This document shows positions 1 through 64,000 of a DNA stretch of 64,000 nt, one piece after another. The DNA is taken from the IMG/VR virus record IMGVR_UViG_3300042564_002819, positions 266,025-330,024 of that record; one strand, 5' to 3'. A program made the position numbers and the translations under genes. Numbering within the stretch: position 1 is the first letter of the stretch; every line of letters starts with the position of its first letter. The notes beneath the pieces are model-generated. The model saw only the letters and a list, made by a program, of their open reading frames with translations. It was not told the DNA's origin and made no database searches.

Positions 1-552
1 GAGGATTTAAAAAATGATGTATCTGATAGACCTGATTATGAACAATCAGATAACAAAGATCTCAAAGCCACAACCACAACCCCAACCAGTGTTGCAGCCA
101 CAGCCACAACCACAGAGAAAACCGGGCCCAACAATGGCGGAACTGAAATTGATGATACCTTGTCTAGAACAAGATCTCAAAACGGAGGACTAGACAATGA
201 TAGAATTATTCCGAAAACTAACACTGATGCAGATGCAATCGTGGGAGAACTTCGTACAGAAGACCTTGCTTCCGCCGCAGTTGAAGATGATGCAGGAGTG
301 GAACCGCGTGAAGTATCAGATGATGAAACTCGACAAAGAAGAATAAACGAGCTAGATGCAATAGAAAGTCACGCCGAAAACAAGCTTGCAAAAATACAGT
401 GGAAACAAGATCATCCAGATTTAACTATCAAAGAGTTTAAAGAAGCATATATAAATGGAGAGATTGATCGCCTTCCTTGGGAAGCGTATGTTCAAAACTC
501 CGAACAAAACCCTAACAGTATCTGGAATAAAATAAGATCTGACAATGAATAA
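1..552 (+). CDS. Partial hypothetical protein (3' end; frame open from window start)
   Basis: Frame 1 has no stop from nt 1 to TAA at 550-552; acidic, low-complexity. Confidence 0.7.
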   Translation, partial: EDLKNDVSDRPDYEQSDNKDLKATTTTPTSVAATATTTEKTGPNNGGTEIDDTLSRTRSQNGGLDNDRIIPKTNTDADAIVGELRTEDLASAAVEDDAGVEPREVSDDETRQRRINELDAIESHAENKLAKIQWKQDHPDLTIKEFKEAYINGEIDRLPWEAYVQNSEQNPNSIWNKIRSDNE

Positions 553-934
553 TATTGTTATAATTACTCCGCCGGATATATTAAACAATGATGCATTTAG
601 TATTTGTTTAATACATCCTAGAAAAGAGTTAAAAGAAACTTTGCACGATATTTTAACTCGCGTTGAAATAAATGTAAATGTTTTTTTATACGAATTATTA
701 GCAGACTATGATATTGAATGGCTGTTAAATGTGGTAAAGTCATCCGATGTAGTTTTAATTGATGTTGATAATTGTGACGTACTTACAAAAGTTTTTTCTA
801 GTCATATTATTGCACAACCGAAAACATTTTACTTGACAAATGATAACTATACCCCTTATAATGTAATAAGCAAGAACAGAGTTTATGATCTGTCTTGGTT
901 AGAAAATATTCTTAATAGAGGAACAAATGAATAA
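545..934 (+). CDS. Hypothetical protein
   Basis: ORF overlapping both neighbours in operon style. Confidence 0.7.
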   Translation: MNNIVIITPPDILNNDAFSICLIHPRKELKETLHDILTRVEINVNVFLYELLADYDIEWLLNVVKSSDVVLIDVDNCDVLTKVFSSHIIAQPKTFYLTNDNYTPYNVISKNRVYDLSWLENILNRGTNE

Positions 935-1157
935 ATTTCACCAAACCGATAGCTATCCTAAAGGTTTAAGAGTTGAGGTCCATAATAACGATCTCACAAA
1001 GGCACTACGCAAACTTAAAAAGAAAATTGCAGACGACGGTATTATGCAAGATATTAAAAATAAAGAATTTTTTGAAAGCAAAAGTCTCAAGCGTCGTAAA
1101 GCAAAAGAAGCTGCAATTAGACGTTACAAGAAAACACAAAAAATGCAAGACCTCTAA
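927..1157 (+). CDS. rpsU: 30S ribosomal protein bS21
   Basis: [18 protein letters not shown]...[20 protein letters not shown] matches the S21 pattern; SD AGAGGA. Confidence 0.9.
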
Positions 1158-1165
1158 GGTTTAAA

Positions 1166-2299
1166 ATGCGTTTAGATTTAGATATAAAATTAGATTATAA
1201 AGACGTTCTTATACGTCCCAAAAGAAGTACATTAGGAAGTCGTGCAGAAGTAGATCTAATACGTAACTTTACGTTTAGAAACTATGTTCCTGGATTTCCT
1301 GAAAACACAGAAGATTATCATTATCGTGGTATTCCTATTATGGCAGCCAACATGGACGGTGTTGGCACATTTGAAGTAGCAGATGCTCTTGCGAAGCAAG
1401 GACTGTTTACATGCCTTGTAAAAACTTACACAGAAAAAGAATTAGTCGATTATTTTAATCAAGAACCGGGCGGCATTTATAGAACAGATCATGTTGCTAT
1501 GAGTATCGGAGTAAGCAATGCAGATTACGAAAAGTTCTGTAAAGTTTATTTAAGTCTCGGTGCTAGATTAAAATACCTCTGTATCGATGTTGCTAATGGA
1601 TATACAGAAACTTTTGTTAATCATGTAAGAAACATTCGCGAACGCTATCCGGAAATAGTTATTATTGCCGGTAACGTAGTAACAGGCGAAATGACGGAGG
1701 AACTTATTCTTGCTGGAGCAGATATCGTTAAAGTTGGCATTGGTCCTGGTAGTGTTTGTACTACTCGTATACAGACTGGTGTGGGTTATCCGCAATTATC
1801 AGCAGTTATCGAATGTGCAGATGCTGCTCATGGACTCGGTGGTCATATTATTGCTGACGGGGGTTGCACTTGTCCTGGCGACGTAGCCAAAGCATTTGCA
1901 GCCGGTGCTGACTTTGTAATGCTAGGTGGAATGTTAGCCGGGCATGATCAAGGCGGCGGCAACGTTATACACAAGGCTTTCAAGACTGGCGAAATACACT
2001 ATGATAACGGCGACGAAATACTTGATATAAAAAAGTTTGTGCAGTTTTATGGTATGAGTTCAAAAGCTGCTAACGATAAACACTTCGGTGGCTTAAAAGA
2101 TTACAGAGCATCCGAAGGTAGAGAAGTTCTTGTACCTTACAGAGGTGATGTACAAGTAACTGTGCAAGAAATACTAGGCGGGCTGCGTAGTACTTGCACG
2201 TATGCAGGTGCTAAGACATTAAAACAACTTAGCAAATGCACAACCTTTGTACGTGTAACACAGCAATTTAATGCTGTTTATGCGAACAATGGTAAATAA
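1166..2299 (+). CDS. guaC: GMP reductase
   Basis: [47 protein letters not shown]. Confidence 0.95.
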
Positions 2300-2354
2300 A
2301 AGTGGAACGCCAAAACGGGTTCCGAAAGATCTTGCTTAAATAAGGAGATATAAA

Positions 2355-2789
2355 ATGACAAGACTTACAACATTAGACCTACCCTCATTTCATCGTGCCA
2401 CAGTTGGCTTTGACAGAATTTTTAATGAAATTGAACGTCAATTTGCCAATTCTCCAAATACCAACAACTATCCTCCATACAACGTTGCTGAAATCAACGA
2501 AAACGAATGGATGATCAGTATTGCAGTTGCTGGCTTTGGAATGGACAATCTCGATATTGTACACGATAAAAATATCTTGACTGTTGAGGGCACATCTCCA
2601 AAAGGAGACGAGGAAGTAAAGTATCTACACAAGGGACTCGGAAGACGCAGTTTCCGTAGAAGCTTTACACTAGCCGACTTTGTTGAAGTTGCAAACGCAA
2701 CCCTTGAGCTCGGTATGCTAAATATTCATCTAAAGCGTAATGTTCCAGAAGAACTACAGCCGAAGAGAATTGAAATTATTGCTAACTAA
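2355..2789 (+). CDS. ibpA: Small heat-shock protein Hsp20 (IbpA-like)
   Basis: VGFDRIF, NYPPYNV, IAVAGF, YLHKGL, LELGMLNIHL, PEELQPKRIEI. Confidence 0.92.
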   Translation: MTRLTTLDLPSFHRATVGFDRIFNEIERQFANSPNTNNYPPYNVAEINENEWMISIAVAGFGMDNLDIVHDKNILTVEGTSPKGDEEVKYLHKGLGRRSFRRSFTLADFVEVANATLELGMLNIHLKRNVPEELQPKRIEIIAN

Positions 2790-2796
2790 TGTCTAA

Positions 2797-2825
2797 TTGT
2801 TAGAGGGTGCAACACCCTCTAACAA
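2797..2825 (+). terminator. Hairpin, likely terminator or processing site
   Basis: TTGTTAGAGGGTG-CAA-CACCCTCTAACAA inverted repeat after hsp20. Confidence 0.5.
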
Positions 2826-2842
2826 ACCTTGGAGAAAAATAA

Positions 2843-3175
2843 ATGACAAATGATGTATATAAACAAAAAGAACAACTCGACATTGCTAAAGTTAATGAAA
2901 AAATAAAAGTTGATTATAAAGAACCGTCGAGATTTAAGGTTGTGTTTTTAAATGACGACCATACTCCAATGGAATTTGTAGTTATGTTATTAGTCAAACT
3001 TTTTAAACACTCTGAAGAAACTGCACACGCTCTTACTATGAAAATTCACGAAGAAGGTTCGGGAGTTGTTGGAGTTTACAGTTATGAAATTGCCGAAGAA
3101 AAGGCCATAGAAACAATTTCTGTTTGCAGAGATAACGGGTTTCCTTTAAGAATTAAGTTAGAGGAAGAAGCTTGA
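2843..3175 (+). CDS. clpS: Clp protease adaptor ClpS
   Basis: FKVVFLNDDHTPMEFVV, IHEEGSGVVGVYSYEIAE, GFPL. Confidence 0.95.
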   Translation: MTNDVYKQKEQLDIAKVNEKIKVDYKEPSRFKVVFLNDDHTPMEFVVMLLVKLFKHSEETAHALTMKIHEEGSGVVGVYSYEIAEEKAIETISVCRDNGFPLRIKLEEEA

Positions 3176-3699
3176 AGTTAAAAGAACTAACATACGAAGT
3201 TCATCAACGTGCTGAACGTACCGAATTTGCACGAAATCTTCTTAAAGGGCTTTCTCCAGAAGAATACCATCGTTATCTGTATAATCAGTATATGATATAT
3301 TCTATACTTGAAGATGCTGCCAAGCATGTATTACCTGAACTAAAAGAAATCTATAGAGCAGAACGCATTTATGCAGATATCAGAGAACTCGAACGAGAAT
3401 ACGCTATAGGCACCACACCCAGTCTCTTAATGCCAGTTGTGCGTGAATATGAAAAGCATATTATAAATCTAAATCGAGAAGGTATACTTGCTCACATTTA
3501 CGTTCGTCATTTTGGCGATATGTATGGCGGCCAGATGATTAAGAAACGTAATCCAGGATCAGGAACTATGTATGATTTTGATAACGTTGAAGAACTTAAA
3601 ACTAAGGTTAGATCAATGCTGTCAGATGACATGGCAGAAGAAGCAAATCGTTGTTTTGAGTTTGCTATTCAATTGTTTACGGAATTAACCAATGAGTGA
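3172..3699 (+). CDS. hemO: Heme oxygenase
   Basis: LKELTYEVHQRAE, AHIYVRHFGDMYGGQMI, EEANRCF. Confidence 0.9.
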   Translation: MKLKELTYEVHQRAERTEFARNLLKGLSPEEYHRYLYNQYMIYSILEDAAKHVLPELKEIYRAERIYADIRELEREYAIGTTPSLLMPVVREYEKHIINLNREGILAHIYVRHFGDMYGGQMIKKRNPGSGTMYDFDNVEELKTKVRSMLSDDMAEEANRCFEFAIQLFTELTNE

Positions 3700-4372
3700 A
3701 GTTTGGAATCAGTTAGTCAATCTTCAAGATAAAATTATATCTAAACTCAACTCGTGTGCCACAGAAGTATACGAGCCTGGCATGGATAGATTTAATCAGC
3801 CGGGCTGGGTGAATAGAGTTTGGCAAAACGACACAATTCGTCGTGCCCATGTTGATGTGGTTGATGCAAGATCAACTAAAGGACTGTGGATGATGCATGT
3901 TTGTTTATTTCCACATTGCACAGATACTGCACCAATTTACGGGCTAGACATAATAGCAGGTAAAAATAAAGTTACAGGATTTTTTCACGATTTTAGTCCA
4001 ACTGTAGCACCTAATCATACAATGATTATAAACTTTGGAAAAGTTGTATCTGAGTATGACTGGAAAAAAGAAAGAGAGCTTCCTGACTGGGCTAAAGCTA
4101 TTTTTAGTCAGTATATGGTTGCTGTTGGTAATGTAAATACCAACGAAGAATTAGAATCGTTAATAGACTTAAGTCTTAACAATCTTGATGACTGGCTTGG
4201 ATATTACAGATACACAAAATGCACTTACGAAGAAGGCGCGGCAGCACAAAATCGTTATGCATATTATCAAAAACAAAATCCGCATACACCAAGAACAATG
4301 ACAGCTCTTGGACTAAACGAAGAAGATGTACAAGTTTTTGTACAGGAATGCTTGTTTCCTGATATAAAATAA
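3692..4372 (+). CDS. Ferredoxin-dependent bilin reductase (PcyA/PcyX-like)
   Basis: RRAHVDVVD, LWMMHVCLFP, PIYGLD, FHDFSP, QKQNPHT; follows heme oxygenase. Confidence 0.85.
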   Translation: MSEVWNQLVNLQDKIISKLNSCATEVYEPGMDRFNQPGWVNRVWQNDTIRRAHVDVVDARSTKGLWMMHVCLFPHCTDTAPIYGLDIIAGKNKVTGFFHDFSPTVAPNHTMIINFGKVVSEYDWKKERELPDWAKAIFSQYMVAVGNVNTNEELESLIDLSLNNLDDWLGYYRYTKCTYEEGAAAQNRYAYYQKQNPHTPRTMTALGLNEEDVQVFVQECLFPDIK

Positions 4373-4427
4373 TATTAGCATACATAGAAATGACTCCGTT
4401 AGTTAAATAATAATGGAGGGCATTCCA

Positions 4428-4883
4428 ATGAAAAAAATAATAATAATCGCATGTTTGATTGCGAATCCGGCCCTAGCGGATATCGTGTTTGAATTTAATT
4501 CCCCTGCTTTTAGCGGCAATGGATATAGTACACACGTTCTTACTATTGAACAGTTAGAGCAACAACGCAGAGATAAAATTAAAGCAGACGAGCAAGCAGA
4601 ACTTGATCGCATTGAGCGTGAATATCGTAACAGTAACGCTTATAAATTTCAAAACAACTTAGAAAGTCGTATCTACGCACAACTGTCAAAACAAATAGCA
4701 GATGCACTATTTGGCGAAGGCGGCACCATTACAATAGGAGAATGGGCAGAAGCAGAAACTCCATTCGGCGATAATATTCGTTGGATGAGAGATGTTGATG
4801 ACAGAATTTATATAGAGGTATACGACTCAAATGGAGAGTTAGTATCTAGCTTTGATGTACCAGTAGGGGAGTTTGCGTTCTAA
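4428..4883 (+). CDS. csgF: Curli assembly protein CsgF-like
   Basis: Signal peptide then IVFEFNSPAFSGNG...FQNNLESRIYAQLS; SD GGAGGG favours ATG 4428. Confidence 0.8.
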   Translation: MKKIIIIACLIANPALADIVFEFNSPAFSGNGYSTHVLTIEQLEQQRRDKIKADEQAELDRIEREYRNSNAYKFQNNLESRIYAQLSKQIADALFGEGGTITIGEWAEAETPFGDNIRWMRDVDDRIYIEVYDSNGELVSSFDVPVGEFAF

Positions 4884-5656
4884 TGAAAATACTATTATCT
4901 ATATTGCTGGCCACATCTATATTAGCAAGTTGTTCATCTACAGTGAATAGAATTGAAAGTGAACCGCCGCAGGTTGTGATCACAGACGAAGAATACCTAA
5001 ATGCACTTCCTCCTCTAGCAGGACCTATGGTAGCAGCAGTGTATCAATTTGAAGATAAAACAGGGCAGCGTAAACCTAGTGAACGCCTTGCAAATATCAG
5101 CACAGCCGTTACACAAGGTGCAAGTGAATACGTAATTAAAGCACTACGCGAAGTAGGCAACGGTACATGGTTTAAAGTTGTTGAACGTGTGGGATTAGAA
5201 AACTTGTCTAAAGAGCGTCAGATTATTAGACAGACCAGAGAAAGTGTAGGAGACGAAACTCCTCTAGCACCAATGATGTTTGCAGGACTAATTGTAGAAG
5301 GTGCTATAGTTGGTTATGATTCAAATACTCTAACAGGCGGAGCGGGGGCACGCTATTTAGGTATAGGACCGAGCACTCAATACACAGAAGATGTTATAAC
5401 TGTAACAATGCGTTGTGTAAGTGTGCAGACCGGTGAAATATTAACCAGCACGGCGGTAACAAAAACAGTTGTAAGCACTAGCACAGATATGGGGGTATTT
5501 CGCTTTATTGAGTTAGGCACACAAGCAGTTGAATTAGAAGTGGGCAACAGTCAAAACGAAAGCGTAAATCATGCTGTAAGATTGGCAATTCAAGCAGCAA
5601 TAGTAGAAATGATAAAGGAAGGTGCGGATAACGGTATCTGGACCATCCAACAATAA
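4883..5656 (+). CDS. csgG: Curli secretion channel CsgG (lipoprotein)
   Basis: Lipobox LASC; VYQFEDKTGQRKP, STAVTQGA, WFKVVERVGLENLSKERQIIR, GGAGARYLGIG. Confidence 0.92.
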   Translation: MKILLSILLATSILASCSSTVNRIESEPPQVVITDEEYLNALPPLAGPMVAAVYQFEDKTGQRKPSERLANISTAVTQGASEYVIKALREVGNGTWFKVVERVGLENLSKERQIIRQTRESVGDETPLAPMMFAGLIVEGAIVGYDSNTLTGGAGARYLGIGPSTQYTEDVITVTMRCVSVQTGEILTSTAVTKTVVSTSTDMGVFRFIELGTQAVELEVGNSQNESVNHAVRLAIQAAIVEMIKEGADNGIWTIQQ

Positions 5657-5695
5657 ACAGAGTAAGATAAAACTTACCAATACGAGGGCAAAAAA

Positions 5696-6529
5696 ATGAA
5701 AAAGATTCTAACCACAGTGGCTTTCTCTATGTTGGCAACAACAGCGATAGCAAGTGAAGTATATATTGATCAAGCAGGTGGTGCATTGAATGTAGATGTG
5801 CTACAAGAAAATGGACTTAACCGTGTTAATAGAGAAGACAACCCTTTTGATATTGAAGGAAATGACATTGATATTAACATAACTCAAAACGGCGACGGCA
5901 ACGAAGCAGATTTTGAATTAGAATCAGGGGCAAATAATACTACACTGGTCTACAGTGCCGCTGGAGATTATAACACTATAATTGGACAAATATTTGGCGG
6001 AATTTCAAATACATTTGATACTACTATTACTGGTAGTTCGAACGCTATTACATACTGTAGAGATTATACAAACAGTAATTGTAATGGTGTAATTGTTAAC
6101 AATACCACAACTACAGTAGAACTAATAGGTAGTAATAACCAGTTGAACTTTGCATTAGACAGTGCAGATAGCACTAATAATATAAAAATAGGACAAACTA
6201 CTCCTAGCGATCAAAACGTGTTCAATCTTACACAAATTTCAACAGCAGGCTATGACTCTGTAACTGCTAACATTGATGGAGATTCAAACACTACCGATAT
6301 TACTCAAAATACCACAGGTGGAAACAATGTAGTAATTATGGACATCATTGGTGGAAACAACGTATTAGCATTTACTCAAACTGGAGCAGCAGGTTATAAC
6401 AATATCACAATGGACATAACCGGAAACTCCAATGCATTTACGTTTGATCAACAGACTGCTATAGGATATACTTATATCACTGGTGTAGTTGCTGGTAATT
6501 CAAATACTGTGAATATATTACAGAACTAA
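5696..6529 (+). CDS. Secreted curlin-like repeat protein
   Basis: Signal peptide; N/G/Q/T-rich repeats (ITQNGDGN, ITGSSN, IIGGNN); downstream of csgFG. Confidence 0.7.
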   Translation: MKKILTTVAFSMLATTAIASEVYIDQAGGALNVDVLQENGLNRVNREDNPFDIEGNDIDINITQNGDGNEADFELESGANNTTLVYSAAGDYNTIIGQIFGGISNTFDTTITGSSNAITYCRDYTNSNCNGVIVNNTTTTVELIGSNNQLNFALDSADSTNNIKIGQTTPSDQNVFNLTQISTAGYDSVTANIDGDSNTTDITQNTTGGNNVVIMDIIGGNNVLAFTQTGAAGYNNITMDITGNSNAFTFDQQTAIGYTYITGVVAGNSNTVNILQN

Positions 6530-6530
6530 T

Positions 6531-7625
6531 ATGTGGCGTTGGTTTGGAATAATGGTTATTATACCTAGCATAGCATTTGCTGAAGTGGGCAGTATCACAG
6601 AGTTTGATGGCAATCCTGCAGGTGCTGTTCGTAGCAAAGAAGAACTTGTTTTTGAACAAGCAGGGTTCGGTGTGGAAATGCTAGACAAGTTGATTACTGC
6701 TCAAACTAATTTAGAAATTACATTTGAAGACGATTCAAAAGTAAGAATTACTGAACAAAGTGAATTAGTGATAGACGATTTTGTATATGACCCAAACACC
6801 AGCACAGGAAGTATGAGTATGAAAGTTGCCCTCGGCACTGTACAAATGACCAGCGGTAAACTAGCTAAAACTAGCCGAGATCGTGTAAGTATAAACACGC
6901 CTACTGCTAGCATAACAGTTAGAGGTACTGATTTTTCAATGACTGTGGACGAGTTAGGTCGTAGTCTGATAATTCTGCTTCCAAGTTGCCCTGACGAAAC
7001 ACTCAACGAAGACGAATGTCCAGTGGGTGCTATTACAGTTAGTAACGCAGCAGGTAGTGTATCTCTTAACGAAGCATACCAAGGAACTATGGTAAGCAGT
7101 ATGGCAATGTTACCAAGCGATCCTCGTAGATTATTGTTACAAAGATCAAATATTAACAATGAATTAATCATTGTTCCTCCTAGTGAATTTCCAAACGGAT
7201 TTGCTACTGAAGACGAAGAAGAAGAAATTAGAACAGGCCTTGATGTAGACTTTTTAGAATATCAAGAACTTAGCGTAAATTTATTAAACGACGATCTTCT
7301 TAACTTTTCACAATTAGACGTAAACAGGCTTAATAACAAATACTTGGATAACTTTTTAGATTTCACACCAGGCTTAGACGACAACGAACTAGATGAAGAA
7401 GAAAATACAATTTTACCAAACATACACAAATATCCATGGATGACATGGATTGCAAACGAAGAAAGCATATTTATAGACAGTGATCGCCCTCCTCACATTG
7501 CTGTTCTAAATACCAGGGCAGACACACACGGAACTTACAGTCTTACACAAGACGACTACGTTGCAAACGTTCAAATACAAGACGGTGGCGACAACATCAA
7601 TATTAAGGTGGTACAAAAACAATGA
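6531..7625 (+). CDS. FecR-domain periplasmic protein
   Basis: ITFEDDSKVRITEQSELVIDDFVYDP, INTPTASITVRGTDF. Confidence 0.85.
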   Translation: MWRWFGIMVIIPSIAFAEVGSITEFDGNPAGAVRSKEELVFEQAGFGVEMLDKLITAQTNLEITFEDDSKVRITEQSELVIDDFVYDPNTSTGSMSMKVALGTVQMTSGKLAKTSRDRVSINTPTASITVRGTDFSMTVDELGRSLIILLPSCPDETLNEDECPVGAITVSNAAGSVSLNEAYQGTMVSSMAMLPSDPRRLLLQRSNINNELIIVPPSEFPNGFATEDEEEEIRTGLDVDFLEYQELSVNLLNDDLLNFSQLDVNRLNNKYLDNFLDFTPGLDDNELDEEENTILPNIHKYPWMTWIANEESIFIDSDRPPHIAVLNTRADTHGTYSLTQDDYVANVQIQDGGDNINIKVVQKQ

Positions 7626-9271
7626 AAACAATAATAAAAATAATCGCAACATTTTTTGTACTAACATTTGCCACAGCAGCAAACGCTGCAATTACAGATG
7701 GTAAATTTGGTATAGCACAAATATTTGACGTTCAATATTATTGGAATGGAACAACGCTTAATGCAAGCAACTTTATTGCTCCATACGATAAGGACTTCAA
7801 CACAGTAACAGCAACCTCCGGGCAGTATTTTGAATTTTTTGATTCAACAGTGCAACCGGGAAAACAAGGTCTAAGATTAATGAATTCCAACGGAACACTG
7901 GATCGTATTATTCATGACTACGGAGACATTACAGCACTAGGCTCCGGCGCCATATTTTATATCGGCAGCGGATTCTTTGGTAATGTTATCTCGACAGCAC
8001 AAGGTTATAACTATGGATCTAGTGCTTCGTTTACAAATATGGATACAAGTGTAGATTCAAGTGATTTAACAAGTTACACTTTCGCAAGTTCGCAGCCGCT
8101 AGCAGCAGGACAAAGTGCTGCTCCAGCAGGTCCAACTTATACTAACCTAAACAGTACTATAACAACTGTTTATCCAACTAGTACTAATACACCTGCAGGT
8201 GAAGAAGCCATTAAAGCAGTCGACGGCAGCGGCAGCACCAAGTATCTTAACTTTGACAGAGAAACAGCAGGTTTCACTGTAAAATTAAGTGCAGGTCGTG
8301 TGGTAAAAGCATTGCAATTCACAACAGCAAACGATTTTGCATTGCGTGATCCAACTAAGTTTACACTTTATGGTTCAAACGATGGTGTTACTTGGACAGC
8401 AATTGTACAAGATCAACCTATTACACTGCCTAGCGGACGTGGTGTAACAATAGATCCTGTAGTTATTACAAACACAACAGCATATGTTTATTACTTTATT
8501 ACATTCCCTGAATTAAAGTCAACAACAGATCCTAGTTGTGCTAATCCAACTACACAACAACAGATACTTGCTTGCGACAGTGTTCAGATTGCAGAAGTAA
8601 TATTCTTGATGGAAGACGGCGATACCACTACCAGCACTGACCAAGGTTCAGGAAGTGTAAGCAACCCAGGTCCACAAGTACAAGTACCGTTAACCAGTAT
8701 CACAAGTGTACAACAAGCACAAGTTGCAACAGCATTTGCTATTACAAGTGGCAACAATGTTGACTTTACTATTATAGGTAGTTCAAACACAGTTGACATT
8801 GAACAACTAAGCAATGGTAACTATGTATTACTTTACTTAAACGGTAGTTCAAACACACTGGATATTTCACAGAGTGGATCAAATGCTGATAGAAACTTTG
8901 CTGACATTAACATTGTAGGCAGCAACAACACTATGACATTTGAACAAAGTGGTAACAGCAACAAAACAGCATTTTTAGATATTGACGGTAGTTACGGAAC
9001 ATACAACATTACTCAAACAGGAACTGGACTACATCATTTAGATCTTACCAACGTCGGCGATGATGCTACAGTTACAGTATTGCAAGAAGGTGCAGGTAAT
9101 CATCAAGCAATAGTAGAACTAGAAAATGCAGGCGGAAACTGGAACTTCAATCTTACACAGAGTGGAGATACAAGTCAGCTGTATAGTCTTCCAAATAACC
9201 TCAGTGACAATACTGTAGTAAATGGCGTTTGTACTAGCGGCACTTGCAATATGACAGTTAATCAACAATAA
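7622..9271 (+). CDS. Secreted protein with discoidin/F5-8-like domain and C-terminal curlin-like repeats
   Basis: AVDGSGSTKYLNF...TTANDFALRDPTKFTLYGSNDGVTWT; C-terminal xQxGxxN repeats. Confidence 0.65.
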   Translation: MKTIIKIIATFFVLTFATAANAAITDGKFGIAQIFDVQYYWNGTTLNASNFIAPYDKDFNTVTATSGQYFEFFDSTVQPGKQGLRLMNSNGTLDRIIHDYGDITALGSGAIFYIGSGFFGNVISTAQGYNYGSSASFTNMDTSVDSSDLTSYTFASSQPLAAGQSAAPAGPTYTNLNSTITTVYPTSTNTPAGEEAIKAVDGSGSTKYLNFDRETAGFTVKLSAGRVVKALQFTTANDFALRDPTKFTLYGSNDGVTWTAIVQDQPITLPSGRGVTIDPVVITNTTAYVYYFITFPELKSTTDPSCANPTTQQQILACDSVQIAEVIFLMEDGDTTTSTDQGSGSVSNPGPQVQVPLTSITSVQQAQVATAFAITSGNNVDFTIIGSSNTVDIEQLSNGNYVLLYLNGSSNTLDISQSGSNADRNFADINIVGSNNTMTFEQSGNSNKTAFLDIDGSYGTYNITQTGTGLHHLDLTNVGDDATVTVLQEGAGNHQAIVELENAGGNWNFNLTQSGDTSQLYSLPNNLSDNTVVNGVCTSGTCNMTVNQQ

Positions 9272-9287
9272 ATTTGTATACCACCTT

Positions 9288-9317
9288 AATGATAGGGCCT
9301 ACGGGCCCTATCATTTT
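9288..9317 (+). terminator. Intrinsic terminator
   Basis: AATGATAGGGCC-TACG-GGCCCTATCATTTT. Confidence 0.85.
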
Positions 9318-9344
9318 AAATAAATACGTTAGGGGGCAATAACA

Positions 9345-9683
9345 ATGGATTTAGTATACGGAATAGCATTGAGTTTTCATCTAGGAATGAACGAGGACTA
9401 CAATAATTTGCATCCACATATTCGTTTACAAAACGATGACTTTATTGCAGGTGCTTACTACAATAGCGAAGATGCATTAAGTGCTTATGCTGGGATTGAG
9501 CTAGGCAGCGGAAAATGGAATCACGAATTCGGTTTAGTATCTGGATACAATGAAAGCACTGTAATTCCTTTTGTTAGATCCACTTATGAATTAAATGATA
9601 ATACAATAGGTTATATATCGCCAGGGTTCGAAGATAACAACATTGGTGTAGTATTAGGCATAGAATTTCAAATTAAAAAATGA
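9345..9683 (+). CDS. Small beta-rich, possibly outer-membrane, protein
   Basis: Amphipathic strands, GAYYNSE, GLVSGY, C-terminal GIEF. Confidence 0.55.
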   Translation: MDLVYGIALSFHLGMNEDYNNLHPHIRLQNDDFIAGAYYNSEDALSAYAGIELGSGKWNHEFGLVSGYNESTVIPFVRSTYELNDNTIGYISPGFEDNNIGVVLGIEFQIKK

Positions 9684-9919
9684 AGTGGCTGATCGATCTA
9701 TTTAAAGGAAAAGAAGATGAAGTACACAGTGGATCATCGGACCTCCATATTAGAATTGCTGAAATCCAGACCCGCATCGCCGCTGTTAGAAGCCGCAATG
9801 GCTGGGACAAAGAACCCTATAAAAATACTAAAATACAATCCCAACCAGTGGTGGCCCAGGAAAAACCTAAAGTAGGCAGCGAAGATTTAAAAGCTAAACT
9901 ACTTGCTATAAAAAAATAA
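9680..9919 (+). CDS. Hypothetical protein
   Basis: ORF in operon. Confidence 0.55.
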   Translation: MKWLIDLFKGKEDEVHSGSSDLHIRIAEIQTRIAAVRSRNGWDKEPYKNTKIQSQPVVAQEKPKVGSEDLKAKLLAIKK

Positions 9920-9926
9920 ATACAGT

Positions 9927-11966
9927 ATGAAAAAATTACTGTTATCGCCTGTTTGGAGCATTTTAGTATTAGTATTGTTGGCTTGGCTACAGTTTGCTAA
10001 TCCTAGTTTTTTAGAAAGTCTACAGCTACGTTACTTTGACCAACTTATAGTAAATCAAGAACCTGTAGCTAACAACGTTTACACAGTAAACATAGACGAA
10101 GCAAGTTTAAAGGCAAACGGACAATGGCCGTGGCCAAGAGGCGAATACGCCAAACTCATCGAAGAACTATATGCACGTGGTGCAGGATTAGTTGTGTTCA
10201 ACGTTCTAATGAGTGAAACAGATCGTGCAGGACAAGATGGCGTATTATCTACCACAATGAGCAACTATCCTGTTATAGTTACAATGTTGGGTACAGAGGA
10301 AAACAAAAATGAACCAATCAATCCTGGTGCTAGTATTATTAATAGCGACTACATCGATCTTATTCCTTCCGTGCCTGGCATCACAGCAAACGTGTCAGAT
10401 ATTGAACGTGCGGCTGTTGGATCAGGAATTGTTAACACTTTTCCAGAAATAGACGGTGTTACAAGACGTGCTCCACTAATACTAGAAAGCGGTGGAATAC
10501 TGTATCCTAACGTTACTATGGAAGTGCTTCGTGTTCTTGCCGGCGATCCAAGTTTCCAAATTAAACTGTCACCAATTGGTATAGACAAACTTCGTATTCC
10601 ACAGTATGGTGTATTACAAACAGATGAAATCGGCAGAGTTTGGTTAGATTGGAGTCAAAATTTTTCCAGTTACAGTGCTGCTGAGTTGCCCGATGATTTT
10701 GCAGGCGGTATAGTTTTTGTAGGACCAACAGCAGCCGGCATTACACAACCAATTGCAACAGCCGCAGGCGGTATTTGGCCGCATGAACTACAAGCTATAA
10801 TGCTAGGTACAGTGTTTAATCAAAGCAATATAAAACGTCCAGCATGGGCAACAGGTGCTGAATTGCTAGGATTTGTAATTTCTGGCATAGCTTTAATAAT
10901 AGCAGCACGTTGGACCTATGCGGGCATAGGAATATTTTTAATACTAGTTGGAACATCAATCGGTGGCAGCATCTATATGTTCTCTGCTTATAACTTCTTA
11001 CTAGACGGTTTTGTTCCGGCAGCATTCTTGTTGTTGGTAGGATTAGTAAGATATACTGTTAAGTTTGTAAGTGAGTTCTTACAAAAGCAAAAGATCAAAA
11101 AACAATTTGGTGGTTATGTGTCGCCTAAGATTGTTGATTTACTGGCTAAAGATCCGAGTGTAATAGAACGTGGAGTAAAGAAAAACATCTCTATTACTAT
11201 GACTGATCTGCGTGGCTTTACTCCTCTTGGAGAAAGTTACGGTGCTGATGTTGAAGGATTGCGTCAAATCATGAATGACTACATGGAAGCAATTACACAG
11301 CCAGTATTACGCAACGAAGGCACTATTATCAAATATATCGGTGATGCAAGTTTACATATAAACGGTGCACCATTTGATCAAGATAATCATGAATGTGTTG
11401 CGGTAAAAACTGCAATTGAAATGATAGATGCTGTAGAGGTGTTTAATGAAGAACTTAAAGCAAAAGGTAAGCCACCCGTTGGCATGGGTGCTGGTATCAA
11501 TACTGGTCCTACAGTTATTGGTAATATTGGCAGTTATAAGCGTTATGGTTATGACGTTTTAGGTGATAGTGTAAGCACAGCCGCACGTCTTGAAGGACAA
11601 ACCAAGCCCTATGGTGTTTTATTAATACTAGGACCAAAAACTGCCGAAGTAGCACGTCATTTCTATCACGTTGTAGAATTAGATCTATTAGCAGTCAAAG
11701 GTAAAACCGAAGCACTTCCTATTTACACAGTAATTTGGAGAGAAACACCCAACACTGAGTTTTGGCATCATCATGAAACATTCTTATCAGAATACAGATT
11801 AGCAAATTGGAAATCAGCTCTGGAACAAATTCAGTGGTTAAAAATTAATGGTCCTGTCACACTAGTCAAGTACTACGAGATGATGGAAGAACGTATTGCT
11901 GATCTATCTAAGAAAAAAATACAGCCCGGAAAATGGGACGGAGTATTCAGAGCTACAAGTAAATAA
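9927..11966 (+). CDS. CHASE2-domain membrane adenylate/guanylate cyclase (class III)
   Basis: VNIDEASL..GQWPWPR (CHASE2), TM helices, TDLRGFT, IKYIGDA, GINTG, YDVLGDSVSTAARLEG. Confidence 0.93.
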   Translation: MKKLLLSPVWSILVLVLLAWLQFANPSFLESLQLRYFDQLIVNQEPVANNVYTVNIDEASLKANGQWPWPRGEYAKLIEELYARGAGLVVFNVLMSETDRAGQDGVLSTTMSNYPVIVTMLGTEENKNEPINPGASIINSDYIDLIPSVPGITANVSDIERAAVGSGIVNTFPEIDGVTRRAPLILESGGILYPNVTMEVLRVLAGDPSFQIKLSPIGIDKLRIPQYGVLQTDEIGRVWLDWSQNFSSYSAAELPDDFAGGIVFVGPTAAGITQPIATAAGGIWPHELQAIMLGTVFNQSNIKRPAWATGAELLGFVISGIALIIAARWTYAGIGIFLILVGTSIGGSIYMFSAYNFLLDGFVPAAFLLLVGLVRYTVKFVSEFLQKQKIKKQFGGYVSPKIVDLLAKDPSVIERGVKKNISITMTDLRGFTPLGESYGADVEGLRQIMNDYMEAITQPVLRNEGTIIKYIGDASLHINGAPFDQDNHECVAVKTAIEMIDAVEVFNEELKAKGKPPVGMGAGINTGPTVIGNIGSYKRYGYDVLGDSVSTAARLEGQTKPYGVLLILGPKTAEVARHFYHVVELDLLAVKGKTEALPIYTVIWRETPNTEFWHHHETFLSEYRLANWKSALEQIQWLKINGPVTLVKYYEMMEERIADLSKKKIQPGKWDGVFRATSK

Positions 11967-11990
11967 GGAGCCAAAAGGCTCCTTATTTTT
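11961..11990. terminator. Bidirectional terminator
   Basis: AAATAAGGAGCC-AAAA-GGCTCCTTATTTTT between convergent genes. Confidence 0.85.
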
Positions 11991-12007
11991 ATTAATGTAA
12001 AGTGTTA

Positions 12008-12343
12008 TTATGAACGACTCATATAAGCACTAGAACCAAAGAATGATGCTACTACACCAGCTTGTGCAATGTAGAACATACTTAAAATGTTGTCTAATGC
12101 TGCTAGTCTGTCAATACCGATAAAAGGTAAAAATAGTAAAACTGTAAATACAACCATACTAAGCATAGCAACCCATGCCATTCTTCTAAGTTGATCTTCT
12201 TTTTGATCTTTGTTTTCTAAGTCAACAATGCGTTCTGCTTTAGCAAGTTCTTCGTCGGAAACTACGCCATCGCCGTCGGTGTCAAACTTGTTAAATTGAC
12301 TGTCTTCTTGTAGTGTCTTTGGTGTTCTTGGTGTTCTTGCCAT
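12008..12343 (-). CDS. EF-hand-like loop plus 2-TM membrane protein
   Basis: CAT at 12341-12343 shows minus strand (track label wrong); FDTDGDGVVSDEE. Confidence 0.75.
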   Translation of the reverse strand: MARTPRTPKTLQEDSQFNKFDTDGDGVVSDEELAKAERIVDLENKDQKEDQLRRMAWVAMLSMVVFTVLLFLPFIGIDRLAALDNILSMFYIAQAGVVASFFGSSAYMSRS

Positions 12344-12360
12344 TTCTGGATCTCCCTCTA

Positions 12361-12705
12361 TTATTTTTTTTTATCTTCTCTGCCGGTGCTGTTAAAAACT
12401 TGGCTACGGCTTTGATACTTGTTAATCAATTCGTCGAGTTCGTCTTTTTTGTCATCTGGAAGCGAATCTATGTGTTGTCGATATTCTAAAACCATTGTTA
12501 GCTTACTGTTTAAACGAATCATGTCGTTATCTAACATACGTACACGATCCACTAGTTTAATCAGCGTCCCCATTGTTTCACCAATCACAGGATCAATTTC
12601 TTCAGTTACCCATTTCCATATAAAGAAAACAAAGTAGCCCATTCCCATTGCTGCAATGATCGGAAATCCAAAGTCTTTAATAGCCTGTGCAATATCAAAT
12701 TCCAT
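12361..12705 (-). CDS. Small membrane protein (GFPI motif, YvrJ/holin-like)
   Basis: Minus strand (CAT 12703-12705); N-terminal TM then coiled coil. Confidence 0.7.
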   Translation of the reverse strand: MEFDIAQAIKDFGFPIIAAMGMGYFVFFIWKWVTEEIDPVIGETMGTLIKLVDRVRMLDNDMIRLNSKLTMVLEYRQHIDSLPDDKKDELDELINKYQSRSQVFNSTGREDKKK

Positions 12706-12983
12706 TAGTCTCTCCTTGCATCGTTTTTGCCTTCGTTAGCAGCAATACGATCTATATTAGGTTTAACATTTAACGCATAACTTAATAGTGCATCTATCTT
12801 AACTAAATCATTATTCATAGTTTGAACACGATTATCTAACTGTGCAATAATATTTTTTAGAGTTGTAACAGATCCTGTTACTCCTGCTAGAATAAACTTC
12901 AATGTTAAGAAAACAAAACCGCCGGCTGCTAATGCACCGGCAATTGGAAACCCTACTTCGCTTACTAATTGCAAAAAATCCAT
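12705..12983 (-). CDS. Small membrane protein, paralog of neighbour
   Basis: Minus strand (CAT 12981-12983); VGFPIA...LDNRVQTMNNDLVKID resembles FGFPII...LVDRVRMLDNDMIRLN. Confidence 0.7.
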   Translation of the reverse strand: MDFLQLVSEVGFPIAGALAAGGFVFLTLKFILAGVTGSVTTLKNIIAQLDNRVQTMNNDLVKIDALLSYALNVKPNIDRIAANEGKNDARRD

Positions 12984-13080
12984 TAAAACGCCCTCACGTT
13001 TTGCATAGTATTTAGCATAATGCGATTGTTTTTTATTGACAAAATGCTTAAATATACTACTATATTACAAAGGAGACTGC

Positions 13081-14214
13081 ATGAACAATTTTATAGAAGA
13101 TTTTATTAAAAAAAATACATTTCACAGACCGACTTTAGTGTTAGATATAAATGAAGTGGAAAAAAACTTCTATAATCTTAAACGTGGGATGCCCGATGCT
13201 CACATACACTATGCTGTTAAAAGCAATCCGCATCCTGAAATACTAAAATGCTTAGTGCAACAAGGTTGCAAGTTTGATGCAGCATCGATGGGAGAAATAG
13301 ATGCTTGTTTAGAAGCAGGTGCAAAGCCCGAACATATCAGTTTTGGCAATACTGTAAAGCGTTGGCAAGACATCAAATATGCACACTCTATAGGTATTGA
13401 CCTTTTTGCAGCAGATGCAAGTGAAGAACTTGAAAAGATTGCAAATTACGCACCTAACTCTCGCGTGTTTATTCGTGTATTGATTGGGCAAACTGAAGCA
13501 GAATGGCCGTTATCACGAAAGTTTGGTTGCGATCCCCAAATGGTTCTTGAGCTAATGGGATATGCTACAGACCTAGGTCTTAAGCCAGTTGGTATTAGTT
13601 GGCACATTGGTTCACAAACAAAACATCCTGAAATGTGGTTCGACACACTAGAAATGATGGCTAACCTTTGGGATGAAGCCTGCGGTTTTGGATACGATTT
13701 ATCGTTGGTAAACATCGGCGGCGGATTTCCTGCATACTACGGTGTTGATATAACTCCGCCAGAAGAATACGGTAGAAAATTAATGGATCGTGTTCGTAAG
13801 CAATTTCCAGGTGCAGACTACATTATGGTCGAACCGGGTCGCGGATTAGTAGGCAGTGCTGGTGCTATTGCTGCTGAAGTGTTATTGGTTAGCAAGAAGT
13901 CATCCTACGAAACAGTGCGTTGGGTTTATTTAAACATAGGAAGATTTAGTGGATTGGCTGAAACCGAAGGCGAAGCTATTAAATATCAATTTTCTATACC
14001 AGGTAAAGAAAACTCTACTACAGGACCATGTATTCTTGCAGGTCCTACTTGCGATAGTGCAGATGTACTATATGAAAAGAACAAGGTTCATTTGCCAGTT
14101 GACCTTTGCAGTGGCGATCGATTTATTATACGAAACTGCGGGGCTTACACCAGCACCTACAGCACTATTGCGTTTAACGGGTTTCCGCCGTTAGCTGTTG
14201 TAGTTTGCAAATGA
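13081..14214 (+). CDS. Ornithine/lysine decarboxylase (type III PLP fold)
   Basis: HYAVKSNP, FDAASMGE, KFGC, HIGSQ, NIGGGF, EPGR, GPTCDSAD, GAYT; SD AAGGAGA before ATG 13081. Confidence 0.93.
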   Translation: MNNFIEDFIKKNTFHRPTLVLDINEVEKNFYNLKRGMPDAHIHYAVKSNPHPEILKCLVQQGCKFDAASMGEIDACLEAGAKPEHISFGNTVKRWQDIKYAHSIGIDLFAADASEELEKIANYAPNSRVFIRVLIGQTEAEWPLSRKFGCDPQMVLELMGYATDLGLKPVGISWHIGSQTKHPEMWFDTLEMMANLWDEACGFGYDLSLVNIGGGFPAYYGVDITPPEEYGRKLMDRVRKQFPGADYIMVEPGRGLVGSAGAIAAEVLLVSKKSSYETVRWVYLNIGRFSGLAETEGEAIKYQFSIPGKENSTTGPCILAGPTCDSADVLYEKNKVHLPVDLCSGDRFIIRNCGAYTSTYSTIAFNGFPPLAVVVCK

Positions 14215-14250
14215 GGTTGACAATTTTTACAATTTATGTATAGTAAAGAG

Positions 14251-14418
14251 AATAGCAATGATTGTCGCTGTTGGCCCGTGGCGATACATTGCTATAAATC
14301 TATAAGTCTTGACAATGAACCGAGTAAGATGATATTATCTGCGAAAGTCCGGCGAGAGCTTAAATTTGTCAAGGGTCACAAGCACTAGTCCAACAGTGTG
14401 TGGCTAACGGGCCGCCAA
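14251..14418 (+). ncRNA. Structured RNA candidate (6S-like architecture)
   Basis: Promoter TTGACA 14217/TATAGT 14239; GGCCCGT/ACGGGCC closing stem, CTTGACAA/TTGTCAAG inner stem. Confidence 0.4.
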
Positions 14419-14445
14419 TAGGAGGAAAGTTTGGTAAATAATAAC

Positions 14446-14622
14446 ATGAAAACGTATCCAGCTAATGAAATATTTCAAGACATTGAAAATGACAAAAACA
14501 ACGTCTTGATGAATATTCCTCCTGAAATTGCAGAAGAATTAGGATGGGTACCGGGAGACGTCTTGAAGATCGAAATATTAGAAAGTGGCGGCGTTTCTAT
14601 TTCCAAGGTAAAAAATGGCTAA
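14446..14622 (+). CDS. AbrB/MazE-like small DNA-binding protein
   Basis: [22 protein letters not shown]; start may be TTG 14431. Confidence 0.65.
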
Positions 14623-14830
14623 AGAAGATGTTATTGAAGTAGAAGGCGAAATTGTAGATGTTTTGCCTAACCAAACTTTTCGTGTAGAACTCGAAAACGG
14701 TCACAGGGTAACTTGTTACACTGGCGGAAAGATGAGACAATTTAAAATTAGACTCGTACAGGGCGACAAAGTTAAAGTAGAAATGACACCATACGATCTA
14801 CAAAAAGGTCGAATTATGTTTAGGATCTAA
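14615..14830 (+). CDS. infA: Translation initiation factor IF-1
   Basis: [30 protein letters not shown]...[18 protein letters not shown]. Confidence 0.97.
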
Positions 14831-14831
14831 A

Positions 14832-15221
14832 ATGATACAAGAGCTTTTGAGTTTAGAAAAAGCGTTTAATTGCAAACTTTCTCCAATTACTTTAGATTCG
14901 TGGAACAATTATAAAAGCATACCCAAAGGTCTGCGTGGTGTTTATATAATTTACGACGACGATAAATTCTACTATGTTGGAAAAGGATTTGTCAAAGATC
15001 GTCAACCGCATCACGAAGAAAAGTTTTCCGGTATTTTTAAAAAAGCTAGAGATACTGCTGGGTTTAGATGGCTTAGAGAAAGCGGAGTAGAATTCGACGT
15101 AACAAAAATGCGTATGACATACATTCCGTTAGAGCAAGAAACACTTATTTCTGCAATTGAAGGCAGTTTGATACACATGCTACAACCTATTGCAAACGAC
15201 GAAGTAGTAAAAAGTCTTTAA
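14832..15221 (+). CDS. GIY-YIG-like nuclease-fold protein
   Basis: GVYIIY...YYVGKG...R...E...LQPIAN. Confidence 0.6.
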   Translation: MIQELLSLEKAFNCKLSPITLDSWNNYKSIPKGLRGVYIIYDDDKFYYVGKGFVKDRQPHHEEKFSGIFKKARDTAGFRWLRESGVEFDVTKMRMTYIPLEQETLISAIEGSLIHMLQPIANDEVVKSL

Positions 15222-15287
15222 CAGGGCTTGACACGCCTTCTGCGATTTGCTATATTGCTACAAATGCAACAGCTAAAGGCTAGAAAA

Positions 15288-15983
15288 ATGTTTCCTACAG
15301 AACAACTGCTTGAATTTGCATATGCTGCATACCGTATCAATAACGGATATGTAAAATCAACAGTATATCATTCTGCAAATGATACTACAACTTATCCAAA
15401 CAAGGATATTGTTCTTTTTTCTGCATTGAAAAAATTTCGCCCCGATGATTATATTCCGTCATGGTTTGTTATGCCAGAAATTACAGACCGAGACCGTGAA
15501 AATGTAAAACTTGCCCTAGAGCATTATAAACGTTATACGTTGCTGCTTTTGGGGACAGACCTGTCAACGTTTCAAAAAGATGTCTTTGCTGTAATCAGTC
15601 AAGATACTGTTCCCGTTCACAAAATCGGTCTAGTTGCTGTTGTTCCAACTGTGGTAAAAAGCGAAAAAGCAGAAAGTGTATATCTACGCAAACTAAAGAA
15701 AGATTTTTCTGATAGCAAACATTATGTTTTAAAGACATCTGTGAGTGGAACAATCGAAATTCTTAAACGTATCCACCTCAGAGATTATTCCACTTATCTG
15801 TATTTTGCAGGATTAGGAGAAAACTTGATTTCTTTTACTAAACCGACTGAGTACAGTGTTGGTGCAGTATACGAATTAAATGGTAAGGTAAAATCTCTCG
15901 AAAAAGAAAGAGAGACTGGATTCAATATGACAAAACTAAACTATGTCAAGTTAAATGCTGTTGAGGTAACAAACAATGATTGA
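15288..15983 (+). CDS. Hypothetical protein
   Basis: sigma70 promoter TTGACA 15228/TATATT 15251 upstream. Confidence 0.7.
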   Translation: MFPTEQLLEFAYAAYRINNGYVKSTVYHSANDTTTYPNKDIVLFSALKKFRPDDYIPSWFVMPEITDRDRENVKLALEHYKRYTLLLLGTDLSTFQKDVFAVISQDTVPVHKIGLVAVVPTVVKSEKAESVYLRKLKKDFSDSKHYVLKTSVSGTIEILKRIHLRDYSTYLYFAGLGENLISFTKPTEYSVGAVYELNGKVKSLEKERETGFNMTKLNYVKLNAVEVTNND

Positions 15984-16188
15984 ACTGTGGTTTTTGGCTG
16001 TTGCTGTAATTTTTACAGTATTTGGATATATCATTGGCGTAAAAAAACAAGTAAAAGTATCTGCAGAGATGATTATTTCAACTACTATCGATACTCTTAT
16101 TGAAGATGGATATCTTAAAACTAGAGGCACTGGAAACAACTTAGAGATTTTAAAAGTAGATGACAAAGCCGATAGAACTCAGCCATAG
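15976..16188 (+). CDS. Small membrane protein
   Basis: N-terminal TM; SD GAGGT. Confidence 0.65.
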   Translation: MIELWFLAVAVIFTVFGYIIGVKKQVKVSAEMIISTTIDTLIEDGYLKTRGTGNNLEILKVDDKADRTQP

Positions 16189-16441
16189 TCAGTGGAAAAA
16201 ACTTTTAGAACGTCTTAAGGAGGATTACCCTCCTAGTGTTATTCTTGTTCGCAGCAAGATGAAAACAAAGTTAGGATTCACATCTCGAGAATACAAAGAC
16301 TGGGATGACAGCATAGGTAAGTATGGCGGCTGGCGTAAAAACTGTATCATGCTTGATTTTTATTCGGAAAAGAAAAGAACCTTCTTTATCGTGAAATACA
16401 GCGAATTTGTAAAAAAGGAAGATCTTAATGACAACTTCTAA
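16160..16441 (+). CDS. Hypothetical protein
   Basis: Overlapping ORF chain. Confidence 0.65.
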   Translation: MTKPIELSHSQWKKLLERLKEDYPPSVILVRSKMKTKLGFTSREYKDWDDSIGKYGGWRKNCIMLDFYSEKKRTFFIVKYSEFVKKEDLNDNF

Positions 16442-16760
16442 TAATGATCACATCTTTATTGCGTATTGGGATTGTTACGGATTTGAATGCGTTGTAGACT
16501 TAACTTCATATGAACGACATAAATTGTTGTCTGATATTAAAGGAGACCCTCTTAAATCTCCTGTTAATCTACATTATTTAACTATGCGAGCTCGGTTTAA
16601 TCCACAACGTGACCCTGAAATTTGGCTCTTTACTTCTGAAGTAGACGAAGCTACACTGCAAGAGTTAGCAGAAGAACAGCCGCAGATGTTGGCAGATCTT
16701 ATTCGCAGTCATGGAAAAAATCTATACAAAAGTAAAACACTGGAACCAAAAATAAAATGA
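16428..16760 (+). CDS. Hypothetical protein
   Basis: Overlapping ORF chain; SD AAGGA. Confidence 0.65.
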   Translation: MTTSNNDHIFIAYWDCYGFECVVDLTSYERHKLLSDIKGDPLKSPVNLHYLTMRARFNPQRDPEIWLFTSEVDEATLQELAEEQPQMLADLIRSHGKNLYKSKTLEPKIK

Positions 16761-17113
16761 TACGTTATACTGACATCAACACCGGCAACAATCTACTAGA
16801 CGAAGCACTAGAAAACTATCTCATGCATGGGTTTCAGCCCGGCGGATTTCTAACCAGTGTTCTTGCTAACGACTTGCAGCTAGCTGTTGGAAGGGCAGAT
16901 CATTGGAATAAAACTCGTCTGCCTGAAATTGTAGATGCAGTAGTGTACAATGTCCCAGATCGTGCTTGGGGCAGTTATCAGCGTGTCAGAGATTGGTGTG
17001 TAGACAAAGACGGGCATCGTACCGCATATGCTCAACGTAAAGAAAAAGAATATACGTTTAACGTATTGAAAGGCAATGTACGTGCAAAAGAACCGCAAGA
17101 CCCCCCGTTTTGA
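16757..17113 (+). CDS. Hypothetical protein
   Basis: ATGA overlap; PGGFLTSVLANDL. Confidence 0.7.
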   Translation: MIRYTDINTGNNLLDEALENYLMHGFQPGGFLTSVLANDLQLAVGRADHWNKTRLPEIVDAVVYNVPDRAWGSYQRVRDWCVDKDGHRTAYAQRKEKEYTFNVLKGNVRAKEPQDPPF

Positions 17114-17381
17114 AGTAGACTATAAAGAACGTCTTGAACAAAAACGAACAGCAATCAATGCTGTTCGCTTGCCTCGTCTTGGCTATTCTCAATATCGTGT
17201 ATATGATATTCGAGAGCGGTCCACTCGTCAATACAACAACGGCAACTGGCAGAACTGGATCTTGTGGGCAGTTGTTGATGAACTAGAATCTCGTACAGAA
17301 CCACCTCATCAAGTAAAATGGCTCAAACCTAAACAGGTGACATTGCTTAGACTACAAGGACATAGGGTAGAAGAAGTATGA
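17076..17381 (+). CDS. Hypothetical protein
   Basis: ORF chain. Confidence 0.55.
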   Translation: MYVQKNRKTPRFEVDYKERLEQKRTAINAVRLPRLGYSQYRVYDIRERSTRQYNNGNWQNWILWAVVDELESRTEPPHQVKWLKPKQVTLLRLQGHRVEEV

Positions 17382-17644
17382 ATTACGTTGATGTTTTAAC
17401 AGTTCGAGAGTATGTTGACTATTATAAGGCAAACGATCCTTATGTACACGCTGCTGTATTAGAACAAGCAGGATACACTCCAGTAAGTATTAACCCAAAA
17501 GTTTTTTGGGAATCTGCACACGAGTATATGACCAAACGTTATGGCGAGGACAATTACGTTTGGACTGGTGAAAAATTTTGGTTTGATAATATGGAAGAAG
17601 CAAGTCATTTTTATGCATACTACAGCAGTTGGTTAGAGGATTAA
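17378..17644 (+). CDS. Hypothetical protein
   Basis: ATGA overlap. Confidence 0.6.
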   Translation: MNYVDVLTVREYVDYYKANDPYVHAAVLEQAGYTPVSINPKVFWESAHEYMTKRYGEDNYVWTGEKFWFDNMEEASHFYAYYSSWLED

Positions 17645-17914
17645 ATGATTACTTTTGTTTGCGAAATTAATCCAACATATGCCAAGCAGAATGGACTTAA
17701 TAGATACTATCTTGCAAAGGCTAAAAATGCAAATTGGCAAAAAGAAACAAATCTTCCTCGTTCACTACTGTATGGCTCTGACCGTGTGTGGAGAATTTAC
17801 GAAAACGGAACAGTTGATTTTGTAAAAAATAGATTTACAGGTATTATGACTCCTGTCGATCAAAGAGAACTTACTGTTGCTCTCTTGAGTGCAGTATGCT
17901 ATAACAGTGTATGA
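17645..17914 (+). CDS. Hypothetical protein
   Basis: SD GAGGA. Confidence 0.6.
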   Translation: MITFVCEINPTYAKQNGLNRYYLAKAKNANWQKETNLPRSLLYGSDRVWRIYENGTVDFVKNRFTGIMTPVDQRELTVALLSAVCYNSV

Positions 17915-18519
17915 TCAAAGTACAAGGCAAACTCCCTCGCAGTGTTTACGTCGGATGTTCCGGCGGCTCGGATTCTATGGCTGTGGTCGATTTCTTGTCT
18001 CGTAGACATGATGTTGAAGTTATTTTCTTCCATCATGGCTCCGAACACGACACTGTTGCACAAGATCTTGTTTATAATTACTGTCATAAAAAGAACATCG
18101 AATGTATTCTCGGCGGCATGAACAAAGACGATACAATCAAGCCAGGAATGAGCAAAGAAGACTTTTGGAGATGGCGTCGCTATCGATTCTTTGAGCAATT
18201 CGCTAGGCCTGAAACTCCTGTTATTACTTGCCATCATCTAGATGACTGTGCTGAAACTTGGATTTGGAGTAGCTTGAACGGAAGTCCTTGTATTATTCCT
18301 TATCGTAGAAACAATGTGATTAGACCGTTTAGACTTAACAGAAAAAAAGACTTGGAGCTCTGGGCACAACTTAATGGCGTGCCCTACATCGACGATCCTA
18401 CTAACACCGATACTACTTTTACTCGAAATTATATTAGACACGAGCTAATGCCACATGCATTACGAGTTAATCCTGGACTGCACAAGGTTATTAAAAAGAA
18501 AGTTTTAGATGATGTTTAG
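17911..18519 (+). CDS. tilS: tRNA(Ile)-lysidine synthase (PP-loop domain only)
   Basis: VGCSGGSDS, TCHHLDDCAET, IRPF, DPTN...RNYIRH. Confidence 0.88.
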   Translation: MIKVQGKLPRSVYVGCSGGSDSMAVVDFLSRRHDVEVIFFHHGSEHDTVAQDLVYNYCHKKNIECILGGMNKDDTIKPGMSKEDFWRWRRYRFFEQFARPETPVITCHHLDDCAETWIWSSLNGSPCIIPYRRNNVIRPFRLNRKKDLELWAQLNGVPYIDDPTNTDTTFTRNYIRHELMPHALRVNPGLHKVIKKKVLDDV

Positions 18520-18991
18520 TATTTTTAAAACACGCCATACTCACAGATGGGAATTGGTTGCGTGTAACGACAACTATCATACTGAATACACAGATACTGG
18601 TAAAAAAATATATTGGAAACAGCGTTTTTACAAATGCAGTTGCGGTGCTCGCAAACACGAAGACAATCGTAATCAGTATCAAACTCACGAAGGAATTGAT
18701 GCTGCTAAGAAAAACTGGATTGATGCTGGTGTTGTTCCGAACGGCAGTTATTACCCCGGAACACAAAATGGCTATGTCAAGATTGATGATGTTCCCCAGG
18801 ATACGTTAGATCCAATTGAAAAATTAAATAAAAATCTCGAAGAGTTGTTCAACATGATGAGTGTAATTAAAAGAGACTATGATCTTGAAAAAAAGTATCC
18901 TAAGTTAAAAACTCTTGCAGACAAATACAATCAAGAGCTAAGTAAGTATAGAACGTTTGAATCATTGAAAGGTAAAGACAATGTCACATGA
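18509..18991 (+). CDS. Hypothetical protein
   Basis: ORF chain. Confidence 0.6.
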   Translation: MMFSIFKTRHTHRWELVACNDNYHTEYTDTGKKIYWKQRFYKCSCGARKHEDNRNQYQTHEGIDAAKKNWIDAGVVPNGSYYPGTQNGYVKIDDVPQDTLDPIEKLNKNLEELFNMMSVIKRDYDLEKKYPKLKTLADKYNQELSKYRTFESLKGKDNVT

Positions 18992-19187
18992 TTTTATATA
19001 TTTTGAAAACAGCCTTGAAGACGACGACTACGGACTTGTTGTAGGAAAAGATGGAATGCTAAAAGGAATTTGGGTTCCGAAAGGTCTGGAAAACGAAGAA
19101 GACGTGCCATCTACTGTAGCTAGAGTATGTATAGAATATTTTGGACTAGATCCTAACGACGAAAGCAACTACGGAGTCATTCATTAA
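18981..19187 (+). CDS. Hypothetical protein
   Basis: ORF chain. Confidence 0.6.
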   Translation: MSHDFIYFENSLEDDDYGLVVGKDGMLKGIWVPKGLENEEDVPSTVARVCIEYFGLDPNDESNYGVIH

Positions 19188-19423
19188 TGACACCGTTAGA
19201 AATTGCTGAGTACAAAATGCGGTGGATGCGTGATGGCGGATACAGTATTCGCCTTCACAGTGACCTTGACGTAGCAGGTAAGGACTGGTGTCGTAAAAAT
19301 ATTGAACGCCATCAATGGAGTTTTGAAGCGTATACTGCTATCTATCAGCATACCTTTTATTTCGAAGATCAAGCGGTAAGCCAACAATTTGCACAAGAAT
19401 TTCACAATTGGGTGCAGCGTTGA
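19187..19423 (+). CDS. Hypothetical protein
   Basis: TAATG overlap. Confidence 0.65.
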   Translation: MTPLEIAEYKMRWMRDGGYSIRLHSDLDVAGKDWCRKNIERHQWSFEAYTAIYQHTFYFEDQAVSQQFAQEFHNWVQR

Positions 19424-19611
19424 AAGTGTTAATGATTGACCCACCAGAAGGATGGAAATACGGGTTTCCTAAACCAGTACATGAAGAATATTATACACTA
19501 GGCGAAGATTTTGATCTTGGGCGGTGGCTGGTTTCTGAAGGATATCCTGCCAAAGACGTCGAATTGGCACTAAAGTACAGTAGATATTTGGAGATAGACA
19601 ATGAAGGCTGA
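19408..19611 (+). CDS. Hypothetical protein
   Basis: IDPPEGWKYGFPK; start uncertain. Confidence 0.6.
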   Translation: MGAALKVLMIDPPEGWKYGFPKPVHEEYYTLGEDFDLGRWLVSEGYPAKDVELALKYSRYLEIDNEG

Positions 19612-19957
19612 AACACCAGCAGAAGGCATTCTAAAAACTACCGAATGGGGAGACAGCAAGTGGTATCACATTCGTTGTGAATGTGGCAGTGACGATTGCA
19701 GCCACGAACTAAATGTGGAAGCAGACGATGTTGAAGTTCAAGTTCACATCTATGTAAAGAATCGTACCAAGTGGTGGGAGCGGAATCGTTGGAAGCAAAT
19801 TTGGCAAATCCTTACTCGAGGATATGCAGAAATGCAAACAACAATTGTTTTGAAAGAACAAGTTGCCATCAATTATGCCGAGACTCTTAAGAGTGCAGTT
19901 GCAGATGTAAAACAATTCAAAGCCGATTACTGGGCAAAAAAGGAAGCGACAAAATGA
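19601..19957 (+). CDS. Hypothetical protein
   Basis: SD GGAGA; CECG motif. Confidence 0.65.
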   Translation: MKAETPAEGILKTTEWGDSKWYHIRCECGSDDCSHELNVEADDVEVQVHIYVKNRTKWWERNRWKQIWQILTRGYAEMQTTIVLKEQVAINYAETLKSAVADVKQFKADYWAKKEATK

Positions 19958-20163
19958 CCGAAGACGAAATACTTAAAAAAGCTGAAGAAATTAAAGCAGC
20001 TAGAGAAAAAGATAATAGAACTAAAAGTTTTAAAAATGGAACAAAGTTTTATGTTAGATGGGAGTGCAGATTTCAAGAATACGGTTGCTCTTCTGATCAA
20101 GTTGTAGTAAATTATAGTGATATTGAAGAACTTGTTCTTAGAAAATTAAAAGAACAAAATTAA
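19954..20163 (+). CDS. Hypothetical protein
   Basis: ATGA overlap. Confidence 0.55.
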   Translation: MTEDEILKKAEEIKAAREKDNRTKSFKNGTKFYVRWECRFQEYGCSSDQVVVNYSDIEELVLRKLKEQN

Positions 20164-20183
20164 ATTTCACATAGAGAAGAAAA

Positions 20184-20918
20184 ATGAAAATCAAGATCGG
20201 CCCGTATAAGAATTGGTTTGGCCCTTATCAGTTGGCTAAAATGATCATGTTTTGGGTTCCTGACGAAAAAGACGAGTACGGGTTTTCCCATACCGCTGAT
20301 CGTGTTCATAAGTTTGGTGAATGGCTTGCTCATGGTAGTATCCGCCCTGAGCCTGCTGTAGACGAAGTATATGACTTTGGCGACGAACGTCCTGACACTT
20401 GGATCTACCGACTGCTACTGTGGATTGATCGTAAGAAAAAGCGTAAGATCAAAGTTCATATCGATCGCTGGGATACCTGGGGCATGAGTGAGACTTTAGG
20501 CTACATTGTTCGTCCTATGCTTAAACAACTGAATGAAAATAAGCACGGTGCACCTTATGTTGACGACGAAGACGTTCCTGAGCATCTGCGTAGTACTGCG
20601 GCCCCTGAACTTTCGCAAGATAAAAAAGATACTGGTCACACCGATGACAATCATTTCAAGCGGTGGGATTGGGTCATGGACGAAATGATCTTTGCGTTTG
20701 AAAGTCTTGATGGCGGTGCTAATGCGGATTGGGAAGATCAGTTTACCACTGGAAAATATGATTATCGTCTTAAAAAACAAGACAACGGTACTAGTCTAAT
20801 GGTCCACGGTCCTAATCACACTGCTGAAACAGATTGGGAAGGTCGCAAAGCATATGCAGAACGTGTAGCAAATGGTTTCCGGCTGTTTGGTAAGTATTAC
20901 CAATCGCTTTGGGACTAA
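20184..20918 (+). CDS. Conserved-looking phage hypothetical protein
   Basis: IDRWDTW...RWDWVMDEMIFAF...GFRLFGKYYQSLWD. Confidence 0.75.
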   Translation: MKIKIGPYKNWFGPYQLAKMIMFWVPDEKDEYGFSHTADRVHKFGEWLAHGSIRPEPAVDEVYDFGDERPDTWIYRLLLWIDRKKKRKIKVHIDRWDTWGMSETLGYIVRPMLKQLNENKHGAPYVDDEDVPEHLRSTAAPELSQDKKDTGHTDDNHFKRWDWVMDEMIFAFESLDGGANADWEDQFTTGKYDYRLKKQDNGTSLMVHGPNHTAETDWEGRKAYAERVANGFRLFGKYYQSLWD

Positions 20919-20950
20919 AATACACATATAAAAACTTATAGGATTAAAAG

Positions 20951-21652
20951 ATGCAAAACATCGCAGTTAGCTGGGATATAATGTTTAATGAAGATACATC
21001 GAAAAATAAGAAAGAAGAAACAAAACTTATTACGTTTCATCACGATCCGTTAGCCTTTACTATAAAAATGGACAGTGACGGGATGAGTTTAGGAGAGATT
21101 CACACTGCACTTTTGCTTGCTAATACCACCGAAGTTGAACAGTGTTTTATCGATGAAGCAAGTAAAATACGTAGCTTTTTCAACCACTCGATCCTTCTAA
21201 GACGTCTTAAAAATGAATTTATTAGTTCATTTATGGAAATTGTTGAAGCACTTAACAACAATGTATACGTTGTAGATGAATCACACCTAAAAGCATTGGT
21301 AAAATTACCCGACTTTTTTAAAGAGTCAACCGAAACTAACATGCTGTTTGCAGAACACGTATCTTTAAGTATTAACCAACCATCTGGCGATTTGTCTGAT
21401 ACATGGAATTTTGTTAAGAAAATAAAAAGATCAAGCAAACACGAAAATCAATATCGTTATTATTTTACCAATGACAAAAAGCAGTTGCTTAGTTTTTTTG
21501 TAAATGTTTCGGACAGATCTTTTCCTGTATGGAATTATATTGCAAGCAGCGGGCCTGTTGGTATAAAAGGATATGCCTATCCTAATAAACAACCAGGGCA
21601 CGACTTTATTTTTTACAAGATGAGTAACTATGAATTTTATCCCGTCCGTTGA
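20951..21652 (+). CDS. Hypothetical protein
   Basis: Long ORF, SD AGGA. Confidence 0.65.
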   Translation: MQNIAVSWDIMFNEDTSKNKKEETKLITFHHDPLAFTIKMDSDGMSLGEIHTALLLANTTEVEQCFIDEASKIRSFFNHSILLRRLKNEFISSFMEIVEALNNNVYVVDESHLKALVKLPDFFKESTETNMLFAEHVSLSINQPSGDLSDTWNFVKKIKRSSKHENQYRYYFTNDKKQLLSFFVNVSDRSFPVWNYIASSGPVGIKGYAYPNKQPGHDFIFYKMSNYEFYPVR

Positions 21653-21872
21653 ACAACTTATAAGTTTAGCAAAAGAAGCAGAAATAACAGATCCGTTGAA
21701 CTGGGACTTGATCAAGGTTGACAAAGAAACAGTTTATAGTATTATGGCTTCAAATGTGCTAGAACAGTTTGCATCTTTAAAAGATGAAGAAAAATTAGTT
21801 ATAGCAATGGGAACTGTAACCAAGCTTTTGGTTGAAAATTTTTACTTACATATGAAAGAAAAACTAAAATGA
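21630..21872 (+). CDS. Hypothetical protein
   Basis: ORF chain. Confidence 0.6.
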   Translation: MNFIPSVEQLISLAKEAEITDPLNWDLIKVDKETVYSIMASNVLEQFASLKDEEKLVIAMGTVTKLLVENFYLHMKEKLK

Positions 21873-22276
21873 AAGTAGGATCTAGCCTTAGCCGGTGTGT
21901 GCGAGACATTTATGAAGGCACAGTTGACATTTATGATGTGCTAGTGATTGTTGCCCGTACAGATTTCGATCCCGAAGATGATCGTCATTGGAAATCGATC
22001 TGGAAAGGTTACGCTGGAGGCAACAGCACGGGCAGTCTGTATAGCCAGCCAGAATGGAGTGTTATTCCTGCAGAAGACGAATCTAAGGTTAGAGACATCT
22101 GTGTTCAACTTAAGAAGCTAGGCAAGTTGCATCAGCCTCGACAGTACGGTGCTCATCCTACAAGATTGAATCACTATTGGTATGATGTTATACTTACAGA
22201 TGACGTTGTAAATACAAATCCCGCAGCTAAGAAAGCATGGGATAATTATAAGACGATTGCTGGCCTTTCTAAATAA
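21869..22276 (+). CDS. Hypothetical protein
   Basis: ATGA overlap. Confidence 0.7.
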   Translation: MKVGSSLSRCVRDIYEGTVDIYDVLVIVARTDFDPEDDRHWKSIWKGYAGGNSTGSLYSQPEWSVIPAEDESKVRDICVQLKKLGKLHQPRQYGAHPTRLNHYWYDVILTDDVVNTNPAAKKAWDNYKTIAGLSK

Positions 22277-22374
22277 TTTTTTCAAAAAAGATAAATAAAA
22301 CTAGTTGACAGATAAATAAAGTTGTAGTAAGTTACTACTATAAGTTTAAAACAACATAAGAAAGACACATTGTA

Positions 22375-22467
22375 ATGAAACTCGCATATGAACATAAGTT
22401 TATGATTAGAAGCATTGAAAAATGCCGCGAGTATCGCTATGGCGTCTCGGAGGGTTCAGCTGTATGA
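22375..22467 (+). CDS. Putative attenuator leader peptide 1 (30 aa) for tRNA array 1
   Basis: MKLAYEHKFMIRSIEKCREYRYGVSEGSAV; contains GGAGGGTT (22449-22456) complementary to the terminator 5' arm. Confidence 0.7.
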   Translation: MKLAYEHKFMIRSIEKCREYRYGVSEGSAV

Positions 22468-22493
22468 TGTGATTAACACACATATAGATTTAC

Positions 22494-22526
22494 AAACCCT
22501 CCAGTAGCAATACTAGGAGGGTTTTT
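22494..22526 (+). terminator. Attenuator terminator 1
   Basis: AAACCCTCC-AGTAGCAATACT-A-GGAGGGTTTTT. Confidence 0.85.
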
Positions 22527-22727
22527 CATTATGTGCATATAGGAAACGAGGTCCTACTCAAAGCACTTTAAAAAACAGAGAAACGGGCGGGCTAGTGGAT
22601 GAAATGACCGGAGATAACGGCAGAGTAAAATACTAGCAGGTAATAGTAAAGCACACTCGTTCTGCCGGGCTGCGAACCCGGAATTGGACTGCATAGCGGA
22701 GAGTGTGTTTCACTATTACAAATAATT

Positions 22728-22814
22728 GGTCGGTGGCCCGGATGGTAAGGGGATGGACTGCAACTCCATAGCACTGCACGACAGTAATCAGTTCGATTCT
22801 GATACCGACCTCCA
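22728..22814 (+). tRNA. tRNA-Cys(GCA), long variable arm
   Basis: GGTCGGT/ACCGACC, ATGGA-CTGCAAC-TCCAT, U73, CCA. Confidence 0.85.
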
Positions 22815-22819
22815 CAATT

Positions 22820-22896
22820 GGTGCCGTAACTCAGTTGGTCAGAGTGCATCGCTCATAACGATGAAGTCGGTGGTTCAAATCCACCCGGCACCACCA
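22820..22896 (+). tRNA. tRNA-Met or Ile2 (CAT)
   Basis: CATCG-CTCATAA-CGATG; CCA. Confidence 0.9.
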
Positions 22897-22901
22897 AAAT
22901 T

Positions 22902-22978
22902 GGGACATTGGACTTCTTGGCGAAGGTCGCCGCCCTTTCAAGGCGGAGAAACGGGTTCGAAACCCGTATGTCCTACCA
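22902..22978 (+). tRNA. tRNA-Glu(TTC)
   Basis: CCGCC-CTTTCAA-GGCGG; CCA. Confidence 0.92.
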
Positions 22979-23019
22979 AAATAGATCAAGCCTAGTCGAT
23001 CTCGAAAATCACTAGGCCC

Positions 23020-23089
23020 GCTCCTGAGGATCAAGCCATCGGAAGGTTCGAGACTTCCTTTGCAGGGTCGTCACCTGCCAGGAGTAACA
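23020..23089 (+). ncRNA. Degenerate tRNA-like cloverleaf
   Basis: GCTCCTG/CAGGAGT stem, GGAAG-GTTCGAGA-CTTCC, GCAGG-GTCGTCA-CCTGC; no CCA. Confidence 0.45.
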
Positions 23090-23094
23090 TACAT

Positions 23095-23179
23095 GGGAGA
23101 GACGCCTCAAGGTGAGGCAGTGGATTGTAAATCCATCGCGGCAACGCACGGACGGGTTCGATTCCCTCCTCTCCCACCA
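23095..23179 (+). tRNA. tRNA-Tyr(GTA)
   Basis: GTGGA-TTGTAAA-TCCAT; variable arm; CCA. Confidence 0.92.
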
Positions 23180-23185
23180 AAATTA

Positions 23186-23261
23186 GGGTCTCTGGTATAG
23201 CTGGTGCGTACGGCTGCCTGAAGAGCAGTAGGACACGGTTCGATTCCGTGGGGACCCGCCA
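23186..23261 (+). tRNA. tRNA-Phe(GAA)
   Basis: GCTGC-CTGAAGA-GCAGT; CCA. Confidence 0.9.
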
Positions 23262-23296
23262 AGAATTATACTACCATAAACACGAAAGAAAATAAA

Positions 23297-23443
23297 ATGA
23301 AACTTGATCCGGAAGAAAGAATCTTCTTGACTGAAGAAGAATTGAAGCGTATACATGATGCTTGTGCTAATCCACCGGAACCAACAGACTATGTAAGACG
23401 CTATATTAACGCATATAGGAGAAAAAATGAAACGAAAACGTAA
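23297..23443 (+). CDS. 48-aa protein resembling the C-terminal half of DUF1778/TacA antitoxins
   Basis: MKLDPEERIFLTEEELKRIHDACANPPEPTDYVRRYINAYRRKNETKT (not in ORF track). Confidence 0.55.
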   Translation: MKLDPEERIFLTEEELKRIHDACANPPEPTDYVRRYINAYRRKNETKT

Positions 23444-23470
23444 CGCAGAAGATTATGACAAACGCAACAT

Positions 23471-23546
23471 GGACCGGTAGCTGAGGTGGTTTTAGCACCC
23501 GACTTTTAATCGGAGTACGTGGGTTCGAGTCCCACCCGGTCCACCA
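23471..23546 (+). tRNA. tRNA-Lys(TTT)
   Basis: CCGA-CTTTTAA-TCGG; CCA. Confidence 0.92.
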
Positions 23547-23665
23547 TAGTTTTGATGATACACTGACGCCGCGTGGTTACGGCTATACAACTAGGCTTAT
23601 CGCAACCTAATAACCATAGAGGGTTGAGTCGAGGTTGAGCAGTGTATCTTTTAAACTATGAATAT

Positions 23666-23741
23666 TGTTCCATAGCACAACTGGTTAGTGCAGGCGACTG
23701 ATAATCGTCAGATCTGAGTTCGAGTCTCGGTGGAACAACCA
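23666..23741 (+). tRNA. tRNA-Ile(GAT)
   Basis: GGCGA-CTGATAA-TCGTC; CCA. Confidence 0.92.
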
Positions 23742-23762
23742 AAATTAGTAGGAAGACAGCCA

Positions 23763-23942
23763 GTGGAAGAACAGGAATATTACGCACCGTGGGAATGGCA
23801 GCCGATCGAATTCATGCCTAACGGATGTAATGATGTTGTTGTAAGAGACCGTGAAGGCAACACTCGAGAATTGTGTTCATGCGATTACTGGTGGTTGTCA
23901 GCAGAAGATAAAAAGATTTACACATCTTTTAGATTTGTGTAA
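23763..23942 (+). CDS. Small hypothetical protein
   Basis: GTG start after the tRNA, SD AGGA. Confidence 0.45.
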   Translation: MEEQEYYAPWEWQPIEFMPNGCNDVVVRDREGNTRELCSCDYWWLSAEDKKIYTSFRFV

Positions 23943-23954
23943 TTTTAACATAAT

Positions 23955-24029
23955 GCCGTGCTTGGTGTAAGGGTAGCATACCGCACTGTGACTGCGTTGG
24001 AATAGGTTCAAATCCTATACACGGTACCA
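23955..24029 (+). tRNA. tRNA-His(GTG), no G-1
   Basis: CGCA-CTGTGAC-TGCG; G1:U72, A73. Confidence 0.88.
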
Positions 24030-24041
24030 ATACAAATTTAA

Positions 24042-24635
24042 TTATTGTACTTTTTTACTTAATACTCTGTATATGTCGTTATAGTTATTTTTATATTTCG
24101 ACTCATTGACAATTTCGTAGTTATATAATTGGTTTAATACCTTTAAACCATGTATTCCATCTTTAGTATCTAATTGATTGCATGTACCTATTACATGATC
24201 TGACAATGACAAACTATAATCAAATAGTTCTTCCCAAGTATTATTATATGGATACAGTTCTATAATTACCATTTGATGTTTTTTAGTGTAATTAAAAAAA
24301 TCACATTTCATAGCTGTGATGTTTGGGTAGTTGTGCATTGTGTTAAACAGTGCTAGGGTGTTTTGTTTTTTTAAAAACTTATCCGCACAAGTCATCTTAT
24401 GAAGATCACGCAACTCTTCGTATGTTTCAATATAGTGAAACGTATCTATTGCAGTAACATGTGTCTTTGGAAATGAACGACAAATTGCCGCAGCAACTCT
24501 GCCGCCAAATGTGCCAGCACACAAAACGTCACGTATATCATTGTTTGATATATGATCGCAAATATTAACTATTTCCTCGTATCCAGTCCAATTTGGAAAG
24601 TCCATTAGTATATTATATTTGCTTTTATATGACAT
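24042..24635 (-). CDS. Class I SAM-methyltransferase-like protein
   Basis: VLCAGTFGGR...VTAIDTF. Confidence 0.55.
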   Translation of the reverse strand: MSYKSKYNILMDFPNWTGYEEIVNICDHISNNDIRDVLCAGTFGGRVAAAICRSFPKTHVTAIDTFHYIETYEELRDLHKMTCADKFLKKQNTLALFNTMHNYPNITAMKCDFFNYTKKHQMVIIELYPYNNTWEELFDYSLSLSDHVIGTCNQLDTKDGIHGLKVLNQLYNYEIVNESKYKNNYNDIYRVLSKKVQ

Positions 24636-24691
24636 GTGATATTCCTTGTATAACTAAAACGTATTTATAAAACTTAAAATAAGAGAGATAA

Positions 24692-25123
24692 ATGATGAGC
24701 AAATATGACACATATAACAGATTAACCGAACCTGTAAAATCATTTGATGAACTACGCGGCCGTGCGTTAACTCGTGTTGAAAAAATCGGAAACGACGAAT
24801 TGCGTTTCTACTTAACAGATGAACATTATGTTCGTATGCATCACAATCAAGATTGTTGCGAATCAGTAACAATCGAGGATATTGTTGGTGATTTAGACGA
24901 TTTAGTCGGAACTCCGTTGCTGGTTGTCGAAGAACGTGTTTCTCGTAACGATGGCGGTACAGATGAACTGTATTGTGATTCATACACTTGGACATACTAC
25001 AGTTTTCGCACTATCAAAGGTAGTGTAGATATTCGTTGGTATGGAAGTAGCAATGGATACTATTCAGAAGGTGTTGACATTGACATTGTAACACCCGATG
25101 CAGAAAATCAAGTAGAAATCTAA
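24692..25123 (+). CDS. Conserved phage hypothetical protein
   Basis: HNQDCCESV...WTYY...RWYGSSNGYYSE. Confidence 0.75.
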   Translation: MMSKYDTYNRLTEPVKSFDELRGRALTRVEKIGNDELRFYLTDEHYVRMHHNQDCCESVTIEDIVGDLDDLVGTPLLVVEERVSRNDGGTDELYCDSYTWTYYSFRTIKGSVDIRWYGSSNGYYSEGVDIDIVTPDAENQVEI

Positions 25124-25192
25124 GGCCAAAGGCTTAGATCACATCAAGTTAAACTGTATTATTTCTATATACTGTCATTTTATAAATATTTT

Positions 25193-25705
25193 ATGAGGGT
25201 ATTACTAATAATAACGCTATTATTATCTCTTTCTGCTTGTGCTGATTTTAAGAAAATTCTTCGACCCGAACCTACACCAGAACCGATAAAAACAGCAATA
25301 GAAAAAGTAGGTTGGAACGAGCATCAAGACCGCAGAGAAATAAGAGAATTTACTGGTGTAGATCCAGTAAGTACACAATGGTGTGCTGCGTTTGTAAACG
25401 CAGTTCTTGAAGAAAATGGGTTACCTGGATCGGAGTTCTATAACGAAAATCCACTGTTAGCAAGAAGTTTTCTGTCCTGGGGTGTAGAGGTAGAAGAGCC
25501 CGAATACGGCGATATTGTAGTATTTGCTCGAGGCAATGAAGCTTGGAAGGGTCATGTTGGGTTTTATGTAACTTCGACATATTTAGAAGGTCAAAAACAC
25601 TACTTAGTTCTTGGCGGAAATCAAAACAACAGTGTCACATACAAAGCATATCCTACTCGTAGACTGCTTTCTGTAAGACGACTTACAACAGAAGATACTG
25701 AATAA
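25193..25705 (+). CDS. TIGR02594-type NlpC/P60 (CHAP-like) peptidoglycan hydrolase, lipoprotein
   Basis: Lipobox LSAC; WCAAFVN, ARSFLSWG, GDIVVF, GHVGF, LGGNQ; TATAAATA at 25181. Confidence 0.85.
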   Translation: MRVLLIITLLLSLSACADFKKILRPEPTPEPIKTAIEKVGWNEHQDRREIREFTGVDPVSTQWCAAFVNAVLEENGLPGSEFYNENPLLARSFLSWGVEVEEPEYGDIVVFARGNEAWKGHVGFYVTSTYLEGQKHYLVLGGNQNNSVTYKAYPTRRLLSVRRLTTEDTE

Positions 25706-25718
25706 AATTTAGTTTAAT

Positions 25719-25795
25719 GCTCTCGTAGCTCAATGGATTAGAGCGTCGGTCTACGAAACCGAAGGTTAGAGGTTCGAGTCCTCTCGAGAGTGCCA
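25719..25795 (+). tRNA. tRNA-Arg(ACG)
   Basis: TCGGT-CTACGAA-ACCGA; CCA. Confidence 0.93.
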
Positions 25796-25858
25796 AAATA
25801 CTAGTTGACACTGGCATAGACAAGTGTTATTGTGAGTGCAACAAGAAAGGAAATACAC

Positions 25859-26155
25859 ATGAATAAAATTCTAATTTCTGCACTTTTTGCCTTTGTTTCT
25901 ACTGCTGCTACTGCAAAAACAGTTTATTACCCCGAAGCTGCATGTAACGAAATTCTCAGCAGCGAATACAGCACTGGTGGGGGTGATTCCAGCTGGGAGA
26001 TGTACGAAATTCTTTGCCGTGACGCTAATGGAAAATACACTACCTTTGTTACCAGCTGGATGAGTGTTGCAGGGTTCTTTGGTATGGGTCGAGTTGCATA
26101 CGAAGAAACGATTGACCTTGTACCCTACAACGGTACTACATTGAAGGCTGAATAA
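25859..26155 (+). CDS. Secreted hypothetical protein
   Basis: Signal peptide; SD AAGGA; TTGACA upstream. Confidence 0.65.
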   Translation: MNKILISALFAFVSTAATAKTVYYPEAACNEILSSEYSTGGGDSSWEMYEILCRDANGKYTTFVTSWMSVAGFFGMGRVAYEETIDLVPYNGTTLKAE

Positions 26156-26156
26156 A

Positions 26157-26600
26157 ATGAAAATCGAATATCGTAAAGGCAACATGTTTGAAACTGACAT
26201 CCTGCATATTGCACATGGCTGCAATGCACAAGGTGTTATGGGATCTGGCGTTGCTAAGATTGTAAAAGAAGATTACTTTGATGCATATCGTTTCTACGCA
26301 GAACAGTACGACGAGCATGGACTTAAATTAGGAGATGTGCAGTTTGTTCCTGCAAACGGCAAAGTAATCATCAATGCTGTTACGCAGAATCTGTACGGCA
26401 AAGACGGTCGTCGTTTTGTTAATTACGAAGCAGTTGCAGAGTGCATGAGAACTATTAATAGTGTACTTAAGCAAAGTGGCGAAACTCATGTTGCTATGCC
26501 GCAAATTGGTGCCGGCCTTGGTGGCGGCGATTGGCGTGTGATTGAAGCAATCATTGAAAGCGAAATGACAGACATTCAACCTGTGGTGTATGTACTGTGA
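26157..26600 (+). CDS. Macrodomain (ADP-ribose binding/hydrolase) protein
   Basis: YRKGNMF, HGCNAQGVMGSGVA, MPQIGAGLGGGDW. Confidence 0.92.
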   Translation: MKIEYRKGNMFETDILHIAHGCNAQGVMGSGVAKIVKEDYFDAYRFYAEQYDEHGLKLGDVQFVPANGKVIINAVTQNLYGKDGRRFVNYEAVAECMRTINSVLKQSGETHVAMPQIGAGLGGGDWRVIEAIIESEMTDIQPVVYVL

Positions 26601-26771
26601 CAACACCCTTAGCAGATCAGAAGATATTCTCACTCAATGATCTCATTGAAATGGGTCTTATTACACGTAAACAGTTAGAAGATCACATCCGATACATGGA
26701 AGCAAAACAGTTAGTAAAAGAACTGTTTCCAGGAATGTTTTAAAAATAAAGAATAGGTAGCCGCGACTACC

Positions 26772-26903
26772 TTGGCTAGGAGACTATTTGCATTGTGCAT
26801 CGTGGGGCCTTTGTGTAGTAGACTGTTTCGTCTAACGGAGAGGACGCCGGTGGAGATCCGGAGATACAGGTTCGAGTCCTGTAGCAGTTTTGCTCCTAGC
26901 CAA
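26772..26903 (+). ncRNA. tRNA-like domain enclosed in a long stem (Y-RNA/YrlA-like candidate)
   Basis: TTGGCTAGGAG/CTCCTAGCCAA closing stem; inner cloverleaf with ACAGG-TTCGAGT-CCTGT. Confidence 0.5.
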
Positions 26904-26912
26904 AATAATTTA

Positions 26913-26988
26913 GCCTTCGTAGCTCAACTGGAAGAGCAAGGGATTTCTACTCCCTAGGTTGTGGGTTCGACTCCTGCCGGGGGCACCA
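26913..26988 (+). tRNA. tRNA-Arg(TCT)
   Basis: AGGGA-TTTCTAC-TCCCT; CCA. Confidence 0.92.
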
Positions 26989-27043
26989 AAAAAGCTGTTG
27001 ACACAGACTTGGCACTATGCTACAACAAGTTATTGAATAACAC

Positions 27044-27448
27044 ATGAGGAACACTGAGATGAAGACTGCTTACAAGAACCGTGACGGCGAATGGGTTGTG
27101 GCCGAGCAGATCAAGATGAGCCGGTATGACCTTGAAGGTTCGGTAGATTCGATTAAGGCTGCACTGGACGAGGTTCGCGACCGTGCTACCGCAATGGGTA
27201 TGGTGGGTGAAGGCACTGTTGACATCAGCCTGAACCGCGGCTTCTACTCGGACGACTACGAAATAGAAGTGGAATACTCCTTCACTCGGTATGAATACCC
27301 TGTGGAGATGGAGCGGCGTTTGGAGCGTGAGGCCAAGGATAAGGCTGCGGCTGCTGCCAAGCGTAAGGAAGCCGCCCAGAAGCGGAAACTCAAGAACGAT
27401 CCTGAGTATGTGGAGTTTGAACGGCTCCGGGCCAAGTTTGGTGGTTGA
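27044..27448 (+). CDS. Hypothetical protein (GC-richer, probably early)
   Basis: TTGACA promoter at ~26998; start may be ATG 27059. Confidence 0.7.
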   Translation: MRNTEMKTAYKNRDGEWVVAEQIKMSRYDLEGSVDSIKAALDEVRDRATAMGMVGEGTVDISLNRGFYSDDYEIEVEYSFTRYEYPVEMERRLEREAKDKAAAAAKRKEAAQKRKLKNDPEYVEFERLRAKFGG

Positions 27449-27504
27449 CAACACTCTCCTGCTGTGCTATAACAACAGCATAGGGCAACACGAGGAGAAA
27501 TCAA

Positions 27505-27852
27505 ATGCCTTGTAGAGTCAACGACGAAGACTGGAAACCGCGTAAAGAAACCCGCCACGGGATGGATATCGAATCTTTCGAAGCTACACTTTGCGGCGTC
27601 TTCACTGCTGCAGAGGAAGGCGCCTTTGCGCCTACGGTTGTTGGCGGAGTTGATGGCTTGCTGGATGTGATCGACTGGAAAGAAGCCGGAGTGAAACGCA
27701 AGACCGTTGAAGCATGGTGGAAGCGGCATAAGGCAGAAGATGCTGCCCGCCTTGCTCGCGAATCTGCTGAACGGCGTAAGGCTGAACTCAAGCGGATTGC
27801 GATCGGCAAACTCACTGCAGAAGAACTGGAAGTGTTGGGGATCAAACTCTAA
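27505..27852 (+). CDS. Hypothetical protein
   Basis: SD GAGGAG; TTGACA/TATAAC promoter. Confidence 0.75.
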   Translation: MPCRVNDEDWKPRKETRHGMDIESFEATLCGVFTAAEEGAFAPTVVGGVDGLLDVIDWKEAGVKRKTVEAWWKRHKAEDAARLARESAERRKAELKRIAIGKLTAEELEVLGIKL

Positions 27853-27923
27853 CACTTTCTGGTTGACATCCTACCTACACCGTGCTATGTATATTGTATA
27901 GGGCAACAAGAGGACAACCACAG

Positions 27924-28175
27924 ATGCCGAATCCTGCTACTGCTCCCCGTGACGAATTGAACGAGTTTACTCGCTCTGTATGGCTGCTTGGTAACAGCAA
28001 CTGGGGTAATCACGGTGTACGTCTTCGGAACGGGTTGATTGTCAAACCGATCTACAAGCCCGCAGAAGACGAGACCAGTGAAGATGCATTCTTCACCGAA
28101 GACTATGAATACTGCTGGAACCTGGACGGCACTTCGGTAACCCGCAGGGACTTTGATATGATGGAGATCGTGTGA
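27924..28175 (+). CDS. Hypothetical protein
   Basis: SD GAGGA; TTGACA upstream. Confidence 0.65.
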   Translation: MPNPATAPRDELNEFTRSVWLLGNSNWGNHGVRLRNGLIVKPIYKPAEDETSEDAFFTEDYEYCWNLDGTSVTRRDFDMMEIV

Positions 28176-28176
28176 T

Positions 28177-28584
28177 ATGATCAGAGACCTATTCGTTCCT
28201 GTGGCTGAACTGCTGTTCTGGTTCACCGGCGGAGAACTACTGCTGAATACCTGGTGGTTCTTTGTGTGGGTTGTTGGTGGTGCGTTCCTTGTAACCTTGC
28301 CGCTGTGGTTAGGTATGCGTCTGGCCAGACGTGGTAGTAACCTCAAGTGGATACCTGGCACACTCTTCCTAGTCGGCTTCTTCCCTGCCTTACTGCTGAT
28401 CACCAGCCCAGGCATCATCCAAGCCGACTTGATGGAAGAATGCCTACCCGTCCAGACCGTAACAGTGGATACCGCACAGGTCAAAGGTATTGAAGTTCGA
28501 GTTCGCCAGTGTCGCTTCAAGGCCAACTACTATGACAAAAATTATGGTGAATGGCAAGCCTGGGCGGTTGACCGGCACCAATAA
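28177..28584 (+). CDS. Membrane protein
   Basis: Two hydrophobic segments. Confidence 0.65.
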   Translation: MIRDLFVPVAELLFWFTGGELLLNTWWFFVWVVGGAFLVTLPLWLGMRLARRGSNLKWIPGTLFLVGFFPALLLITSPGIIQADLMEECLPVQTVTVDTAQVKGIEVRVRQCRFKANYYDKNYGEWQAWAVDRHQ

Positions 28585-28869
28585 CTGTATTATAAGCTGC
28601 ATAAGGAGAGACCGGCAACTTGTGTAGTGCATGTAGTGACGACTTGCGGATAACAGGTGGGATCGTGACATGTTGTAAATCTTTATGTAAGGGGTCGACA
28701 CTTTATATAGAGAGAACGCTGCATACGCTGTGGGACCTCGGCGTATCATTAAGGTGATCAAATCACGCAGGGGTAAAAGCCCTAATGAGGGGTCCTAGGA
28801 ATTAAAGGAAATACTGTGAGATATAGAAAGTTTTACGACGACTTCTAGGCTATAACCTAGGAGAATCAA

Positions 28870-29076
28870 ATGGCAAAATCACCTGTTTACGGCAGAGGCC
28901 GTAATCGTAAACATAGAGGGCACCGCGGCCCTGTTCACGCTGCGGCTGCTAACATCAATATGCGTGGCAAAAAAAGCAAACCTGACCACTGCTGGTGCTG
29001 TATTTGTATTGACATGCGTGAAGATATCTTGTATCGTATACACAAGAAGGAGATGAGAGATGAAAGAGACACGTAA
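28870..29076 (+). CDS. Small basic Cys-containing protein
   Basis: SD AGGAGA; CWCCIC. Confidence 0.6.
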   Translation: MAKSPVYGRGRNRKHRGHRGPVHAAAANINMRGKKSKPDHCWCCICIDMREDILYRIHKKEMRDERDT

Positions 29077-29584
29077 GTATCTAGTATTTTTAGACATTGA
29101 CGGCGTTTTTACTAGCTCTCGTGTTCACTTTGCACACGCTGCTGCTTATGAAATGTGGCACAGATTTGATCCTGTAGCAGTTGATTTTATGAACAAGATT
29201 CATGACAGATATCCTGTGGAGTTTGTGATCATGAGTACTTGGAAGGACAACCTTCGCAGTGACGATAACAACGTAAAACACTGGGTTCATGCTGCGTTTG
29301 GCAACAGTGGCTTTCGTGGGCAACTTGCTACACCTTGGAAAACAGATCCTGACAACGTCATCTGGCAGCGTAAAGGTGCAAATGATCGTGCCTACGAAGT
29401 AAAAGAATATTTAGAACTATACGCAACAGATATAAAAGATTACATTTTGTTTGATGATAATCGCTATCAATTCAAAGAAGTGCTAGGCGTTAATCGCCTA
29501 GTTCATACAGATCACGAAAATGGTCTGTTATACAAGCATATGCTAAATGCTCATAGTTTGATGGGACAGTGGCACGAGCGGTGA
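29060..29584 (+). CDS. HAD-superfamily protein (Swiss-Army-knife RNA-repair-like)
   Basis: VFLDIDGV, IMSTW, ILFDD. Confidence 0.8.
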   Translation: MKETRKYLVFLDIDGVFTSSRVHFAHAAAYEMWHRFDPVAVDFMNKIHDRYPVEFVIMSTWKDNLRSDDNNVKHWVHAAFGNSGFRGQLATPWKTDPDNVIWQRKGANDRAYEVKEYLELYATDIKDYILFDDNRYQFKEVLGVNRLVHTDHENGLLYKHMLNAHSLMGQWHER

Positions 29585-29616
29585 CATCGCTCGGAATAAT
29601 AACAAAGGAAACAGAG

Positions 29617-29826
29617 ATGACTAAAGAACAAGTTTTAAAATCGCTACCCACGTTTAAATTGCTGGCATGGGGAGAAACCGCAGAAACCAGCGGCAATGGA
29701 AAATATGTGCATTTTGATGCAAAAGAATCTAGTACACGTATCTTTACTATTGAAGCAATTCTTGCAGAACTAGATAAGCGTGACGACAATCCTAACCGAG
29801 ATTCTAGAAAAAAGAAGAAAAAATGA
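29617..29826 (+). CDS. Hypothetical protein
   Basis: SD AAGGA. Confidence 0.5.
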   Translation: MTKEQVLKSLPTFKLLAWGETAETSGNGKYVHFDAKESSTRIFTIEAILAELDKRDDNPNRDSRKKKKK

Positions 29827-29909
29827 TTAAGTTGCATATTGCTAATTTGGTTAATATTTTGTTATCCAAATTGCAAGAGATATTGTATAATAGATTAATA
29901 AATTAAAGT

Positions 29910-30482
29910 ATGTGTAAGTTAGTTTTTGTTTATAGTTCTATGAATTCCGGTAAAAGCCTAGCTGTTCTTACCAAAAATTATATGTTAAAAGAAAAAGGTT
30001 TTAAGACTGTGCTCATGAAGCCGGCAGTTGATACTAGGACTGCGGCAACTGTGGCTACACGCTTAGGCTTAGAAGAGCCCTGTGTTGTACTAGGAACAAC
30101 TGATTTGCCTAGTCATACTATACTAAAATCAGCACACGACAAGCCTGATTTTATTATTGTTGACGAAGCACAGTTTTTAACAAGCGAACAAGTTTGGGAC
30201 CTAGCTGGCTTAGTCGACAACTGGGGCATAAACGTGTATTGCTATGGTCTACGACTTAACTGGCAAGGAGAGTTTTTTACAGGATCGGAAGCACTGATGA
30301 AAATTGCTGATGTGCTAGAACCAATCGAAAACTTCTGTCAAATAAATAAAGGAGCACTAGCATTCTTTCATATTAAAAAAGCAGGTGGCGATAATCCTGT
30401 AGAAGTTGGAATGGAAGACATGTATGACACTGCGTCTAGAAAAGCCTGGAAGCAGTGGTATGACACAAAAAGGCCTCTGTAG
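29910..30482 (+). CDS. tdk: Thymidine kinase
   Basis: YSSMNSGKS, KPAVDTR, IIVDEAQFLT, YGLR. Confidence 0.92.
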   Translation: MCKLVFVYSSMNSGKSLAVLTKNYMLKEKGFKTVLMKPAVDTRTAATVATRLGLEEPCVVLGTTDLPSHTILKSAHDKPDFIIVDEAQFLTSEQVWDLAGLVDNWGINVYCYGLRLNWQGEFFTGSEALMKIADVLEPIENFCQINKGALAFFHIKKAGGDNPVEVGMEDMYDTASRKAWKQWYDTKRPL

Positions 30483-30548
30483 CTCAATGGATAGAGCAGC
30501 AGACTTCGAATCTGTAGGTTGGGCGTTCGAGTCGCTCCAGGGGTACCA
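30473..30548 (+). tRNA. tRNA-Arg(TCG)
   Basis: GCAGA-CTTCGAA-TCTGT; CCA; overlaps tdk stop. Confidence 0.9.
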
Positions 30549-30610
30549 AAATAACACTTGATCTCTTACTTTGCATAGTGTAAGCTGTAAGTATAGTAAA
30601 GGAGAATCAA

Positions 30611-30790
30611 ATGTGGAAACTTTATATTATGGAATCTGAACGCGGTTGGGGTCAACGAGTTGACGAAATACTAAAGTTCGACACGTATGAAGAGGCCGAT
30701 AAATACAAAAAAGAATTTAACAGTAAAAACAATCTTCCTGAAGTGCCTGATTGGTACATGTATGCAGATGGACCTGTTAAAGTAGATTAA
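30611..30790 (+). CDS. Small hypothetical protein (59 aa)
   Basis: SD AGGAGA; MWKLYIMESERGWGQRVDE...VPDWYMYA. Confidence 0.7.
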   Translation: MWKLYIMESERGWGQRVDEILKFDTYEEADKYKKEFNSKNNLPEVPDWYMYADGPVKVD

Positions 30791-30874
30791 GTCGCTGTGG
30801 TGTAATGGTAGCCACGACAGCTTGAGGTGCTGTTGCCGCAAGGCGTGGGAGTTCGAATCTCCCCAGCGACACCA
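30791..30874 (+). tRNA. tRNA-Leu(GAG)
   Basis: ACAGC-TTGAGGT-GCTGT; variable arm; CCA. Confidence 0.92.
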
Positions 30875-30890
30875 ATTTTAAGGAATAAAA

Positions 30891-31541
30891 ATGGCTCTAA
30901 CTAGATTAATTGGCGACATTCATGGAATGGTAAATGACTACAAGGCCTATTCTATTGGGGATTTTAGTGGTCCTACAATTCAACTTGGCGACTTTGGAGT
31001 TGGGTTCGGTCAAAATGATTACTGGTATGAAAGCATTAATTCTTTTCATAAAGCAGGCAACCATCGGTTTATTCGTGGTAATCATGATAATCCTGCTCTG
31101 TGCAAAACTATGGACGGATACATTACAGACGGTAGCATTGAGAATGATGTAATGTTTATTGGTGGTGCTTGGAGCATCGATAATCCTAATGCACCTCCGG
31201 GTTGGTATAAGCGTACAAAGGACTATGACTGGTGGGAGGAAGAAGAACTCAGCAGTGACGAACTTGAACGTATGATTGATATCTATGCTGTAGTTAAACC
31301 ACGTGTGATGATTACACATGATTGTCCTAACATTATCAGCAGACAGATGTTTTTCAACAGTGGATTTCTAAAAGGTCCTGAATACCCCAACCGTACAAGT
31401 GCTGCGTTTACTCGTATGTTGGATATTCATCAACCCGACGAATGGTACTTTGGACACTGGCATTTTACAATGCAATACAAATACGGACGCACACTATTTC
31501 ACTGTCTTGGTGAACTAGATTACGTAGACGTAGAACTTTAA
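30891..31541 (+). CDS. Calcineurin-like metallophosphoesterase
   Basis: GDIHG, LGDFG, RGNHD, THDCP, FGHWH. Confidence 0.9.
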   Translation: MALTRLIGDIHGMVNDYKAYSIGDFSGPTIQLGDFGVGFGQNDYWYESINSFHKAGNHRFIRGNHDNPALCKTMDGYITDGSIENDVMFIGGAWSIDNPNAPPGWYKRTKDYDWWEEEELSSDELERMIDIYAVVKPRVMITHDCPNIISRQMFFNSGFLKGPEYPNRTSAAFTRMLDIHQPDEWYFGHWHFTMQYKYGRTLFHCLGELDYVDVEL

Positions 31542-31606
31542 GGTTGATGTTCTGTTGTGTACTTGCTATAATGCAAGTCACAACAGCACATTGAAAGAAT
31601 CTTAAA

Positions 31607-31930
31607 ATGTCGGAAACTACGTATAAATTTACTATCGGAGATGAAGGCATGGTTATTTCGGCTAGCTACGATACTGGTTGGAATGACAGTCTCAATTGTG
31701 GCGGCGTTGGCGGCTGGTCCGGAGTTATTAATAGTAACAGCGGAACATACGAATTTTACATGAAAAGTATTAAAAGTCTAAACGGCCTTGCTGTAAAAAG
31801 TAATGGAAAGGACTTTTGGACCGAGTATTACAATTCTAGCAGAGGTGTAGATGGATACACCGTGACTATCGAAGATAACACTATTACTGTTATTGCAAAT
31901 GAACCTCAATCTTTTCCATGGTGGAAATAA
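31607..31930 (+). CDS. Hypothetical protein
   Basis: ORF after promoter-like TATAAT. Confidence 0.55.
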   Translation: MSETTYKFTIGDEGMVISASYDTGWNDSLNCGGVGGWSGVINSNSGTYEFYMKSIKSLNGLAVKSNGKDFWTEYYNSSRGVDGYTVTIEDNTITVIANEPQSFPWWK

Positions 31931-31942
31931 AGGAAAAACAAA

Positions 31943-32179
31943 ATGACTTATATGGCTACATTGTGGTATGCTGGTGCTGTGGTTATGCAACTAGGTTCGG
32001 AAGGACAAAATCTTAATGATTGTGAAATGTTAAAAACTATGATGATCACTGACATTGAACAAACATATTCCGATCCTAGTAAAATTGATGAACTTTCTAA
32101 ATCAATTTTTCCTACAAACCAGTTTGAAGTAACCTGTGAAACACAGTTGCTTGCAGTTGATGAGAAATACAAAAAATGA
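31943..32179 (+). CDS. Hypothetical protein
   Basis: SD AAGGA. Confidence 0.55.
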   Translation: MTYMATLWYAGAVVMQLGSEGQNLNDCEMLKTMMITDIEQTYSDPSKIDELSKSIFPTNQFEVTCETQLLAVDEKYKK

Positions 32180-32568
32180 CATCTAAACTTTATATTGTTA
32201 TGCGGCGTGATCTGTGGGATATGAACCCAGGCAAGGCTATGGCACAGGCTGCTCATGCTCAAGCAGACTTTGACCTGTATATGTTTGCTGATCCTAAAGC
32301 TGCAAAAAGCAAAGAAATTGCAGATGCTGTAATAGCATGGCGTGAAGATAGGCATTTTGGCACTACGCTAGTGCTGCACGAACCAGTGGATACATTTGAC
32401 AAGATTTCAATGAATGTAGCACATTGGGGCTACGTTACTGATCCTACATATCCGTACCGTAACTATTACGGTGAAGTGTTTCTTCGTAGCGAAGTTACCT
32501 GTATGTGGGTATTTGCCTACACTGAAGCAGAACTAAAATATATGAGTCAATTTGATCTTCACCGTTGA
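32176..32568 (+). CDS. Peptidyl-tRNA hydrolase type 2-like protein
   Basis: LYIVMRRDL..MNPGKAMAQAAHA. Confidence 0.75.
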   Translation: MTSKLYIVMRRDLWDMNPGKAMAQAAHAQADFDLYMFADPKAAKSKEIADAVIAWREDRHFGTTLVLHEPVDTFDKISMNVAHWGYVTDPTYPYRNYYGEVFLRSEVTCMWVFAYTEAELKYMSQFDLHR

Positions 32569-32625
32569 CCTTAGGTCAGCTTGATGCTATGTTACATACA
32601 CAGAGAAACAACTTAGGCACAAAAC

Positions 32626-34764
32626 ATGATTATTAATTCAACTCCGGACAATATTGCAACTCTTGGCAACATTGATCAAGTCAGCGAATTTAAAATTCGC
32701 AACAGTGCAAAGGCATTTGGCATTCTTTCGAGTGGGCTTTATGCAAACAAAATTCGAGCAATCATTCGAGAACTAAGCTGCAATGCTGTTGATAGCCATG
32801 TTGCAGCTGGCATTCCTGATATTACTTTTGACGTGCATCTTCCTACTCCGCTTCGTCCGTACTTTTCTATTCGCGACTACGGAACCGGTTTGAGCCACGA
32901 TCAAGTCCTCAATATCTACACCACTTACTTCGAAAGCACCAAAACTAACAGCAACGACTTTATCGGTGCATTGGGTCTTGGATCAAAAAGTCCTTTTAGC
33001 TATACTGACAATTTTACTGTCATTGCAATTAAAGATGGCAAAAAAGGTGTTTACAGTGCATTTATCAACGACAACGGTGTTCCTGCTGTTGCTGTGATGG
33101 GCCAAGGAGATACCGAAGAACCTGCTGGTGTTGAAGTTAAATTTGCAGTTACTGACAGCGACGACTTTCACAAGTTTAAGTACGAAGCAGAACAAGTTTA
33201 TCGTTATTTTGCACTTAAGCCTAATTTTACTGGTGCAGAAGTTAAACTTACTGCCGTTGAGTACTCTGTTGAAAACGTTATTAATAATGTTCATCAACGT
33301 GCAGATGTTGACTATCGTAGCGGTCGTACAAATCGTGCAATTATGGGCAATATTGAGTATCCTATCGAGCTTCCACGTAAAAATACAGAACTCGGAGAAC
33401 TAAGCCACATTGATAACAATAGTCTTGATCTGTTTTTTGAAATCGGTGATTTGGATTTCCAAGCAAGCCGCGAAGGGTTGCAGTATACTGAAAAGACTAT
33501 TGCATCTATTTTGGCAAAATATCGCGAAATTTCAGATGTTCTTGCAGAAAAGTTTGCCAAGGAAACCGCAGGCATTAAAAATAAATGGGAACTTGCAAGG
33601 TTTGTAGTCAATCAATGCAATAGCCAATTGTGGTCTACTGCTGCAAGACAGTATGTTAGCAAACATAAAGTTCCGTTTGTTCACTGCTATTCACACGGTC
33701 ACGCATATCTAACTGCTGCCGATGTATCAATCAAGGTCATCGAAGAACAGTTCAATATTTCTGTACGAGCTTTCACAGTCGACGACGGATACAGCGTAGA
33801 TCGTACTTCTAGTGAAGTTAAGCCTAGCTATAGTCAGACTTTCTCAGTTTGCCCAAGCCAAAACATGAAATTTGTAAAAAACCCTGAGAATAAAAAAATC
33901 TGGGAACAAAGTAAGTATCACTTCAAGACGCAGACTGAGGGTAAACATCTTGTGTGGGTATTGTATGCCAAGGATCCTGCTAAGCCTGTGCTGTTTGACA
34001 AGTTTTTTAAGTTCATTTACGATCCTCCCGAAAACAGTATTTTTGAAGTAGAGAATCTTGTTAAGAAAGAAGTTAAACAACGGCAAAAACAAAACAGAAA
34101 GATTTCTACTCTGCGTCTTGCTTATCGTCAAAGTAGTTATAAGGACGAGTGTGTTTGGGAGCCTTATGTTCTCGATCAGACCCAACAACAGACTGAAACC
34201 AACTATTATGTTCCGATCAAAGGTTACCAGGCGTTTGACCGTAATAATCAACCTATTGACATCAAGCAGTATTATATGCAACTGATGAAAAGTAAGAAAA
34301 AGGAATTTCACAAGCTTCGAGTGTTTGGTGTTCGCCAGGACGACATTCCTGTTGTCGAAAGCCAAAGTAATTGGATTTTGCTGGATGACTTTCTTGCAGT
34401 TGAACTTGGACGGGTTACTAAAGAAGATTTCTTTGGAATGATTGTTGCTTCGGTTGACAAGAATAATTCAAGAATGTATACTTCAGAAAGGATCATGAAA
34501 AACTTAGATCCTAGCAGTCCGTTTGTACTGTTTGGTTCTAAGGCAACTACGGCAGAAAATAACACACTTCATTATCTTGCTGACTTGTGTAAAATTTATG
34601 CACCTGCGGTAGACGTAGAAAATCTTAAAAATGAGGCAAAAGCTGAAATGGAAAAGATTCAAACACGCTATCCTATGTTAAAACTTCTCCGCAACGGTTA
34701 TTACGACGACCCGGCTGTGGTAGAATATATCCAATTCGTCGATCAACACAAAGGATTGAACTAA
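32626..34764 (+). CDS. rIIA: rIIA-like protein (GHKL ATPase N-terminus)
   Basis: ILSSGLYANKIRAIIRELSCNAVDSH, IRDYGTGL, GALGLGSKSPFSY. Confidence 0.9.
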   Translation: MIINSTPDNIATLGNIDQVSEFKIRNSAKAFGILSSGLYANKIRAIIRELSCNAVDSHVAAGIPDITFDVHLPTPLRPYFSIRDYGTGLSHDQVLNIYTTYFESTKTNSNDFIGALGLGSKSPFSYTDNFTVIAIKDGKKGVYSAFINDNGVPAVAVMGQGDTEEPAGVEVKFAVTDSDDFHKFKYEAEQVYRYFALKPNFTGAEVKLTAVEYSVENVINNVHQRADVDYRSGRTNRAIMGNIEYPIELPRKNTELGELSHIDNNSLDLFFEIGDLDFQASREGLQYTEKTIASILAKYREISDVLAEKFAKETAGIKNKWELARFVVNQCNSQLWSTAARQYVSKHKVPFVHCYSHGHAYLTAADVSIKVIEEQFNISVRAFTVDDGYSVDRTSSEVKPSYSQTFSVCPSQNMKFVKNPENKKIWEQSKYHFKTQTEGKHLVWVLYAKDPAKPVLFDKFFKFIYDPPENSIFEVENLVKKEVKQRQKQNRKISTLRLAYRQSSYKDECVWEPYVLDQTQQQTETNYYVPIKGYQAFDRNNQPIDIKQYYMQLMKSKKKEFHKLRVFGVRQDDIPVVESQSNWILLDDFLAVELGRVTKEDFFGMIVASVDKNNSRMYTSERIMKNLDPSSPFVLFGSKATTAENNTLHYLADLCKIYAPAVDVENLKNEAKAEMEKIQTRYPMLKLLRNGYYDDPAVVEYIQFVDQHKGLN

Positions 34765-35594
34765 TGTTTCCGTATATGATTCAAGGCAATAACATTGTTG
34801 TAGTTATCGGTACTCAACCGCATACTATCAACAAAACCCATGTTGCATACGAAAAGGTCAAAAACGCTATTCGTAATAACGACTGGGATACCGTAAAGAA
34901 AATTATCGACCCTGAGAAGGTTGTTCTCGATTATGGCAGCGGTCGTGTTGCTGTGCAAGGAGACAAGCTGTTCTGGGACGGTGTTGAAATGCACAACGCT
35001 CTGTCACGCCGCATGATTCAAATGCTGCAAGAAGACTTCCCGATTGAGCCGCTGGTTAAGTTTATGGAAAACCTCCACGAAAACCCGAGCTTCCGTGCAG
35101 TTAACGAACTGTATGGCTTCCTTGAAAAGAACAGCCTGCCGATTACTCCGGACGGTCACTTCCTTGCTTACAAGAAGGTGCGTGACGACTTTATGGACGT
35201 ACACTCGGGCACTGTGTCTAACAAGCCTGCTTATGCGTTTACGGACGAAGAAAAAGCTGCTATGCCGTTAACTTCGGGTAAGAAAAAAGAAGTTTCTGTT
35301 GCACTCGAAAATGGTGTAACTGTTATCTCGATGCCGCGTAACATGGTCAATGACGATAAGAATCAGACTTGCAGCGAAGGTTTGCACTTCTGCTCTAAAG
35401 AGTACTTGGGTCACTTCGGTGGTGAACGAATCGTGATCCTTAAAATTAACCCGCGTGATGTTGTTAGTATTCCTTCGGATTACAACAACAGCAAGGGTCG
35501 TGCTTGCCGTTACGAGATTGCTGGCGAACTTGGCGTTGATCCTGATACTGCATTTACTGCTGCTGTACAGGAAAATGCTAACACAGAAGCATAA
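34764..35594 (+). CDS. rIIB: rIIB-like protein
   Basis: NPSFRAVNELYGFL, DGHFLAYKKV, CSEGLHFCS, VVSIPSDYNNSKGRAC. Confidence 0.92.
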   Translation: MFPYMIQGNNIVVVIGTQPHTINKTHVAYEKVKNAIRNNDWDTVKKIIDPEKVVLDYGSGRVAVQGDKLFWDGVEMHNALSRRMIQMLQEDFPIEPLVKFMENLHENPSFRAVNELYGFLEKNSLPITPDGHFLAYKKVRDDFMDVHSGTVSNKPAYAFTDEEKAAMPLTSGKKKEVSVALENGVTVISMPRNMVNDDKNQTCSEGLHFCSKEYLGHFGGERIVILKINPRDVVSIPSDYNNSKGRACRYEIAGELGVDPDTAFTAAVQENANTEA

Positions 35595-35776
35595 TATGAA
35601 ATTAGCTATTGTAATGATAGTCTCGTACATCCCGTTTTTTTACGGGATGTACAAAATGTATAAAGAAGAACAAGCCGAAAAAAATAGCCATCGTCCTAAG
35701 TCTTCTTCTAAAAATACTTGACAAGCTTATTGTAGTTATATAGTGTATAAACAACGTAACACATAGAGGATTTAAA

Positions 35777-36220
35777 ATGTTAATCGTATTTGATATTGAT
35801 GGAACACTGGCTAACATCGAGCATCGTTTGGACTATGTTCGTAGCAAGCCCAAGAACTGGGCTGCGTTTGATGCTGGCATTCCGAATGATAAAGTAAACG
35901 AGCCTGTAGCAGAAGCATTCCGCTCGCTGTCTGCATTTAACACTATCATTCTTGCGAGTGGGCGGAATGAGCGTAGTCGCTCTGCTACTGAAAAGTGGCT
36001 ACAGAGCAATGGGTTTTATGAATACGAAAAACTCTACATGCGTAAGGCAGACGACTTTCGCGGTGACGACATTGTGAAGCAGGAAATCCTGGATCAAATC
36101 GTTGCTGACTACGGTAAGAAGCCGGACATGGTGTTCGACGACAGGCCTCGCGTGGTTCGCATGTGGCGTGATAACGGTATCTTTGTGTTTAACGTATACC
36201 AAGGTGAGGAGGACTTCTAA
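35777..36220 (+). CDS. HAD phosphatase (PNK 3'-phosphatase-like)
   Basis: FDIDGTLA, SGR, LYMRKADDFRGD, FDDRPRVV. Confidence 0.85.
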   Translation: MLIVFDIDGTLANIEHRLDYVRSKPKNWAAFDAGIPNDKVNEPVAEAFRSLSAFNTIILASGRNERSRSATEKWLQSNGFYEYEKLYMRKADDFRGDDIVKQEILDQIVADYGKKPDMVFDDRPRVVRMWRDNGIFVFNVYQGEEDF

Positions 36221-36517
36221 ATGACCGAAAAAACTGTAGATGAACGTATTCGTCAGCATTACCAAGTAAATAAAGGCGAATGGCTTGTTGAAAAAGGCAA
36301 AGTGAAAGAGGCAAAGCTGCTGAAAGAAGCTTGCGAAACAATTGAACGTCTGCGTAATCAAGCTGCTAATTCTGAGCGTCTTTATTGGGAAATGCTTAGA
36401 AAAACAGAGGCAAAACAGTCTGAGCTTTCAAAGCGTGAAAAGGATATTGCAGAGCGTGAAGAAAAGTTTGAGGCTCGCAAGGCTTCTTTCATTCGAGATT
36501 TTGAAAAATGGGTGTAA
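36221..36517 (+). CDS. Hypothetical coiled-coil protein
   Basis: SD GAGGAGG. Confidence 0.6.
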   Translation: MTEKTVDERIRQHYQVNKGEWLVEKGKVKEAKLLKEACETIERLRNQAANSERLYWEMLRKTEAKQSELSKREKDIAEREEKFEARKASFIRDFEKWV

Positions 36518-36568
36518 GCTAAAGCATATACTATGATTGCATAGCATTAATGCTATTTTAAAGCCTGG

Positions 36569-37300
36569 TTAAACTCCAGGCTTTTCTTTTGGTTCTAGCG
36601 TGGTTTGTTGAGGCGGCGGAGCAGGTTGTTGTGCTGCTCGGTCTCTTGAACGATTTCTTGCTTGTAGTTCGTTATCAATCCATGCTTGTGCAGTAGGATT
36701 CTTAACTGGTGTATTAAGCCATCTGCGTATAGGACGTTCGACTCTATTAAAATTAGGCTGTTCGCCGTTGTTATCTACTACAAAAAATCTATCGCCGAAT
36801 AAAGTTTTTAATTGTTCAGCACCTTGCTGTATTCTATCATATGTCGTTTTTATGAAATTGTGATCTATTTCTCTACCGTAGTCCGGACCAGGCACTTGAG
36901 CTCTTCTTTCAGCTCGTTCGATACTGGTTTCTAGTGTAACATCAACAAACACCATTATGGTTTCGTAACCTCTAGACTCTAATGTTTCTTTGATTTCCTT
37001 AATTACATTTGGATTTTTTGCTGTTCCGTTAACGATTAAGCCCATTCTACCTTTTTGTGATAATTCGTCTTCTTTTCTATAATGCTGCCAAAATTTTTCG
37101 TAATCTTGTGGTTGGCCTTTTTTCTGGTAAAGTGTCCAAAATTTATCTACATTTAGTTCTTTTAAGCCACTGCCTCTAAATAAACGACTAACTACTGTGC
37201 TTTTACCTGCGCCGGGAGCACCGGCCATAAAAACAGCCTTGAAAATGTTAGGATCGTACACGCCCTCTTTTGTAATTTGGGTGATTTCGTTAATCTTCAT
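36569..37300 (-). CDS. P-loop kinase (zeta-toxin/AAA_33-like)
   Basis: FKAVFMAGAPGAGKS, IVNGT, MVFVDVTLETSIERAERR. Confidence 0.8.
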   Translation of the reverse strand: MKINEITQITKEGVYDPNIFKAVFMAGAPGAGKSTVVSRLFRGSGLKELNVDKFWTLYQKKGQPQDYEKFWQHYRKEDELSQKGRMGLIVNGTAKNPNVIKEIKETLESRGYETIMVFVDVTLETSIERAERRAQVPGPDYGREIDHNFIKTTYDRIQQGAEQLKTLFGDRFFVVDNNGEQPNFNRVERPIRRWLNTPVKNPTAQAWIDNELQARNRSRDRAAQQPAPPPQQTTLEPKEKPGV

Positions 37301-37329
37301 ACTATATTTATGTTTGAAATAAATATAAT

Positions 37330-40300
37330 ATGAGATTAAGAAACCTTTTTGAAGTACAAGTGCAACCAGGTGAACGCAGAGGATTTTCGCTGCGGTTGAA
37401 GCGTCTTGAAGATTTGCAAGTAAAAATTGCAGAAATACAAAATACTATAAGCGAACTTGGTAATGTTAGCGTTCCAGAAAACTTAAAAAAACAAATGGAA
37501 GATCTTATCGATGCTGCTAAAATAGAAAAAGAAAAAATCTATGCAGAAGTATCTGACGCAGAAGTAAAAAATCCAAGAATTCAAGGAATACCTGGATCTG
37601 TCATGAAGTTACTTAGAGGCATAGAAAAAAATGCTTCAACTATAATGAACGCATACAGAAAAACTGGAAAATATCTCTATAGAGGAATCAAATCTTCCGA
37701 AGACGCACTTTATGGAAAACCTTTTGACATCAGAAAAGCCAAGGATAGTAATGTAGATTTAAGTAATGCATTAAATCAATCCTTAGCAGACCAAGGATTT
37801 AATGCTAGAAGAGACAACACTACTTTTACTTCTGGTTCTTATAATCAGGCTAGTAATTACGGTACTGTGTATATAATATTTCCTAGAGATGGGTTCTCAT
37901 TCCATTACAGTAAAAAGATAAGAGACCTTGTTTTAGATACCGGCAAGATTGATATGTTACTGGATCCCGAAATAACAGGTTATATCGAAAGTGCTATACG
38001 TTCTAACTGGAGCAATCTCAAAAACTATTTTTCTTATAAATTTAGTGGAGATAAATTCTTTACAGGTTATGAATATCAAAAAGATTTAGATGGGTTACAA
38101 CGTGCAGTAGCAGACGGTGTGCTTCCACAAGAATTTGCAAAATATAAGACTTTTTATGATCTAGTTGATCCTGCAAAAGTTATAGCTAATTTTCAATACA
38201 ATCAAACTGATCTCGACAGTGCTATAACTTCCGAACATGAAGTCATGATTACAGGACCGTATTATGCTGTTAAAACAGAGTCCTTTCAAGATTATATTGA
38301 CAAATATATTAAAATGACAGCAAATGGTGAATTTGATGTCACTCCAGATAACAAAAAAGAAAAAACTACTTTAAATCAAAAAATACAATCTATAGTAGGC
38401 GGTTCCGCGCCTGAGTTTGCAATAGGAGATTGGGTGCAGCATAAGTACGAAGGATTTAAAGGTGAAGTTGTTGACTATTACCATACCAATGACTTTGTTC
38501 AAATTAAAGATTATGCCGGAAAACTAAAATTAGTCAATAAGAAAAATATTGATAAAATTAAAACTCCTGAGATGCCCGACTACCAGCCCGGCGATAAAGT
38601 TTATCTAAGAACAAAAGACACAGAATGGGAATATTATAATAATAAAAAATACAAGGTAGTAGACTCTGATAAGTTTACCGTAACAGTTCAAAAAGGCAGT
38701 TACGACACCACAATTACATTACCTAAATTGTTAACCGAACCTGCTCCTAAATTTGATACCAAAGATCCAAGTGTAGGAGACACAGTTCATGTTACCAAGG
38801 GCGATTTTGAAAACATGTACGGAACTATTACATATGTTTCTAGTTACAGTAAAGATATTGATGTTGACTTCGGAGACAGCGATTCGCACACTGTTCAAAA
38901 AGGATCTTACGAAGTTATTGATCCTGCAACAAAACCTGCAGATGCAAACTCTATTGCATCAAAGTTTAAAGAAGGTGATTACGTTAGAATCTCTGACGAC
39001 GGGTTTGATTACAGTGGTCTTGTAGCGGTAATTAATAAACCTGGTTTATCAAAATCAAGAGTATATCCGTTCGGCGAAAAAAGTTATGCTTTAAGTATAA
39101 AAAATTCTAGATTAAAAGCTATTGATGAAGATGAATTTAAAAAACAATCGTTTAGCATAACAGATCAAGTAGTTGTATCTGGCGGCAAGCATGATGGAAA
39201 GAGTGGAAAACTTAATTATGTAAGCTTTGATGGAACTATGGAAATAGTTGTCAGTAGTGGTAACACCATAGAAGTACCCGGAAAATATGTTTTTAATCAA
39301 AACGTAAATGGTTCTCCTGAAAATAACGAGAATAAAGAAACAATTAAAAAAGGTGATTTTGTAAAAATCTCAGACGACTCGGACTTGTTCCCAGGTTCTG
39401 TAGCAAAAGTAGTTGTAAAGAATTCCGGCGAAAAATCTACAATATTAGTAAACAACGACAACAATCTCGATTATATTATTGATACAAAATATCTAACCAA
39501 GATTGATGAAAATGAATTTAACAATAAAAAGCTGTCAACCGGCGACGAAGTCAATGTCACAGACGGATATTATAAAGGAAAAACTGGAAAAATAAAATCG
39601 TTTGGGACTGATGGTCCTGTAAGAGTTGATATAACTTCGCCGTCCACAGGGGATACATTTACAATTAAGGTACTTCCACAATACTTGGAAAAAATAAATC
39701 AAAGCAGTGACGACTTAATTGATTTAATGGATCTTGAGTTTGAACCGATGGACGAGCCTACTGATTTTAAAAATAATGAAACTAAAAAATTTAAAGTCGG
39801 CGACAGCGTAAAAGTAATTAATGGTAAACACAAAGGAAAAACTGGAAAAATAAATTACCTATATACGTATACAAAAGAAGCGTATGTTGACTTCGACGGT
39901 GAATATCACGACATTGAGTTAAAAGACTTAGAGTTAGACAAAGAAGAATCAAAAACTGATAGCAATTTTAACAAAGACGAATTAAAAAAGCTAATCAGTC
40001 AAGGAAAAGAAAAAGGTTTTATAACCTATAATCAACTAAACGATGTAGTGCCTTCGGACAAAGTTACTTCTGAAGAAATTGAAGATATAATGGATATGTT
40101 AAATGAATTAGGAATCAATTTAGTTGATGCTGAAAAAGACTCGGCTCCATCAGGTGAAACTCCACAGGAATTACAAGCAAGAATAAACGATCCAGATACA
40201 AAAGCGTTCCTTAAACAAGCATTTGCAGATCCTGATGTAAAAGAACTAGTGAGTAATATAATCAAAAAGAAAATTATAACAACCGACGACATTGATAATA

Positions 40301-40389
40301 TATCTGTTCTAGTAGGATATGACAAGTATTTGTTTGGCATAAAACCATATATCGAACTTAAAGGCGTTGTATACCAACCTACTACTTGA
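37330..40389 (+). CDS. Multidomain protein: ADP-ribosyltransferase-like domain, about 8 KOW/SH3 repeats, sigma70 region-1.1-like domain
   Basis: LYRG..TFTS..YG..EHE; repeats such as FKVGDSVKVINGKHKGKTGKI; ELKKLISQGKEKGFITYNQLNDVVPSDKVTSEEIEDIMDMLNELGI. Confidence 0.7.
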   Translation: MRLRNLFEVQVQPGERRGFSLRLKRLEDLQVKIAEIQNTISELGNVSVPENLKKQMEDLIDAAKIEKEKIYAEVSDAEVKNPRIQGIPGSVMKLLRGIEKNASTIMNAYRKTGKYLYRGIKSSEDALYGKPFDIRKAKDSNVDLSNALNQSLADQGFNARRDNTTFTSGSYNQASNYGTVYIIFPRDGFSFHYSKKIRDLVLDTGKIDMLLDPEITGYIESAIRSNWSNLKNYFSYKFSGDKFFTGYEYQKDLDGLQRAVADGVLPQEFAKYKTFYDLVDPAKVIANFQYNQTDLDSAITSEHEVMITGPYYAVKTESFQDYIDKYIKMTANGEFDVTPDNKKEKTTLNQKIQSIVGGSAPEFAIGDWVQHKYEGFKGEVVDYYHTNDFVQIKDYAGKLKLVNKKNIDKIKTPEMPDYQPGDKVYLRTKDTEWEYYNNKKYKVVDSDKFTVTVQKGSYDTTITLPKLLTEPAPKFDTKDPSVGDTVHVTKGDFENMYGTITYVSSYSKDIDVDFGDSDSHTVQKGSYEVIDPATKPADANSIASKFKEGDYVRISDDGFDYSGLVAVINKPGLSKSRVYPFGEKSYALSIKNSRLKAIDEDEFKKQSFSITDQVVVSGGKHDGKSGKLNYVSFDGTMEIVVSSGNTIEVPGKYVFNQNVNGSPENNENKETIKKGDFVKISDDSDLFPGSVAKVVVKNSGEKSTILVNNDNNLDYIIDTKYLTKIDENEFNNKKLSTGDEVNVTDGYYKGKTGKIKSFGTDGPVRVDITSPSTGDTFTIKVLPQYLEKINQSSDDLIDLMDLEFEPMDEPTDFKNNETKKFKVGDSVKVINGKHKGKTGKINYLYTYTKEAYVDFDGEYHDIELKDLELDKEESKTDSNFNKDELKKLISQGKEKGFITYNQLNDVVPSDKVTSEEIEDIMDMLNELGINLVDAEKDSAPSGETPQELQARINDPDTKAFLKQAFADPDVKELVSNIIKKKIITTDDIDNISVLVGYDKYLFGIKPYIELKGVVYQPTT

Positions 40390-40422
40390 CATCTTTGATA
40401 AAAAGTGTATACTACAAACACT

Positions 40423-41316
40423 ATGAATCAAAAATTACAAGATCATTTAATCGGGTCACTTGTTGGCCTTGCCGTCGGTGATGCAGTAGGCACTACTGTT
40501 GAATTTAAACCGCGTGGCTCATTTCCTAAGATTGTTGACATGATCGGCGGCGGCCCTTTTAGATTGCCAGTAGGGTATTGGACAGATGATACATCTATGG
40601 CATTGTGCCTAGCAGAAAGTCTTATAGCATATCCACTGCTTGATAAAAAAGATTTGTTAACTCGTTTTTGTAACTGGTATAAGAATGGACATAATTCTTC
40701 TACCGGTCGTTGCTTTGACATTGGTAATACAACTGTCTCTGCACTAGAAGAATTTATTCACAGTGGTCAAACGAATAACAATCCTGAAGACTTTTATGCA
40801 GGTAATGGATCTATTATGCGATTGTCTCCTGTGGCAATTGCAAATTATAAAGACTTACACAAAGCAATTAAAATTGCACGTGAACAAAGTGAAACAACTC
40901 ATGAAACTATTAAAGCAACTGCTTCTTGTGAGTTGCTTGCAGAAATTTTAGTTAGAGCATACACTGCTGAAACTAAACAGCAAGTAATGGATATTGAATG
41001 TCCGTTACATTGGCCCGAACCTGTTTGCGATATTGTTGCATCTAGCGTTGTTAAAAAAACTGAAGCAGAAATTAAGTCTTCGGGTTACGTTATTGACACA
41101 TTAGAAGCAGCCGTCTGGGCATTTTTAAATACAGACAACTTTGAGGATGCAGTTTTAATAGCAGTTAATCTTGGACACGATGCTGATACAGTCGGTGCTG
41201 TAACAGGACAAATTGCCGGAGCATACTATGGAGAAACCGGAATTCCTAAACATTGGCTAGAAAAGCTTTATAACCATGAACACATCAGAAACCTTGCAAT
41301 CAAACTTTCCGAATAA
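40423..41316 (+). CDS. ADP-ribosylglycohydrolase (DraG/ARH family)
   Basis: GLAVGDAVG, WTDDTSMA, GNGSIMR, NLGHDADTVGAVTGQIAGA. Confidence 0.93.
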   Translation: MNQKLQDHLIGSLVGLAVGDAVGTTVEFKPRGSFPKIVDMIGGGPFRLPVGYWTDDTSMALCLAESLIAYPLLDKKDLLTRFCNWYKNGHNSSTGRCFDIGNTTVSALEEFIHSGQTNNNPEDFYAGNGSIMRLSPVAIANYKDLHKAIKIAREQSETTHETIKATASCELLAEILVRAYTAETKQQVMDIECPLHWPEPVCDIVASSVVKKTEAEIKSSGYVIDTLEAAVWAFLNTDNFEDAVLIAVNLGHDADTVGAVTGQIAGAYYGETGIPKHWLEKLYNHEHIRNLAIKLSE

Positions 41317-41797
41317 AGTAGTAGTTTTCTTAGACCTCGACGGTCCTATCATTGATCTTAAAACTTACAAGACCAACCCGATTGTGTCTTATTATAGAAC
41401 TGGTGGAAATTCAAAGGCTATCGAAAATCTTGTAAAGTTGTGCGACGAGTTTGGTCTTGAAATCGTCACTAATTCTATGCACAACTATTACCAGTTAGGA
41501 GATGATACTCTTCAGGACGATTTAGTATCCTGGGGTATTCCTGTAGATCTTTTTCACAGTGACTGGAGAACTATTTTTCCTAAAGTTAATTACAAGGAAA
41601 TAAAAAGCACTGTTCGGGGAATTGGTAGACTTTACGCTATTGAACAATGGATCAAAGAACATCCTGGGTATAACTGGATTTGTTTTGATGATCGAAAGTT
41701 TACAGAAGATCCGAGACTGATACATATTTCTAGAGAAAACGGAATCGACCAAGGATATTACGAGCAGGCAAGAAAAATTCTAAAAACACTTGCTTGA
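41276..41797 (+). CDS. HAD-superfamily protein (RNA-repair-like)
   Basis: VFLDLDGP, ICFDD; start uncertain. Confidence 0.7.
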   Translation: MNTSETLQSNFPNKVVVFLDLDGPIIDLKTYKTNPIVSYYRTGGNSKAIENLVKLCDEFGLEIVTNSMHNYYQLGDDTLQDDLVSWGIPVDLFHSDWRTIFPKVNYKEIKSTVRGIGRLYAIEQWIKEHPGYNWICFDDRKFTEDPRLIHISRENGIDQGYYEQARKILKTLA

Positions 41798-41843
41798 CAG
41801 CAGTGTCGATTCCTGTTACTTTGTTGCAAACATGGAGATCTAA

Positions 41844-42377
41844 ATGAGCGAACCCGTCTGCACTGTAATGGTTGGCTTGCCTGCTATGGGCAAGTCCACT
41901 CTTGTTAAAGGCATGTGGAAAGATGAAAGCACTTTCATCTACAGCACTGACGATCTTCTTGAGGCCGCTGCTAAAGAACTTGGCAGCACTTACAATGAAG
42001 TGTTTGAAACGCTAATCAAGTCAGTTACTGAGGCAGCAAACGGATCTCTCGATGTTGCCGTCAAGAACCGTCAAGACATCATCTGGGATCAAACCAACTT
42101 GGGTGCAGGCAAGCGTCGTAAAATTATTAATCGTATGCGTCAGGCAGGTTATCAAGTTCGTTGTGTTTGTATCGTTCCTCCTGAAGCAGGACACATCAGT
42201 AATCTCAAGGACTGGAAGTATCGTTTGGCTAACCGCCCTGGTAAAACTATTCCAGATGAGGTGTTGACAAACATGTATCGTTCGTTTACACTGCCTACAG
42301 TAGAGGAAGGGTTTGATATGATTACCTTCTATAACATGCACGGTGCCCTGTTGGGTGTTGACTATGGAGAAGAATAA
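41844..42377 (+). CDS. Polynucleotide kinase-like P-loop protein
   Basis: MVGLPAMGKST, YSTDD, IIWDQTN, PTVEEGFD. Confidence 0.85.
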   Translation: MSEPVCTVMVGLPAMGKSTLVKGMWKDESTFIYSTDDLLEAAAKELGSTYNEVFETLIKSVTEAANGSLDVAVKNRQDIIWDQTNLGAGKRRKIINRMRQAGYQVRCVCIVPPEAGHISNLKDWKYRLANRPGKTIPDEVLTNMYRSFTLPTVEEGFDMITFYNMHGALLGVDYGEE

Positions 42378-43534
42378 TGCACTACCGTTTTCCTGAGATC
42401 CGTCACATTAGTGATGTGCTTCCGCACATCGAAGGTCGTGAGGAATTTGTTGTAGCAGAGCGTGAAGGCTACACTGTGATCAACTACGTGGTTGCAATGG
42501 CCGACACCTTTGACATGACTGGAGCAGATGACTTGGGCGGTGCAATCCGTCGTGAATGTCGTGGCTTGATTTTTGACCGTGATGGTAACATCATGAGCCG
42601 TCCGTTTCACAAGTTCTTCAACATCAACGAGCGTGAAGAAACTCAAGCACATCGGTTGGATCTCAGTGTTTTGTTTGACCATGTGATCATGGAAAAGATG
42701 GATGGTTCGATGATCCGTCCTATCTTAGTCGATGGACACTTGCGTCTTGCTACCAAGATGGGTGTAACTGAAGTGGCCATGCAGGCCGAAACTTGGCTAG
42801 CTGCTCAGGACCCTATGTTGAAGAAGTGGATGGCTATCATGATGGCACAGGGTATTACTCCGATCTTCGAGTGGGTAAGCCCGTTCAATCAGATTGTGTT
42901 GGCGTATGAAACCGCTGATCTTGTGCTATTGGCACTGCGTAACAACATCACTGGCGAATACCTTGATGTCGGCGATCCAAAAGACGACAAACTGTGGACT
43001 GTGGTTCCGCAGTATGGTTCAGTAGAAGGCAACCTTGGTGACTATATTGCTCGTCAGCGTGGTGCAGAAGGTCGCGAAGGTGACATCATTCGCTTTGCGG
43101 ATGGGCATATGGTCAAGGTCAAGAACGACTGGTATGTGCGTATTCACAAGACTGTGGATCGCATCGTGTTCGACCGTAACATTGTTGCTCTTATCCTCAA
43201 CGAGGAAGTGGACGACGTGTTGCCGATGTTGCCGCAGGTTCAAGCAGATCGTGTTCGTGTATTCGAGCGTCGATTCGCCGAACGGCTTCACGCTGTGGTT
43301 GAAAACTACGAACGCTACTGGAACACTGTAGTAGCATCGGGTCTTGACCGCAAGCGTTATGCTCAAGAGTGGATGCCTACTATTAAGGGCAACGATCCGT
43401 TTGCTACTAACTACGTGTTTGGTCGCTTTGCTGGTCGAGATGGTCGTCAAATGATTCTTGATCATATCGAAAAGAGCATCACTACCAACGTTCGTTGGGA
43501 TGAATGTGCAGCGTGGATGGGGATGGGTCCGTGA
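42377..43534 (+). CDS. T4 Rnl1-like RNA ligase
   Basis: ECRGLIF, RPFHKFFN, EKMDGSMI, FEW, EG, VKVKNDWY. Confidence 0.92.
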   Translation: MHYRFPEIRHISDVLPHIEGREEFVVAEREGYTVINYVVAMADTFDMTGADDLGGAIRRECRGLIFDRDGNIMSRPFHKFFNINEREETQAHRLDLSVLFDHVIMEKMDGSMIRPILVDGHLRLATKMGVTEVAMQAETWLAAQDPMLKKWMAIMMAQGITPIFEWVSPFNQIVLAYETADLVLLALRNNITGEYLDVGDPKDDKLWTVVPQYGSVEGNLGDYIARQRGAEGREGDIIRFADGHMVKVKNDWYVRIHKTVDRIVFDRNIVALILNEEVDDVLPMLPQVQADRVRVFERRFAERLHAVVENYERYWNTVVASGLDRKRYAQEWMPTIKGNDPFATNYVFGRFAGRDGRQMILDHIEKSITTNVRWDECAAWMGMGP

Positions 43535-43773
43535 CCGATCCCCTCTTTTCTATCTGTAAACGTCTTCCTACAGACTACAGTGATTATGGCGGAGAGATCA
43601 AGCGTTGGGACTACGAAGGCGTAGACTATCCTGACTGTAGTTGTGGTTGTCGCTGGTTTTTGCCACTTGAAGGCGACTTAGGTTCTGACTGGGGTGTTTG
43701 CAGTAAATTAGATGGCCCAAGAGCAGGATTGCTAACTTTTGAACATCAAGCAGGAAAGGGCTGCTTTGAATAA
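43504..43773 (+). CDS. Small Cys-rich protein
   Basis: DCSCGCRWFLPL..DWGVC..RAGLLTFEH; start probably GTG 43531. Confidence 0.6.
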   Translation: MCSVDGDGSVTDPLFSICKRLPTDYSDYGGEIKRWDYEGVDYPDCSCGCRWFLPLEGDLGSDWGVCSKLDGPRAGLLTFEHQAGKGCFE

Positions 43774-43921
43774 CTATTATGAACTTTGACGAATGGTTTG
43801 AACAACACCGAGACATTTTAGCAGGTCTGCTACGCAATGATCAACTAGAAGCACTATGGATTGCGTGGTATGCTGGCTACCAAAAAGGTCTTGACGACAG
43901 AATTAAAATTGATAAAGAATT

Positions 43922-44296
43922 TTGGACACTAAAATGAAATACTGGTCACTGTTTTTAGACGACATTCGGTTTCCGGAAGATGTAAAATTCTTCTATGGCC
44001 CCTATGAGAATCTGCGTATTTGCCGCAGCATGGATGATGCTGTGTGGGCAGTCAAGCAGTATGGTTTGCCTACATTTATTAGTTTCGACCATGACCTTGC
44101 TGACGTTCACTACATCATCGGCGATGGCGAAAAGACTGGCTACACCTTTGCTAAATGGTTCTGTGATTATGTGATGGATAACGATTTGATTTTGCCTGTG
44201 GGCTTTGGATATCATGTTCACAGCATGAATCCAGTTGGTGCTGTGAACATTAGAACTTACATGGAAAACTTTTTAAAGGCATATGACCGTGACTAA
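43922..44296 (+). CDS. Cyclic-phosphate-processing receiver-like domain protein
   Basis: LFLDDIR, ISFDHDL, KTGY, VHSMNPVG. Confidence 0.75.
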   Translation: MDTKMKYWSLFLDDIRFPEDVKFFYGPYENLRICRSMDDAVWAVKQYGLPTFISFDHDLADVHYIIGDGEKTGYTFAKWFCDYVMDNDLILPVGFGYHVHSMNPVGAVNIRTYMENFLKAYDRD

Positions 44297-44516
44297 TGAA
44301 GAACGCTGGGCCAAACTGCTCGAACCTTGTAAGTGTGAACCACGATACACTATTGAACCGCACGGTACGGGTTATGCGTTGTATCACGGTCGTTGCGTTC
44401 ACCGTCACGGATACAATTTGGTTTATTTGAATGAACCTGCTGCTAACTGTGATCTAAAACACATTGAACGCTTGCTTAATGTAGGCGATGCATTTGTCAA
44501 GGAAGGCTTGTTATGA
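44283..44516 (+). CDS. Hypothetical protein
   Basis: ORF chain. Confidence 0.55.
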   Translation: MTVTNEERWAKLLEPCKCEPRYTIEPHGTGYALYHGRCVHRHGYNLVYLNEPAANCDLKHIERLLNVGDAFVKEGLL

Positions 44517-44953
44517 ACTACGCAGAAAATCCAATTACAGATTTAGCAGACTGCATCGCTCACGCTCAGTATGTGGGCTTCTCAGACATTGAATACGAAC
44601 GAATGGACTACGATGCTGTTCGCAATGCTAGAACCGCCGAAGAAAAGCGAGCAAGCATGAGTGCTACAGTAAAAGCACTTCGTCGTCCAACTACACGAGA
44701 CTTTGGGGTCTATGCAATGTTTCCGCAAACTTGGGGCAGCACTGCTCTAGGACACGGCGGAATGGGCGGAGCAGCCATGACTAAAGCATATACTGTTGTG
44801 TTGGAATGTTATGCCACGCAGGAGTTTTTGGTTTACTTTGGCAGTGAGTTCTGTTATAAAGTAGATAGACGCAGCAAGAATCTTGATGTGTTTATCGAAG
44901 ACTGTCGTAACCACTGCTTGGCAAGCAAACGAGATAGCGAGAAATATCAATGA
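44513..44953 (+). CDS. Hypothetical protein
   Basis: FPQTWGSTALGHGGMGG motif. Confidence 0.7.
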   Translation: MNYAENPITDLADCIAHAQYVGFSDIEYERMDYDAVRNARTAEEKRASMSATVKALRRPTTRDFGVYAMFPQTWGSTALGHGGMGGAAMTKAYTVVLECYATQEFLVYFGSEFCYKVDRRSKNLDVFIEDCRNHCLASKRDSEKYQ

Positions 44954-45315
44954 TCGACTTTGAGAATCTAAATTTTGGTGATCGAATATATGTCGTTTCT
45001 GAAAGAAACAATGCGTTTACCAAAAAGAAAATTGAAAAGACAGACGAAAACGGAATCACTTGGTTTCGTTATGACAGAGATCACTGGGAGTATTCAATCA
45101 GCGAAATTGTATACTGCGGTAAAGTAACATATGTAGAAGAAGGCGAAGTTCGTTTTAGCGAAGACCGTTTAACTGAATATCACTTTCTGTATCCAGATGG
45201 TCAAATCTATCACGAAAATGAACCTGGATACAACGATGATTTTGATGACTGGTTTCTTACCAAAGAAGAAGCAGAAGCATACATAGACTTTAAAAAACAA
45301 ACAAAAAATTCTTAA
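44950..45315 (+). CDS. Hypothetical protein
   Basis: ATGA overlap. Confidence 0.6.
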   Translation: MIDFENLNFGDRIYVVSERNNAFTKKKIEKTDENGITWFRYDRDHWEYSISEIVYCGKVTYVEEGEVRFSEDRLTEYHFLYPDGQIYHENEPGYNDDFDDWFLTKEEAEAYIDFKKQTKNS

Positions 45316-45862
45316 GGCAAGTTAGGAAAGTAAAGGCTATATACGACACAGTTTAGCCGTGAGGTCACCTTGAGCCCGCAATGCGGTCGGATCTGGTGGT
45401 GTTCCTGGCGTGGTTCTTGCACGCCTTGTAGTCCGTTATCGTGGCTCCTTGACCGGAGCGAATGAGTAGGCTCTCCTGACACTTGGATCCTACAGACGAC
45501 GAGACAGTTGGTCATATTATTGTCTCGTGAGTCCGCGTTGTAATTAAGCACAAAATAAAAAGGTACAGCACAACCGCCTTTCCCTTACCAAGTAGGTTTT
45601 TGAATATGACTGTGATGAAAGAACTCAGATAGAGTCTTTTTTGCCTTAGCCTGTAAGAAGGCTAAGTGTGAATCCAAATCTAGATAGAATCTCTCATAAA
45701 AAACAATATGTTAAGTATTGAATGAGACAAGTGTCGAAATGAAAAACTTAACTGATCAACGTTAGTTGATCACACTACGATAATTCAAAATAGATTTAAG
45801 GTGAATTATGACTTGACAGAACACCGGTTGAGTTGTATGTTGAACTATAGAGGAGAAGATTT

Positions 45863-46108
45863 ATGATCAATAAAGAACCTAAGCAATACCTTTGGGTCAA
45901 GCAGGGCCGTGCTCCGATTTTTGTTACAGATTTAGTAGCACTATACAAGGATCACGACTTTGATCCTGCTGAGGATAAGATTTACGAAATTGGTCCAGAA
46001 GTTAAACTGGAACTGAATGTCAAAGTAACACCTGCTAAGCCTGTGTATCGTGATAACACTACTGATAGTGTCACAGGCTATCGTGTGCCTTTTGAAAATA
46101 GGGACTAA
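45863..46108 (+). CDS. Hypothetical protein
   Basis: SD GAGGAG; TTGACA upstream. Confidence 0.65.
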   Translation: MINKEPKQYLWVKQGRAPIFVTDLVALYKDHDFDPAEDKIYEIGPEVKLELNVKVTPAKPVYRDNTTDSVTGYRVPFENRD

Positions 46109-46110
46109 CA

Positions 46111-46461
46111 ATGTCCTGTAAAGTATTTCTGTTCGACGACAATAACTGGCTCTACTGTAGTGATGTAACTTTTGAAGATGGTGTATATCACGGTTGGGTA
46201 GAAAACGGTGCTTGGCATCTGATGTATGACACCAAACTGGAAGGATGGTTTGCTTGTGAGAGTAGAGCCGCAGCAAACAGTCTTGTAGCAGTTACCAAAG
46301 GTTATAAAAAACTCGTTTGGGCTTGTGATCCTGGAAAAGGTGGTGATTATAACACTGTTATTGCGGACGCACAAGAACGCTATGCTGCGGGCGAACCTGC
46401 CGACTTTGAACTCAAACCCAAACCTGTGCGTAAAGATAAAGAAGATGAGGTGGCATTCTAA
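46111..46461 (+). CDS. Hypothetical protein
   Basis: ORF chain. Confidence 0.6.
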   Translation: MSCKVFLFDDNNWLYCSDVTFEDGVYHGWVENGAWHLMYDTKLEGWFACESRAAANSLVAVTKGYKKLVWACDPGKGGDYNTVIADAQERYAAGEPADFELKPKPVRKDKEDEVAF

Positions 46462-46838
46462 TGGGAATCAATGTTCACGTGTATAGTTATTGGGGTGTTC
46501 GCACTGAGTGGAACCGAGAGTTCTACGATGCTTATGAGGCTGTAGAAGAAGCCAACATCGATACCTATGGCTACAACAAAGAACCCGCAGACGCTCAAGC
46601 ACACGTTCTCATGGACGGTATGAGCGGTGAGTATATGGTGTTTGGAGAACGTCTGTATGACTCCGGTGACAGCCGTTGGGGCGAAATGGTCAATTCAAAC
46701 GAAGTCGACATCAGTCATAATGTGCTGGATCAAATGCGTTGGGACTATATGTCAAAGTTTAAACGACTGTATCCTGAACACTTTGAATGGCTTAACTCAA
46801 AGCCATGGCGTTTGGTAAATTTGGTACACTACTCGTGA
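46461..46838 (+). CDS. Hypothetical protein
   Basis: TAATG overlap; SD GAGGT. Confidence 0.65.
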   Translation: MGINVHVYSYWGVRTEWNREFYDAYEAVEEANIDTYGYNKEPADAQAHVLMDGMSGEYMVFGERLYDSGDSRWGEMVNSNEVDISHNVLDQMRWDYMSKFKRLYPEHFEWLNSKPWRLVNLVHYS

Positions 46839-47155
46839 CACGCTACGTTGAATACTACGAAGTAAAAACACGTGGCGGGTATGAATACTATTTTATGCCT
46901 GTTGATGCAGATGCTAAAAACAAAGAAAACCTTGATATTCACTGTCACAGGATTTGGAAGTTCGACACTAAGACTAATCGTATTCAAGAAATACGCAATA
47001 TTCGAGAGCACAAGCCTCAAGTAAATCGTGCAGAGTTTATGAAAATACAACTAATGGCAAAACCTGTGCCATATAATGAATACTACCTTAGATTAGAAGA
47101 AGTGAAACGACGTCGTGAACAGCGTGAAGCCGAAAAATCCTCTACTGAGGATTAA
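46805..47155 (+). CDS. Hypothetical protein
   Basis: ORF chain; start possibly GTG 46835. Confidence 0.55.
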   Translation: MAFGKFGTLLVTRYVEYYEVKTRGGYEYYFMPVDADAKNKENLDIHCHRIWKFDTKTNRIQEIRNIREHKPQVNRAEFMKIQLMAKPVPYNEYYLRLEEVKRRREQREAEKSSTED

Positions 47156-47546
47156 GTATAGATTCCTTGAGTGGCGTTGGGACAAGGTTCTTAAGAAAAG
47201 TGGTCACACTCACTGGGAAAGTTATCTGCGTTATAACGATCCTGACTTCGATATCCGCGGCCGCACAGTAAAAGATCAATTTTGTGGTTACCCTTACGTA
47301 GTAATAGTCAACTACAAACATTTAGAAGCTAGAGTTGATGCTATGTGGGGAGAAATATGGAACGGCAGCACGGTAGAGGATTGGTGTAAACAATATTGTA
47401 AGGGCAAGTATCGTTGGCATTGGGAGCGTGTTATTATGGATCACAACGGACAATATCTACCCAATGGTATCGGCGACACAGACGAACTGTTCTTTGGATT
47501 TAAAGACGAAAGAGATTATACAATGTTTTTGTTGAGGTGGAGTTAA
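47115..47546 (+). CDS. Hypothetical protein
   Basis: C-terminal FKDERDYTMFLLRWS. Confidence 0.65.
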   Translation: MNSVKPKNPLLRIKYRFLEWRWDKVLKKSGHTHWESYLRYNDPDFDIRGRTVKDQFCGYPYVVIVNYKHLEARVDAMWGEIWNGSTVEDWCKQYCKGKYRWHWERVIMDHNGQYLPNGIGDTDELFFGFKDERDYTMFLLRWS

Positions 47547-47647
47547 TGGTAAGTTGGGCAGATGATTATGTAGATAATATTCTTGACAACTGTTGGGAAG
47601 GCAATTATACTAGCAGATACAAGAAAGAAAATCAAAAGGCAAAGAAA

Positions 47648-48205
47648 ATGGCACAAACTTTTCAACGAGGCGATATTGTTCGCAAAATTAACGGTAGAAC
47701 ACATATTGAAGTTACTGACAGCTACGGTAACTGCATCTATGGCAAGTATCTGCACACTGGTCTAAGCACTGGTAGAATTGACACTAGAAATCTTGTAAAA
47801 GTTGATGAAGAAATTGAACAAAAAGGAAACGGATCAATGAAAGGCAAACTATTTAAAGTTAAAGCAGACGGCGTCTATGGCATCGGTCTTGCTGTAGACA
47901 GCACTGGTCAATACGTGCTGGAAATGAAAGACGGCAGCGGAGTTCGCTCTTTTGCAAAAAAAGAAGTTGAAGTTGTTATGCCTTTCACTTTTAGCGTCCA
48001 GTTTAACGGTGTTGGTACTGAATACAGCTACCTTGGCAAAGAAGGTACCGTAAAGGTTGGCGATTTGCTACTAAAGCAAGACGGCACAAAAGGTATTACT
48101 ATTGCTAAGGTTACTGCTGTTAACACTAAGAGCGACAAGGCTACTAAGTATTTTGACGGCGTTAAGATCGTAACTGAAAGCATTGATAATGAGGTTATCG
48201 AGTAA
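47648..48205 (+). CDS. Hypothetical protein
   Basis: TTGACA/TATACT promoter at ~47583-47611. Confidence 0.65.
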   Translation: MAQTFQRGDIVRKINGRTHIEVTDSYGNCIYGKYLHTGLSTGRIDTRNLVKVDEEIEQKGNGSMKGKLFKVKADGVYGIGLAVDSTGQYVLEMKDGSGVRSFAKKEVEVVMPFTFSVQFNGVGTEYSYLGKEGTVKVGDLLLKQDGTKGITIAKVTAVNTKSDKATKYFDGVKIVTESIDNEVIE

Positions 48206-48786
48206 TGAGCGATATTTGGGTTATCTCGGATACCCATTTCAATCATGCTAACATCTTAACTTTTAAGGACGGCGCCACGGGTAAACTTGTCCGTGGCGAT
48301 CGTTTTTCGTCTGTAAAAGAAATGGACGAATTTATGATTGAAAGGTGGAATAGCGTTGTAAAGCCTGGAGACAAAGTTTACCATCTTGGTGATGTTATGT
48401 TTGGTGACAGAGAATACTTCCAAAAACTATGGCCTAAACTGCACGGACAAAAGCGTCTAATTGTTGGTAATCACGACGACATTAAATATTTGAGCAGCGG
48501 CGGCTTTTTTGCTAAAGTTCACATGTGGCGTATGTTTCCTGAATTTGGTTTGGTGTTTAGCCATGTTCCTTTGCACAAAAGTTCACTAAAACGTCACTGG
48601 ATTAGAAAAGAAGATCATACATTTCTTGGCTACTGGTGGAACCGATATAAAGTAAGAAATAAGACTATGTTAAATGTGCATGGGCATATTCATCAGAATC
48701 CAAGTCCCTGTGGTCCCTATCGTAATATGAGTGTAGAAGCAATTGACTATACTCCTGTTAATATTGAAGATTTGAGAATCATCTAG
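48205..48786 (+). CDS. Metallophosphoesterase
   Basis: SDTHFNH, HLGDV, GNHD, SHVP, HGHIH. Confidence 0.9.
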   Translation: MSDIWVISDTHFNHANILTFKDGATGKLVRGDRFSSVKEMDEFMIERWNSVVKPGDKVYHLGDVMFGDREYFQKLWPKLHGQKRLIVGNHDDIKYLSSGGFFAKVHMWRMFPEFGLVFSHVPLHKSSLKRHWIRKEDHTFLGYWWNRYKVRNKTMLNVHGHIHQNPSPCGPYRNMSVEAIDYTPVNIEDLRII

Positions 48787-48890
48787 TATAGAATCAACAA
48801 ATAAAATCTTGACAGATAAAACGTTTTATAGTATAAATACTGTGTAAGCCAGAGAGGCTCACACTTAACCGCAAAAGGAGTTTTTGCAAA

Positions 48891-49967
48891 ATGAAATATG
48901 ACGCTCTAGTCTTTATCGGCCGGTTCCAGCCGTTTCACAATGGACACAAGGCAATTGTTGATGCCGCCCTTGAACGAGCAAAAGAAGTAATCATTGTAGT
49001 TGGTTCTAGCTTTTCTTCAAGGAATATCCGAAATCCTTTTACATTTGATGAACGCAGACAGATGATTAAAGCTGTGTTCCCGCAGGAGAACGTTAAAGTC
49101 GTTCCTGTTAGCGATTACCCGTATGATGATAATAAATGGGTTCATGCTGTGCAAAACGTAGTTCGCGGTGCGATGCGTTGGAGTGCTGATCCGATTCGAG
49201 TTGGCCTTATCGGCCATGAAAAGGACGGATCTAGCTACTACTTGAAAATCTTCAAGCCGCTAGGTTGGGGTAACGTTAGCGTAAACAACGTCGACGGCGT
49301 TAATGCAACAGACATTCGCAATATGTTGTTTGCATCTGCTCCGGATAGTTCAACTATTCTTCCAACTATTGTCCATAAAATTTATGAACAATTTGTTCAT
49401 AAAACTATGAATAAACAGGCAGTAGAAACTATGCACTCACTGATTATAAAAGATGGAGTTGTATCACCATGGTTTGAAACGCTGTTCCAAGAATACCAAA
49501 TGATCAAGAAGTACAAGGAAGCATGGAAAGCTGCTCCATTCCCTCCTACTTTCATGACTGTTGATGCTGTTGTTGTTCAAAGCGGACACATCCTTCTTGT
49601 GAAACGTGGCGACATGCCTGGTAAAGGTCTTTGGGCTTTGCCCGGTGGGTTCCTTAATCAAGGTGAAACAATGCTTGACGGTGCCATTCGTGAACTCAAA
49701 GAAGAAACTAAAATCAAAGTTGCTGTGCCTGTACTAAAGGGTTCTATTAAAGCGTTTAACACTTTTGATGCACCTAACCGCAGCCAGCGTGGACGTACTA
49801 TTACACAGGCGTTCTACATTGACCTTGGCTTTGCAGAAGAACTTCCTAAAGTAAAAGGCAGCGACGATGCAGAAAAAGCGTTTTGGGTTCCGTTTCACAA
49901 AGTGAAACAAGAACTTATGTTCGAAGATCACTTTCATATTATCGACCATTTTGTTAACATTGGGTAA
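48891..49967 (+). CDS. nadM: Bifunctional NMN adenylyltransferase / ADP-ribose pyrophosphatase (NadM-Nudix)
   Basis: IGRFQPFHNGH, NPFTFDER, Nudix box GGF..GETMLDGAIRELKEET. Confidence 0.93.
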   Translation: MKYDALVFIGRFQPFHNGHKAIVDAALERAKEVIIVVGSSFSSRNIRNPFTFDERRQMIKAVFPQENVKVVPVSDYPYDDNKWVHAVQNVVRGAMRWSADPIRVGLIGHEKDGSSYYLKIFKPLGWGNVSVNNVDGVNATDIRNMLFASAPDSSTILPTIVHKIYEQFVHKTMNKQAVETMHSLIIKDGVVSPWFETLFQEYQMIKKYKEAWKAAPFPPTFMTVDAVVVQSGHILLVKRGDMPGKGLWALPGGFLNQGETMLDGAIRELKEETKIKVAVPVLKGSIKAFNTFDAPNRSQRGRTITQAFYIDLGFAEELPKVKGSDDAEKAFWVPFHKVKQELMFEDHFHIIDHFVNIG

Positions 49968-49971
49968 AACT

Positions 49972-50265
49972 ATGAGAATTATTGAACCTGGTAAAGTCGG
50001 CAAAACGTGGACCATTAAACACCGTTGCACCGGTTGGGGGAATAGCGACAATGGTTGCGAAGCACTTCTTGAACTGGAATTCGACGATCTTAGATTTTAC
50101 GAAGGTCAAGAATTTCCTTGGCGAGTTAGCGAACCTGCTGTATGTTTTAAGTGTCCGTGCTGCGGAAAAATTACTGACCTTGGGCTAAATGATTGGCCCA
50201 CAGGTTACCGAAATCTTGAACGGTGGTCTAGTGAATGGTGTGATGCCAGACCTGACGCTGCTTAA
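49972..50265 (+). CDS. Zn-ribbon-like hypothetical protein
   Basis: CTG...GC...CPCCG. Confidence 0.6.
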   Translation: MRIIEPGKVGKTWTIKHRCTGWGNSDNGCEALLELEFDDLRFYEGQEFPWRVSEPAVCFKCPCCGKITDLGLNDWPTGYRNLERWSSEWCDARPDAA

Positions 50266-50317
50266 GAAAAAGTCCAACTCAGAGAGAGTTGGCATTAACG
50301 TTTAGAGGAGTTCTAAA

Positions 50318-51772
50318 ATGACAAACGTACTAAATCTACTAACTGCTATTATTCGCACTGACAGCTATAAGCTGAGCCAGTGGCTACAATATCCAAAGGA
50401 CACTGTCCGTATTAGTTCATACATCGAAAGTCGTGGTGGCGAAGACGAATCGGTATTCTTTGGTCTACAAGCGTTCATTAAACAGTATATGATGACACCG
50501 ATTACTGTAGCAGATATCAATCGTGCTGAACTTATTGTAAAAGCACACGGACTGCCTTTCAACAGAGAAGGTTGGGAAATCATCGTCAAAGAATACGGCG
50601 GCATTCTGCCGTTGGAAATCGAAGCTGTTCCTGAAGGTACCGTTATGGAGACCCATAACGTGCAAGTGCAGATTGTTAATACCGATCCACGCTTGTTCTG
50701 GTTGACCTCATATGTTGAAACTGCAATGCTTCGCGGCATTTGGTATCCTTCAACTGTTGCTACAAAGAGCCGTAAAATGAAGAAACTCATTGCTGCTGCT
50801 CTTGAACTAACTAGCGACGTTCCTGTTAACGATCAAATCATGTTCAAGCTACACGACTTTGGTGCTCGTGGTGCAAGTTCTTCTGAAACTGCAATGCTTG
50901 GTGGTATGGGTCACCTTGTTAACTTTATGGGTACTGACACTGTGGAAGCACTTGTTGGTGCAATGGAATATTACAACACAGACTCTGTACCTGGGTTTAG
51001 TATTCCTGCTAGTGAACACTCAACAATCACTAGCTGGGGTGGTCCTGCTGGAGAAGTTGTAGCATTTGAAAACATGATCAATACATTTGCCGGTCCCGGT
51101 AAACTGTATGCTTGTGTTAGCGACAGCTACGACATTTACTCTGCCGCACGTGACTTGTGGGGCGGCGTTCTAAAAGAAAAAGTCATTGCTGCCGGCGGCA
51201 CCTTGGTGGTACGTCCGGACTCAGGTGATCCTACTACAGTTCCGATTGAAGTTATTGGCATCCTTATGGATCGCTTTGGATACACTGTTAACAGCAAAGG
51301 CTACCGAGTACTTCCTCCTTACATCCGTCTAATCCAAGGAGATGGTATCAACGAAAAAACTTTGCCTAAGATCTTGTCAAACATGGTTGAAGCAGGTTAC
51401 AGCATTGATAACATTGCATTTGGTATGGGCGGTGGCTTGCTACAAGCGTGGAACCGTGATACACTCAAGTATGCTATGAAAGCTAGTGCTAGACAGGATA
51501 CTGAGGGTGTATGGCACGATGTCTTTAAAGATCCGATCTCAGACCGCGGCAAAGTGTCTAAAAAAGGTCGTCTTGGATTAGTTTATGAGTGCGGGATTGG
51601 AAACTGCGGTTATAGAACTCTTCCAAAGTCGGTTGCTGACAAAAAAGGCAACCTACTGAGAACTGTATATCGCAACGGTGAACTCTTAATTGAGGACACT
51701 TTTGAAAATATTCGCAATCGTGCAAAACTTAAAGTGGAGGAATACACTCATGATGTCGTTGAAAGATATTGA
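50318..51772 (+). CDS. nadV: Nicotinamide phosphoribosyltransferase
   Basis: TDSYK, LHDFGARG, SIPASEHS, VSDSYD, VRPDSGDP, QGDG, FGMGG. Confidence 0.95.
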   Translation: MTNVLNLLTAIIRTDSYKLSQWLQYPKDTVRISSYIESRGGEDESVFFGLQAFIKQYMMTPITVADINRAELIVKAHGLPFNREGWEIIVKEYGGILPLEIEAVPEGTVMETHNVQVQIVNTDPRLFWLTSYVETAMLRGIWYPSTVATKSRKMKKLIAAALELTSDVPVNDQIMFKLHDFGARGASSSETAMLGGMGHLVNFMGTDTVEALVGAMEYYNTDSVPGFSIPASEHSTITSWGGPAGEVVAFENMINTFAGPGKLYACVSDSYDIYSAARDLWGGVLKEKVIAAGGTLVVRPDSGDPTTVPIEVIGILMDRFGYTVNSKGYRVLPPYIRLIQGDGINEKTLPKILSNMVEAGYSIDNIAFGMGGGLLQAWNRDTLKYAMKASARQDTEGVWHDVFKDPISDRGKVSKKGRLGLVYECGIGNCGYRTLPKSVADKKGNLLRTVYRNGELLIEDTFENIRNRAKLKVEEYTHDVVERY

Positions 51773-51897
51773 AATTGTCCAAATGATGGCAATGGCGTGG
51801 AAAATGAACGATGAGCGTAACAAACGCTTAGAAGCAGAAAAACGCCTCAATAACACAGACTATCGTGTTAAAATCATCGACGATGCAGTACAAGAAT

Positions 51898-51922
51898 AAA
51901 AAGGGCCTTCGGGCCCTTTTTT
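51898..51922 (+). terminator. Intrinsic terminator
   Basis: AAAAAGGGCC-TTCG-GGCCCTTTTTT. Confidence 0.88.
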
Positions 51923-52154
51923 ACTGGTTGACTCTGCTCTCAAGAGTCGCTATATTCTAATACATAGAGCAAGGAGATACAAATGCTTGATATTCTAGTT
52001 TACTACGTACTTCCTAACGTTGCTATGTTTGGCGGACTTTATCTTATTGCCAAATACATTGAAAACTCTGCTTGGTATTTTATTGAAAACTACGAAGAGA
52101 TTCAACAAAAGCTTAAATCTTATCTTAACTAAACCGTAACAAAAGGAGAAATAT

Positions 52155-53573
52155 ATGTTCGGTATTTTTGTAGGAGTTCTACTTCTGCTTGGTGCATCTG
52201 CACTAATGTTTGTTCCTCTAGATCCAGCACTTAGTAAATTGAAGATGATTGGTTCTACAGTGATGATTGTTCTAGCTGGTATTTTTAGCCTCGGTGGTGC
52301 CGTTGGTTATAACGATGCTGGCTTCTGCCAACACGTTCGTACTATCTTTGGTAATGAAACTGCAACCTGTGAGACCGGTTGGTATTTTGCCGGTTGGGGA
52401 ACCAGCACTGCATGGCCGCACTATATCACTGTAGCACACACACTTGATGCAACTGGTGAAAATGCAGGCACTGTGTTCCAGGGATCGATTGCAGAACCTT
52501 ACCGTGTTCGACTTGCAGACAACTGGACCGGTGATGTAACTCAAACTACTCGCTTTGGTATTCCGCAAGATACTGCACAGTTTCTTGAAATGGCACGAAC
52601 TTTCCGCACACCTGAGCGACTGATCAATACTACTCTAAAGCCTGCTGTTACTGCTAGTCTTGACTCAGTGAGTAACATGTTTACTATGGAAGAATACTAC
52701 AGTGGCGGTAAGCGTGACCAATTCAAGAGCGAGTTTAAGGATGCTATTGAAAAAGGTCGTGCCCAAGTTCGCCAAATTAGCCTTAACCAAGCAGGTGGCG
52801 TAATTCGAAATCGTGTTGCTGCTAGTGATAGTGATGCTGCACAAGACACCAGTGAAGTCGGTGACACTGAAGTTCGCAAAGTGCTAATGGAAAAAATTAC
52901 AGATGCCAGTGGCAATGATGTTCGCACACCGCATGACTTTACTGAAATTGGCGTTACTGTAGCAAGTGCTATTCTTGAAAACATCGATCCCGATGACGAA
53001 TACGAACGTCAAATCGGCGAACGTAAAAAAGCCGCAAGCCGTCGAGTTGTAGCACGTGAACAGCGACTTGAACAGGAAGAACAGCGTCTACTTGCTATCC
53101 AACAAGGTGAAACCGACATTGCCAAGCGTCAAGCAGAAGCAAAGGTTAACCAAATTGAACAAACTACCAATGCCGAAACAACCAAGAAACTGGCTCTGAT
53201 TGAAGCAGAACGTGTAAAGGAAGAAGCTGAAATTGCTCGCCAGACTGCCGCAATTAACCTTGAACGAGCTCGTATTGATGCTGAGGCTGTAACTGTTGCT
53301 GCTGATGCTGAAGCCTACGCAAAAGAAGCAATTCTTACTGCTGACGGTGCTCTTGCACAGAAGCTAGAAGCGTGGGTTGCTGCACAACGAGTTTGGGCTG
53401 ATGCTGCAAGTAAGATCAATGTTCCTGCTACTGTGATTGCAGGCGGTGGTGACGGTGGTACTGCTGGTAATGCTCTTGGCACTGTAGACCAGTTCATGCA
53501 GATGCTGATGATCAAGACTGCAAAAGATCTGCAAGTTGATCCAACTATTGCTGCTACTCCTGTAAAGCAGTAA
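52155..53573 (+). CDS. SPFH/band-7 family membrane protein
   Basis: 2 TM, SPFH-like domain, AEA-rich coiled coil; SD AGGAG. Confidence 0.8.
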   Translation: MFGIFVGVLLLLGASALMFVPLDPALSKLKMIGSTVMIVLAGIFSLGGAVGYNDAGFCQHVRTIFGNETATCETGWYFAGWGTSTAWPHYITVAHTLDATGENAGTVFQGSIAEPYRVRLADNWTGDVTQTTRFGIPQDTAQFLEMARTFRTPERLINTTLKPAVTASLDSVSNMFTMEEYYSGGKRDQFKSEFKDAIEKGRAQVRQISLNQAGGVIRNRVAASDSDAAQDTSEVGDTEVRKVLMEKITDASGNDVRTPHDFTEIGVTVASAILENIDPDDEYERQIGERKKAASRRVVAREQRLEQEEQRLLAIQQGETDIAKRQAEAKVNQIEQTTNAETTKKLALIEAERVKEEAEIARQTAAINLERARIDAEAVTVAADAEAYAKEAILTADGALAQKLEAWVAAQRVWADAASKINVPATVIAGGGDGGTAGNALGTVDQFMQMLMIKTAKDLQVDPTIAATPVKQ

Positions 53574-53583
53574 AACGAAACAT

Positions 53584-53610
53584 TAAAAGGGCCCATTGGG
53601 CCCTTTTAGT
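53584..53610 (+). terminator. Intrinsic terminator
   Basis: TAAAAGGGCCC-ATT-GGGCCCTTTTAG. Confidence 0.8.
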
Positions 53611-53657
53611 TTGACTACTCAAGCCAAGTATGCTACAGTTAATTATAGGAGGATGCT

Positions 53658-54011
53658 ATGGCTAAAAGAAGACTTATTATTAGAGAATCAGACTTTGAAA
53701 AGTTTTCAAAGTCTTTAAAAAAAGACTATCAGTCTGTTTCTTTTACTCCATTGACTAAACAATATTTTGAAAAAAGAGCAACATACTTTGCACTAAAGTC
53801 TAAACAGTATCTTGCAGATCAGTATGCACATTACGAATATCCTGCAAATATGCTAGGAAGGCTAACTGGATTTAATTTGCATAACAGACAATACCCTTTT
53901 TGGCTGGTCAAATACAATGAAGCAGGACACATGGTTATACGTGCAGGACTTAGACAGCCAGAATCGAACCTTGGATTTGTTACGCTTGTTGATAAAGAGA
54001 AAAGTAAATGA
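53658..54011 (+). CDS. Hypothetical protein
   Basis: SD AGGAGG. Confidence 0.65.
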   Translation: MAKRRLIIRESDFEKFSKSLKKDYQSVSFTPLTKQYFEKRATYFALKSKQYLADQYAHYEYPANMLGRLTGFNLHNRQYPFWLVKYNEAGHMVIRAGLRQPESNLGFVTLVDKEKSK

Positions 54012-54232
54012 GAGAATACAGACTTAGGAAATTTCAAGCAACAGATGATGAAACGCAATCTCGTATGGTTTTTTCTAAGTTTTATAAAGCAACAGAGATT
54101 GCTATGAAAGTAGCACAAGAAGATGCCGGAAACGATACTGTTTTGCAATGGACAGAAACTTCAAAAGATTTTCTCGAAAGCCAAACAACTTCTACTACAT
54201 ACGATATAAAAACTATTACACTTGAGGAATGA
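54008..54232 (+). CDS. Hypothetical protein
   Basis: ATGA overlap. Confidence 0.55.
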   Translation: MREYRLRKFQATDDETQSRMVFSKFYKATEIAMKVAQEDAGNDTVLQWTETSKDFLESQTTSTTYDIKTITLEE

Positions 54233-54620
54233 CATGAAATTTTCTTCTGAACTAATCTACTCTGCTGTTAACTTTGTGCAAATTGCTAACAAGGAACTTG
54301 GCAACATTGCAGATGAAAAGATCGAAGCAATGTTTGATGCGTTTGACCCTGCACTGCGTAGGCAGATTCTTATGCACATGATCAAAGGAGATATTACAGG
54401 TCCTATCAGTATTCGTTTTGATCATTCAGCTAAAATGCCAAACAAGATTCAAGCAATCAAAGCAGTTCGTTGGATTTCGGGCATGGGACTCAAAGAAGCT
54501 AAAGAGTTTGTCGAAGAAGCAGAAGCCGGAAAGGTTGCTACTATTGTTGGTAACTTCGATGTTAAACAACGTAGGCAGTTTTCTCTTGAACTTGCTAACA
54601 CAGGCTACGAGGTAGTATGA
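54222..54620 (+). CDS. Protein with ribosomal L7/L12 C-terminal-like domain
   Basis: NKIQAIKAVRWISGMGLKEAKEFVE; start likely ATG 54234. Confidence 0.7.
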   Translation: MRNDMKFSSELIYSAVNFVQIANKELGNIADEKIEAMFDAFDPALRRQILMHMIKGDITGPISIRFDHSAKMPNKIQAIKAVRWISGMGLKEAKEFVEEAEAGKVATIVGNFDVKQRRQFSLELANTGYEVV

Positions 54621-54859
54621 GTATGAAGTGGAAAACCAAGCACGAACCGAGACAATGGGAAAAACGCATAGTAACATACTTTGCATTTCTTCCTACTAAA
54701 CTAGACGACGGTTATACTGTGTGGCTACAATCGTATTGGGCAGTTGAGTCATGGGATGATGGCACTACCAGCATAGGGTTTGGATACTGGAAAACAAAGC
54801 ACACTAGTTCAACACACCCTGACCGACCTAACACTGGCTCACCTGTAAGACGACCATAA
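54617..54859 (+). CDS. Hypothetical protein
   Basis: FAFLPTKL..GYTVWL. Confidence 0.6.
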   Translation: MSMKWKTKHEPRQWEKRIVTYFAFLPTKLDDGYTVWLQSYWAVESWDDGTTSIGFGYWKTKHTSSTHPDRPNTGSPVRRP

Positions 54860-54897
54860 AATGATTAAACTACAAATTCAAACAAAGGAAAAAAGAA

Positions 54898-55095
54898 TTG
54901 TCTGAACAAACTATGAGCGAATTAGAAGAAATGATCGTGGAAGACATGCGTGAATGGGTAACTGTTAAGTTACTAAACGGTGAAGACATGTTTGTACACC
55001 TTGACGAAATTAGTATTAACGAAGGCGAAGATGCCTATCAAAAAAAACTAAAAGAATTTACCGATATTTACTGGCGTGATCATTTGTGGCCATAA
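54898..55095 (+). CDS. Hypothetical protein
   Basis: ORF. Confidence 0.5.
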   Translation: MSEQTMSELEEMIVEDMREWVTVKLLNGEDMFVHLDEISINEGEDAYQKKLKEFTDIYWRDHLWP

Positions 55096-55104
55096 ATATC
55101 AGAC

Positions 55105-55194
55105 GGAGAGTTGGTTGAGCGGCCGATAACACTCGTCTACTAAACGAGCAGGGGGTAATGCCCCTCGTGGGTTCGAATCCCACACTCTCCGCCA
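55105..55194 (+). tRNA. tRNA-Ser(ACT), unusual A34
   Basis: CTCGT-CTACTAA-ACGAG; long variable arm, G73, CCA. Confidence 0.88.
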
Positions 55195-55211
55195 AAAATA
55201 TAAATACTTAC

Positions 55212-55583
55212 ATGCTAATAAATGAAATTTTTACCGGGTATACATTAAAAGACTGGACAACTGTTGAATTGCTGGAAAGTTCTGGTAATTGGATGACCAC
55301 TCAAACGACTGCATATAAAAAAGGATTAAAATTCTATTCAAAAAATGCAGTCGTTATGAACAGTTTAAGTGAATTGCTTGGGTTTATACAGCAACATACG
55401 TCACCACCGCCAACTGATTCTTATCCTCCAAAATTTAATGTACACATGATTCCAAAACATAAATATTATTCCAGAGAACTTTGGTCACATCTAAAAGGAC
55501 AAAATATTGGACTATTGTTTAGTGTTGAACCAGGAGTTATAAATTTAAGATGTATAGGAACACATGACGGATGCGGTATTTAA
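55212..55583 (+). CDS. RelE/YafQ-like protein
   Basis: WSHLKGQNIGLLFSVEPGVINLRCIGTHD; TAAATA 55201-55206 then ATG. Confidence 0.5.
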   Translation: MLINEIFTGYTLKDWTTVELLESSGNWMTTQTTAYKKGLKFYSKNAVVMNSLSELLGFIQQHTSPPPTDSYPPKFNVHMIPKHKYYSRELWSHLKGQNIGLLFSVEPGVINLRCIGTHDGCGI

Positions 55584-55804
55584 AAAATATATTGACACAC
55601 ATCTCTAACTATGTTACTACAGTAATAACAAAACTAGTAGGAGCAAAGACAGTGTACAACGAAAGTGATATGACTAACATTGAAACTGTTCAATCGCTTG
55701 AAAAGCATCTCGAAGAAATTGCAGTTGAAAAACCAAAACCGAGACGCGGCAGACCGAAAAAAGATAAATAAAAGATAAATAAAATAAAGAGGAAAAGACT
55801 TTCT

Positions 55805-55897
55805 ATGAACTTAACGAGTGCATCATCGCTAGTATGGACAAACGGATTACAAAATCCGGGCAATGATCTATGCTCGGAGGGTTATGGAAACGGTTAA
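55805..55897 (+). CDS. Putative attenuator leader peptide 2 (30 aa) for tRNA array 2
   Basis: MNLTSASSLVWTNGLQNPGNDLCSEGYGNG; SD AGAGGA; GGAGGGTT at 55876-55883. Confidence 0.72.
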   Translation: MNLTSASSLVWTNGLQNPGNDLCSEGYGNG

Positions 55898-55920
55898 CAA
55901 TGAGTTAACAAAAAATTCCA

Positions 55921-55956
55921 AAAACCCTCCAAGCAAGAAGCTTAGGAGGGTTTTTT
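55921..55956 (+). terminator. Attenuator terminator 2
   Basis: AAAACCCTCC-AAGCAAGAAGCTT-A-GGAGGGTTTTTT. Confidence 0.87.
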
Positions 55957-56102
55957 AATATGAACACGAAAGTTTTAAGAGACTATAAGGCACTACTAAA
56001 AGACTACAACGAAGGCAAAATTAGTTACAAAGAATTTGTTGATCAAACACTTCCGCTGTGGAATAAATTAAACAACTTGTTCGAAAAAGATTAAAAAAGC
56101 AG

Positions 56103-56188
56103 TTGACATAGAGTAAAACATACACTATATTAACTAAACAAACAAAAAATAAAACGTAACGCAAGTTACACGCTCTTTGACAATTTAG
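56103..56188 (+). promoter_or_regulatory. sigma70 promoter, hairpin and boxA-like antitermination site
   Basis: TTGACA-17-TATATT; GTAAC-GCAA-GTTAC; GCTCTTTGACAATTTAG. Confidence 0.7.
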
Positions 56189-56268
56189 ATTTGTTGTTTA
56201 CATCGTAAGATGTAGTAAACAACGCTCACTTAGACGCAAGTCGATAATAGTGGGGGTAAGTAGAGAAT

Positions 56269-56409
56269 GACTCTACTTACACGTATTAACTGGTAGCTGG
56301 TTCGATTCCGGCGTAGAGTCTAGGTGACTATGAAAGGTTTGATTCCTTTGTACTACTGGTGTAGCAAATTGGACGACAGTCCGCCAAGTTAGTACGTGTA
56401 AGTAGAGTC
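56269..56409 (+). ncRNA. Long-stem RNA with two T-loop arms
   Basis: 17-bp perfect stem; GCTGG-TTCGATT-CCGGC and AAAGG-TTTGATT-CCTTT. Confidence 0.55.
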
Positions 56410-56677
56410 GAGCAATTGAATTATTCGATGCTGTGAAGTATTTCTAACAGCATTTGATGATTGTGCCATGTGGTAAAAAGATTGCTTACAGCTAGAAAAA
56501 AGCTGACTACAATAATACACGGTAATAGAAAAGACCAAATCTTTTTTAACATCGTGTATTTATAGAAAAAACTAGTGCAGGAGGATAACTCTGTAAGTCA
56601 CAAGAACAACGGTGCCGCATGACTCAATTGCGGTTAAATTACCCGAGTAGTGCCGGGCAGAGCCAAACACACAATGT

Positions 56678-56753
56678 TCCTCGTTAGCTCAGTTGGTAGA
56701 GTATTTGACTGTTAATCAAAGTGTCGCTGGTTCGAGCCCAGCACGAGGAGCCA
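56678..56753 (+). tRNA. tRNA-Asn(GTT)
   Basis: TTTGA-CTGTTAA-TCAAA; CCA. Confidence 0.93.
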
Positions 56754-56822
56754 AAATTGAGAAGGGGATAAACACGGCAGTCTCATTGCGTAGCAACGGT
56801 GCCCTTTCTTTTAGAATAATGC

Positions 56823-56898
56823 ATCGGTATAGCTCAGCTGGTAGAGCAGCGGTCTCCAAAACCGCGTGTCCTGGGTTCGAATCCTAGTGCCGGTGCCA
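56823..56898 (+). tRNA. tRNA-Trp(CCA)
   Basis: GCGGT-CTCCAAA-ACCGC; CCA. Confidence 0.93.
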
Positions 56899-56905
56899 AA
56901 AATAC

Positions 56906-56997
56906 GGATTGATGGGTGAGAGGCTTAAACCAGCAGATTGCTAATCTGTCGTACCTTGTAAAGGGTACCGAGGGTTCGAATCCCTCTCGATCCGCCA
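56906..56997 (+). tRNA. tRNA-Ser(GCT)
   Basis: GCAGA-TTGCTAA-TCTGT; long arm; CCA. Confidence 0.93.
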
Positions 56998-57008
56998 GAA
57001 TAAGATAC

Positions 57009-57083
57009 GGGCTGTTGGTATAGTTGGGAACACAGTAGCTTTGCAAGCTTCAATCACCGGTTCGAACCCGGTACGGTCCACCA
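57009..57083 (+). tRNA. tRNA-Ala(TGC)
   Basis: G3:U70; AGC-TTTGCAA-GCT; CCA. Confidence 0.9.
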
Positions 57084-57142
57084 AAATAATGCGGGATTAA
57101 CTCAGTGGTAGATAAATACTTTAAATAGGAGATACTCTACCA

Positions 57143-57556
57143 ATGGCTAAAACGTTCAACTGTTTAAATTGTAGTAAAGAAAGTAAATGGAGTTATAGCA
57201 GCACTAACAAGTATTGCAGCGGCGATTGCTTTCAAGAACACAAATGGAAAACTGTAAAAAAACTTGAAGTAGAAGCAGGGTTAGTCAATGACGGAAGCCC
57301 TGCGTTAAAAAAATACCTTGTTGAAACAAAAGGTGAATGCTGTGAAGAGTGCAAAGTTGGCACTGTTTACAACGGAAAGCCATTAACACTAACTGTTGAT
57401 CATATTGATGGTAATAGTGATAATAACTTTCCAGGCAACCTTAGACTTTTATGTCCTAATTGTCACAGTCAAACTGAAACATACAAAGGACGAAACAAAA
57501 AGAATAGTGCTCGTTCTCGATATATGAGAAAGTATAGAGATAATTTGCGGAATTAG
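57143..57556 (+). CDS. HNH homing endonuclease
   Basis: CEEC...LTVDHIDGNSDNN..NLRLLCPNCHSQT; SD AGGAGA. Confidence 0.92.
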   Translation: MAKTFNCLNCSKESKWSYSSTNKYCSGDCFQEHKWKTVKKLEVEAGLVNDGSPALKKYLVETKGECCEECKVGTVYNGKPLTLTVDHIDGNSDNNFPGNLRLLCPNCHSQTETYKGRNKKNSARSRYMRKYRDNLRN

Positions 57557-57621
57557 CTCAGTGGTAGAGCAGGGGTTTTACACACCTCAGGCCGGGAGTT
57601 CGACCCTCTCATTCCGCACCA
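57547..57621 (+). tRNA. tRNA-Val(TAC)
   Basis: GGGGT-TTTACAC-ACCTC; CCA. Confidence 0.9.
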
Positions 57622-57732
57622 AGTTTAGACTGGATATAATCACCCCTTGTGAGGGTGGCCCAAGGACTCAGTAACGAGATACAGCGAAGGGTTGTTGGTC
57701 AAGGCTGCAAACAGCCCAGTCTAAAGCAATAC

Positions 57733-57821
57733 GGACACTTGGCAGAGATGGATTATTGCACCGGTCTTGAAAACCGACGAACCGCAAGGTTCCCAGGGTT
57801 CGAATCCCTGAGTGTCCGCCA
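57733..57821 (+). tRNA. tRNA-Ser(TGA)
   Basis: CGGT-CTTGAAA-ACCG; long arm; CCA. Confidence 0.92.
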
Positions 57822-57897
57822 TAAGCACACTAGCATCAGGCTAGTCCAGACCGTAAGGTTAACGGTGACAAGCGGGGAGAGACCCGCACAAAAATAC

Positions 57898-57974
57898 GGC
57901 CTGTTAGTCGAGTGGTTTAAGATGCCTGCCTGTCACGCAGGAGATGATGGGTTCAATTCCCATACAGGTCGCCA
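57898..57974 (+). tRNA. tRNA-Asp(GTC)
   Basis: CCTGC-CTGTCAC-GCAGG; CCA. Confidence 0.93.
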
Positions 57975-58126
57975 AATTGAAAGGAAGGCTCATAGTTTAC
58001 GTTTAGCCCGTTACGACGGTTTGGGCGGAAAATGGTTGAGTCACGGCACGGGCGGGTCGGGGGCTGCGTGACGGCATTGAACTATGAAGCAGTTGTCGGT
58101 CTGCGTTAACAAACACCGTCAAAATT

Positions 58127-58200
58127 GCGGGTATGGTGTAGCGGTAACATGCGAGCCTTCCAAGCTCTTGTCACGAGTTCGAATCTCGTTACCCGCTCCA
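58127..58200 (+). tRNA. tRNA-Gly(TCC)
   Basis: GAGC-CTTCCAA-GCTC; U73; CCA. Confidence 0.93.
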
Positions 58201-58225
58201 ATTTATCCGTATGTGAGAGGACAAT

Positions 58226-58492
58226 ATGAAAACAGAAGATGAAAAGAGAGAATTTTACGAGCGTTGCTCCTCTATGTTAGGAATAGCTCACGTTTACAAC
58301 ACGCCAGTTCCACGACGCAATAGATGGAACGCAAGACGACTGGGCAACGGACGTTATCCAGGATTTGGACTAATACAGTGCTACGGAAACGGAGCAAGAG
58401 TAGTTAGTCGACAAGGAACACGTATGTTTTATACATACGAAGCAGTTTATGAATATTTGCAGATTGTGCTTGACGCAACTGCAAAAGCGTAG
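58226..58492 (+). CDS. Hypothetical protein
   Basis: SD GAGG; RWNARRLGNGRYPGFG. Confidence 0.7.
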   Translation: MKTEDEKREFYERCSSMLGIAHVYNTPVPRRNRWNARRLGNGRYPGFGLIQCYGNGARVVSRQGTRMFYTYEAVYEYLQIVLDATAKA

Positions 58493-58507
58493 TATAAAAA
58501 CTATAAC

Positions 58508-58583
58508 GCCCTTATAGCTCAGCTGGTAGAGCATCTGATTTGTAATCAGAGGGTCGGCGGTTCAAGTCCGTCTGGGGGCACCA
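58508..58583 (+). tRNA. tRNA-Thr(TGT)
   Basis: TCTGA-TTTGTAA-TCAGA; CCA. Confidence 0.94.
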
Positions 58584-58590
58584 AAATTAT

Positions 58591-58666
58591 GTCGCGTTAG
58601 CAAAAGGTTAATGCGTGTCCTGTGCAAAGGACAAGGACGGTGGTTAAACTCCCCGACGCGACTCCA
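58591..58666 (+). tRNA. Atypical tRNA, Cys(GCA)-like, 8-nt anticodon loop
   Basis: GTCGCGT/ACGCGAC, U73, CCA; TGTCC-TGTGCAAA-GGACA; bulged T-stem. Confidence 0.55.
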
Positions 58667-58672
58667 AATAAT

Positions 58673-58754
58673 GCGGATGTGGTGTAATGGTAGCCACGCT
58701 GGTCTTAGAAGCCAGTGCGTAAGCGTGAGAGTTCGAGTCTCTCCATCCGCACCA
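58673..58754 (+). tRNA. tRNA-Leu(TAG)
   Basis: CTGGT-CTTAGAA-GCCAG; CCA. Confidence 0.92.
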
Positions 58755-58798
58755 AAATATTTCTTATCTTAAAAAGTTTTAAATTTAGAAAGATTAAC

Positions 58799-59242
58799 AT
58801 GCAATTTTATGAAAAAGTAACTTTTTTACCAAGCATTCCAGAAGGTTTAATAAAACCTTTAGATATAATCGAATCGATGCCGAATGTTTTTCCAGATCCG
58901 GATTACGCTCATACTTATGCCAGCTATAAGGCAAATGACGATTTACAAGCTTGGGCACAAAGTTATTTTGACTTTCCTGTACTTGCAAGATATCAGGTAA
59001 TTAAACAACAATTGCCTATTCATGTTGACGTTGGAATTGTAGGAATAAAATATAACTACCTTATTAGCAGGGGTGGTGACGATGTAAAAACAAGATGGTG
59101 GGATAGTGTAGAAAATCCTTCAAAAATACTTTTTGAAACTACTTCGCCATTACGTGTGTGGCACAGCTTAAACATCGAAGTGCCACACGATATAACAGAA
59201 ATTAGTTATCCTAGAATTAGTGTAACTATAAGAAAAAAATAG
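58799..59242 (+). CDS. Hypothetical protein, possibly cupin/2OG-Fe(II)-like
   Basis: PIHVD...PHDI...RISVT; ATG after the tRNA. Confidence 0.55.
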   Translation: MQFYEKVTFLPSIPEGLIKPLDIIESMPNVFPDPDYAHTYASYKANDDLQAWAQSYFDFPVLARYQVIKQQLPIHVDVGIVGIKYNYLISRGGDDVKTRWWDSVENPSKILFETTSPLRVWHSLNIEVPHDITEISYPRISVTIRKK

Positions 59243-59270
59243 TAATAACTTTTTTAAAGAAAAATACTGT

Positions 59271-59346
59271 TGGGAAGTAGCTCAATTGGTAGAGTAGCGG
59301 ACTTTGAATCCGTTGGTTGGTGGTTCGAATCCACCCTTCCCAGCCA
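59271..59346 (+). tRNA. tRNA-Gln(TTG)
   Basis: GCGGA-CTTTGAA-TCCGT; U1-A72; CCA. Confidence 0.93.
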
Positions 59347-59352
59347 AGATAT

Positions 59353-59429
59353 CGGAGTATAGCACAGCCTGGTAGTGCGATGGTTTTGGGTACCATAGGT
59401 CGAGGGTTCGAATCCTTCTACTCCGACCA
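59353..59429 (+). tRNA. tRNA-Pro(TGG)
   Basis: ATGGT-TTTGGGT-ACCAT; CCA. Confidence 0.92.
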
Positions 59430-59646
59430 CGATTAAACTGTTGATCTAACCTCGGACTCGAACAAATAGCCATAGGCTTAGGCAGGTAGTACGGCGGATT
59501 AGTGTTAGACAACATTCGGACCAAGTAATCCGTGAGGTCCAGCTATTAGTGATGGCGGGGACGAACAAGCGGCTGATTTGGTATCAGTCGTGAGGCGGTA
59601 AGCTGCACCATAGGTGTCGTAGGCCGGGACTTGTTCAATTTATTAT

Positions 59647-59724
59647 CTGGGTATAGCTCAGTCTGTGAAGAGTGCTCGCCTTGGAAGCGAGAGGTCGCTG
59701 GTTCAAATCCAGTTACCCAGACCA
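59647..59724 (+). tRNA. tRNA-Pro(TGG), second copy
   Basis: CTCGC-CTTGGAA-GCGAG; CCA. Confidence 0.88.
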
Positions 59725-59731
59725 AAATAAC

Positions 59732-59806
59732 GCGGTGTTGGACAAGATGGATTGTCAGAGGATTCTAAACCTTAGTAGGCAGGATCGTTACCTGTACGCC
59801 GCACCA
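59732..59806 (+). tRNA. Atypical tRNA with CTA (amber-suppressor) anticodon
   Basis: GCGGTGT/ACGCCGC, A73, CCA; D-stem GACA/TGTC; TT-CTA-AA at canonical 32-38; T-loop ATCGTTA. Confidence 0.6.
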
Positions 59807-59889
59807 ATACACACATATGATGCCGTAGCCCGACGCTGGTATGTGTGAAACCTAAATATCGGGCATGTAATTTAATAAAGGAAAGAAAA

Positions 59890-60456
59890 ATGTCGTAGAT
59901 TGAATATGCTTGTAAAGATGTGGTGTTCCACTTTAACAAAAAACACTTGGAAGATGAAACTATTCCGATGTGGGTGATTAAGTTTCGAGGCGAAACCTAT
60001 TATGTAAATCATGTCGAATGTAGTGTTCCGTGGAGTACAAAAGAAACGCCTGATAACAATCACACTAAAGGCAGTATCAAAGTCAAGGATTGTTTAGTTA
60101 TTATTGATGATGAGAACTGTGCTAACATTCGTGTGTTAACTCCAGCAGATCGTTTGCGTCTTACTAAAGAACAAACTGTAAGAGTTATTACCGAGCAAGG
60201 AGCAAAACTGCGTACTGCACTACAGAACATGGCACATGGTCCGATTAAGTTAGCAGGTGGAGGATGTGGCACTACTTGGTATATCACAGATATTCCCAGT
60301 AAGAAACATTTAACAATACTACAACTACAGATTCCTTATATTAGGCAATTGATGCCCAATGAGGATTATTACAAGAAATATGATCAAACATCTTCAGATA
60401 CTGAATGGTTAGATGATGATGACGACTACGAGTGGGAAGACCTTTATGAAAATTGA
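59890..60456 (+). CDS. Hypothetical protein; probable true start 59890 with in-frame TAG at codon 3
   Basis: SD AAGGA; ATG TCG TAG ATT GAA TAT GCT TGT AAA GAT GTG, in frame with track ORF 59920-60456. Confidence 0.65.
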
Positions 60457-60625
60457 AGTGCCTCACTCGTTACTAAAAGAAGTCTGTGCTACAATTCGTC
60501 AATTCAAATTAAGGCACGGGCCATTCTACAAACTGTTAAATAGCTATAGGATATATTTGTATCCAAGTAGTAAATTAAGTTTGTTTTTGATTAAACATTC
60601 TAGCACTGTTACAGTGCTAGAATAA
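60446..60625 (+). CDS. Small hypothetical protein
   Basis: ORF overlapping the upstream stop. Confidence 0.45.
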   Translation: MKIEVPHSLLKEVCATIRQFKLRHGPFYKLLNSYRIYLYPSSKLSLFLIKHSSTVTVLE

Positions 60626-60626
60626 T

Positions 60627-60701
60627 GCGGGCGTAGCTCAGGGGTAGAGCGTCACCTTGCCAAGGTGAATGTCGTGGGTTCGAATCCCATCGCCCGCTCC
60701 A
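60627..60701 (+). tRNA. tRNA-Gly(GCC)
   Basis: TCACC-TTGCCAA-GGTGA; CCA. Confidence 0.95.
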
Positions 60702-60719
60702 ATTGTTGAAAGATATTGT

Positions 60720-61301
60720 ATGAGTAAAATAGAGCACTTTTATCATCTTCCGCACTTCGAAGAAGAATGGTTTACATATTCGGCTTTATATTCTGATATG
60801 GTAGCTAAATTTCCATCCGGAAGTAAGTTTGTTGAAGTCGGTTGTTGGAAGGGAAGATCTGCTGCTTATATGTGTGTAGAAATTGCTAATTCAAAAAAAG
60901 ACATTGATTTTTATTGTGTTGACTTTTGGCATGTATCAGCAGAGCATGAAATAGAAGAACCCCATCTAAAAAATTTGTATGAAATTTTTCTTTCTAATAT
61001 GAAACCAGTTGAAGCTTTTTATAAGCCAATGAAAATACCGTCGTCTGATGCTGCAAAAAAATTTAAAGACGAAAGTTTAGATTTTGTTTTTATTGATGCT
61101 GGACATCAATACGATGAAGTAAAAGATGATATTCTTGCATGGTATCCAAAAATTAAAAAAGGTGGCATACTAGCAGGACATGATTTTTATCCAACTGAGC
61201 CAACTTGGGGAGATGTTTCTAAAGTAGTAAACGAACTTTTTCCAAATAATTATGAAGTTTTAATAGAACAAAGTTGCTTTCTAGTAAATAAGCCGGTATA
61301 G
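60720..61301 (+). CDS. Class I SAM methyltransferase (Methyltransf_24-like)
   Basis: FVEVGCWKGRS, DFVFIDAGHQY, GGILAGHD. Confidence 0.88.
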   Translation: MSKIEHFYHLPHFEEEWFTYSALYSDMVAKFPSGSKFVEVGCWKGRSAAYMCVEIANSKKDIDFYCVDFWHVSAEHEIEEPHLKNLYEIFLSNMKPVEAFYKPMKIPSSDAAKKFKDESLDFVFIDAGHQYDEVKDDILAWYPKIKKGGILAGHDFYPTEPTWGDVSKVVNELFPNNYEVLIEQSCFLVNKPV

Positions 61302-61365
61302 CTGAGTGGTTTAGCAGCTGATTAGTAATCAGCTGACGGGAGTTCGATTCTCTCTACCGGCACCA
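61292..61365 (+). tRNA. tRNA-Thr(AGT), unusual A34
   Basis: GCTGA-TTAGTAA-TCAGC; GCCGGTA/TACCGGC; CCA. Confidence 0.88.
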
Positions 61366-61400
61366 AATCTAAATTTTTTATTAATTAATAGGTATCCAAG

Positions 61401-62156
61401 TTGAAAATAGTCGACGAAAGAAAAGATCCAAATTTTGGAACAGTAATGAATTTTGAACATATTAGTTTGCCTCCTCAAGGGTATAACGGTAAACTGTTTT
61501 TAGATTTTTCTAAGTATGCTAATTTTGATTTTGAAAAAATGGATACAGAAATATGTTTAGCATTATCAAAAATTGATTTAAATAAATATCCTATTGTTTC
61601 GGGGGTTATGCCTCCAAAATTAAAATACGGAATATTTGAAAATGAAGTAATGTACAACTTTACTGGAGATAGAGAAAATTTAAAAAATCTTTCTCCAATG
61701 GAGATGCGTAAATTTTTGTTTTTTAAACACAAAACTCTTTTACCTTGGTTCTTTGTTGTAGACTTAAAACCGAGTCTCTTTTTTGAAAGATCGGAAGATA
61801 AACATCCGTGGAGCGAAGTTAGTAAACTTACTCCATATACAAGACAGTGCATTGAGAGTCTTCCTTTCAAATCAATAGGCAGAGTAGTTATATATGGATC
61901 TTGGCCACAAGCTGAAGTACCATGCCACAGAGATTGGATACCCGACGGTGTTTTCCATCATCATATAAATCTTAATCCTGGTGGATACAGACCAGTCTAC
62001 ATTTATGATCCTGAAACAGATACAAAGAATTATTTACCGGAAAGCTATAAGTTGTATGCTTATCAAACAACCGATTACCACGGCGTAGATGCTCTTACGC
62101 ATTTTAGTTATACAATACGCATAGACGGAATTTATAATGACGACGTAGAATTGTAA
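61401..62156 (+). CDS. Putative 2OG-Fe(II) oxygenase-like protein
   Basis: IGRVVIY...VPCHRD...DYHGVD...IRIDG. Confidence 0.55.
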   Translation: MKIVDERKDPNFGTVMNFEHISLPPQGYNGKLFLDFSKYANFDFEKMDTEICLALSKIDLNKYPIVSGVMPPKLKYGIFENEVMYNFTGDRENLKNLSPMEMRKFLFFKHKTLLPWFFVVDLKPSLFFERSEDKHPWSEVSKLTPYTRQCIESLPFKSIGRVVIYGSWPQAEVPCHRDWIPDGVFHHHINLNPGGYRPVYIYDPETDTKNYLPESYKLYAYQTTDYHGVDALTHFSYTIRIDGIYNDDVEL

Positions 62157-62230
62157 TTTACAAATTTGAAAACGTTAAAAAACGATAATATAAATACTGT
62201 AAATTATTAACAAATAGTGAAATATATAAA

Positions 62231-62992
62231 ATGAATTATCACATAAAAAACTTTATTATCCCTATACATGTCTTATTTTTAGTATCACTAATTGGTATGT
62301 ATTTAAATATAATCGATTTTCATATTTGGTTATTTTTAATAGGGTGGACTTTGATCTATGGGCTAGGTCTTGTTGTAGGATTTCATAAATTGTTATCCCA
62401 TAGCTCTTTTAAAACAAACAAATACATATCTTATGTGTTAGCTTACTTAGGATGCTTAGGAATTAGCGGATCACCTATATGGTGGGCTGCTATACATAGA
62501 GGACATCATCATGCTCATACTGAGACTGAAAAAGACCTTCAAAGTCCACGTCGTGGATGGCTTACATCTTACATAGGTTGGCAGTTTGGTGAAGAAACAA
62601 GTAAAATAAGTTTAAAGTATGCATCTGATTTAATAAAAGATCCTTTTTATCTTTTTTTACACAAGAATTATAGATTAGTTGTTTGGAGTACAGTGATTAT
62701 TGTTGGTATGTTGTCACCATCTGTTGCAGTTTCATTATTAATATTTCCGATGATTGCAGCACACCATGGAGAAAATATTACCAATTCATTTGGTCATAGC
62801 AGGTTTGCTGGTTACAGAAATTTTAATACCAACGACGACACTATAAATAACCCATTGTTAGCATTTATAACTTGGGGTCAGCTTTTGCATAACAATCATC
62901 ATGCTAAGCCAAATAACGATAGTTTTGCCATTAAATGGTTTGAATTTGATCCAACTTCTCCTTTTGTATGGATTTTAAAAAAACTAAAATAG
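62231..62992 (+). CDS. Fatty-acid (delta-9-type) desaturase
   Basis: His boxes GFHKLLSH, HRGHHHAH, LHNNHH; TM helices. Confidence 0.92.
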   Translation: MNYHIKNFIIPIHVLFLVSLIGMYLNIIDFHIWLFLIGWTLIYGLGLVVGFHKLLSHSSFKTNKYISYVLAYLGCLGISGSPIWWAAIHRGHHHAHTETEKDLQSPRRGWLTSYIGWQFGEETSKISLKYASDLIKDPFYLFLHKNYRLVVWSTVIIVGMLSPSVAVSLLIFPMIAAHHGENITNSFGHSRFAGYRNFNTNDDTINNPLLAFITWGQLLHNNHHAKPNNDSFAIKWFEFDPTSPFVWILKKLK

Positions 62993-63049
62993 TTACAATA
63001 TAAACATTTTTCTGTAACAGAAAAAAAATAAAAAAGTTGAAAAAAGTGG

Positions 63050-63127
63050 TTGACCTTTGAGGCAACATGCACTATATTAACTACATAAGCAGCAAATGTG
63101 TTGCTTACACGCTCTTTGAAAATTTAG
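63050..63127 (+). promoter_or_regulatory. sigma70 promoter, hairpin and boxA-like site
   Basis: TTGACC-17-TATATT; TAAGCAGCA-AATG-TGTTGCTTA; GCTCTTTGAAAATTTAG. Confidence 0.7.
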
Positions 63128-63249
63128 TAACTTAACTGCAATAATCAACAGTTTAGCGAAAGGCTAAAGATTGTGGTTGTGCTGAGTAATTAACAGTTTA
63201 AATCAGCAAGTGATGCGTGATTAGGTAAACTGTTGTTTATTGCAGTTTT

Positions 63250-64000
63250 TAAGATGGGCGGCTTAGCGTCCACGTAAGGGTAAGTGCGGTAACGCACCCA
63301 AAGGCAGGTTTCCTATAAACTGCCGCCAGCAATGGTCCACCTAAGCAAGCCTGAACTAAGGTTGACTCGGTTTAACCCGAAAGCAACCTCCGTCCTTAGG
63401 CGGGCGGTAGGCAGTAAGTTAGAGTTGTAGTCCGAAAGGATAGGCACAGAGCCGGTCGGTGAGTGCTAAGAGGCTGTGGTGGCTGAACTGCAACATACCA
63501 AACTAACGAATGCTGAAGGTTAACAGGTAGCTACACTGTCTGAGCCCGCAAGCAAAGGCATGGTAGCATCACAAGAGTGGAAGGGTTAGGCCCCGGATAC
63601 TTGAAGTGACGTTGAGTAGCTCGCAAGGCAAAAGACAGTCGGTGTGTTGTATACTGTATCTAACAAGGTATGGTGCAACTGGGACAGCACATCGAAGTAG
63701 GTTCGCAATATTGCATAACGGTAATGCAATCGTCTTATGAAACGATGGATTGTAGGTTCAACTCCTACTATTGAAACAAAAGCGAAAGACTGTCCCGGTA
63801 CGTTGTGAAAGGTGGTTAATGCCACACTCGCAAGAGAATGTGGTCTACGGATGCTCGCAAGGCTGATGTAGTTGTTCGGAAAGATAGCGTAAGGGTTTAG
63901 CGACTCTGAACTGCTCGCAAGGCAGACGAAGGATAGAAGGACGAGTAGCAACGTGCGACGAGAGAAACGCCACTCTCCAAAAAAGGCACCACTGGGAGAT
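63250..64000 (+). ncRNA. GOLLD-like giant ncRNA (probably truncated by window end)
   Basis: No credible ORF; many GNRA hairpins; GAGTAGCTCGCAAGGCAAAAG, GGTGTGTTGTA...GCAGCACATC-like and AAAGCGAAAGACTGTC blocks resemble GOLLD as recalled; next to tRNA array. Confidence 0.7.

What the first reader, a model, noticed from the sequence alone, without database searches (positions are those of the whole stretch)
56103..63127. rRNA-operon-like boxA leaders driving the phage's untranslated RNA operons
Seen: two promoters (TTGACA-17-TATATT at 56103; TTGACC-17-TATATT at 63050) share CACTATATTAACTA. Each is followed by a hairpin and TTACACGCTCTTTGA(C/A)AATTTAG (boxA core at 56172-56188 and 63111-63127). 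A weaker GCACTTTAAAAA follows a hairpin after terminator 1 (about 22563). Established: rrn boxA (E. coli TGCTCTTTAACAATTT) recruits NusB/NusE for antitermination of long untranslated RNA. Inference: the phage borrows host rrn antitermination to transcribe its tRNA array and GOLLD-like RNA.
Basis: partly seen in the sequence, partly recalled or inferred. Interest (0 to 1): 0.65.

Follow-up and report, generated by a model that had tools for sequence, protein, structure and literature searches.

The report
Ribosomal-type boxA leaders on phage RNA operons
A 330-kb lake phage starts its tRNA cluster and its giant GOLLD RNA with the same promoter-hairpin-boxA leader that bacteria place before ribosomal RNA genes, and dozens of other phages do likewise, so these phages probably use the host's rRNA anti-termination machinery to make long non-coding RNAs.

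Summary
Two sigma-70-type promoters (56103-56131, 63050-63078) are each followed by a hairpin and a 17-nt boxA (56172-56188, 63111-63127). These are the only two copies in the 330-kb phage genome.

The boxA fits the functional consensus GYTCTTTRANA. The site-2 17-mer is identical to a boxA 178 nt upstream of 16S rRNA in a Rhodobacteraceae genome.

Leader 1 precedes a structured 490-nt RNA and 17 tRNAs. Leader 2 precedes GOLLD RNA, which is cut by the contig end.

The architecture is conserved:
- About 30 of 39 distinct IMG/VR contexts holding the 18-mer lie just upstream of same-strand tRNA arrays or GOLLD.
- 29 of 42 distinct leaders have a hairpin ending 1-4 nt before boxA (4.3 expected), with 24 different hairpin sequences.
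- Two cultured roseophages, MD18 and DSS3P8, have boxA, then tRNAs, GOLLD and tmRNA.

Three points fail or need qualifying. The third site (22563) is at chance level. Unit 1 also contains at least three protein genes. About two thirds of the GOLLD loci that can be judged lack boxA.

Nus-factor binding and anti-termination are inferred, not shown. I found no paper linking boxA to GOLLD or to phage tRNA arrays. Verdict: a new member of a known kind, of moderate-to-good interest.

The parts
56083..56102 (+). A-rich tract upstream of the -35 of promoter 1 (UP-element-like)
   Evidence: 13 A in the 25 nt before the -35. Similar A-tracts precede the -35 in relatives.
56103..56131 (+). Promoter 1, TTGACA-17-TATATT; predicted start near 56138
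   Evidence: The -35 TTGACA, the 17-nt spacer and a TAnnTT -10 are conserved in about 40 related leaders. The transcription start is not mapped.
56156..56169 (+). boxB-like hairpin 1 (5 bp, GCAA loop), ending 2 nt before boxA
   Evidence: 29 of 42 leaders have such a hairpin against 4.3 expected.
56172..56188 (+). boxA 1, GCTCTTTGACAATTTAG
   Evidence: It fits GYTCTTTRANA (consensus from PMC5725501).
56193..56254 (+). Hairpin (56193-56223), then a small conserved motif (56225-56254) made of P1, TTAG, a GNRA hairpin, CGATAATA and P1'
   Evidence: Four P1 pairs show compensatory changes across 6 relatives. The same motif follows boxA in L009, L011, L017, L020, L022 and L033. Function unknown.
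56256..56677 (+). Structured spacer RNA. Invariant GTAAGTAGAG (56256, 56398) and CTCTACTTAC (56271) enclose a variable insert with T-arm-like hairpins.
   Evidence: Fold z-score -6.25. Conserved in L059, L015 and L051. No Rfam match.
56678..61365 (+). Array of 17 tRNA genes on the + strand, interspersed with ORFs
   Evidence: ORFs: HNH endonuclease 57143-57556 and methyltransferase 60669-61301.
62231..62992 (+). Fatty-acid-desaturase-like gene, the last gene before leader 2
   Evidence: PF00487, E 5e-16.
63021..63049 (+). A-rich tract upstream of the -35 of promoter 2
   Evidence: 16 A in the 25 nt before the -35.
63050..63078 (+). Promoter 2, TTGACC-17-TATATT; predicted start near 63085
   Evidence: Conserved in 8 other GOLLD leaders.
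63086..63107 (+). boxB-like hairpin 2 (9 bp, AATG loop), ending 3 nt before boxA
   Evidence: Compensatory changes in L051, L019 and L059.
63111..63127 (+). boxA 2, GCTCTTTGAAAATTTAG
   Evidence: It matches 17/17 the boxA 178 nt before 16S rRNA in a Rhodobacteraceae genome (L242).
63128..64000 (+). GOLLD RNA: variable 5' domain, then the conserved 3' domain from 63639 with an embedded tRNA-like element at 63704-63777. Truncated by the contig end.
   Evidence: Metatranscriptome contigs cover 63250-64000 but not the protein genes at 60800-63000.
22563..22574 (+). Not part of the system on present evidence.
   Evidence: One mismatch to the consensus, chance-level frequency, no promoter, not conserved.

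Best explanation
The two elements are rrn-type transcription leaders.

Proposed sequence of events:
1. Host RNA polymerase with its primary sigma factor starts at a strong -35/-10 promoter with an A-rich upstream tract.
2. Within the first 25-50 nt, the nascent RNA forms a boxB-like hairpin and exposes a consensus boxA.
3. Host NusB-NusE(S10) binds boxA. Together with NusA, NusG and SuhB it converts the polymerase into an rRNA-type anti-termination complex.
4. That complex resists Rho on ribosome-free RNA. It may also act as a co-transcriptional folding and processing chaperone.
5. The long tRNA array (about 5-7 kb) and the roughly 0.9-kb GOLLD RNA are therefore completed.

Shown here: the sequence elements, their order, their identity to genuine rrn boxA, their conservation and covariation, and their strict association with same-strand tRNA and GOLLD genes.

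Inferred: the transcription start, Nus binding, protection from Rho, and any chaperone role.
For: 1. The 19-mer occurs exactly twice in 330 kb, both times 25-35 nt after a predicted promoter start and before non-coding genes.
2. It fits the functional boxA consensus GYTCTTTAANA (PMC5725501) except for G at the purine position. That position is G in Aquifex boxA and makes no base-specific contact (PMC3177189).
3. The same 17/18-mer lies 34-299 nt before 16S rRNA in Hyphomicrobiaceae, Rhodobacteraceae, Pirellulales, Omnitrophota, Saccharibacteria, Oligoflexia and Levyibacteriota. This was verified with Rfam SSU for L242 and L243. It also lies directly before bacterial tRNA operons (L080, L116).
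4. Of 39 distinct viral contexts with the 18-mer, 25 have a same-strand tRNA within 700 nt downstream. None has an opposite-strand tRNA. Others lead to GOLLD.
5. Nine GOLLD leaders share the -35, the -10, a hairpin and boxA. boxA varies only at the degenerate positions Y2 and N10.
6. Hairpins: 29 of 42 observed against 4.3 expected, with 24 distinct sequences.
7. In a boxA-independent fetch of 72 GOLLD loci, about 20 have a perfect consensus boxA on the same strand at the 5' edge of GOLLD. Only two candidate one-mismatch sites turned up elsewhere (L177, L231), and both look like chance.
8. Cultured roseophages MD18 and DSS3P8 have a hairpin and boxA, then tRNAs, GOLLD and tmRNA. rrn leaders of their host family carry nearly the same boxA.
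9. The phage has no NusB, NusG-NGN or S10 gene.
10. A consensus rrn boxA binds NusB:NusE about 10-fold tighter than lambda nut boxA (PMC2800207).
Against: - There is no experimental evidence. The transcription start is unmapped, and the RNA data are contigs only, with almost no cover of the leader at 63001-63200.
- The host is unknown, so its own boxA could not be compared.
- 43 of the 63 GOLLD loci with enough upstream sequence have no boxA. Sinorhizobium phage Phosso has none within 4 kb. The other tRNA array of this same phage (22728-30874) has no convincing boxA. The leader is therefore not obligatory.
- No conserved GT-rich boxC was recognised.
- Unit 1 contains translated genes, which lessens the need for protection from Rho.
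- The 11-mer consensus also occurs by chance in AT-rich coding DNA.
Confidence: 0.7

Rival explanations
1. The hairpin plus boxA is the binding site of a phage-specific factor, or an RNA-processing signal, rather than a Nus-factor loading site. The factor could be an N-like anti-terminator or a nuclease such as RNase III or RNase E that releases the leader.
For: A hairpin directly adjoins boxA, as in lambda nut. A second conserved hairpin and a small covarying motif follow boxA. The leader is almost absent from RNA-derived contigs while GOLLD is covered, which would fit removal by processing.
Against: The hairpin loops and stems differ in sequence among 24 variants, so no common protein-recognition loop exists. 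13 of 42 leaders have no upstream hairpin but keep boxA. The conserved part is exactly the universal bacterial boxA, shared with rrn leaders of seven phyla. Processing and Nus loading are not mutually exclusive.
Confidence: 0.12
2. The leader RNA is a decoy. It titrates host NusB-NusE away from host rrn operons and so helps shut off host ribosome synthesis. Effects on phage RNA synthesis would be secondary.
For: The boxA is of the high-affinity consensus type. It sits at the 5' end of RNAs driven by consensus promoters.
Against: The strict placement upstream of same-strand non-coding genes is unexplained by a decoy. There are only 1-2 copies per genome. Leader RNA is not detectably abundant in metatranscriptome contigs.
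Confidence: 0.08
3. The boxA leaders are passive relics, captured from host rrn or tRNA operons together with tRNA genes, and have no function in the phage.
For: Bacterial tRNA operons with the same boxA exist (L080, L116). Phage tRNA genes are often of host origin.
Against: There are two copies with different flanks in one genome. boxA is kept perfectly across many phage lineages while the flanks diverge. Variation is confined to the degenerate positions, and there are essentially no near-miss copies. The hairpins covary.
Confidence: 0.07

Closest known systems
Bacterial rrn operon leader (boxB-boxA-boxC) and the rrn anti-termination complex (NusA, NusB, NusE/S10, NusG, SuhB, S4)
   Same: A consensus boxA, identical over 17 nt to verified rrn leaders. 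The order is hairpin then boxA. The element is promoter-proximal, behind a strong promoter with an A-rich upstream tract. It is followed by long structured untranslated RNA that includes tRNAs. Some phage arrays carry further internal boxA copies, like the rrn spacer boxA.
   Different: It is encoded by a phage and drives tRNA arrays, GOLLD and, in roseophages, tmRNA instead of rRNA. No boxC was recognised. The discriminator is AT-rich. Protein genes are interspersed in unit 1.
boxA in CRISPR-array leaders (Nus factors prevent Rho termination of long untranslated arrays; Stringer et al. 2020, cited from memory; boxA use in arrays also in PMC7862264)
   Same: The same logic: a boxA at the start of a long, repetitive, untranslated array of small RNA genes.
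   Different: Different cargo and a viral rather than a host locus. The CRISPR case has experimental support and this one has none.
Lambda nutL/nutR sites (boxA-boxB with N protein)
   Same: A phage uses boxA and host Nus factors for processive anti-termination.
   Different: In lambda the order is boxA then boxB. Lambda boxA deviates from the consensus and binds NusB:NusE about 10-fold more weakly. A phage N protein binds a conserved boxB loop, and the downstream genes are protein-coding. Here boxA is of the consensus rrn type, the hairpin comes first and its loop is not conserved.
suhB and rpsJ 5'-UTR boxA (Baniulyte et al. 2017, PMC5725501)
   Same: An example of boxA function outside rrn operons, and the source of the consensus used here.
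   Different: There boxA represses a downstream protein gene. Here no ORF follows within 50 nt.

Membership tests
rrn-type boxA (Nus-factor) leader | boxA sequence matching the functional consensus (GYTCTTTAANA in gamma-proteobacteria; purine at position 8) | tested here: met
   GCTCTTTGACA and GCTCTTTGAAA. Consensus. G at the purine position is tolerated. Identical 17-mers occur in Rfam-verified rrn leaders.
rrn-type boxA (Nus-factor) leader | Lies on the transcribed strand shortly after a promoter and before the structural RNA genes | tested here: inconclusive
   Predicted sigma-70 promoters lie 25-35 nt upstream and are conserved in relatives. The transcription start is not mapped, because only contigs of RNA runs were available.
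rrn-type boxA (Nus-factor) leader | boxB-like hairpin 5' of boxA (rrn order) | tested here: met
   Both window leaders have it. 29 of 42 related leaders have it against 4.3 expected, with 24 distinct sequences.
rrn-type boxA (Nus-factor) leader | boxC (GT-rich element) 3' of boxA | tested here: inconclusive
   No conserved GT-rich element was seen. Instead there is a hairpin and a small covarying motif.
rrn-type boxA (Nus-factor) leader | Downstream transcript is long and largely untranslated | tested here: met
   A 490-nt structured RNA plus 17 tRNAs, and GOLLD. However, at least three protein genes lie within unit 1.
rrn-type boxA (Nus-factor) leader | Binds NusB-NusE and confers read-through of Rho-dependent terminators | not testable with these tools
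   Needs binding assays, ChIP and reporter assays.
Lambda-type nut site | boxA followed (3') by a boxB hairpin with a conserved loop bound by an N protein | tested here: not met
   The hairpin is 5' of boxA and its loops vary (GCAA, AATG, GAAG and others). N homologues were not searched for.
GOLLD RNA (Rfam RF02032) | Match to the covariance model of the conserved 3' domain | tested here: met
   136 bits, E 1e-36, model positions 1-336 of 416, cut by the contig end. Homologues 84-88% identical in L019, L035, L038 and L051 score or align full length.

The most novel reading that the evidence does not exclude
Phages recruit the host rRNA anti-termination complex mainly as a co-transcriptional RNA chaperone, not only to escape Rho. 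Holding the 5' leader at the polymerase would promote the long-range helices, the processing of tRNA arrays and the correct folding and assembly of GOLLD nanocages. On this reading the boxA leader would define a general 'phage non-coding RNA operon' (tRNAs, GOLLD, tmRNA and still unnamed structured RNAs). It would also give the first handle on how GOLLD is made in vivo.
Probability: 0.25. Interest if true: 0.8.

Novelty: new member of a known kind. Interest (0 to 1): 0.6.

Why it matters
GOLLD is one of the largest bacterial and phage non-coding RNAs and forms RNA-only nanocages, but its biogenesis and function are unknown. The 2025 structural paper does not mention promoters, leaders or Nus factors. 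Phage tRNA arrays are widespread, yet how multi-kilobase untranslated arrays escape Rho is not discussed in the literature I could search.

A conserved rrn-type boxA leader gives a concrete, testable mechanism. It is also present in cultured, genetically tractable, non-pathogenic systems: Ruegeria pomeroyi DSS-3 with phage DSS3P8, and Phaeobacter inhibens with phage MD18.

The finding extends the known reach of boxA (rrn operons, lambda nut, suhB, CRISPR arrays) to viral non-coding RNA operons. It also offers a simple sequence marker for finding new phage non-coding RNAs, namely whatever follows a phage boxA.

Tried and rejected
- **Third boxA near 22563.** One mismatch, chance-level frequency, no promoter and no conservation. 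Rejected.
- **Host identification.** The exact 18-mer occurs in rrn leaders of at least seven phyla, so it does not name a host. GOLLD similarity to roseophage and Sinorhizobium phage GOLLDs, and a weak hit to Agrobacterium phage Atu_ph07, hint at an alphaproteobacterial host, but only weakly. The phage has no tmRNA.
- **Survey of Rhodobacteraceae rrn leaders by pattern.** Only 5 of 101 genomes hold the exact 17-mer, and 3 of 101 hold boxA at a fixed distance from 16S. Draft genomes mostly lack assembled rrn leaders, so this was uninformative beyond three examples.
- **boxA as a universal feature of GOLLD.** Rejected: 43 of the 63 loci that can be judged lack it, and these are typically preceded by tRNA-Met.
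- **Reverse-strand boxA pairs near some GOLLDs.** They lie in a conserved AT-rich coding gene and are chance matches.
- **Phage-encoded NusB, NusG-NGN or S10.** None found.
- **The KOW and sigma-region-1.1 protein as a partner of the leaders.** It is absent from five other jumbo phages that carry boxA or GOLLD.
- **RNA reads.** Only contigs were available, so there is no start, strand or level information.
- **Cultured-phage search with the leader itself.** Only chance hits.
- **Formal covariance model of the leader.** Not built. Hairpin lengths differ too much for an ungapped alignment, so a fold-and-shuffle test was used instead.


Full report
**Setting.** The window is the last 64 kb of a 330,024-bp IMG/VR phage contig (GC 37%, CheckV completeness 93%, linear). 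The phage has an rIIA homologue like those of T4-like phages. It carries 33 tRNA genes, 30 of them in the window. It occurs in lake-water metagenomes from at least 14 studies.

**The observation.**
- Each site has a near-consensus -35/-10 pair with a 17-nt spacer and an A-rich tract upstream.
- The region around the -10 is shared.
- A hairpin ends 2-3 nt before a 17-nt motif, GCTCTTTGA(C/A)AATTTAG.
- The 19-mer including this motif occurs twice in the window against 0.06 expected. It occurs nowhere else in the 330-kb genome, even with up to 4 mismatches.
- The third, weaker site at 22563 exists as a string, but it is one of nine one-mismatch matches on that strand. It lacks a promoter and is not conserved. 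I do not count it.

**What lies downstream.**
- After leader 1 come a long hairpin, a small conserved motif and a strongly structured 490-nt RNA with no Rfam match (fold z-score -6.25).
- Then come 17 same-strand tRNA genes at 56678-61365. They are interspersed with real protein genes: an HNH endonuclease, a methyltransferase and a desaturase-like gene. 'Untranslated operon' is therefore only partly right for unit 1.
- After leader 2 comes GOLLD RNA. Rfam RF02032 matches at 63639-64000 with E 1e-36 and is cut by the contig end. The variable 5' domain starts right after boxA, and a tRNA-like element is embedded at 63704-63777.

**Is the motif a boxA?**
- It fits the experimentally derived consensus GYTCTTTAANA (PMC5725501), apart from G at the purine position. 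That position is G in Aquifex boxA and makes no base-specific contact in the NusB-NusE-boxA crystal structure (PMC3177189).
- A scan of one genome per prokaryotic species found the same 18-mer 34-299 nt upstream of 16S rRNA in Hyphomicrobiaceae, Rhodobacteraceae, Pirellulales, Omnitrophota, Saccharibacteria, Oligoflexia and Levyibacteriota. It also found it directly before bacterial tRNA operons.
- For two Rhodobacteraceae genomes I confirmed with Rfam that SSU rRNA starts 178 and 166 nt after the motif. One of these boxAs is identical, 17 of 17, to the window's site 2.
- The motif is therefore a genuine rrn-type boxA of the high-affinity consensus kind. Published Kd values for NusB:NusE are 5-8 nM for rrn boxA against 80-90 nM for lambda nut boxA (PMC2800207).

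**Conservation in other phages.**
- An exact-match scan of IMG/VR returned 49 loci.
- In 39 distinct contexts, 25 have a same-strand tRNA within 700 nt downstream and none has an opposite-strand tRNA. Several more lead to GOLLD or are cut by contig ends. Only about five look unrelated.
- The first tRNA is often Asn, as in the window.
- Rfam places GOLLD 550-1045 nt downstream of the motif in L010, L031 and L035.
- BLAST shows that L011, L019, L038, L051 and L059 have the same two-leader layout as the window: leader, spacer RNA, tRNAs, second leader, GOLLD.
- Across nine GOLLD leaders, the -35 TTGACA, the -10, a hairpin and boxA are kept while the rest diverges. boxA varies only at the two positions that are degenerate in the functional consensus (C/T at 2; A/C/T at 10).
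- Among 42 distinct leaders, 29 have a hairpin with dG of -3 kcal/mol or better ending 1-4 nt before boxA, mostly exactly 2 nt. Shuffles predict 4.3. The hairpins have 24 different sequences. The structure is conserved and the sequence is not.
- In five large, mostly complete relatives (200-380 kb), the extended boxA occurs 0-2 times per genome, each time before same-strand tRNA or GOLLD genes.

**An unbiased look from the GOLLD side.**
- I fetched 72 GOLLD loci with a pattern taken from the conserved 3' domain, independent of boxA.
- About 20 of the 63 loci with enough upstream sequence have a perfect consensus boxA on the same strand at the 5' edge of GOLLD. These fall into at least six unrelated leader families, some again with covarying hairpins.
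- The other 43 have no boxA there. Allowing one mismatch adds only two sites (L177, L231), which look like chance. These loci are mostly preceded directly by tRNA-Met.
- The boxA leader is thus a common solution, but not a universal or obligatory one.
- Matches to the bare 11-mer also arise by chance in AT-rich coding DNA. This is why context, not the 11-mer alone, carries the argument.

**Cultured relatives.**
- The window's GOLLD is 68-71% identical to those of Phaeobacter phage MD18, phage DSS3_MAL1 and Sinorhizobium jumbo phage Phosso. It also aligns over a short stretch (78%) with Roseobacter phage DSS3P8 and Ruegeria phage vB_RpoS-V10.
- MD18 and DSS3P8 each have one boxA (GCTCTTTGACAATTTGG), preceded by a hairpin. 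It is followed on the same strand by 5-6 tRNAs, GOLLD and an alphaproteobacterial-type tmRNA.
- An rrn leader in their host family carries GCTCTTTGAAAATTTGG (L243).
- Phosso has no boxA within 4 kb.

**Expression.** Only assembled contigs of RNA runs were available. In two freshwater metatranscriptomes, contigs cover GOLLD from about 63250 to 64000 at high word depth. They do not cover the protein genes at 60800-63000, and they barely touch the leader at 63001-63200. This fits an abundant, possibly processed GOLLD RNA, but it says nothing about the start site. Many of these contigs are only 90-95% identical and so come from relatives.

**Mechanism.**
- Host polymerase starts at the strong promoter, and boxA emerges within the first 25-50 nt.
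- Host NusB-NusE and the other Nus factors assemble an rrn-type anti-termination complex. The phage encodes no NusB, NusG-NGN or S10 of its own.
- The modified polymerase completes long ribosome-free RNA that Rho would otherwise terminate.
- The known chaperone role of this complex in rRNA folding (PMC4807359, PMC10250234, listed) suggests a second function. It could promote the long-range helices seen in the spacer RNA and the folding of GOLLD.
- All steps after 'the sequence is a consensus boxA in the right place' are inference.

**Rivals.** The alternatives are a phage-specific factor or processing signal, a Nus decoy, and a functionless captured relic. Each explains less of the pattern, as set out in the rival explanations.

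**Novelty.** boxA-dependent control is established for rrn operons, lambda nut sites, suhB and rpsJ, and CRISPR arrays. Full-text searches found no paper connecting boxA or Nus factors with GOLLD or with phage tRNA arrays. The 2025 GOLLD structure paper does not mention leaders, promoters or anti-termination. I therefore rate this as a new member of a known kind, with good experimental access through the roseophage systems.

Noticed in passing
window 37330-40389 (+): A 1019-aa ORF with several KOW motifs (NusG/Spt5-type, around residues 483, 738 and 823) and a C-terminal sigma-70 region 1.1 domain (881-941, E 2e-20). The N-terminal part is weakly similar to Agrobacterium jumbo phage Atu_ph07. 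It may be a phage transcription-elongation or RNAP-modifying factor. It was not found in five other jumbo phages that carry boxA or GOLLD.
   Followed up: partly
window 56225-56254; also L009, L011, L017, L020, L022, L030, L033, L041: A small conserved RNA motif directly after boxA: helix P1, (C)TTAG, a short GNRA-type hairpin, CGAT(G/A)ATAG, then P1'. Four P1 pairs show compensatory changes in six relatives. It has no Rfam match. The GATGA-containing internal loop is reminiscent of a kink-turn or C/D-like loop.
   Followed up: partly
window 56256-56407: An invariant 10-mer GTAAGTAGAG occurs twice (56256, 56398), with its complement CTCTACTTAC at 56271. Together they enclose a variable 100-170-nt insert that contains T-arm-like hairpins (GGTTCGATTCC). 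The flanks are invariant in six relatives while the insert differs. This could be a processing stem or a cassette-like element, and alternative pairings are possible.
   Followed up: partly
L239 (Phaeobacter phage MD18) 1622-5129; L241 (Roseobacter phage DSS3P8) 1901-5038: These cultured roseophages have an unannotated GOLLD RNA and an alphaproteobacterial-type (permuted) tmRNA directly behind a boxA-led tRNA array. None of these RNAs except the tRNAs is annotated in the GenBank records.
   Followed up: yes
L017 7250-8356 / L251 1501-2805; L030: In a 201-kb phage, the boxA leader is followed by more than 1 kb without a tRNA, an Rfam match or an obvious ORF before the next tRNA. This may be another, unnamed structured RNA led by boxA.
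   Followed up: no
L059 (JBIKJV010000260.1, 3,149 bp): This contig is binned in a Lake Mendota Phycisphaerales MAG. It is 92-94% identical to the window's leader-1 spacer RNA and carries both phage-type leaders, tRNAs and the start of GOLLD. It is most likely a phage fragment mis-binned into the MAG.
   Followed up: partly
window 58591-58666 and 63704-63777: ARAGORN reports two tRNA-like genes with abnormal anticodon loops, one with a 2-nt 'gc' and one with a 4-nt 'tatg'. The second is the tRNA-like element embedded in GOLLD.
   Followed up: no
window 22497-22727: The first tRNA array (22728 onward) directly follows a strong terminator, with no recognisable sigma-70 promoter or boxA in the 200-nt structured gap. 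How this array is transcribed is unexplained.
   Followed up: partly
window 55960-56094 (+): A 44-codon ORF with a GGAGG Shine-Dalgarno sequence formed by the 3' arm of the terminator at 55920-55957. It is squeezed between that terminator and promoter 1 and has no family match above threshold.
   Followed up: no
GOLLD loci L178-L238 (many from sample 3300045988): In about two thirds of GOLLD loci there is no boxA. Instead tRNA-Met sits immediately at the GOLLD 5' edge (586-655 nt before the core motif), with tRNA-Ile or tRNA-Arg about 335-345 nt after it. All tRNAs near GOLLD are on the GOLLD strand.
   Followed up: partly

Follow-up and report, generated by a model that had tools for sequence, protein, structure and literature searches.

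Why does a GOLLD RNA carry a tRNA-like element inside it? GOLLDs, discovered 15 years ago, are among the largest bacterial and phage non-coding RNAs and form cages built of RNA only, and an embedded tRNA is one of the few clues to their function. The copy considered here lies at one end of a 330,024 bp IMG/VR virus record from lake water. The window, by which we mean the whole stretch of DNA analyzed, is the last 64 kb of that record, and its end is the contig end. A first-pass annotation of the sequence had described at this place an Ile-UAU-like tRNA mimic displayed on a large GOLLD scaffold, for instance as a nuclease decoy or a processing site.

A 3'-truncated GOLLD RNA beside the tRNA arrays of a lake phage

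The phage genome has a GC content of 37%, and its GOLLD lies where one is expected, on a virus contig and beside a tRNA array. The window holds 29 standalone tRNAs (30 by Rfam at gathering thresholds) in two arrays, at 22728-30874 and 55105-61365; nearly all encode CCA, and the last one ends at 61365. Several members of these arrays are unusual in their own right. A-wobble tRNAs occur among them, namely Ser(ACT) at 55105-55194, Thr(AGT) at 61292-61365 and Arg(ACG); in bacteria, A34 is unusual except in tRNA-Arg. At 58591-58666, within the second array, a standalone tRNA-like gene lacks CCA, and its anticodon loop, GTGCAA, is 6 nt long; reported by ARAGORN as 'tRNA-???(gc)' and scoring 43.2 bits with the Rfam tRNA model, it is a second aberrant tRNA of this phage. 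The 'tRNA-Leu(gag)' at 26820-26891 is 72 nt long, without a long variable arm or CCA and with a poor acceptor stem, and is probably another pseudo-tRNA, since a normal 84-nt tRNA-Leu(gag) is present at 30791-30874.

Downstream of the second array lies a GOLLD RNA. In an Rfam E-value scan of 62900-64000, the GOLLD family RF02032 matched 63639-64000 on the plus strand with 136 bits (E 1.4e-37), so that the identity given from motifs in the first-pass annotation is borne out by the covariance model with which it had proposed to check it. The alignment covers model positions 1-336 of 416 and is flagged as 3'-cut. An Rfam scan of the window at gathering thresholds reported no GOLLD: the cut-off of RF02032 is 150 bits, and this copy stays below it in all likelihood only because the contig ends ~100 nt before the end of the RNA. 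A covariance-model search of the whole phage genome found one GOLLD copy, at 126 bits.

For comparison we assembled related GOLLDs from four cultured phages (Phaeobacter phage MD18, DSS3_MAL1, Sinorhizobium phage Phosso and Roseobacter phage DSS3P8) and from 69 IMG/VR loci found by two conserved DNA patterns. Among the loci scanned with Rfam, complete GOLLDs score 150-209 bits; those of L012, L022, L017 and L007, which are 98.7-99.1% identical to the window over 63777-64000, score 190-196 bits. Homology to the 5' domains of related GOLLDs begins at 63250, exactly where the RNA had been taken to start. The window thus holds 751 nt (63250-64000) of an RNA that is ~850 nt long in relatives, and ~100 nt are missing by homology. 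A contig from a DNA run extends 317 nt past the window end. With circular permutation in mind, an Rfam E-value scan was made of the first 3000 nt of the contig and found nothing of the remaining GOLLD there. Many related loci likewise start or stop no more than a few hundred bases from their GOLLD; assemblies may break at this place where scaffolds that are nearly identical but differ in their inserts occur together. On the minus strand, an open frame of 121 aa (63586-63951) overlaps the tRNA-like insert and the GOLLD 3' domain in antisense; although almost certainly spurious, it could be called a gene by automatic annotation.

The scaffold consists of the following parts:

63250-63638, plus strand: GOLLD 5' domain, variable and outside the Rfam model, delimited by homology to relatives
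63639-63700, plus strand: conserved hairpin that opens the Rfam GOLLD model (model positions 1-62), from the cmscan alignment
63681-63687, plus strand: 5' strand of the closing helix, GGGACAG, which pairs with CTGTCCC at 63790-63796
63688-63703, plus strand: conserved single-stranded 5' linker, CACAUCGAAGUAGGUU, with a low column entropy (0.41)
63777-63789, plus strand: conserved single-stranded 3' linker, CAAAAGCGAAAGA, at about positions 140-160 of the Rfam model
63790-64000, plus strand: conserved GOLLD 3' domain, beginning with CTGTCCC, from cmscan; the contig ends at model position 336 of 416

A consensus fold of 63250-63700, made from nine sequences and comprising the 5' domain and the next hairpin, contains 116 pairs, and compensatory changes are seen at 74 of these. 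The hairpin at 63639-63700 is 85-98% identical in lake relatives and holds GGGACAG in an internal loop. The pairing of this strand with CTGTCCC, noticed in the first pass, is a real helix that closes the linker: among 37 distinct linkers it is 100% paired, with covariation at 3 of 7 pairs and with variants such as GGAGCAG/CTGCTCC, GAGCCAG/CTGGCTC, GAGACAG/CTGTCTC and GGATCAG/CTGATCC. Within the 3' linker, AAAAGCGAAAGACUG is nearly invariant in two linker alignments, and the 5' linker is present also in GOLLDs that have no tRNA-like insert (e.g. L016, L025 and L032). The CTGTCCC strand stands just before the 3'-domain pseudoknot; up to the contig end, cmscan aligned both strands of this pseudoknot and the CGCAAG-capped hairpins with high posterior probability.

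The insert folds as a cloverleaf and departs from a working tRNA

Between the two linkers lies the tRNA-like insert, with these features:

63704-63776, plus strand: embedded tRNA-like element, from the Rfam tRNA model (44.8 bits), ARAGORN and the covariation of three arms
63704-63710 and 63769-63775, plus strand: acceptor strands, 5 of 7 pairs formed, C1.A72 and G2.A71 mismatched
63713-63727, plus strand: D arm, GCAT-AACGGTA-ATGC
63729-63746, plus strand: anticodon arm, ATCGT-CTTATGAA-ACGAT, with the 8-nt loop CUUAUGAA at 63734-63741
63752-63768, plus strand: T arm, GTAGG-TTCAACT-CCTAC

All sequence details of the cloverleaf drawn in the first pass, from stems and loops to flanks and the missing CCA, are present. 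The Rfam tRNA model (RF00005) scores the insert well above its cut-off of 29 bits (E 2.7e-6 for the whole window), and its arms covary among relatives, so the element does fold as a cloverleaf. ARAGORN returned it as 'tRNA-???' with the anticodon 'tatg' and a score of 104.3. Thermodynamic folding of the 77-mer alone neither recovered nor favored the cloverleaf (z -1.3). Thermodynamics by itself does not single this fold out; what supports it is the covariance model together with the covariation among relatives. The conserved D-loop GG (AACGGTA) and T-loop TTC (TTCAACT) are kept. The anticodon loop has eight nucleotides, its end bases C and A being unable to pair, and no CCA is encoded, the bases after 63775 being ACAAA.

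These departures set the insert apart from the 29 standalone tRNAs of the same window and justify the term mimic. It forms 5 of 7 acceptor pairs (7/7 in 26 of the 29), has no CCA (encoded in 27 of the 29) and has an 8-nt anticodon loop (7 nt in 28 of the 29). The same contrast holds across all loci, where we compared 44 distinct embedded with 500 distinct standalone sequences: all seven acceptor pairs are formed in 1/44 vs. 424/500 (Fisher p 1e-30), CCA is encoded in 3/44 vs. 463/500 (p 3e-36), and the loop has other than 7 nt in 9/44 vs. 1/500 (p 6e-10), with some standalone tRNAs under-counted through ARAGORN framing, a bias that runs against the contrast. In several relatives the insert has a UGA anticodon on a short type-I body and a true long-arm tRNA-Ser(UGA) lies in the same array; such inserts cannot be serine tRNAs. 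The embedded tRNAs of L030, L049 and L067 have CCA and 6-7 of 7 acceptor pairs, and in these lineages the insert may be a working tRNA. Likely, a real tRNA was captured in the linker and its acceptor end was later lost in the lineage of the window. The motif GGUUCGCA is found also in GOLLDs without a tRNA (L016, L025 and L032) and so is a part of the scaffold, a probable reason for the failure of the acceptor stem to pair at its top.

Anticodon arms are diverse and mosaic among relatives

The first-pass annotation had suggested comparing insert anticodons among relatives. In 37 sequences this comparison gave 22 types of anticodon loop, several of them 8 nt long. A single stem, ATTCC/GGAAT, carries seven different loops, and, conversely, three stems share the 8-nt loop AUUGAUAA. 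Four variants share the motif UUAUG: CUUAUGAA in the window, UUUAUGGA in L055, UUAUGGA in L044 and UUUAUGU in L050. They differ in register and in loop length (7 and 8 nt). The window has G directly after UAU, where tRNAs that read ANN codons usually have A37. The label 'Ile-UAU' is therefore weak and we do not endorse it, since a register-shifting UUAUG fits recognition of a sequence better than decoding. We also considered whether the anticodon loop is the uniquely variable part of the insert and rejected this, as by entropy the variability of the anticodon arm as a whole is about the same as that of the variable loop and of the 3' acceptor strand. The claim is accordingly narrowed to the many loop types per stem and to mosaicism.

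Mosaicism is seen when insert and scaffold are compared pairwise. Against L012, the window differs at 19/74 positions of the insert and at 9/425 of the rest of GOLLD (Fisher p 5e-11), and against L017 at 30/74 and 66/674 (p 1e-10). Against L007, the insert is no more divergent than the rest (11/73 vs. 97/578, p 0.87). Arm haplotypes violate the four-gamete rule, e.g. D-stem GCTC/GCAT against anticodon-stem ATTCC/ATCGT. By sequence comparison, then, insert and scaffold differ in their histories, with the anticodon arm changing much faster than the scaffold or independently of it, and the mosaic pattern suggests that co-circulating variants recombine or that selection is very strong locally.

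One far-reaching reading of this diversity is that the inserts of this GOLLD clade are swappable specificity cassettes and that near-identical scaffolds exchange arms and anticodon loops. Its basis is the recurrence of odd 8-nt loops, such as AUUGAUAA and UUAUGNA, on different stems. Were this so, each cage would hold 10-14 copies of one anticodon-loop bait, an arms race with host recognizers of anticodon loops (anticodon nucleases, modification enzymes) would drive the diversification, and GOLLD would gain a concrete anti-defense role. We regard this reading as unlikely.

Self-complementarity of the loops was looked at separately. The loop AUUGAAC of L015, L017 and L018 is exactly complementary to the T-loop GUUCAAU of the same insert (7 nt), and in window-type inserts UUAUG is complementary to the D-arm CAUAA. 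Such complementarity could allow loop-loop contacts between subunits or be due to chance; matches of 5-7 nt are near the chance level, and we dropped them as evidence. A scan of each GOLLD for the complement of its own anticodon loop elsewhere found no recurring homologous site.

The insert is present in unprocessed GOLLD transcripts

Two elements precede the RNA:

63050-63078, plus strand: sigma-70-like promoter, TTGACC-17 nt-TATATT with an A-tract upstream (consensus scan, 10/12 positions)
63086-63249, plus strand: leader with a variable long hairpin, arms at 63134-63155 and 63226-63247 (BLAST opposite-strand self-match)

A similar arrangement, TTGAC-17/18-TATATT/TATAAT with an upstream A-run, also precedes GOLLD in L017, L018, L022, L019, L009 and L011, with spacers that differ among these six relatives. 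From the promoter we infer a transcription start near 63086. The block 63021-63130 is kept in L017, L018 and L022; the region of the leader hairpin is not conserved. Directly upstream of the promoter, the plus-strand open reading frame 62231-62992 has histidine boxes and matches the DesA fatty-acid desaturase family (E 3.6e-18, far under the curated cut-off), and may have the role of an auxiliary metabolic gene.

In three lake metatranscriptome runs, drawn from different studies, contigs were found only on 63295-63985. They begin at 63295-63299, inside the 5' domain, and in the same runs there were none on the leader (63086-63249) and none on 61000-63220, whereas a DNA run covers the preceding 2.2 kb fully; DNA carry-over into the RNA libraries is argued against yet possible. 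One RNA contig, 63679-63807, is identical to the window, 8-nt loop included, and spans both junctions of the insert, and two longer variant contigs (63390-63985 and 63622-63892) also bridge both. Unprocessed GOLLD RNA with the insert therefore exists, although contigs are assemblies and a minor processed species of tRNA size is possible. Word depth in the three metatranscriptomes is 79-220 over 63610-63693 and 3-10 elsewhere on GOLLD, which suggests many co-occurring GOLLD variants that share 63610-63693. One RNA and one DNA contig join about 63483/63493 to 63610/63611, as in variants without ~120 nt of the 5' domain.

These transcripts bear on the idea that the insert is a working phage tRNA stored in the GOLLD precursor, to be released by RNase P/RNase Z, given its CCA by the host and used to read AUA (Ile) or a four-base codon. 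Stored, covalently linked tRNAs have been hypothesized in the literature (PMC12286853, PMC12990946), and there would be some use for one here: the loop contains UAU, as does the 7-nt loop of L050, AUA is used at 23.9 per 1000 codons in the phage genome, and a standalone tRNA-Ile(UAU) is absent from the phage's tRNA genes. The CCA-bearing, well-paired inserts of L030, L049 and L067 would also fit. However, two CAU tRNAs exist already, one of them possibly a lysidine tRNA-Ile2. The insert itself combines an 8-nt loop, a G after UAU and two mismatches at the top of the acceptor stem with the lack of a CCA that 27 of 29 neighbors encode; UUAUG shifts register among relatives; RNA contigs cross both junctions; and no pseudo-tRNA transcript was seen in M. 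aubagnense (PMC6582537). Taken over both sides of this evidence, storage of a functional tRNA in the window's GOLLD is quite unlikely.

The fold of the insert is under selection

Covariation was assessed in the 37 distinct related linkers. Over the cloverleaf and the closing helix, 93.6% of cells are paired, compared with 73.5% after shuffling and 30-49% when the partners are slid. Both-sided changes occur at 20 of 26 pairs, counts of covarying cells being inflated by shared ancestry, and pairing in the stems of the D, anticodon and T arms reaches about 99%. In a subgroup of 26 sequences, whose inserts share the invariant 5' strand GGUUCGCAA, a mismatched acceptor and the absence of CCA, these three stems are each 100% paired, ten pairs covary and up to five pair types occur at one position. 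Column entropy is lowest in the D loop, in the T loop and in the linker flanks, which are single-stranded. The D and T loops form the tRNA elbow, which RNase P recognizes.

The evidence says that the insert is not simply decaying. A functionless relic of a tRNA gene that once landed in a tolerant linker could explain the degenerate acceptor stem, CCA and loop length, and would suit a linker that is the variable, disordered part of GOLLD (PMC12286853) and that holds no tRNA in L006, L016, L025, L032 and L045. Yet the arms are fully paired and covary in the very subgroup that already lacks CCA, the D and T loops are conserved, and 8-nt loop types recur on different stems, none of which is expected from neutral decay; we therefore consider a relic very unlikely. 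Most unlikely of all is a processing signal at which RNase P or RNase Z splits GOLLD into halves held by the 7-bp closing helix. In its favor, the elbow is the best conserved part of the insert, the closing helix covaries and would hold the halves together, and within the cage the 5' domain and the 3' domain form distinct bodies (PMC12286853). Against it, contigs from three RNA libraries pass through both junctions, the weak, mismatched acceptor stem makes a poor RNase P substrate, and GOLLDs without an insert keep the same scaffold.

A tethered tRNA mimic is the probable role of the insert

Probably, the insert mimics a tRNA without decoding, has been retained for its shape, stays joined to the GOLLD RNA and lies in the lumen of the cage. 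The comparative pattern argues against simple 'tRNA storage' and for such a tethered mimic: in a clade of lake and alphaproteobacterial phages, the tRNA fold of the insert is retained and the requirements for charging are lost. The place of the mimic on the scaffold needs a qualification. That it is embedded in GOLLD holds, but 'displayed', as the first-pass annotation had put it, fits less well, for the linker faces the cage interior; in cryo-EM structures of other GOLLDs it is variable, disordered and located in the lumen (PMC12286853). The cage of other members is a homo-oligomer of 10 to 14 subunits (PMC12286853, PMC12990946), and its opening has been drawn as exposing 'covalently linked tRNAs' (PMC12286853).

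How such a mimic might work can be outlined as follows. The GOLLD gene lies shortly downstream of the phage tRNA array and would be transcribed from a sigma-70-type promoter of its own. The tRNA-derived element in the variable linker would keep an L-shaped fold, with D, anticodon and T arms, conventional decoding having been lost, and it would remain covalently joined to the GOLLD RNA. If the linker points into the lumen as in the published cryo-EM structures of other GOLLDs, there would be one tethered tRNA mimic per cage subunit. The mimic would then engage a partner that recognizes tRNAs, such as a host anticodon nuclease, a tRNA-modifying or tRNA-processing enzyme, or the ribosome, with the variable anticodon loop as a specificity element and the insert as a tethered bait, sponge or handle. 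This last refinement, a bait or sponge whose specificity lies in the anticodon loop, is tentative and carries less than half of the confidence that we place in the mimic as such; proteins would hardly reach a bait in a closed cage unless the cage opens.

For experiments, culturable phages with the insert (MD18, DSS3_MAL1 and Phosso) and without it (DSS3P8) make the function of GOLLD more testable. For annotation, inserts of this kind have been entered as ordinary tRNA genes. In GenBank the inserts of MD18 (L003, 1599-1672) and DSS3_MAL1 (L004, 1598-1673) are each a tRNA-Arg, and the surrounding GOLLD is unannotated. The anticodon loop of these two has a G in place of U33, which is near-universal in tRNA anticodon loops.

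Comparison with known systems

tRNAs or pseudo-tRNAs in GOLLD linkers have been published (PMC12286853, PMC6582537, PMC12990946), so the arrangement is not new, and this locus adds a member. Linker tRNAs were described in env-38 and others (PMC12286853). A 2026 review proposes 'inhibited storage' and refers to a Mycolicibacterium GOLLD with a tRNA-Phe in J13/15 (PMC12990946). Behra et al. (2019) reported a pseudo-tRNA gene inside the M. aubagnense GOLLD that gave no separate transcript on a Northern blot (PMC6582537). The window copy shares with the published insert-bearing GOLLDs the family RF02032, the position of the insert between the 5' and 3' domains and the phage-borne setting beside a tRNA array, and the M. 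aubagnense insert was likewise called a pseudo-tRNA and was not separately expressed (PMC6582537). It differs in belonging to a 330-kb lake phage of a clade related to alphaproteobacterial phages and in the 8-nt loop of its insert. In the literature searched we found no systematic statement of inserts without CCA or a full acceptor stem, of their covarying arms, of recurrent 8-nt loops or of mosaicism.

The cultured relatives, MD18, DSS3_MAL1, Phosso and DSS3P8, are homologous to the window in the hairpin, the linker flanks and the 3' domain, where they are 57-66% identical to it. The first three have an insert at the same site, with 7-nt loops containing UCU instead of the 8-nt loop of the window; the DSS3P8 GOLLD, unlike that of the window, has no tRNA. 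Within 60-700 nt after GOLLD, roseophage-type relatives have a two-piece (permuted) tmRNA gene of the alphaproteobacterial kind:

L003, 2214-2629: tmRNA after GOLLD
L004, 2060-2476: tmRNA after GOLLD
L006, 2152-2538: tmRNA after GOLLD
L008, 1457-1832: tmRNA after GOLLD

This tmRNA is present in MD18, DSS3_MAL1 and DSS3P8, and none was found after the GOLLD of Phosso; the window contig ends before that position.

Beyond GOLLD, ROOL is likewise a large phage-borne RNA that is found near tRNA islands, and its cage, too, has a disordered linker inside (PMC12286853). It is unrelated to GOLLD in sequence and fold, and the window has no Rfam ROOL match. Frameshift-suppressor tRNAs such as sufD and sufJ have an 8-nt anticodon loop together with a perfect acceptor stem and CCA, and are charged. 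The insert resembles them in its cloverleaf with one extra anticodon-loop base; unlike them, it lacks the perfect acceptor stem and the CCA and remains inside an RNA of ~850 nt. A further parallel is offered by the bacterial Y RNA-like YrlA RNAs and the tRNA-like domain of tmRNA, in which a tRNA-shaped module of a larger non-coding RNA is bound by tRNA-binding proteins and does not decode. The insert, too, is a tRNA-shaped module inside a larger non-coding RNA, but whereas the modules of YrlA and tmRNA mimic the acceptor and T arms and have no anticodon arm, the insert keeps its anticodon arm and it is the acceptor end that has degenerated.
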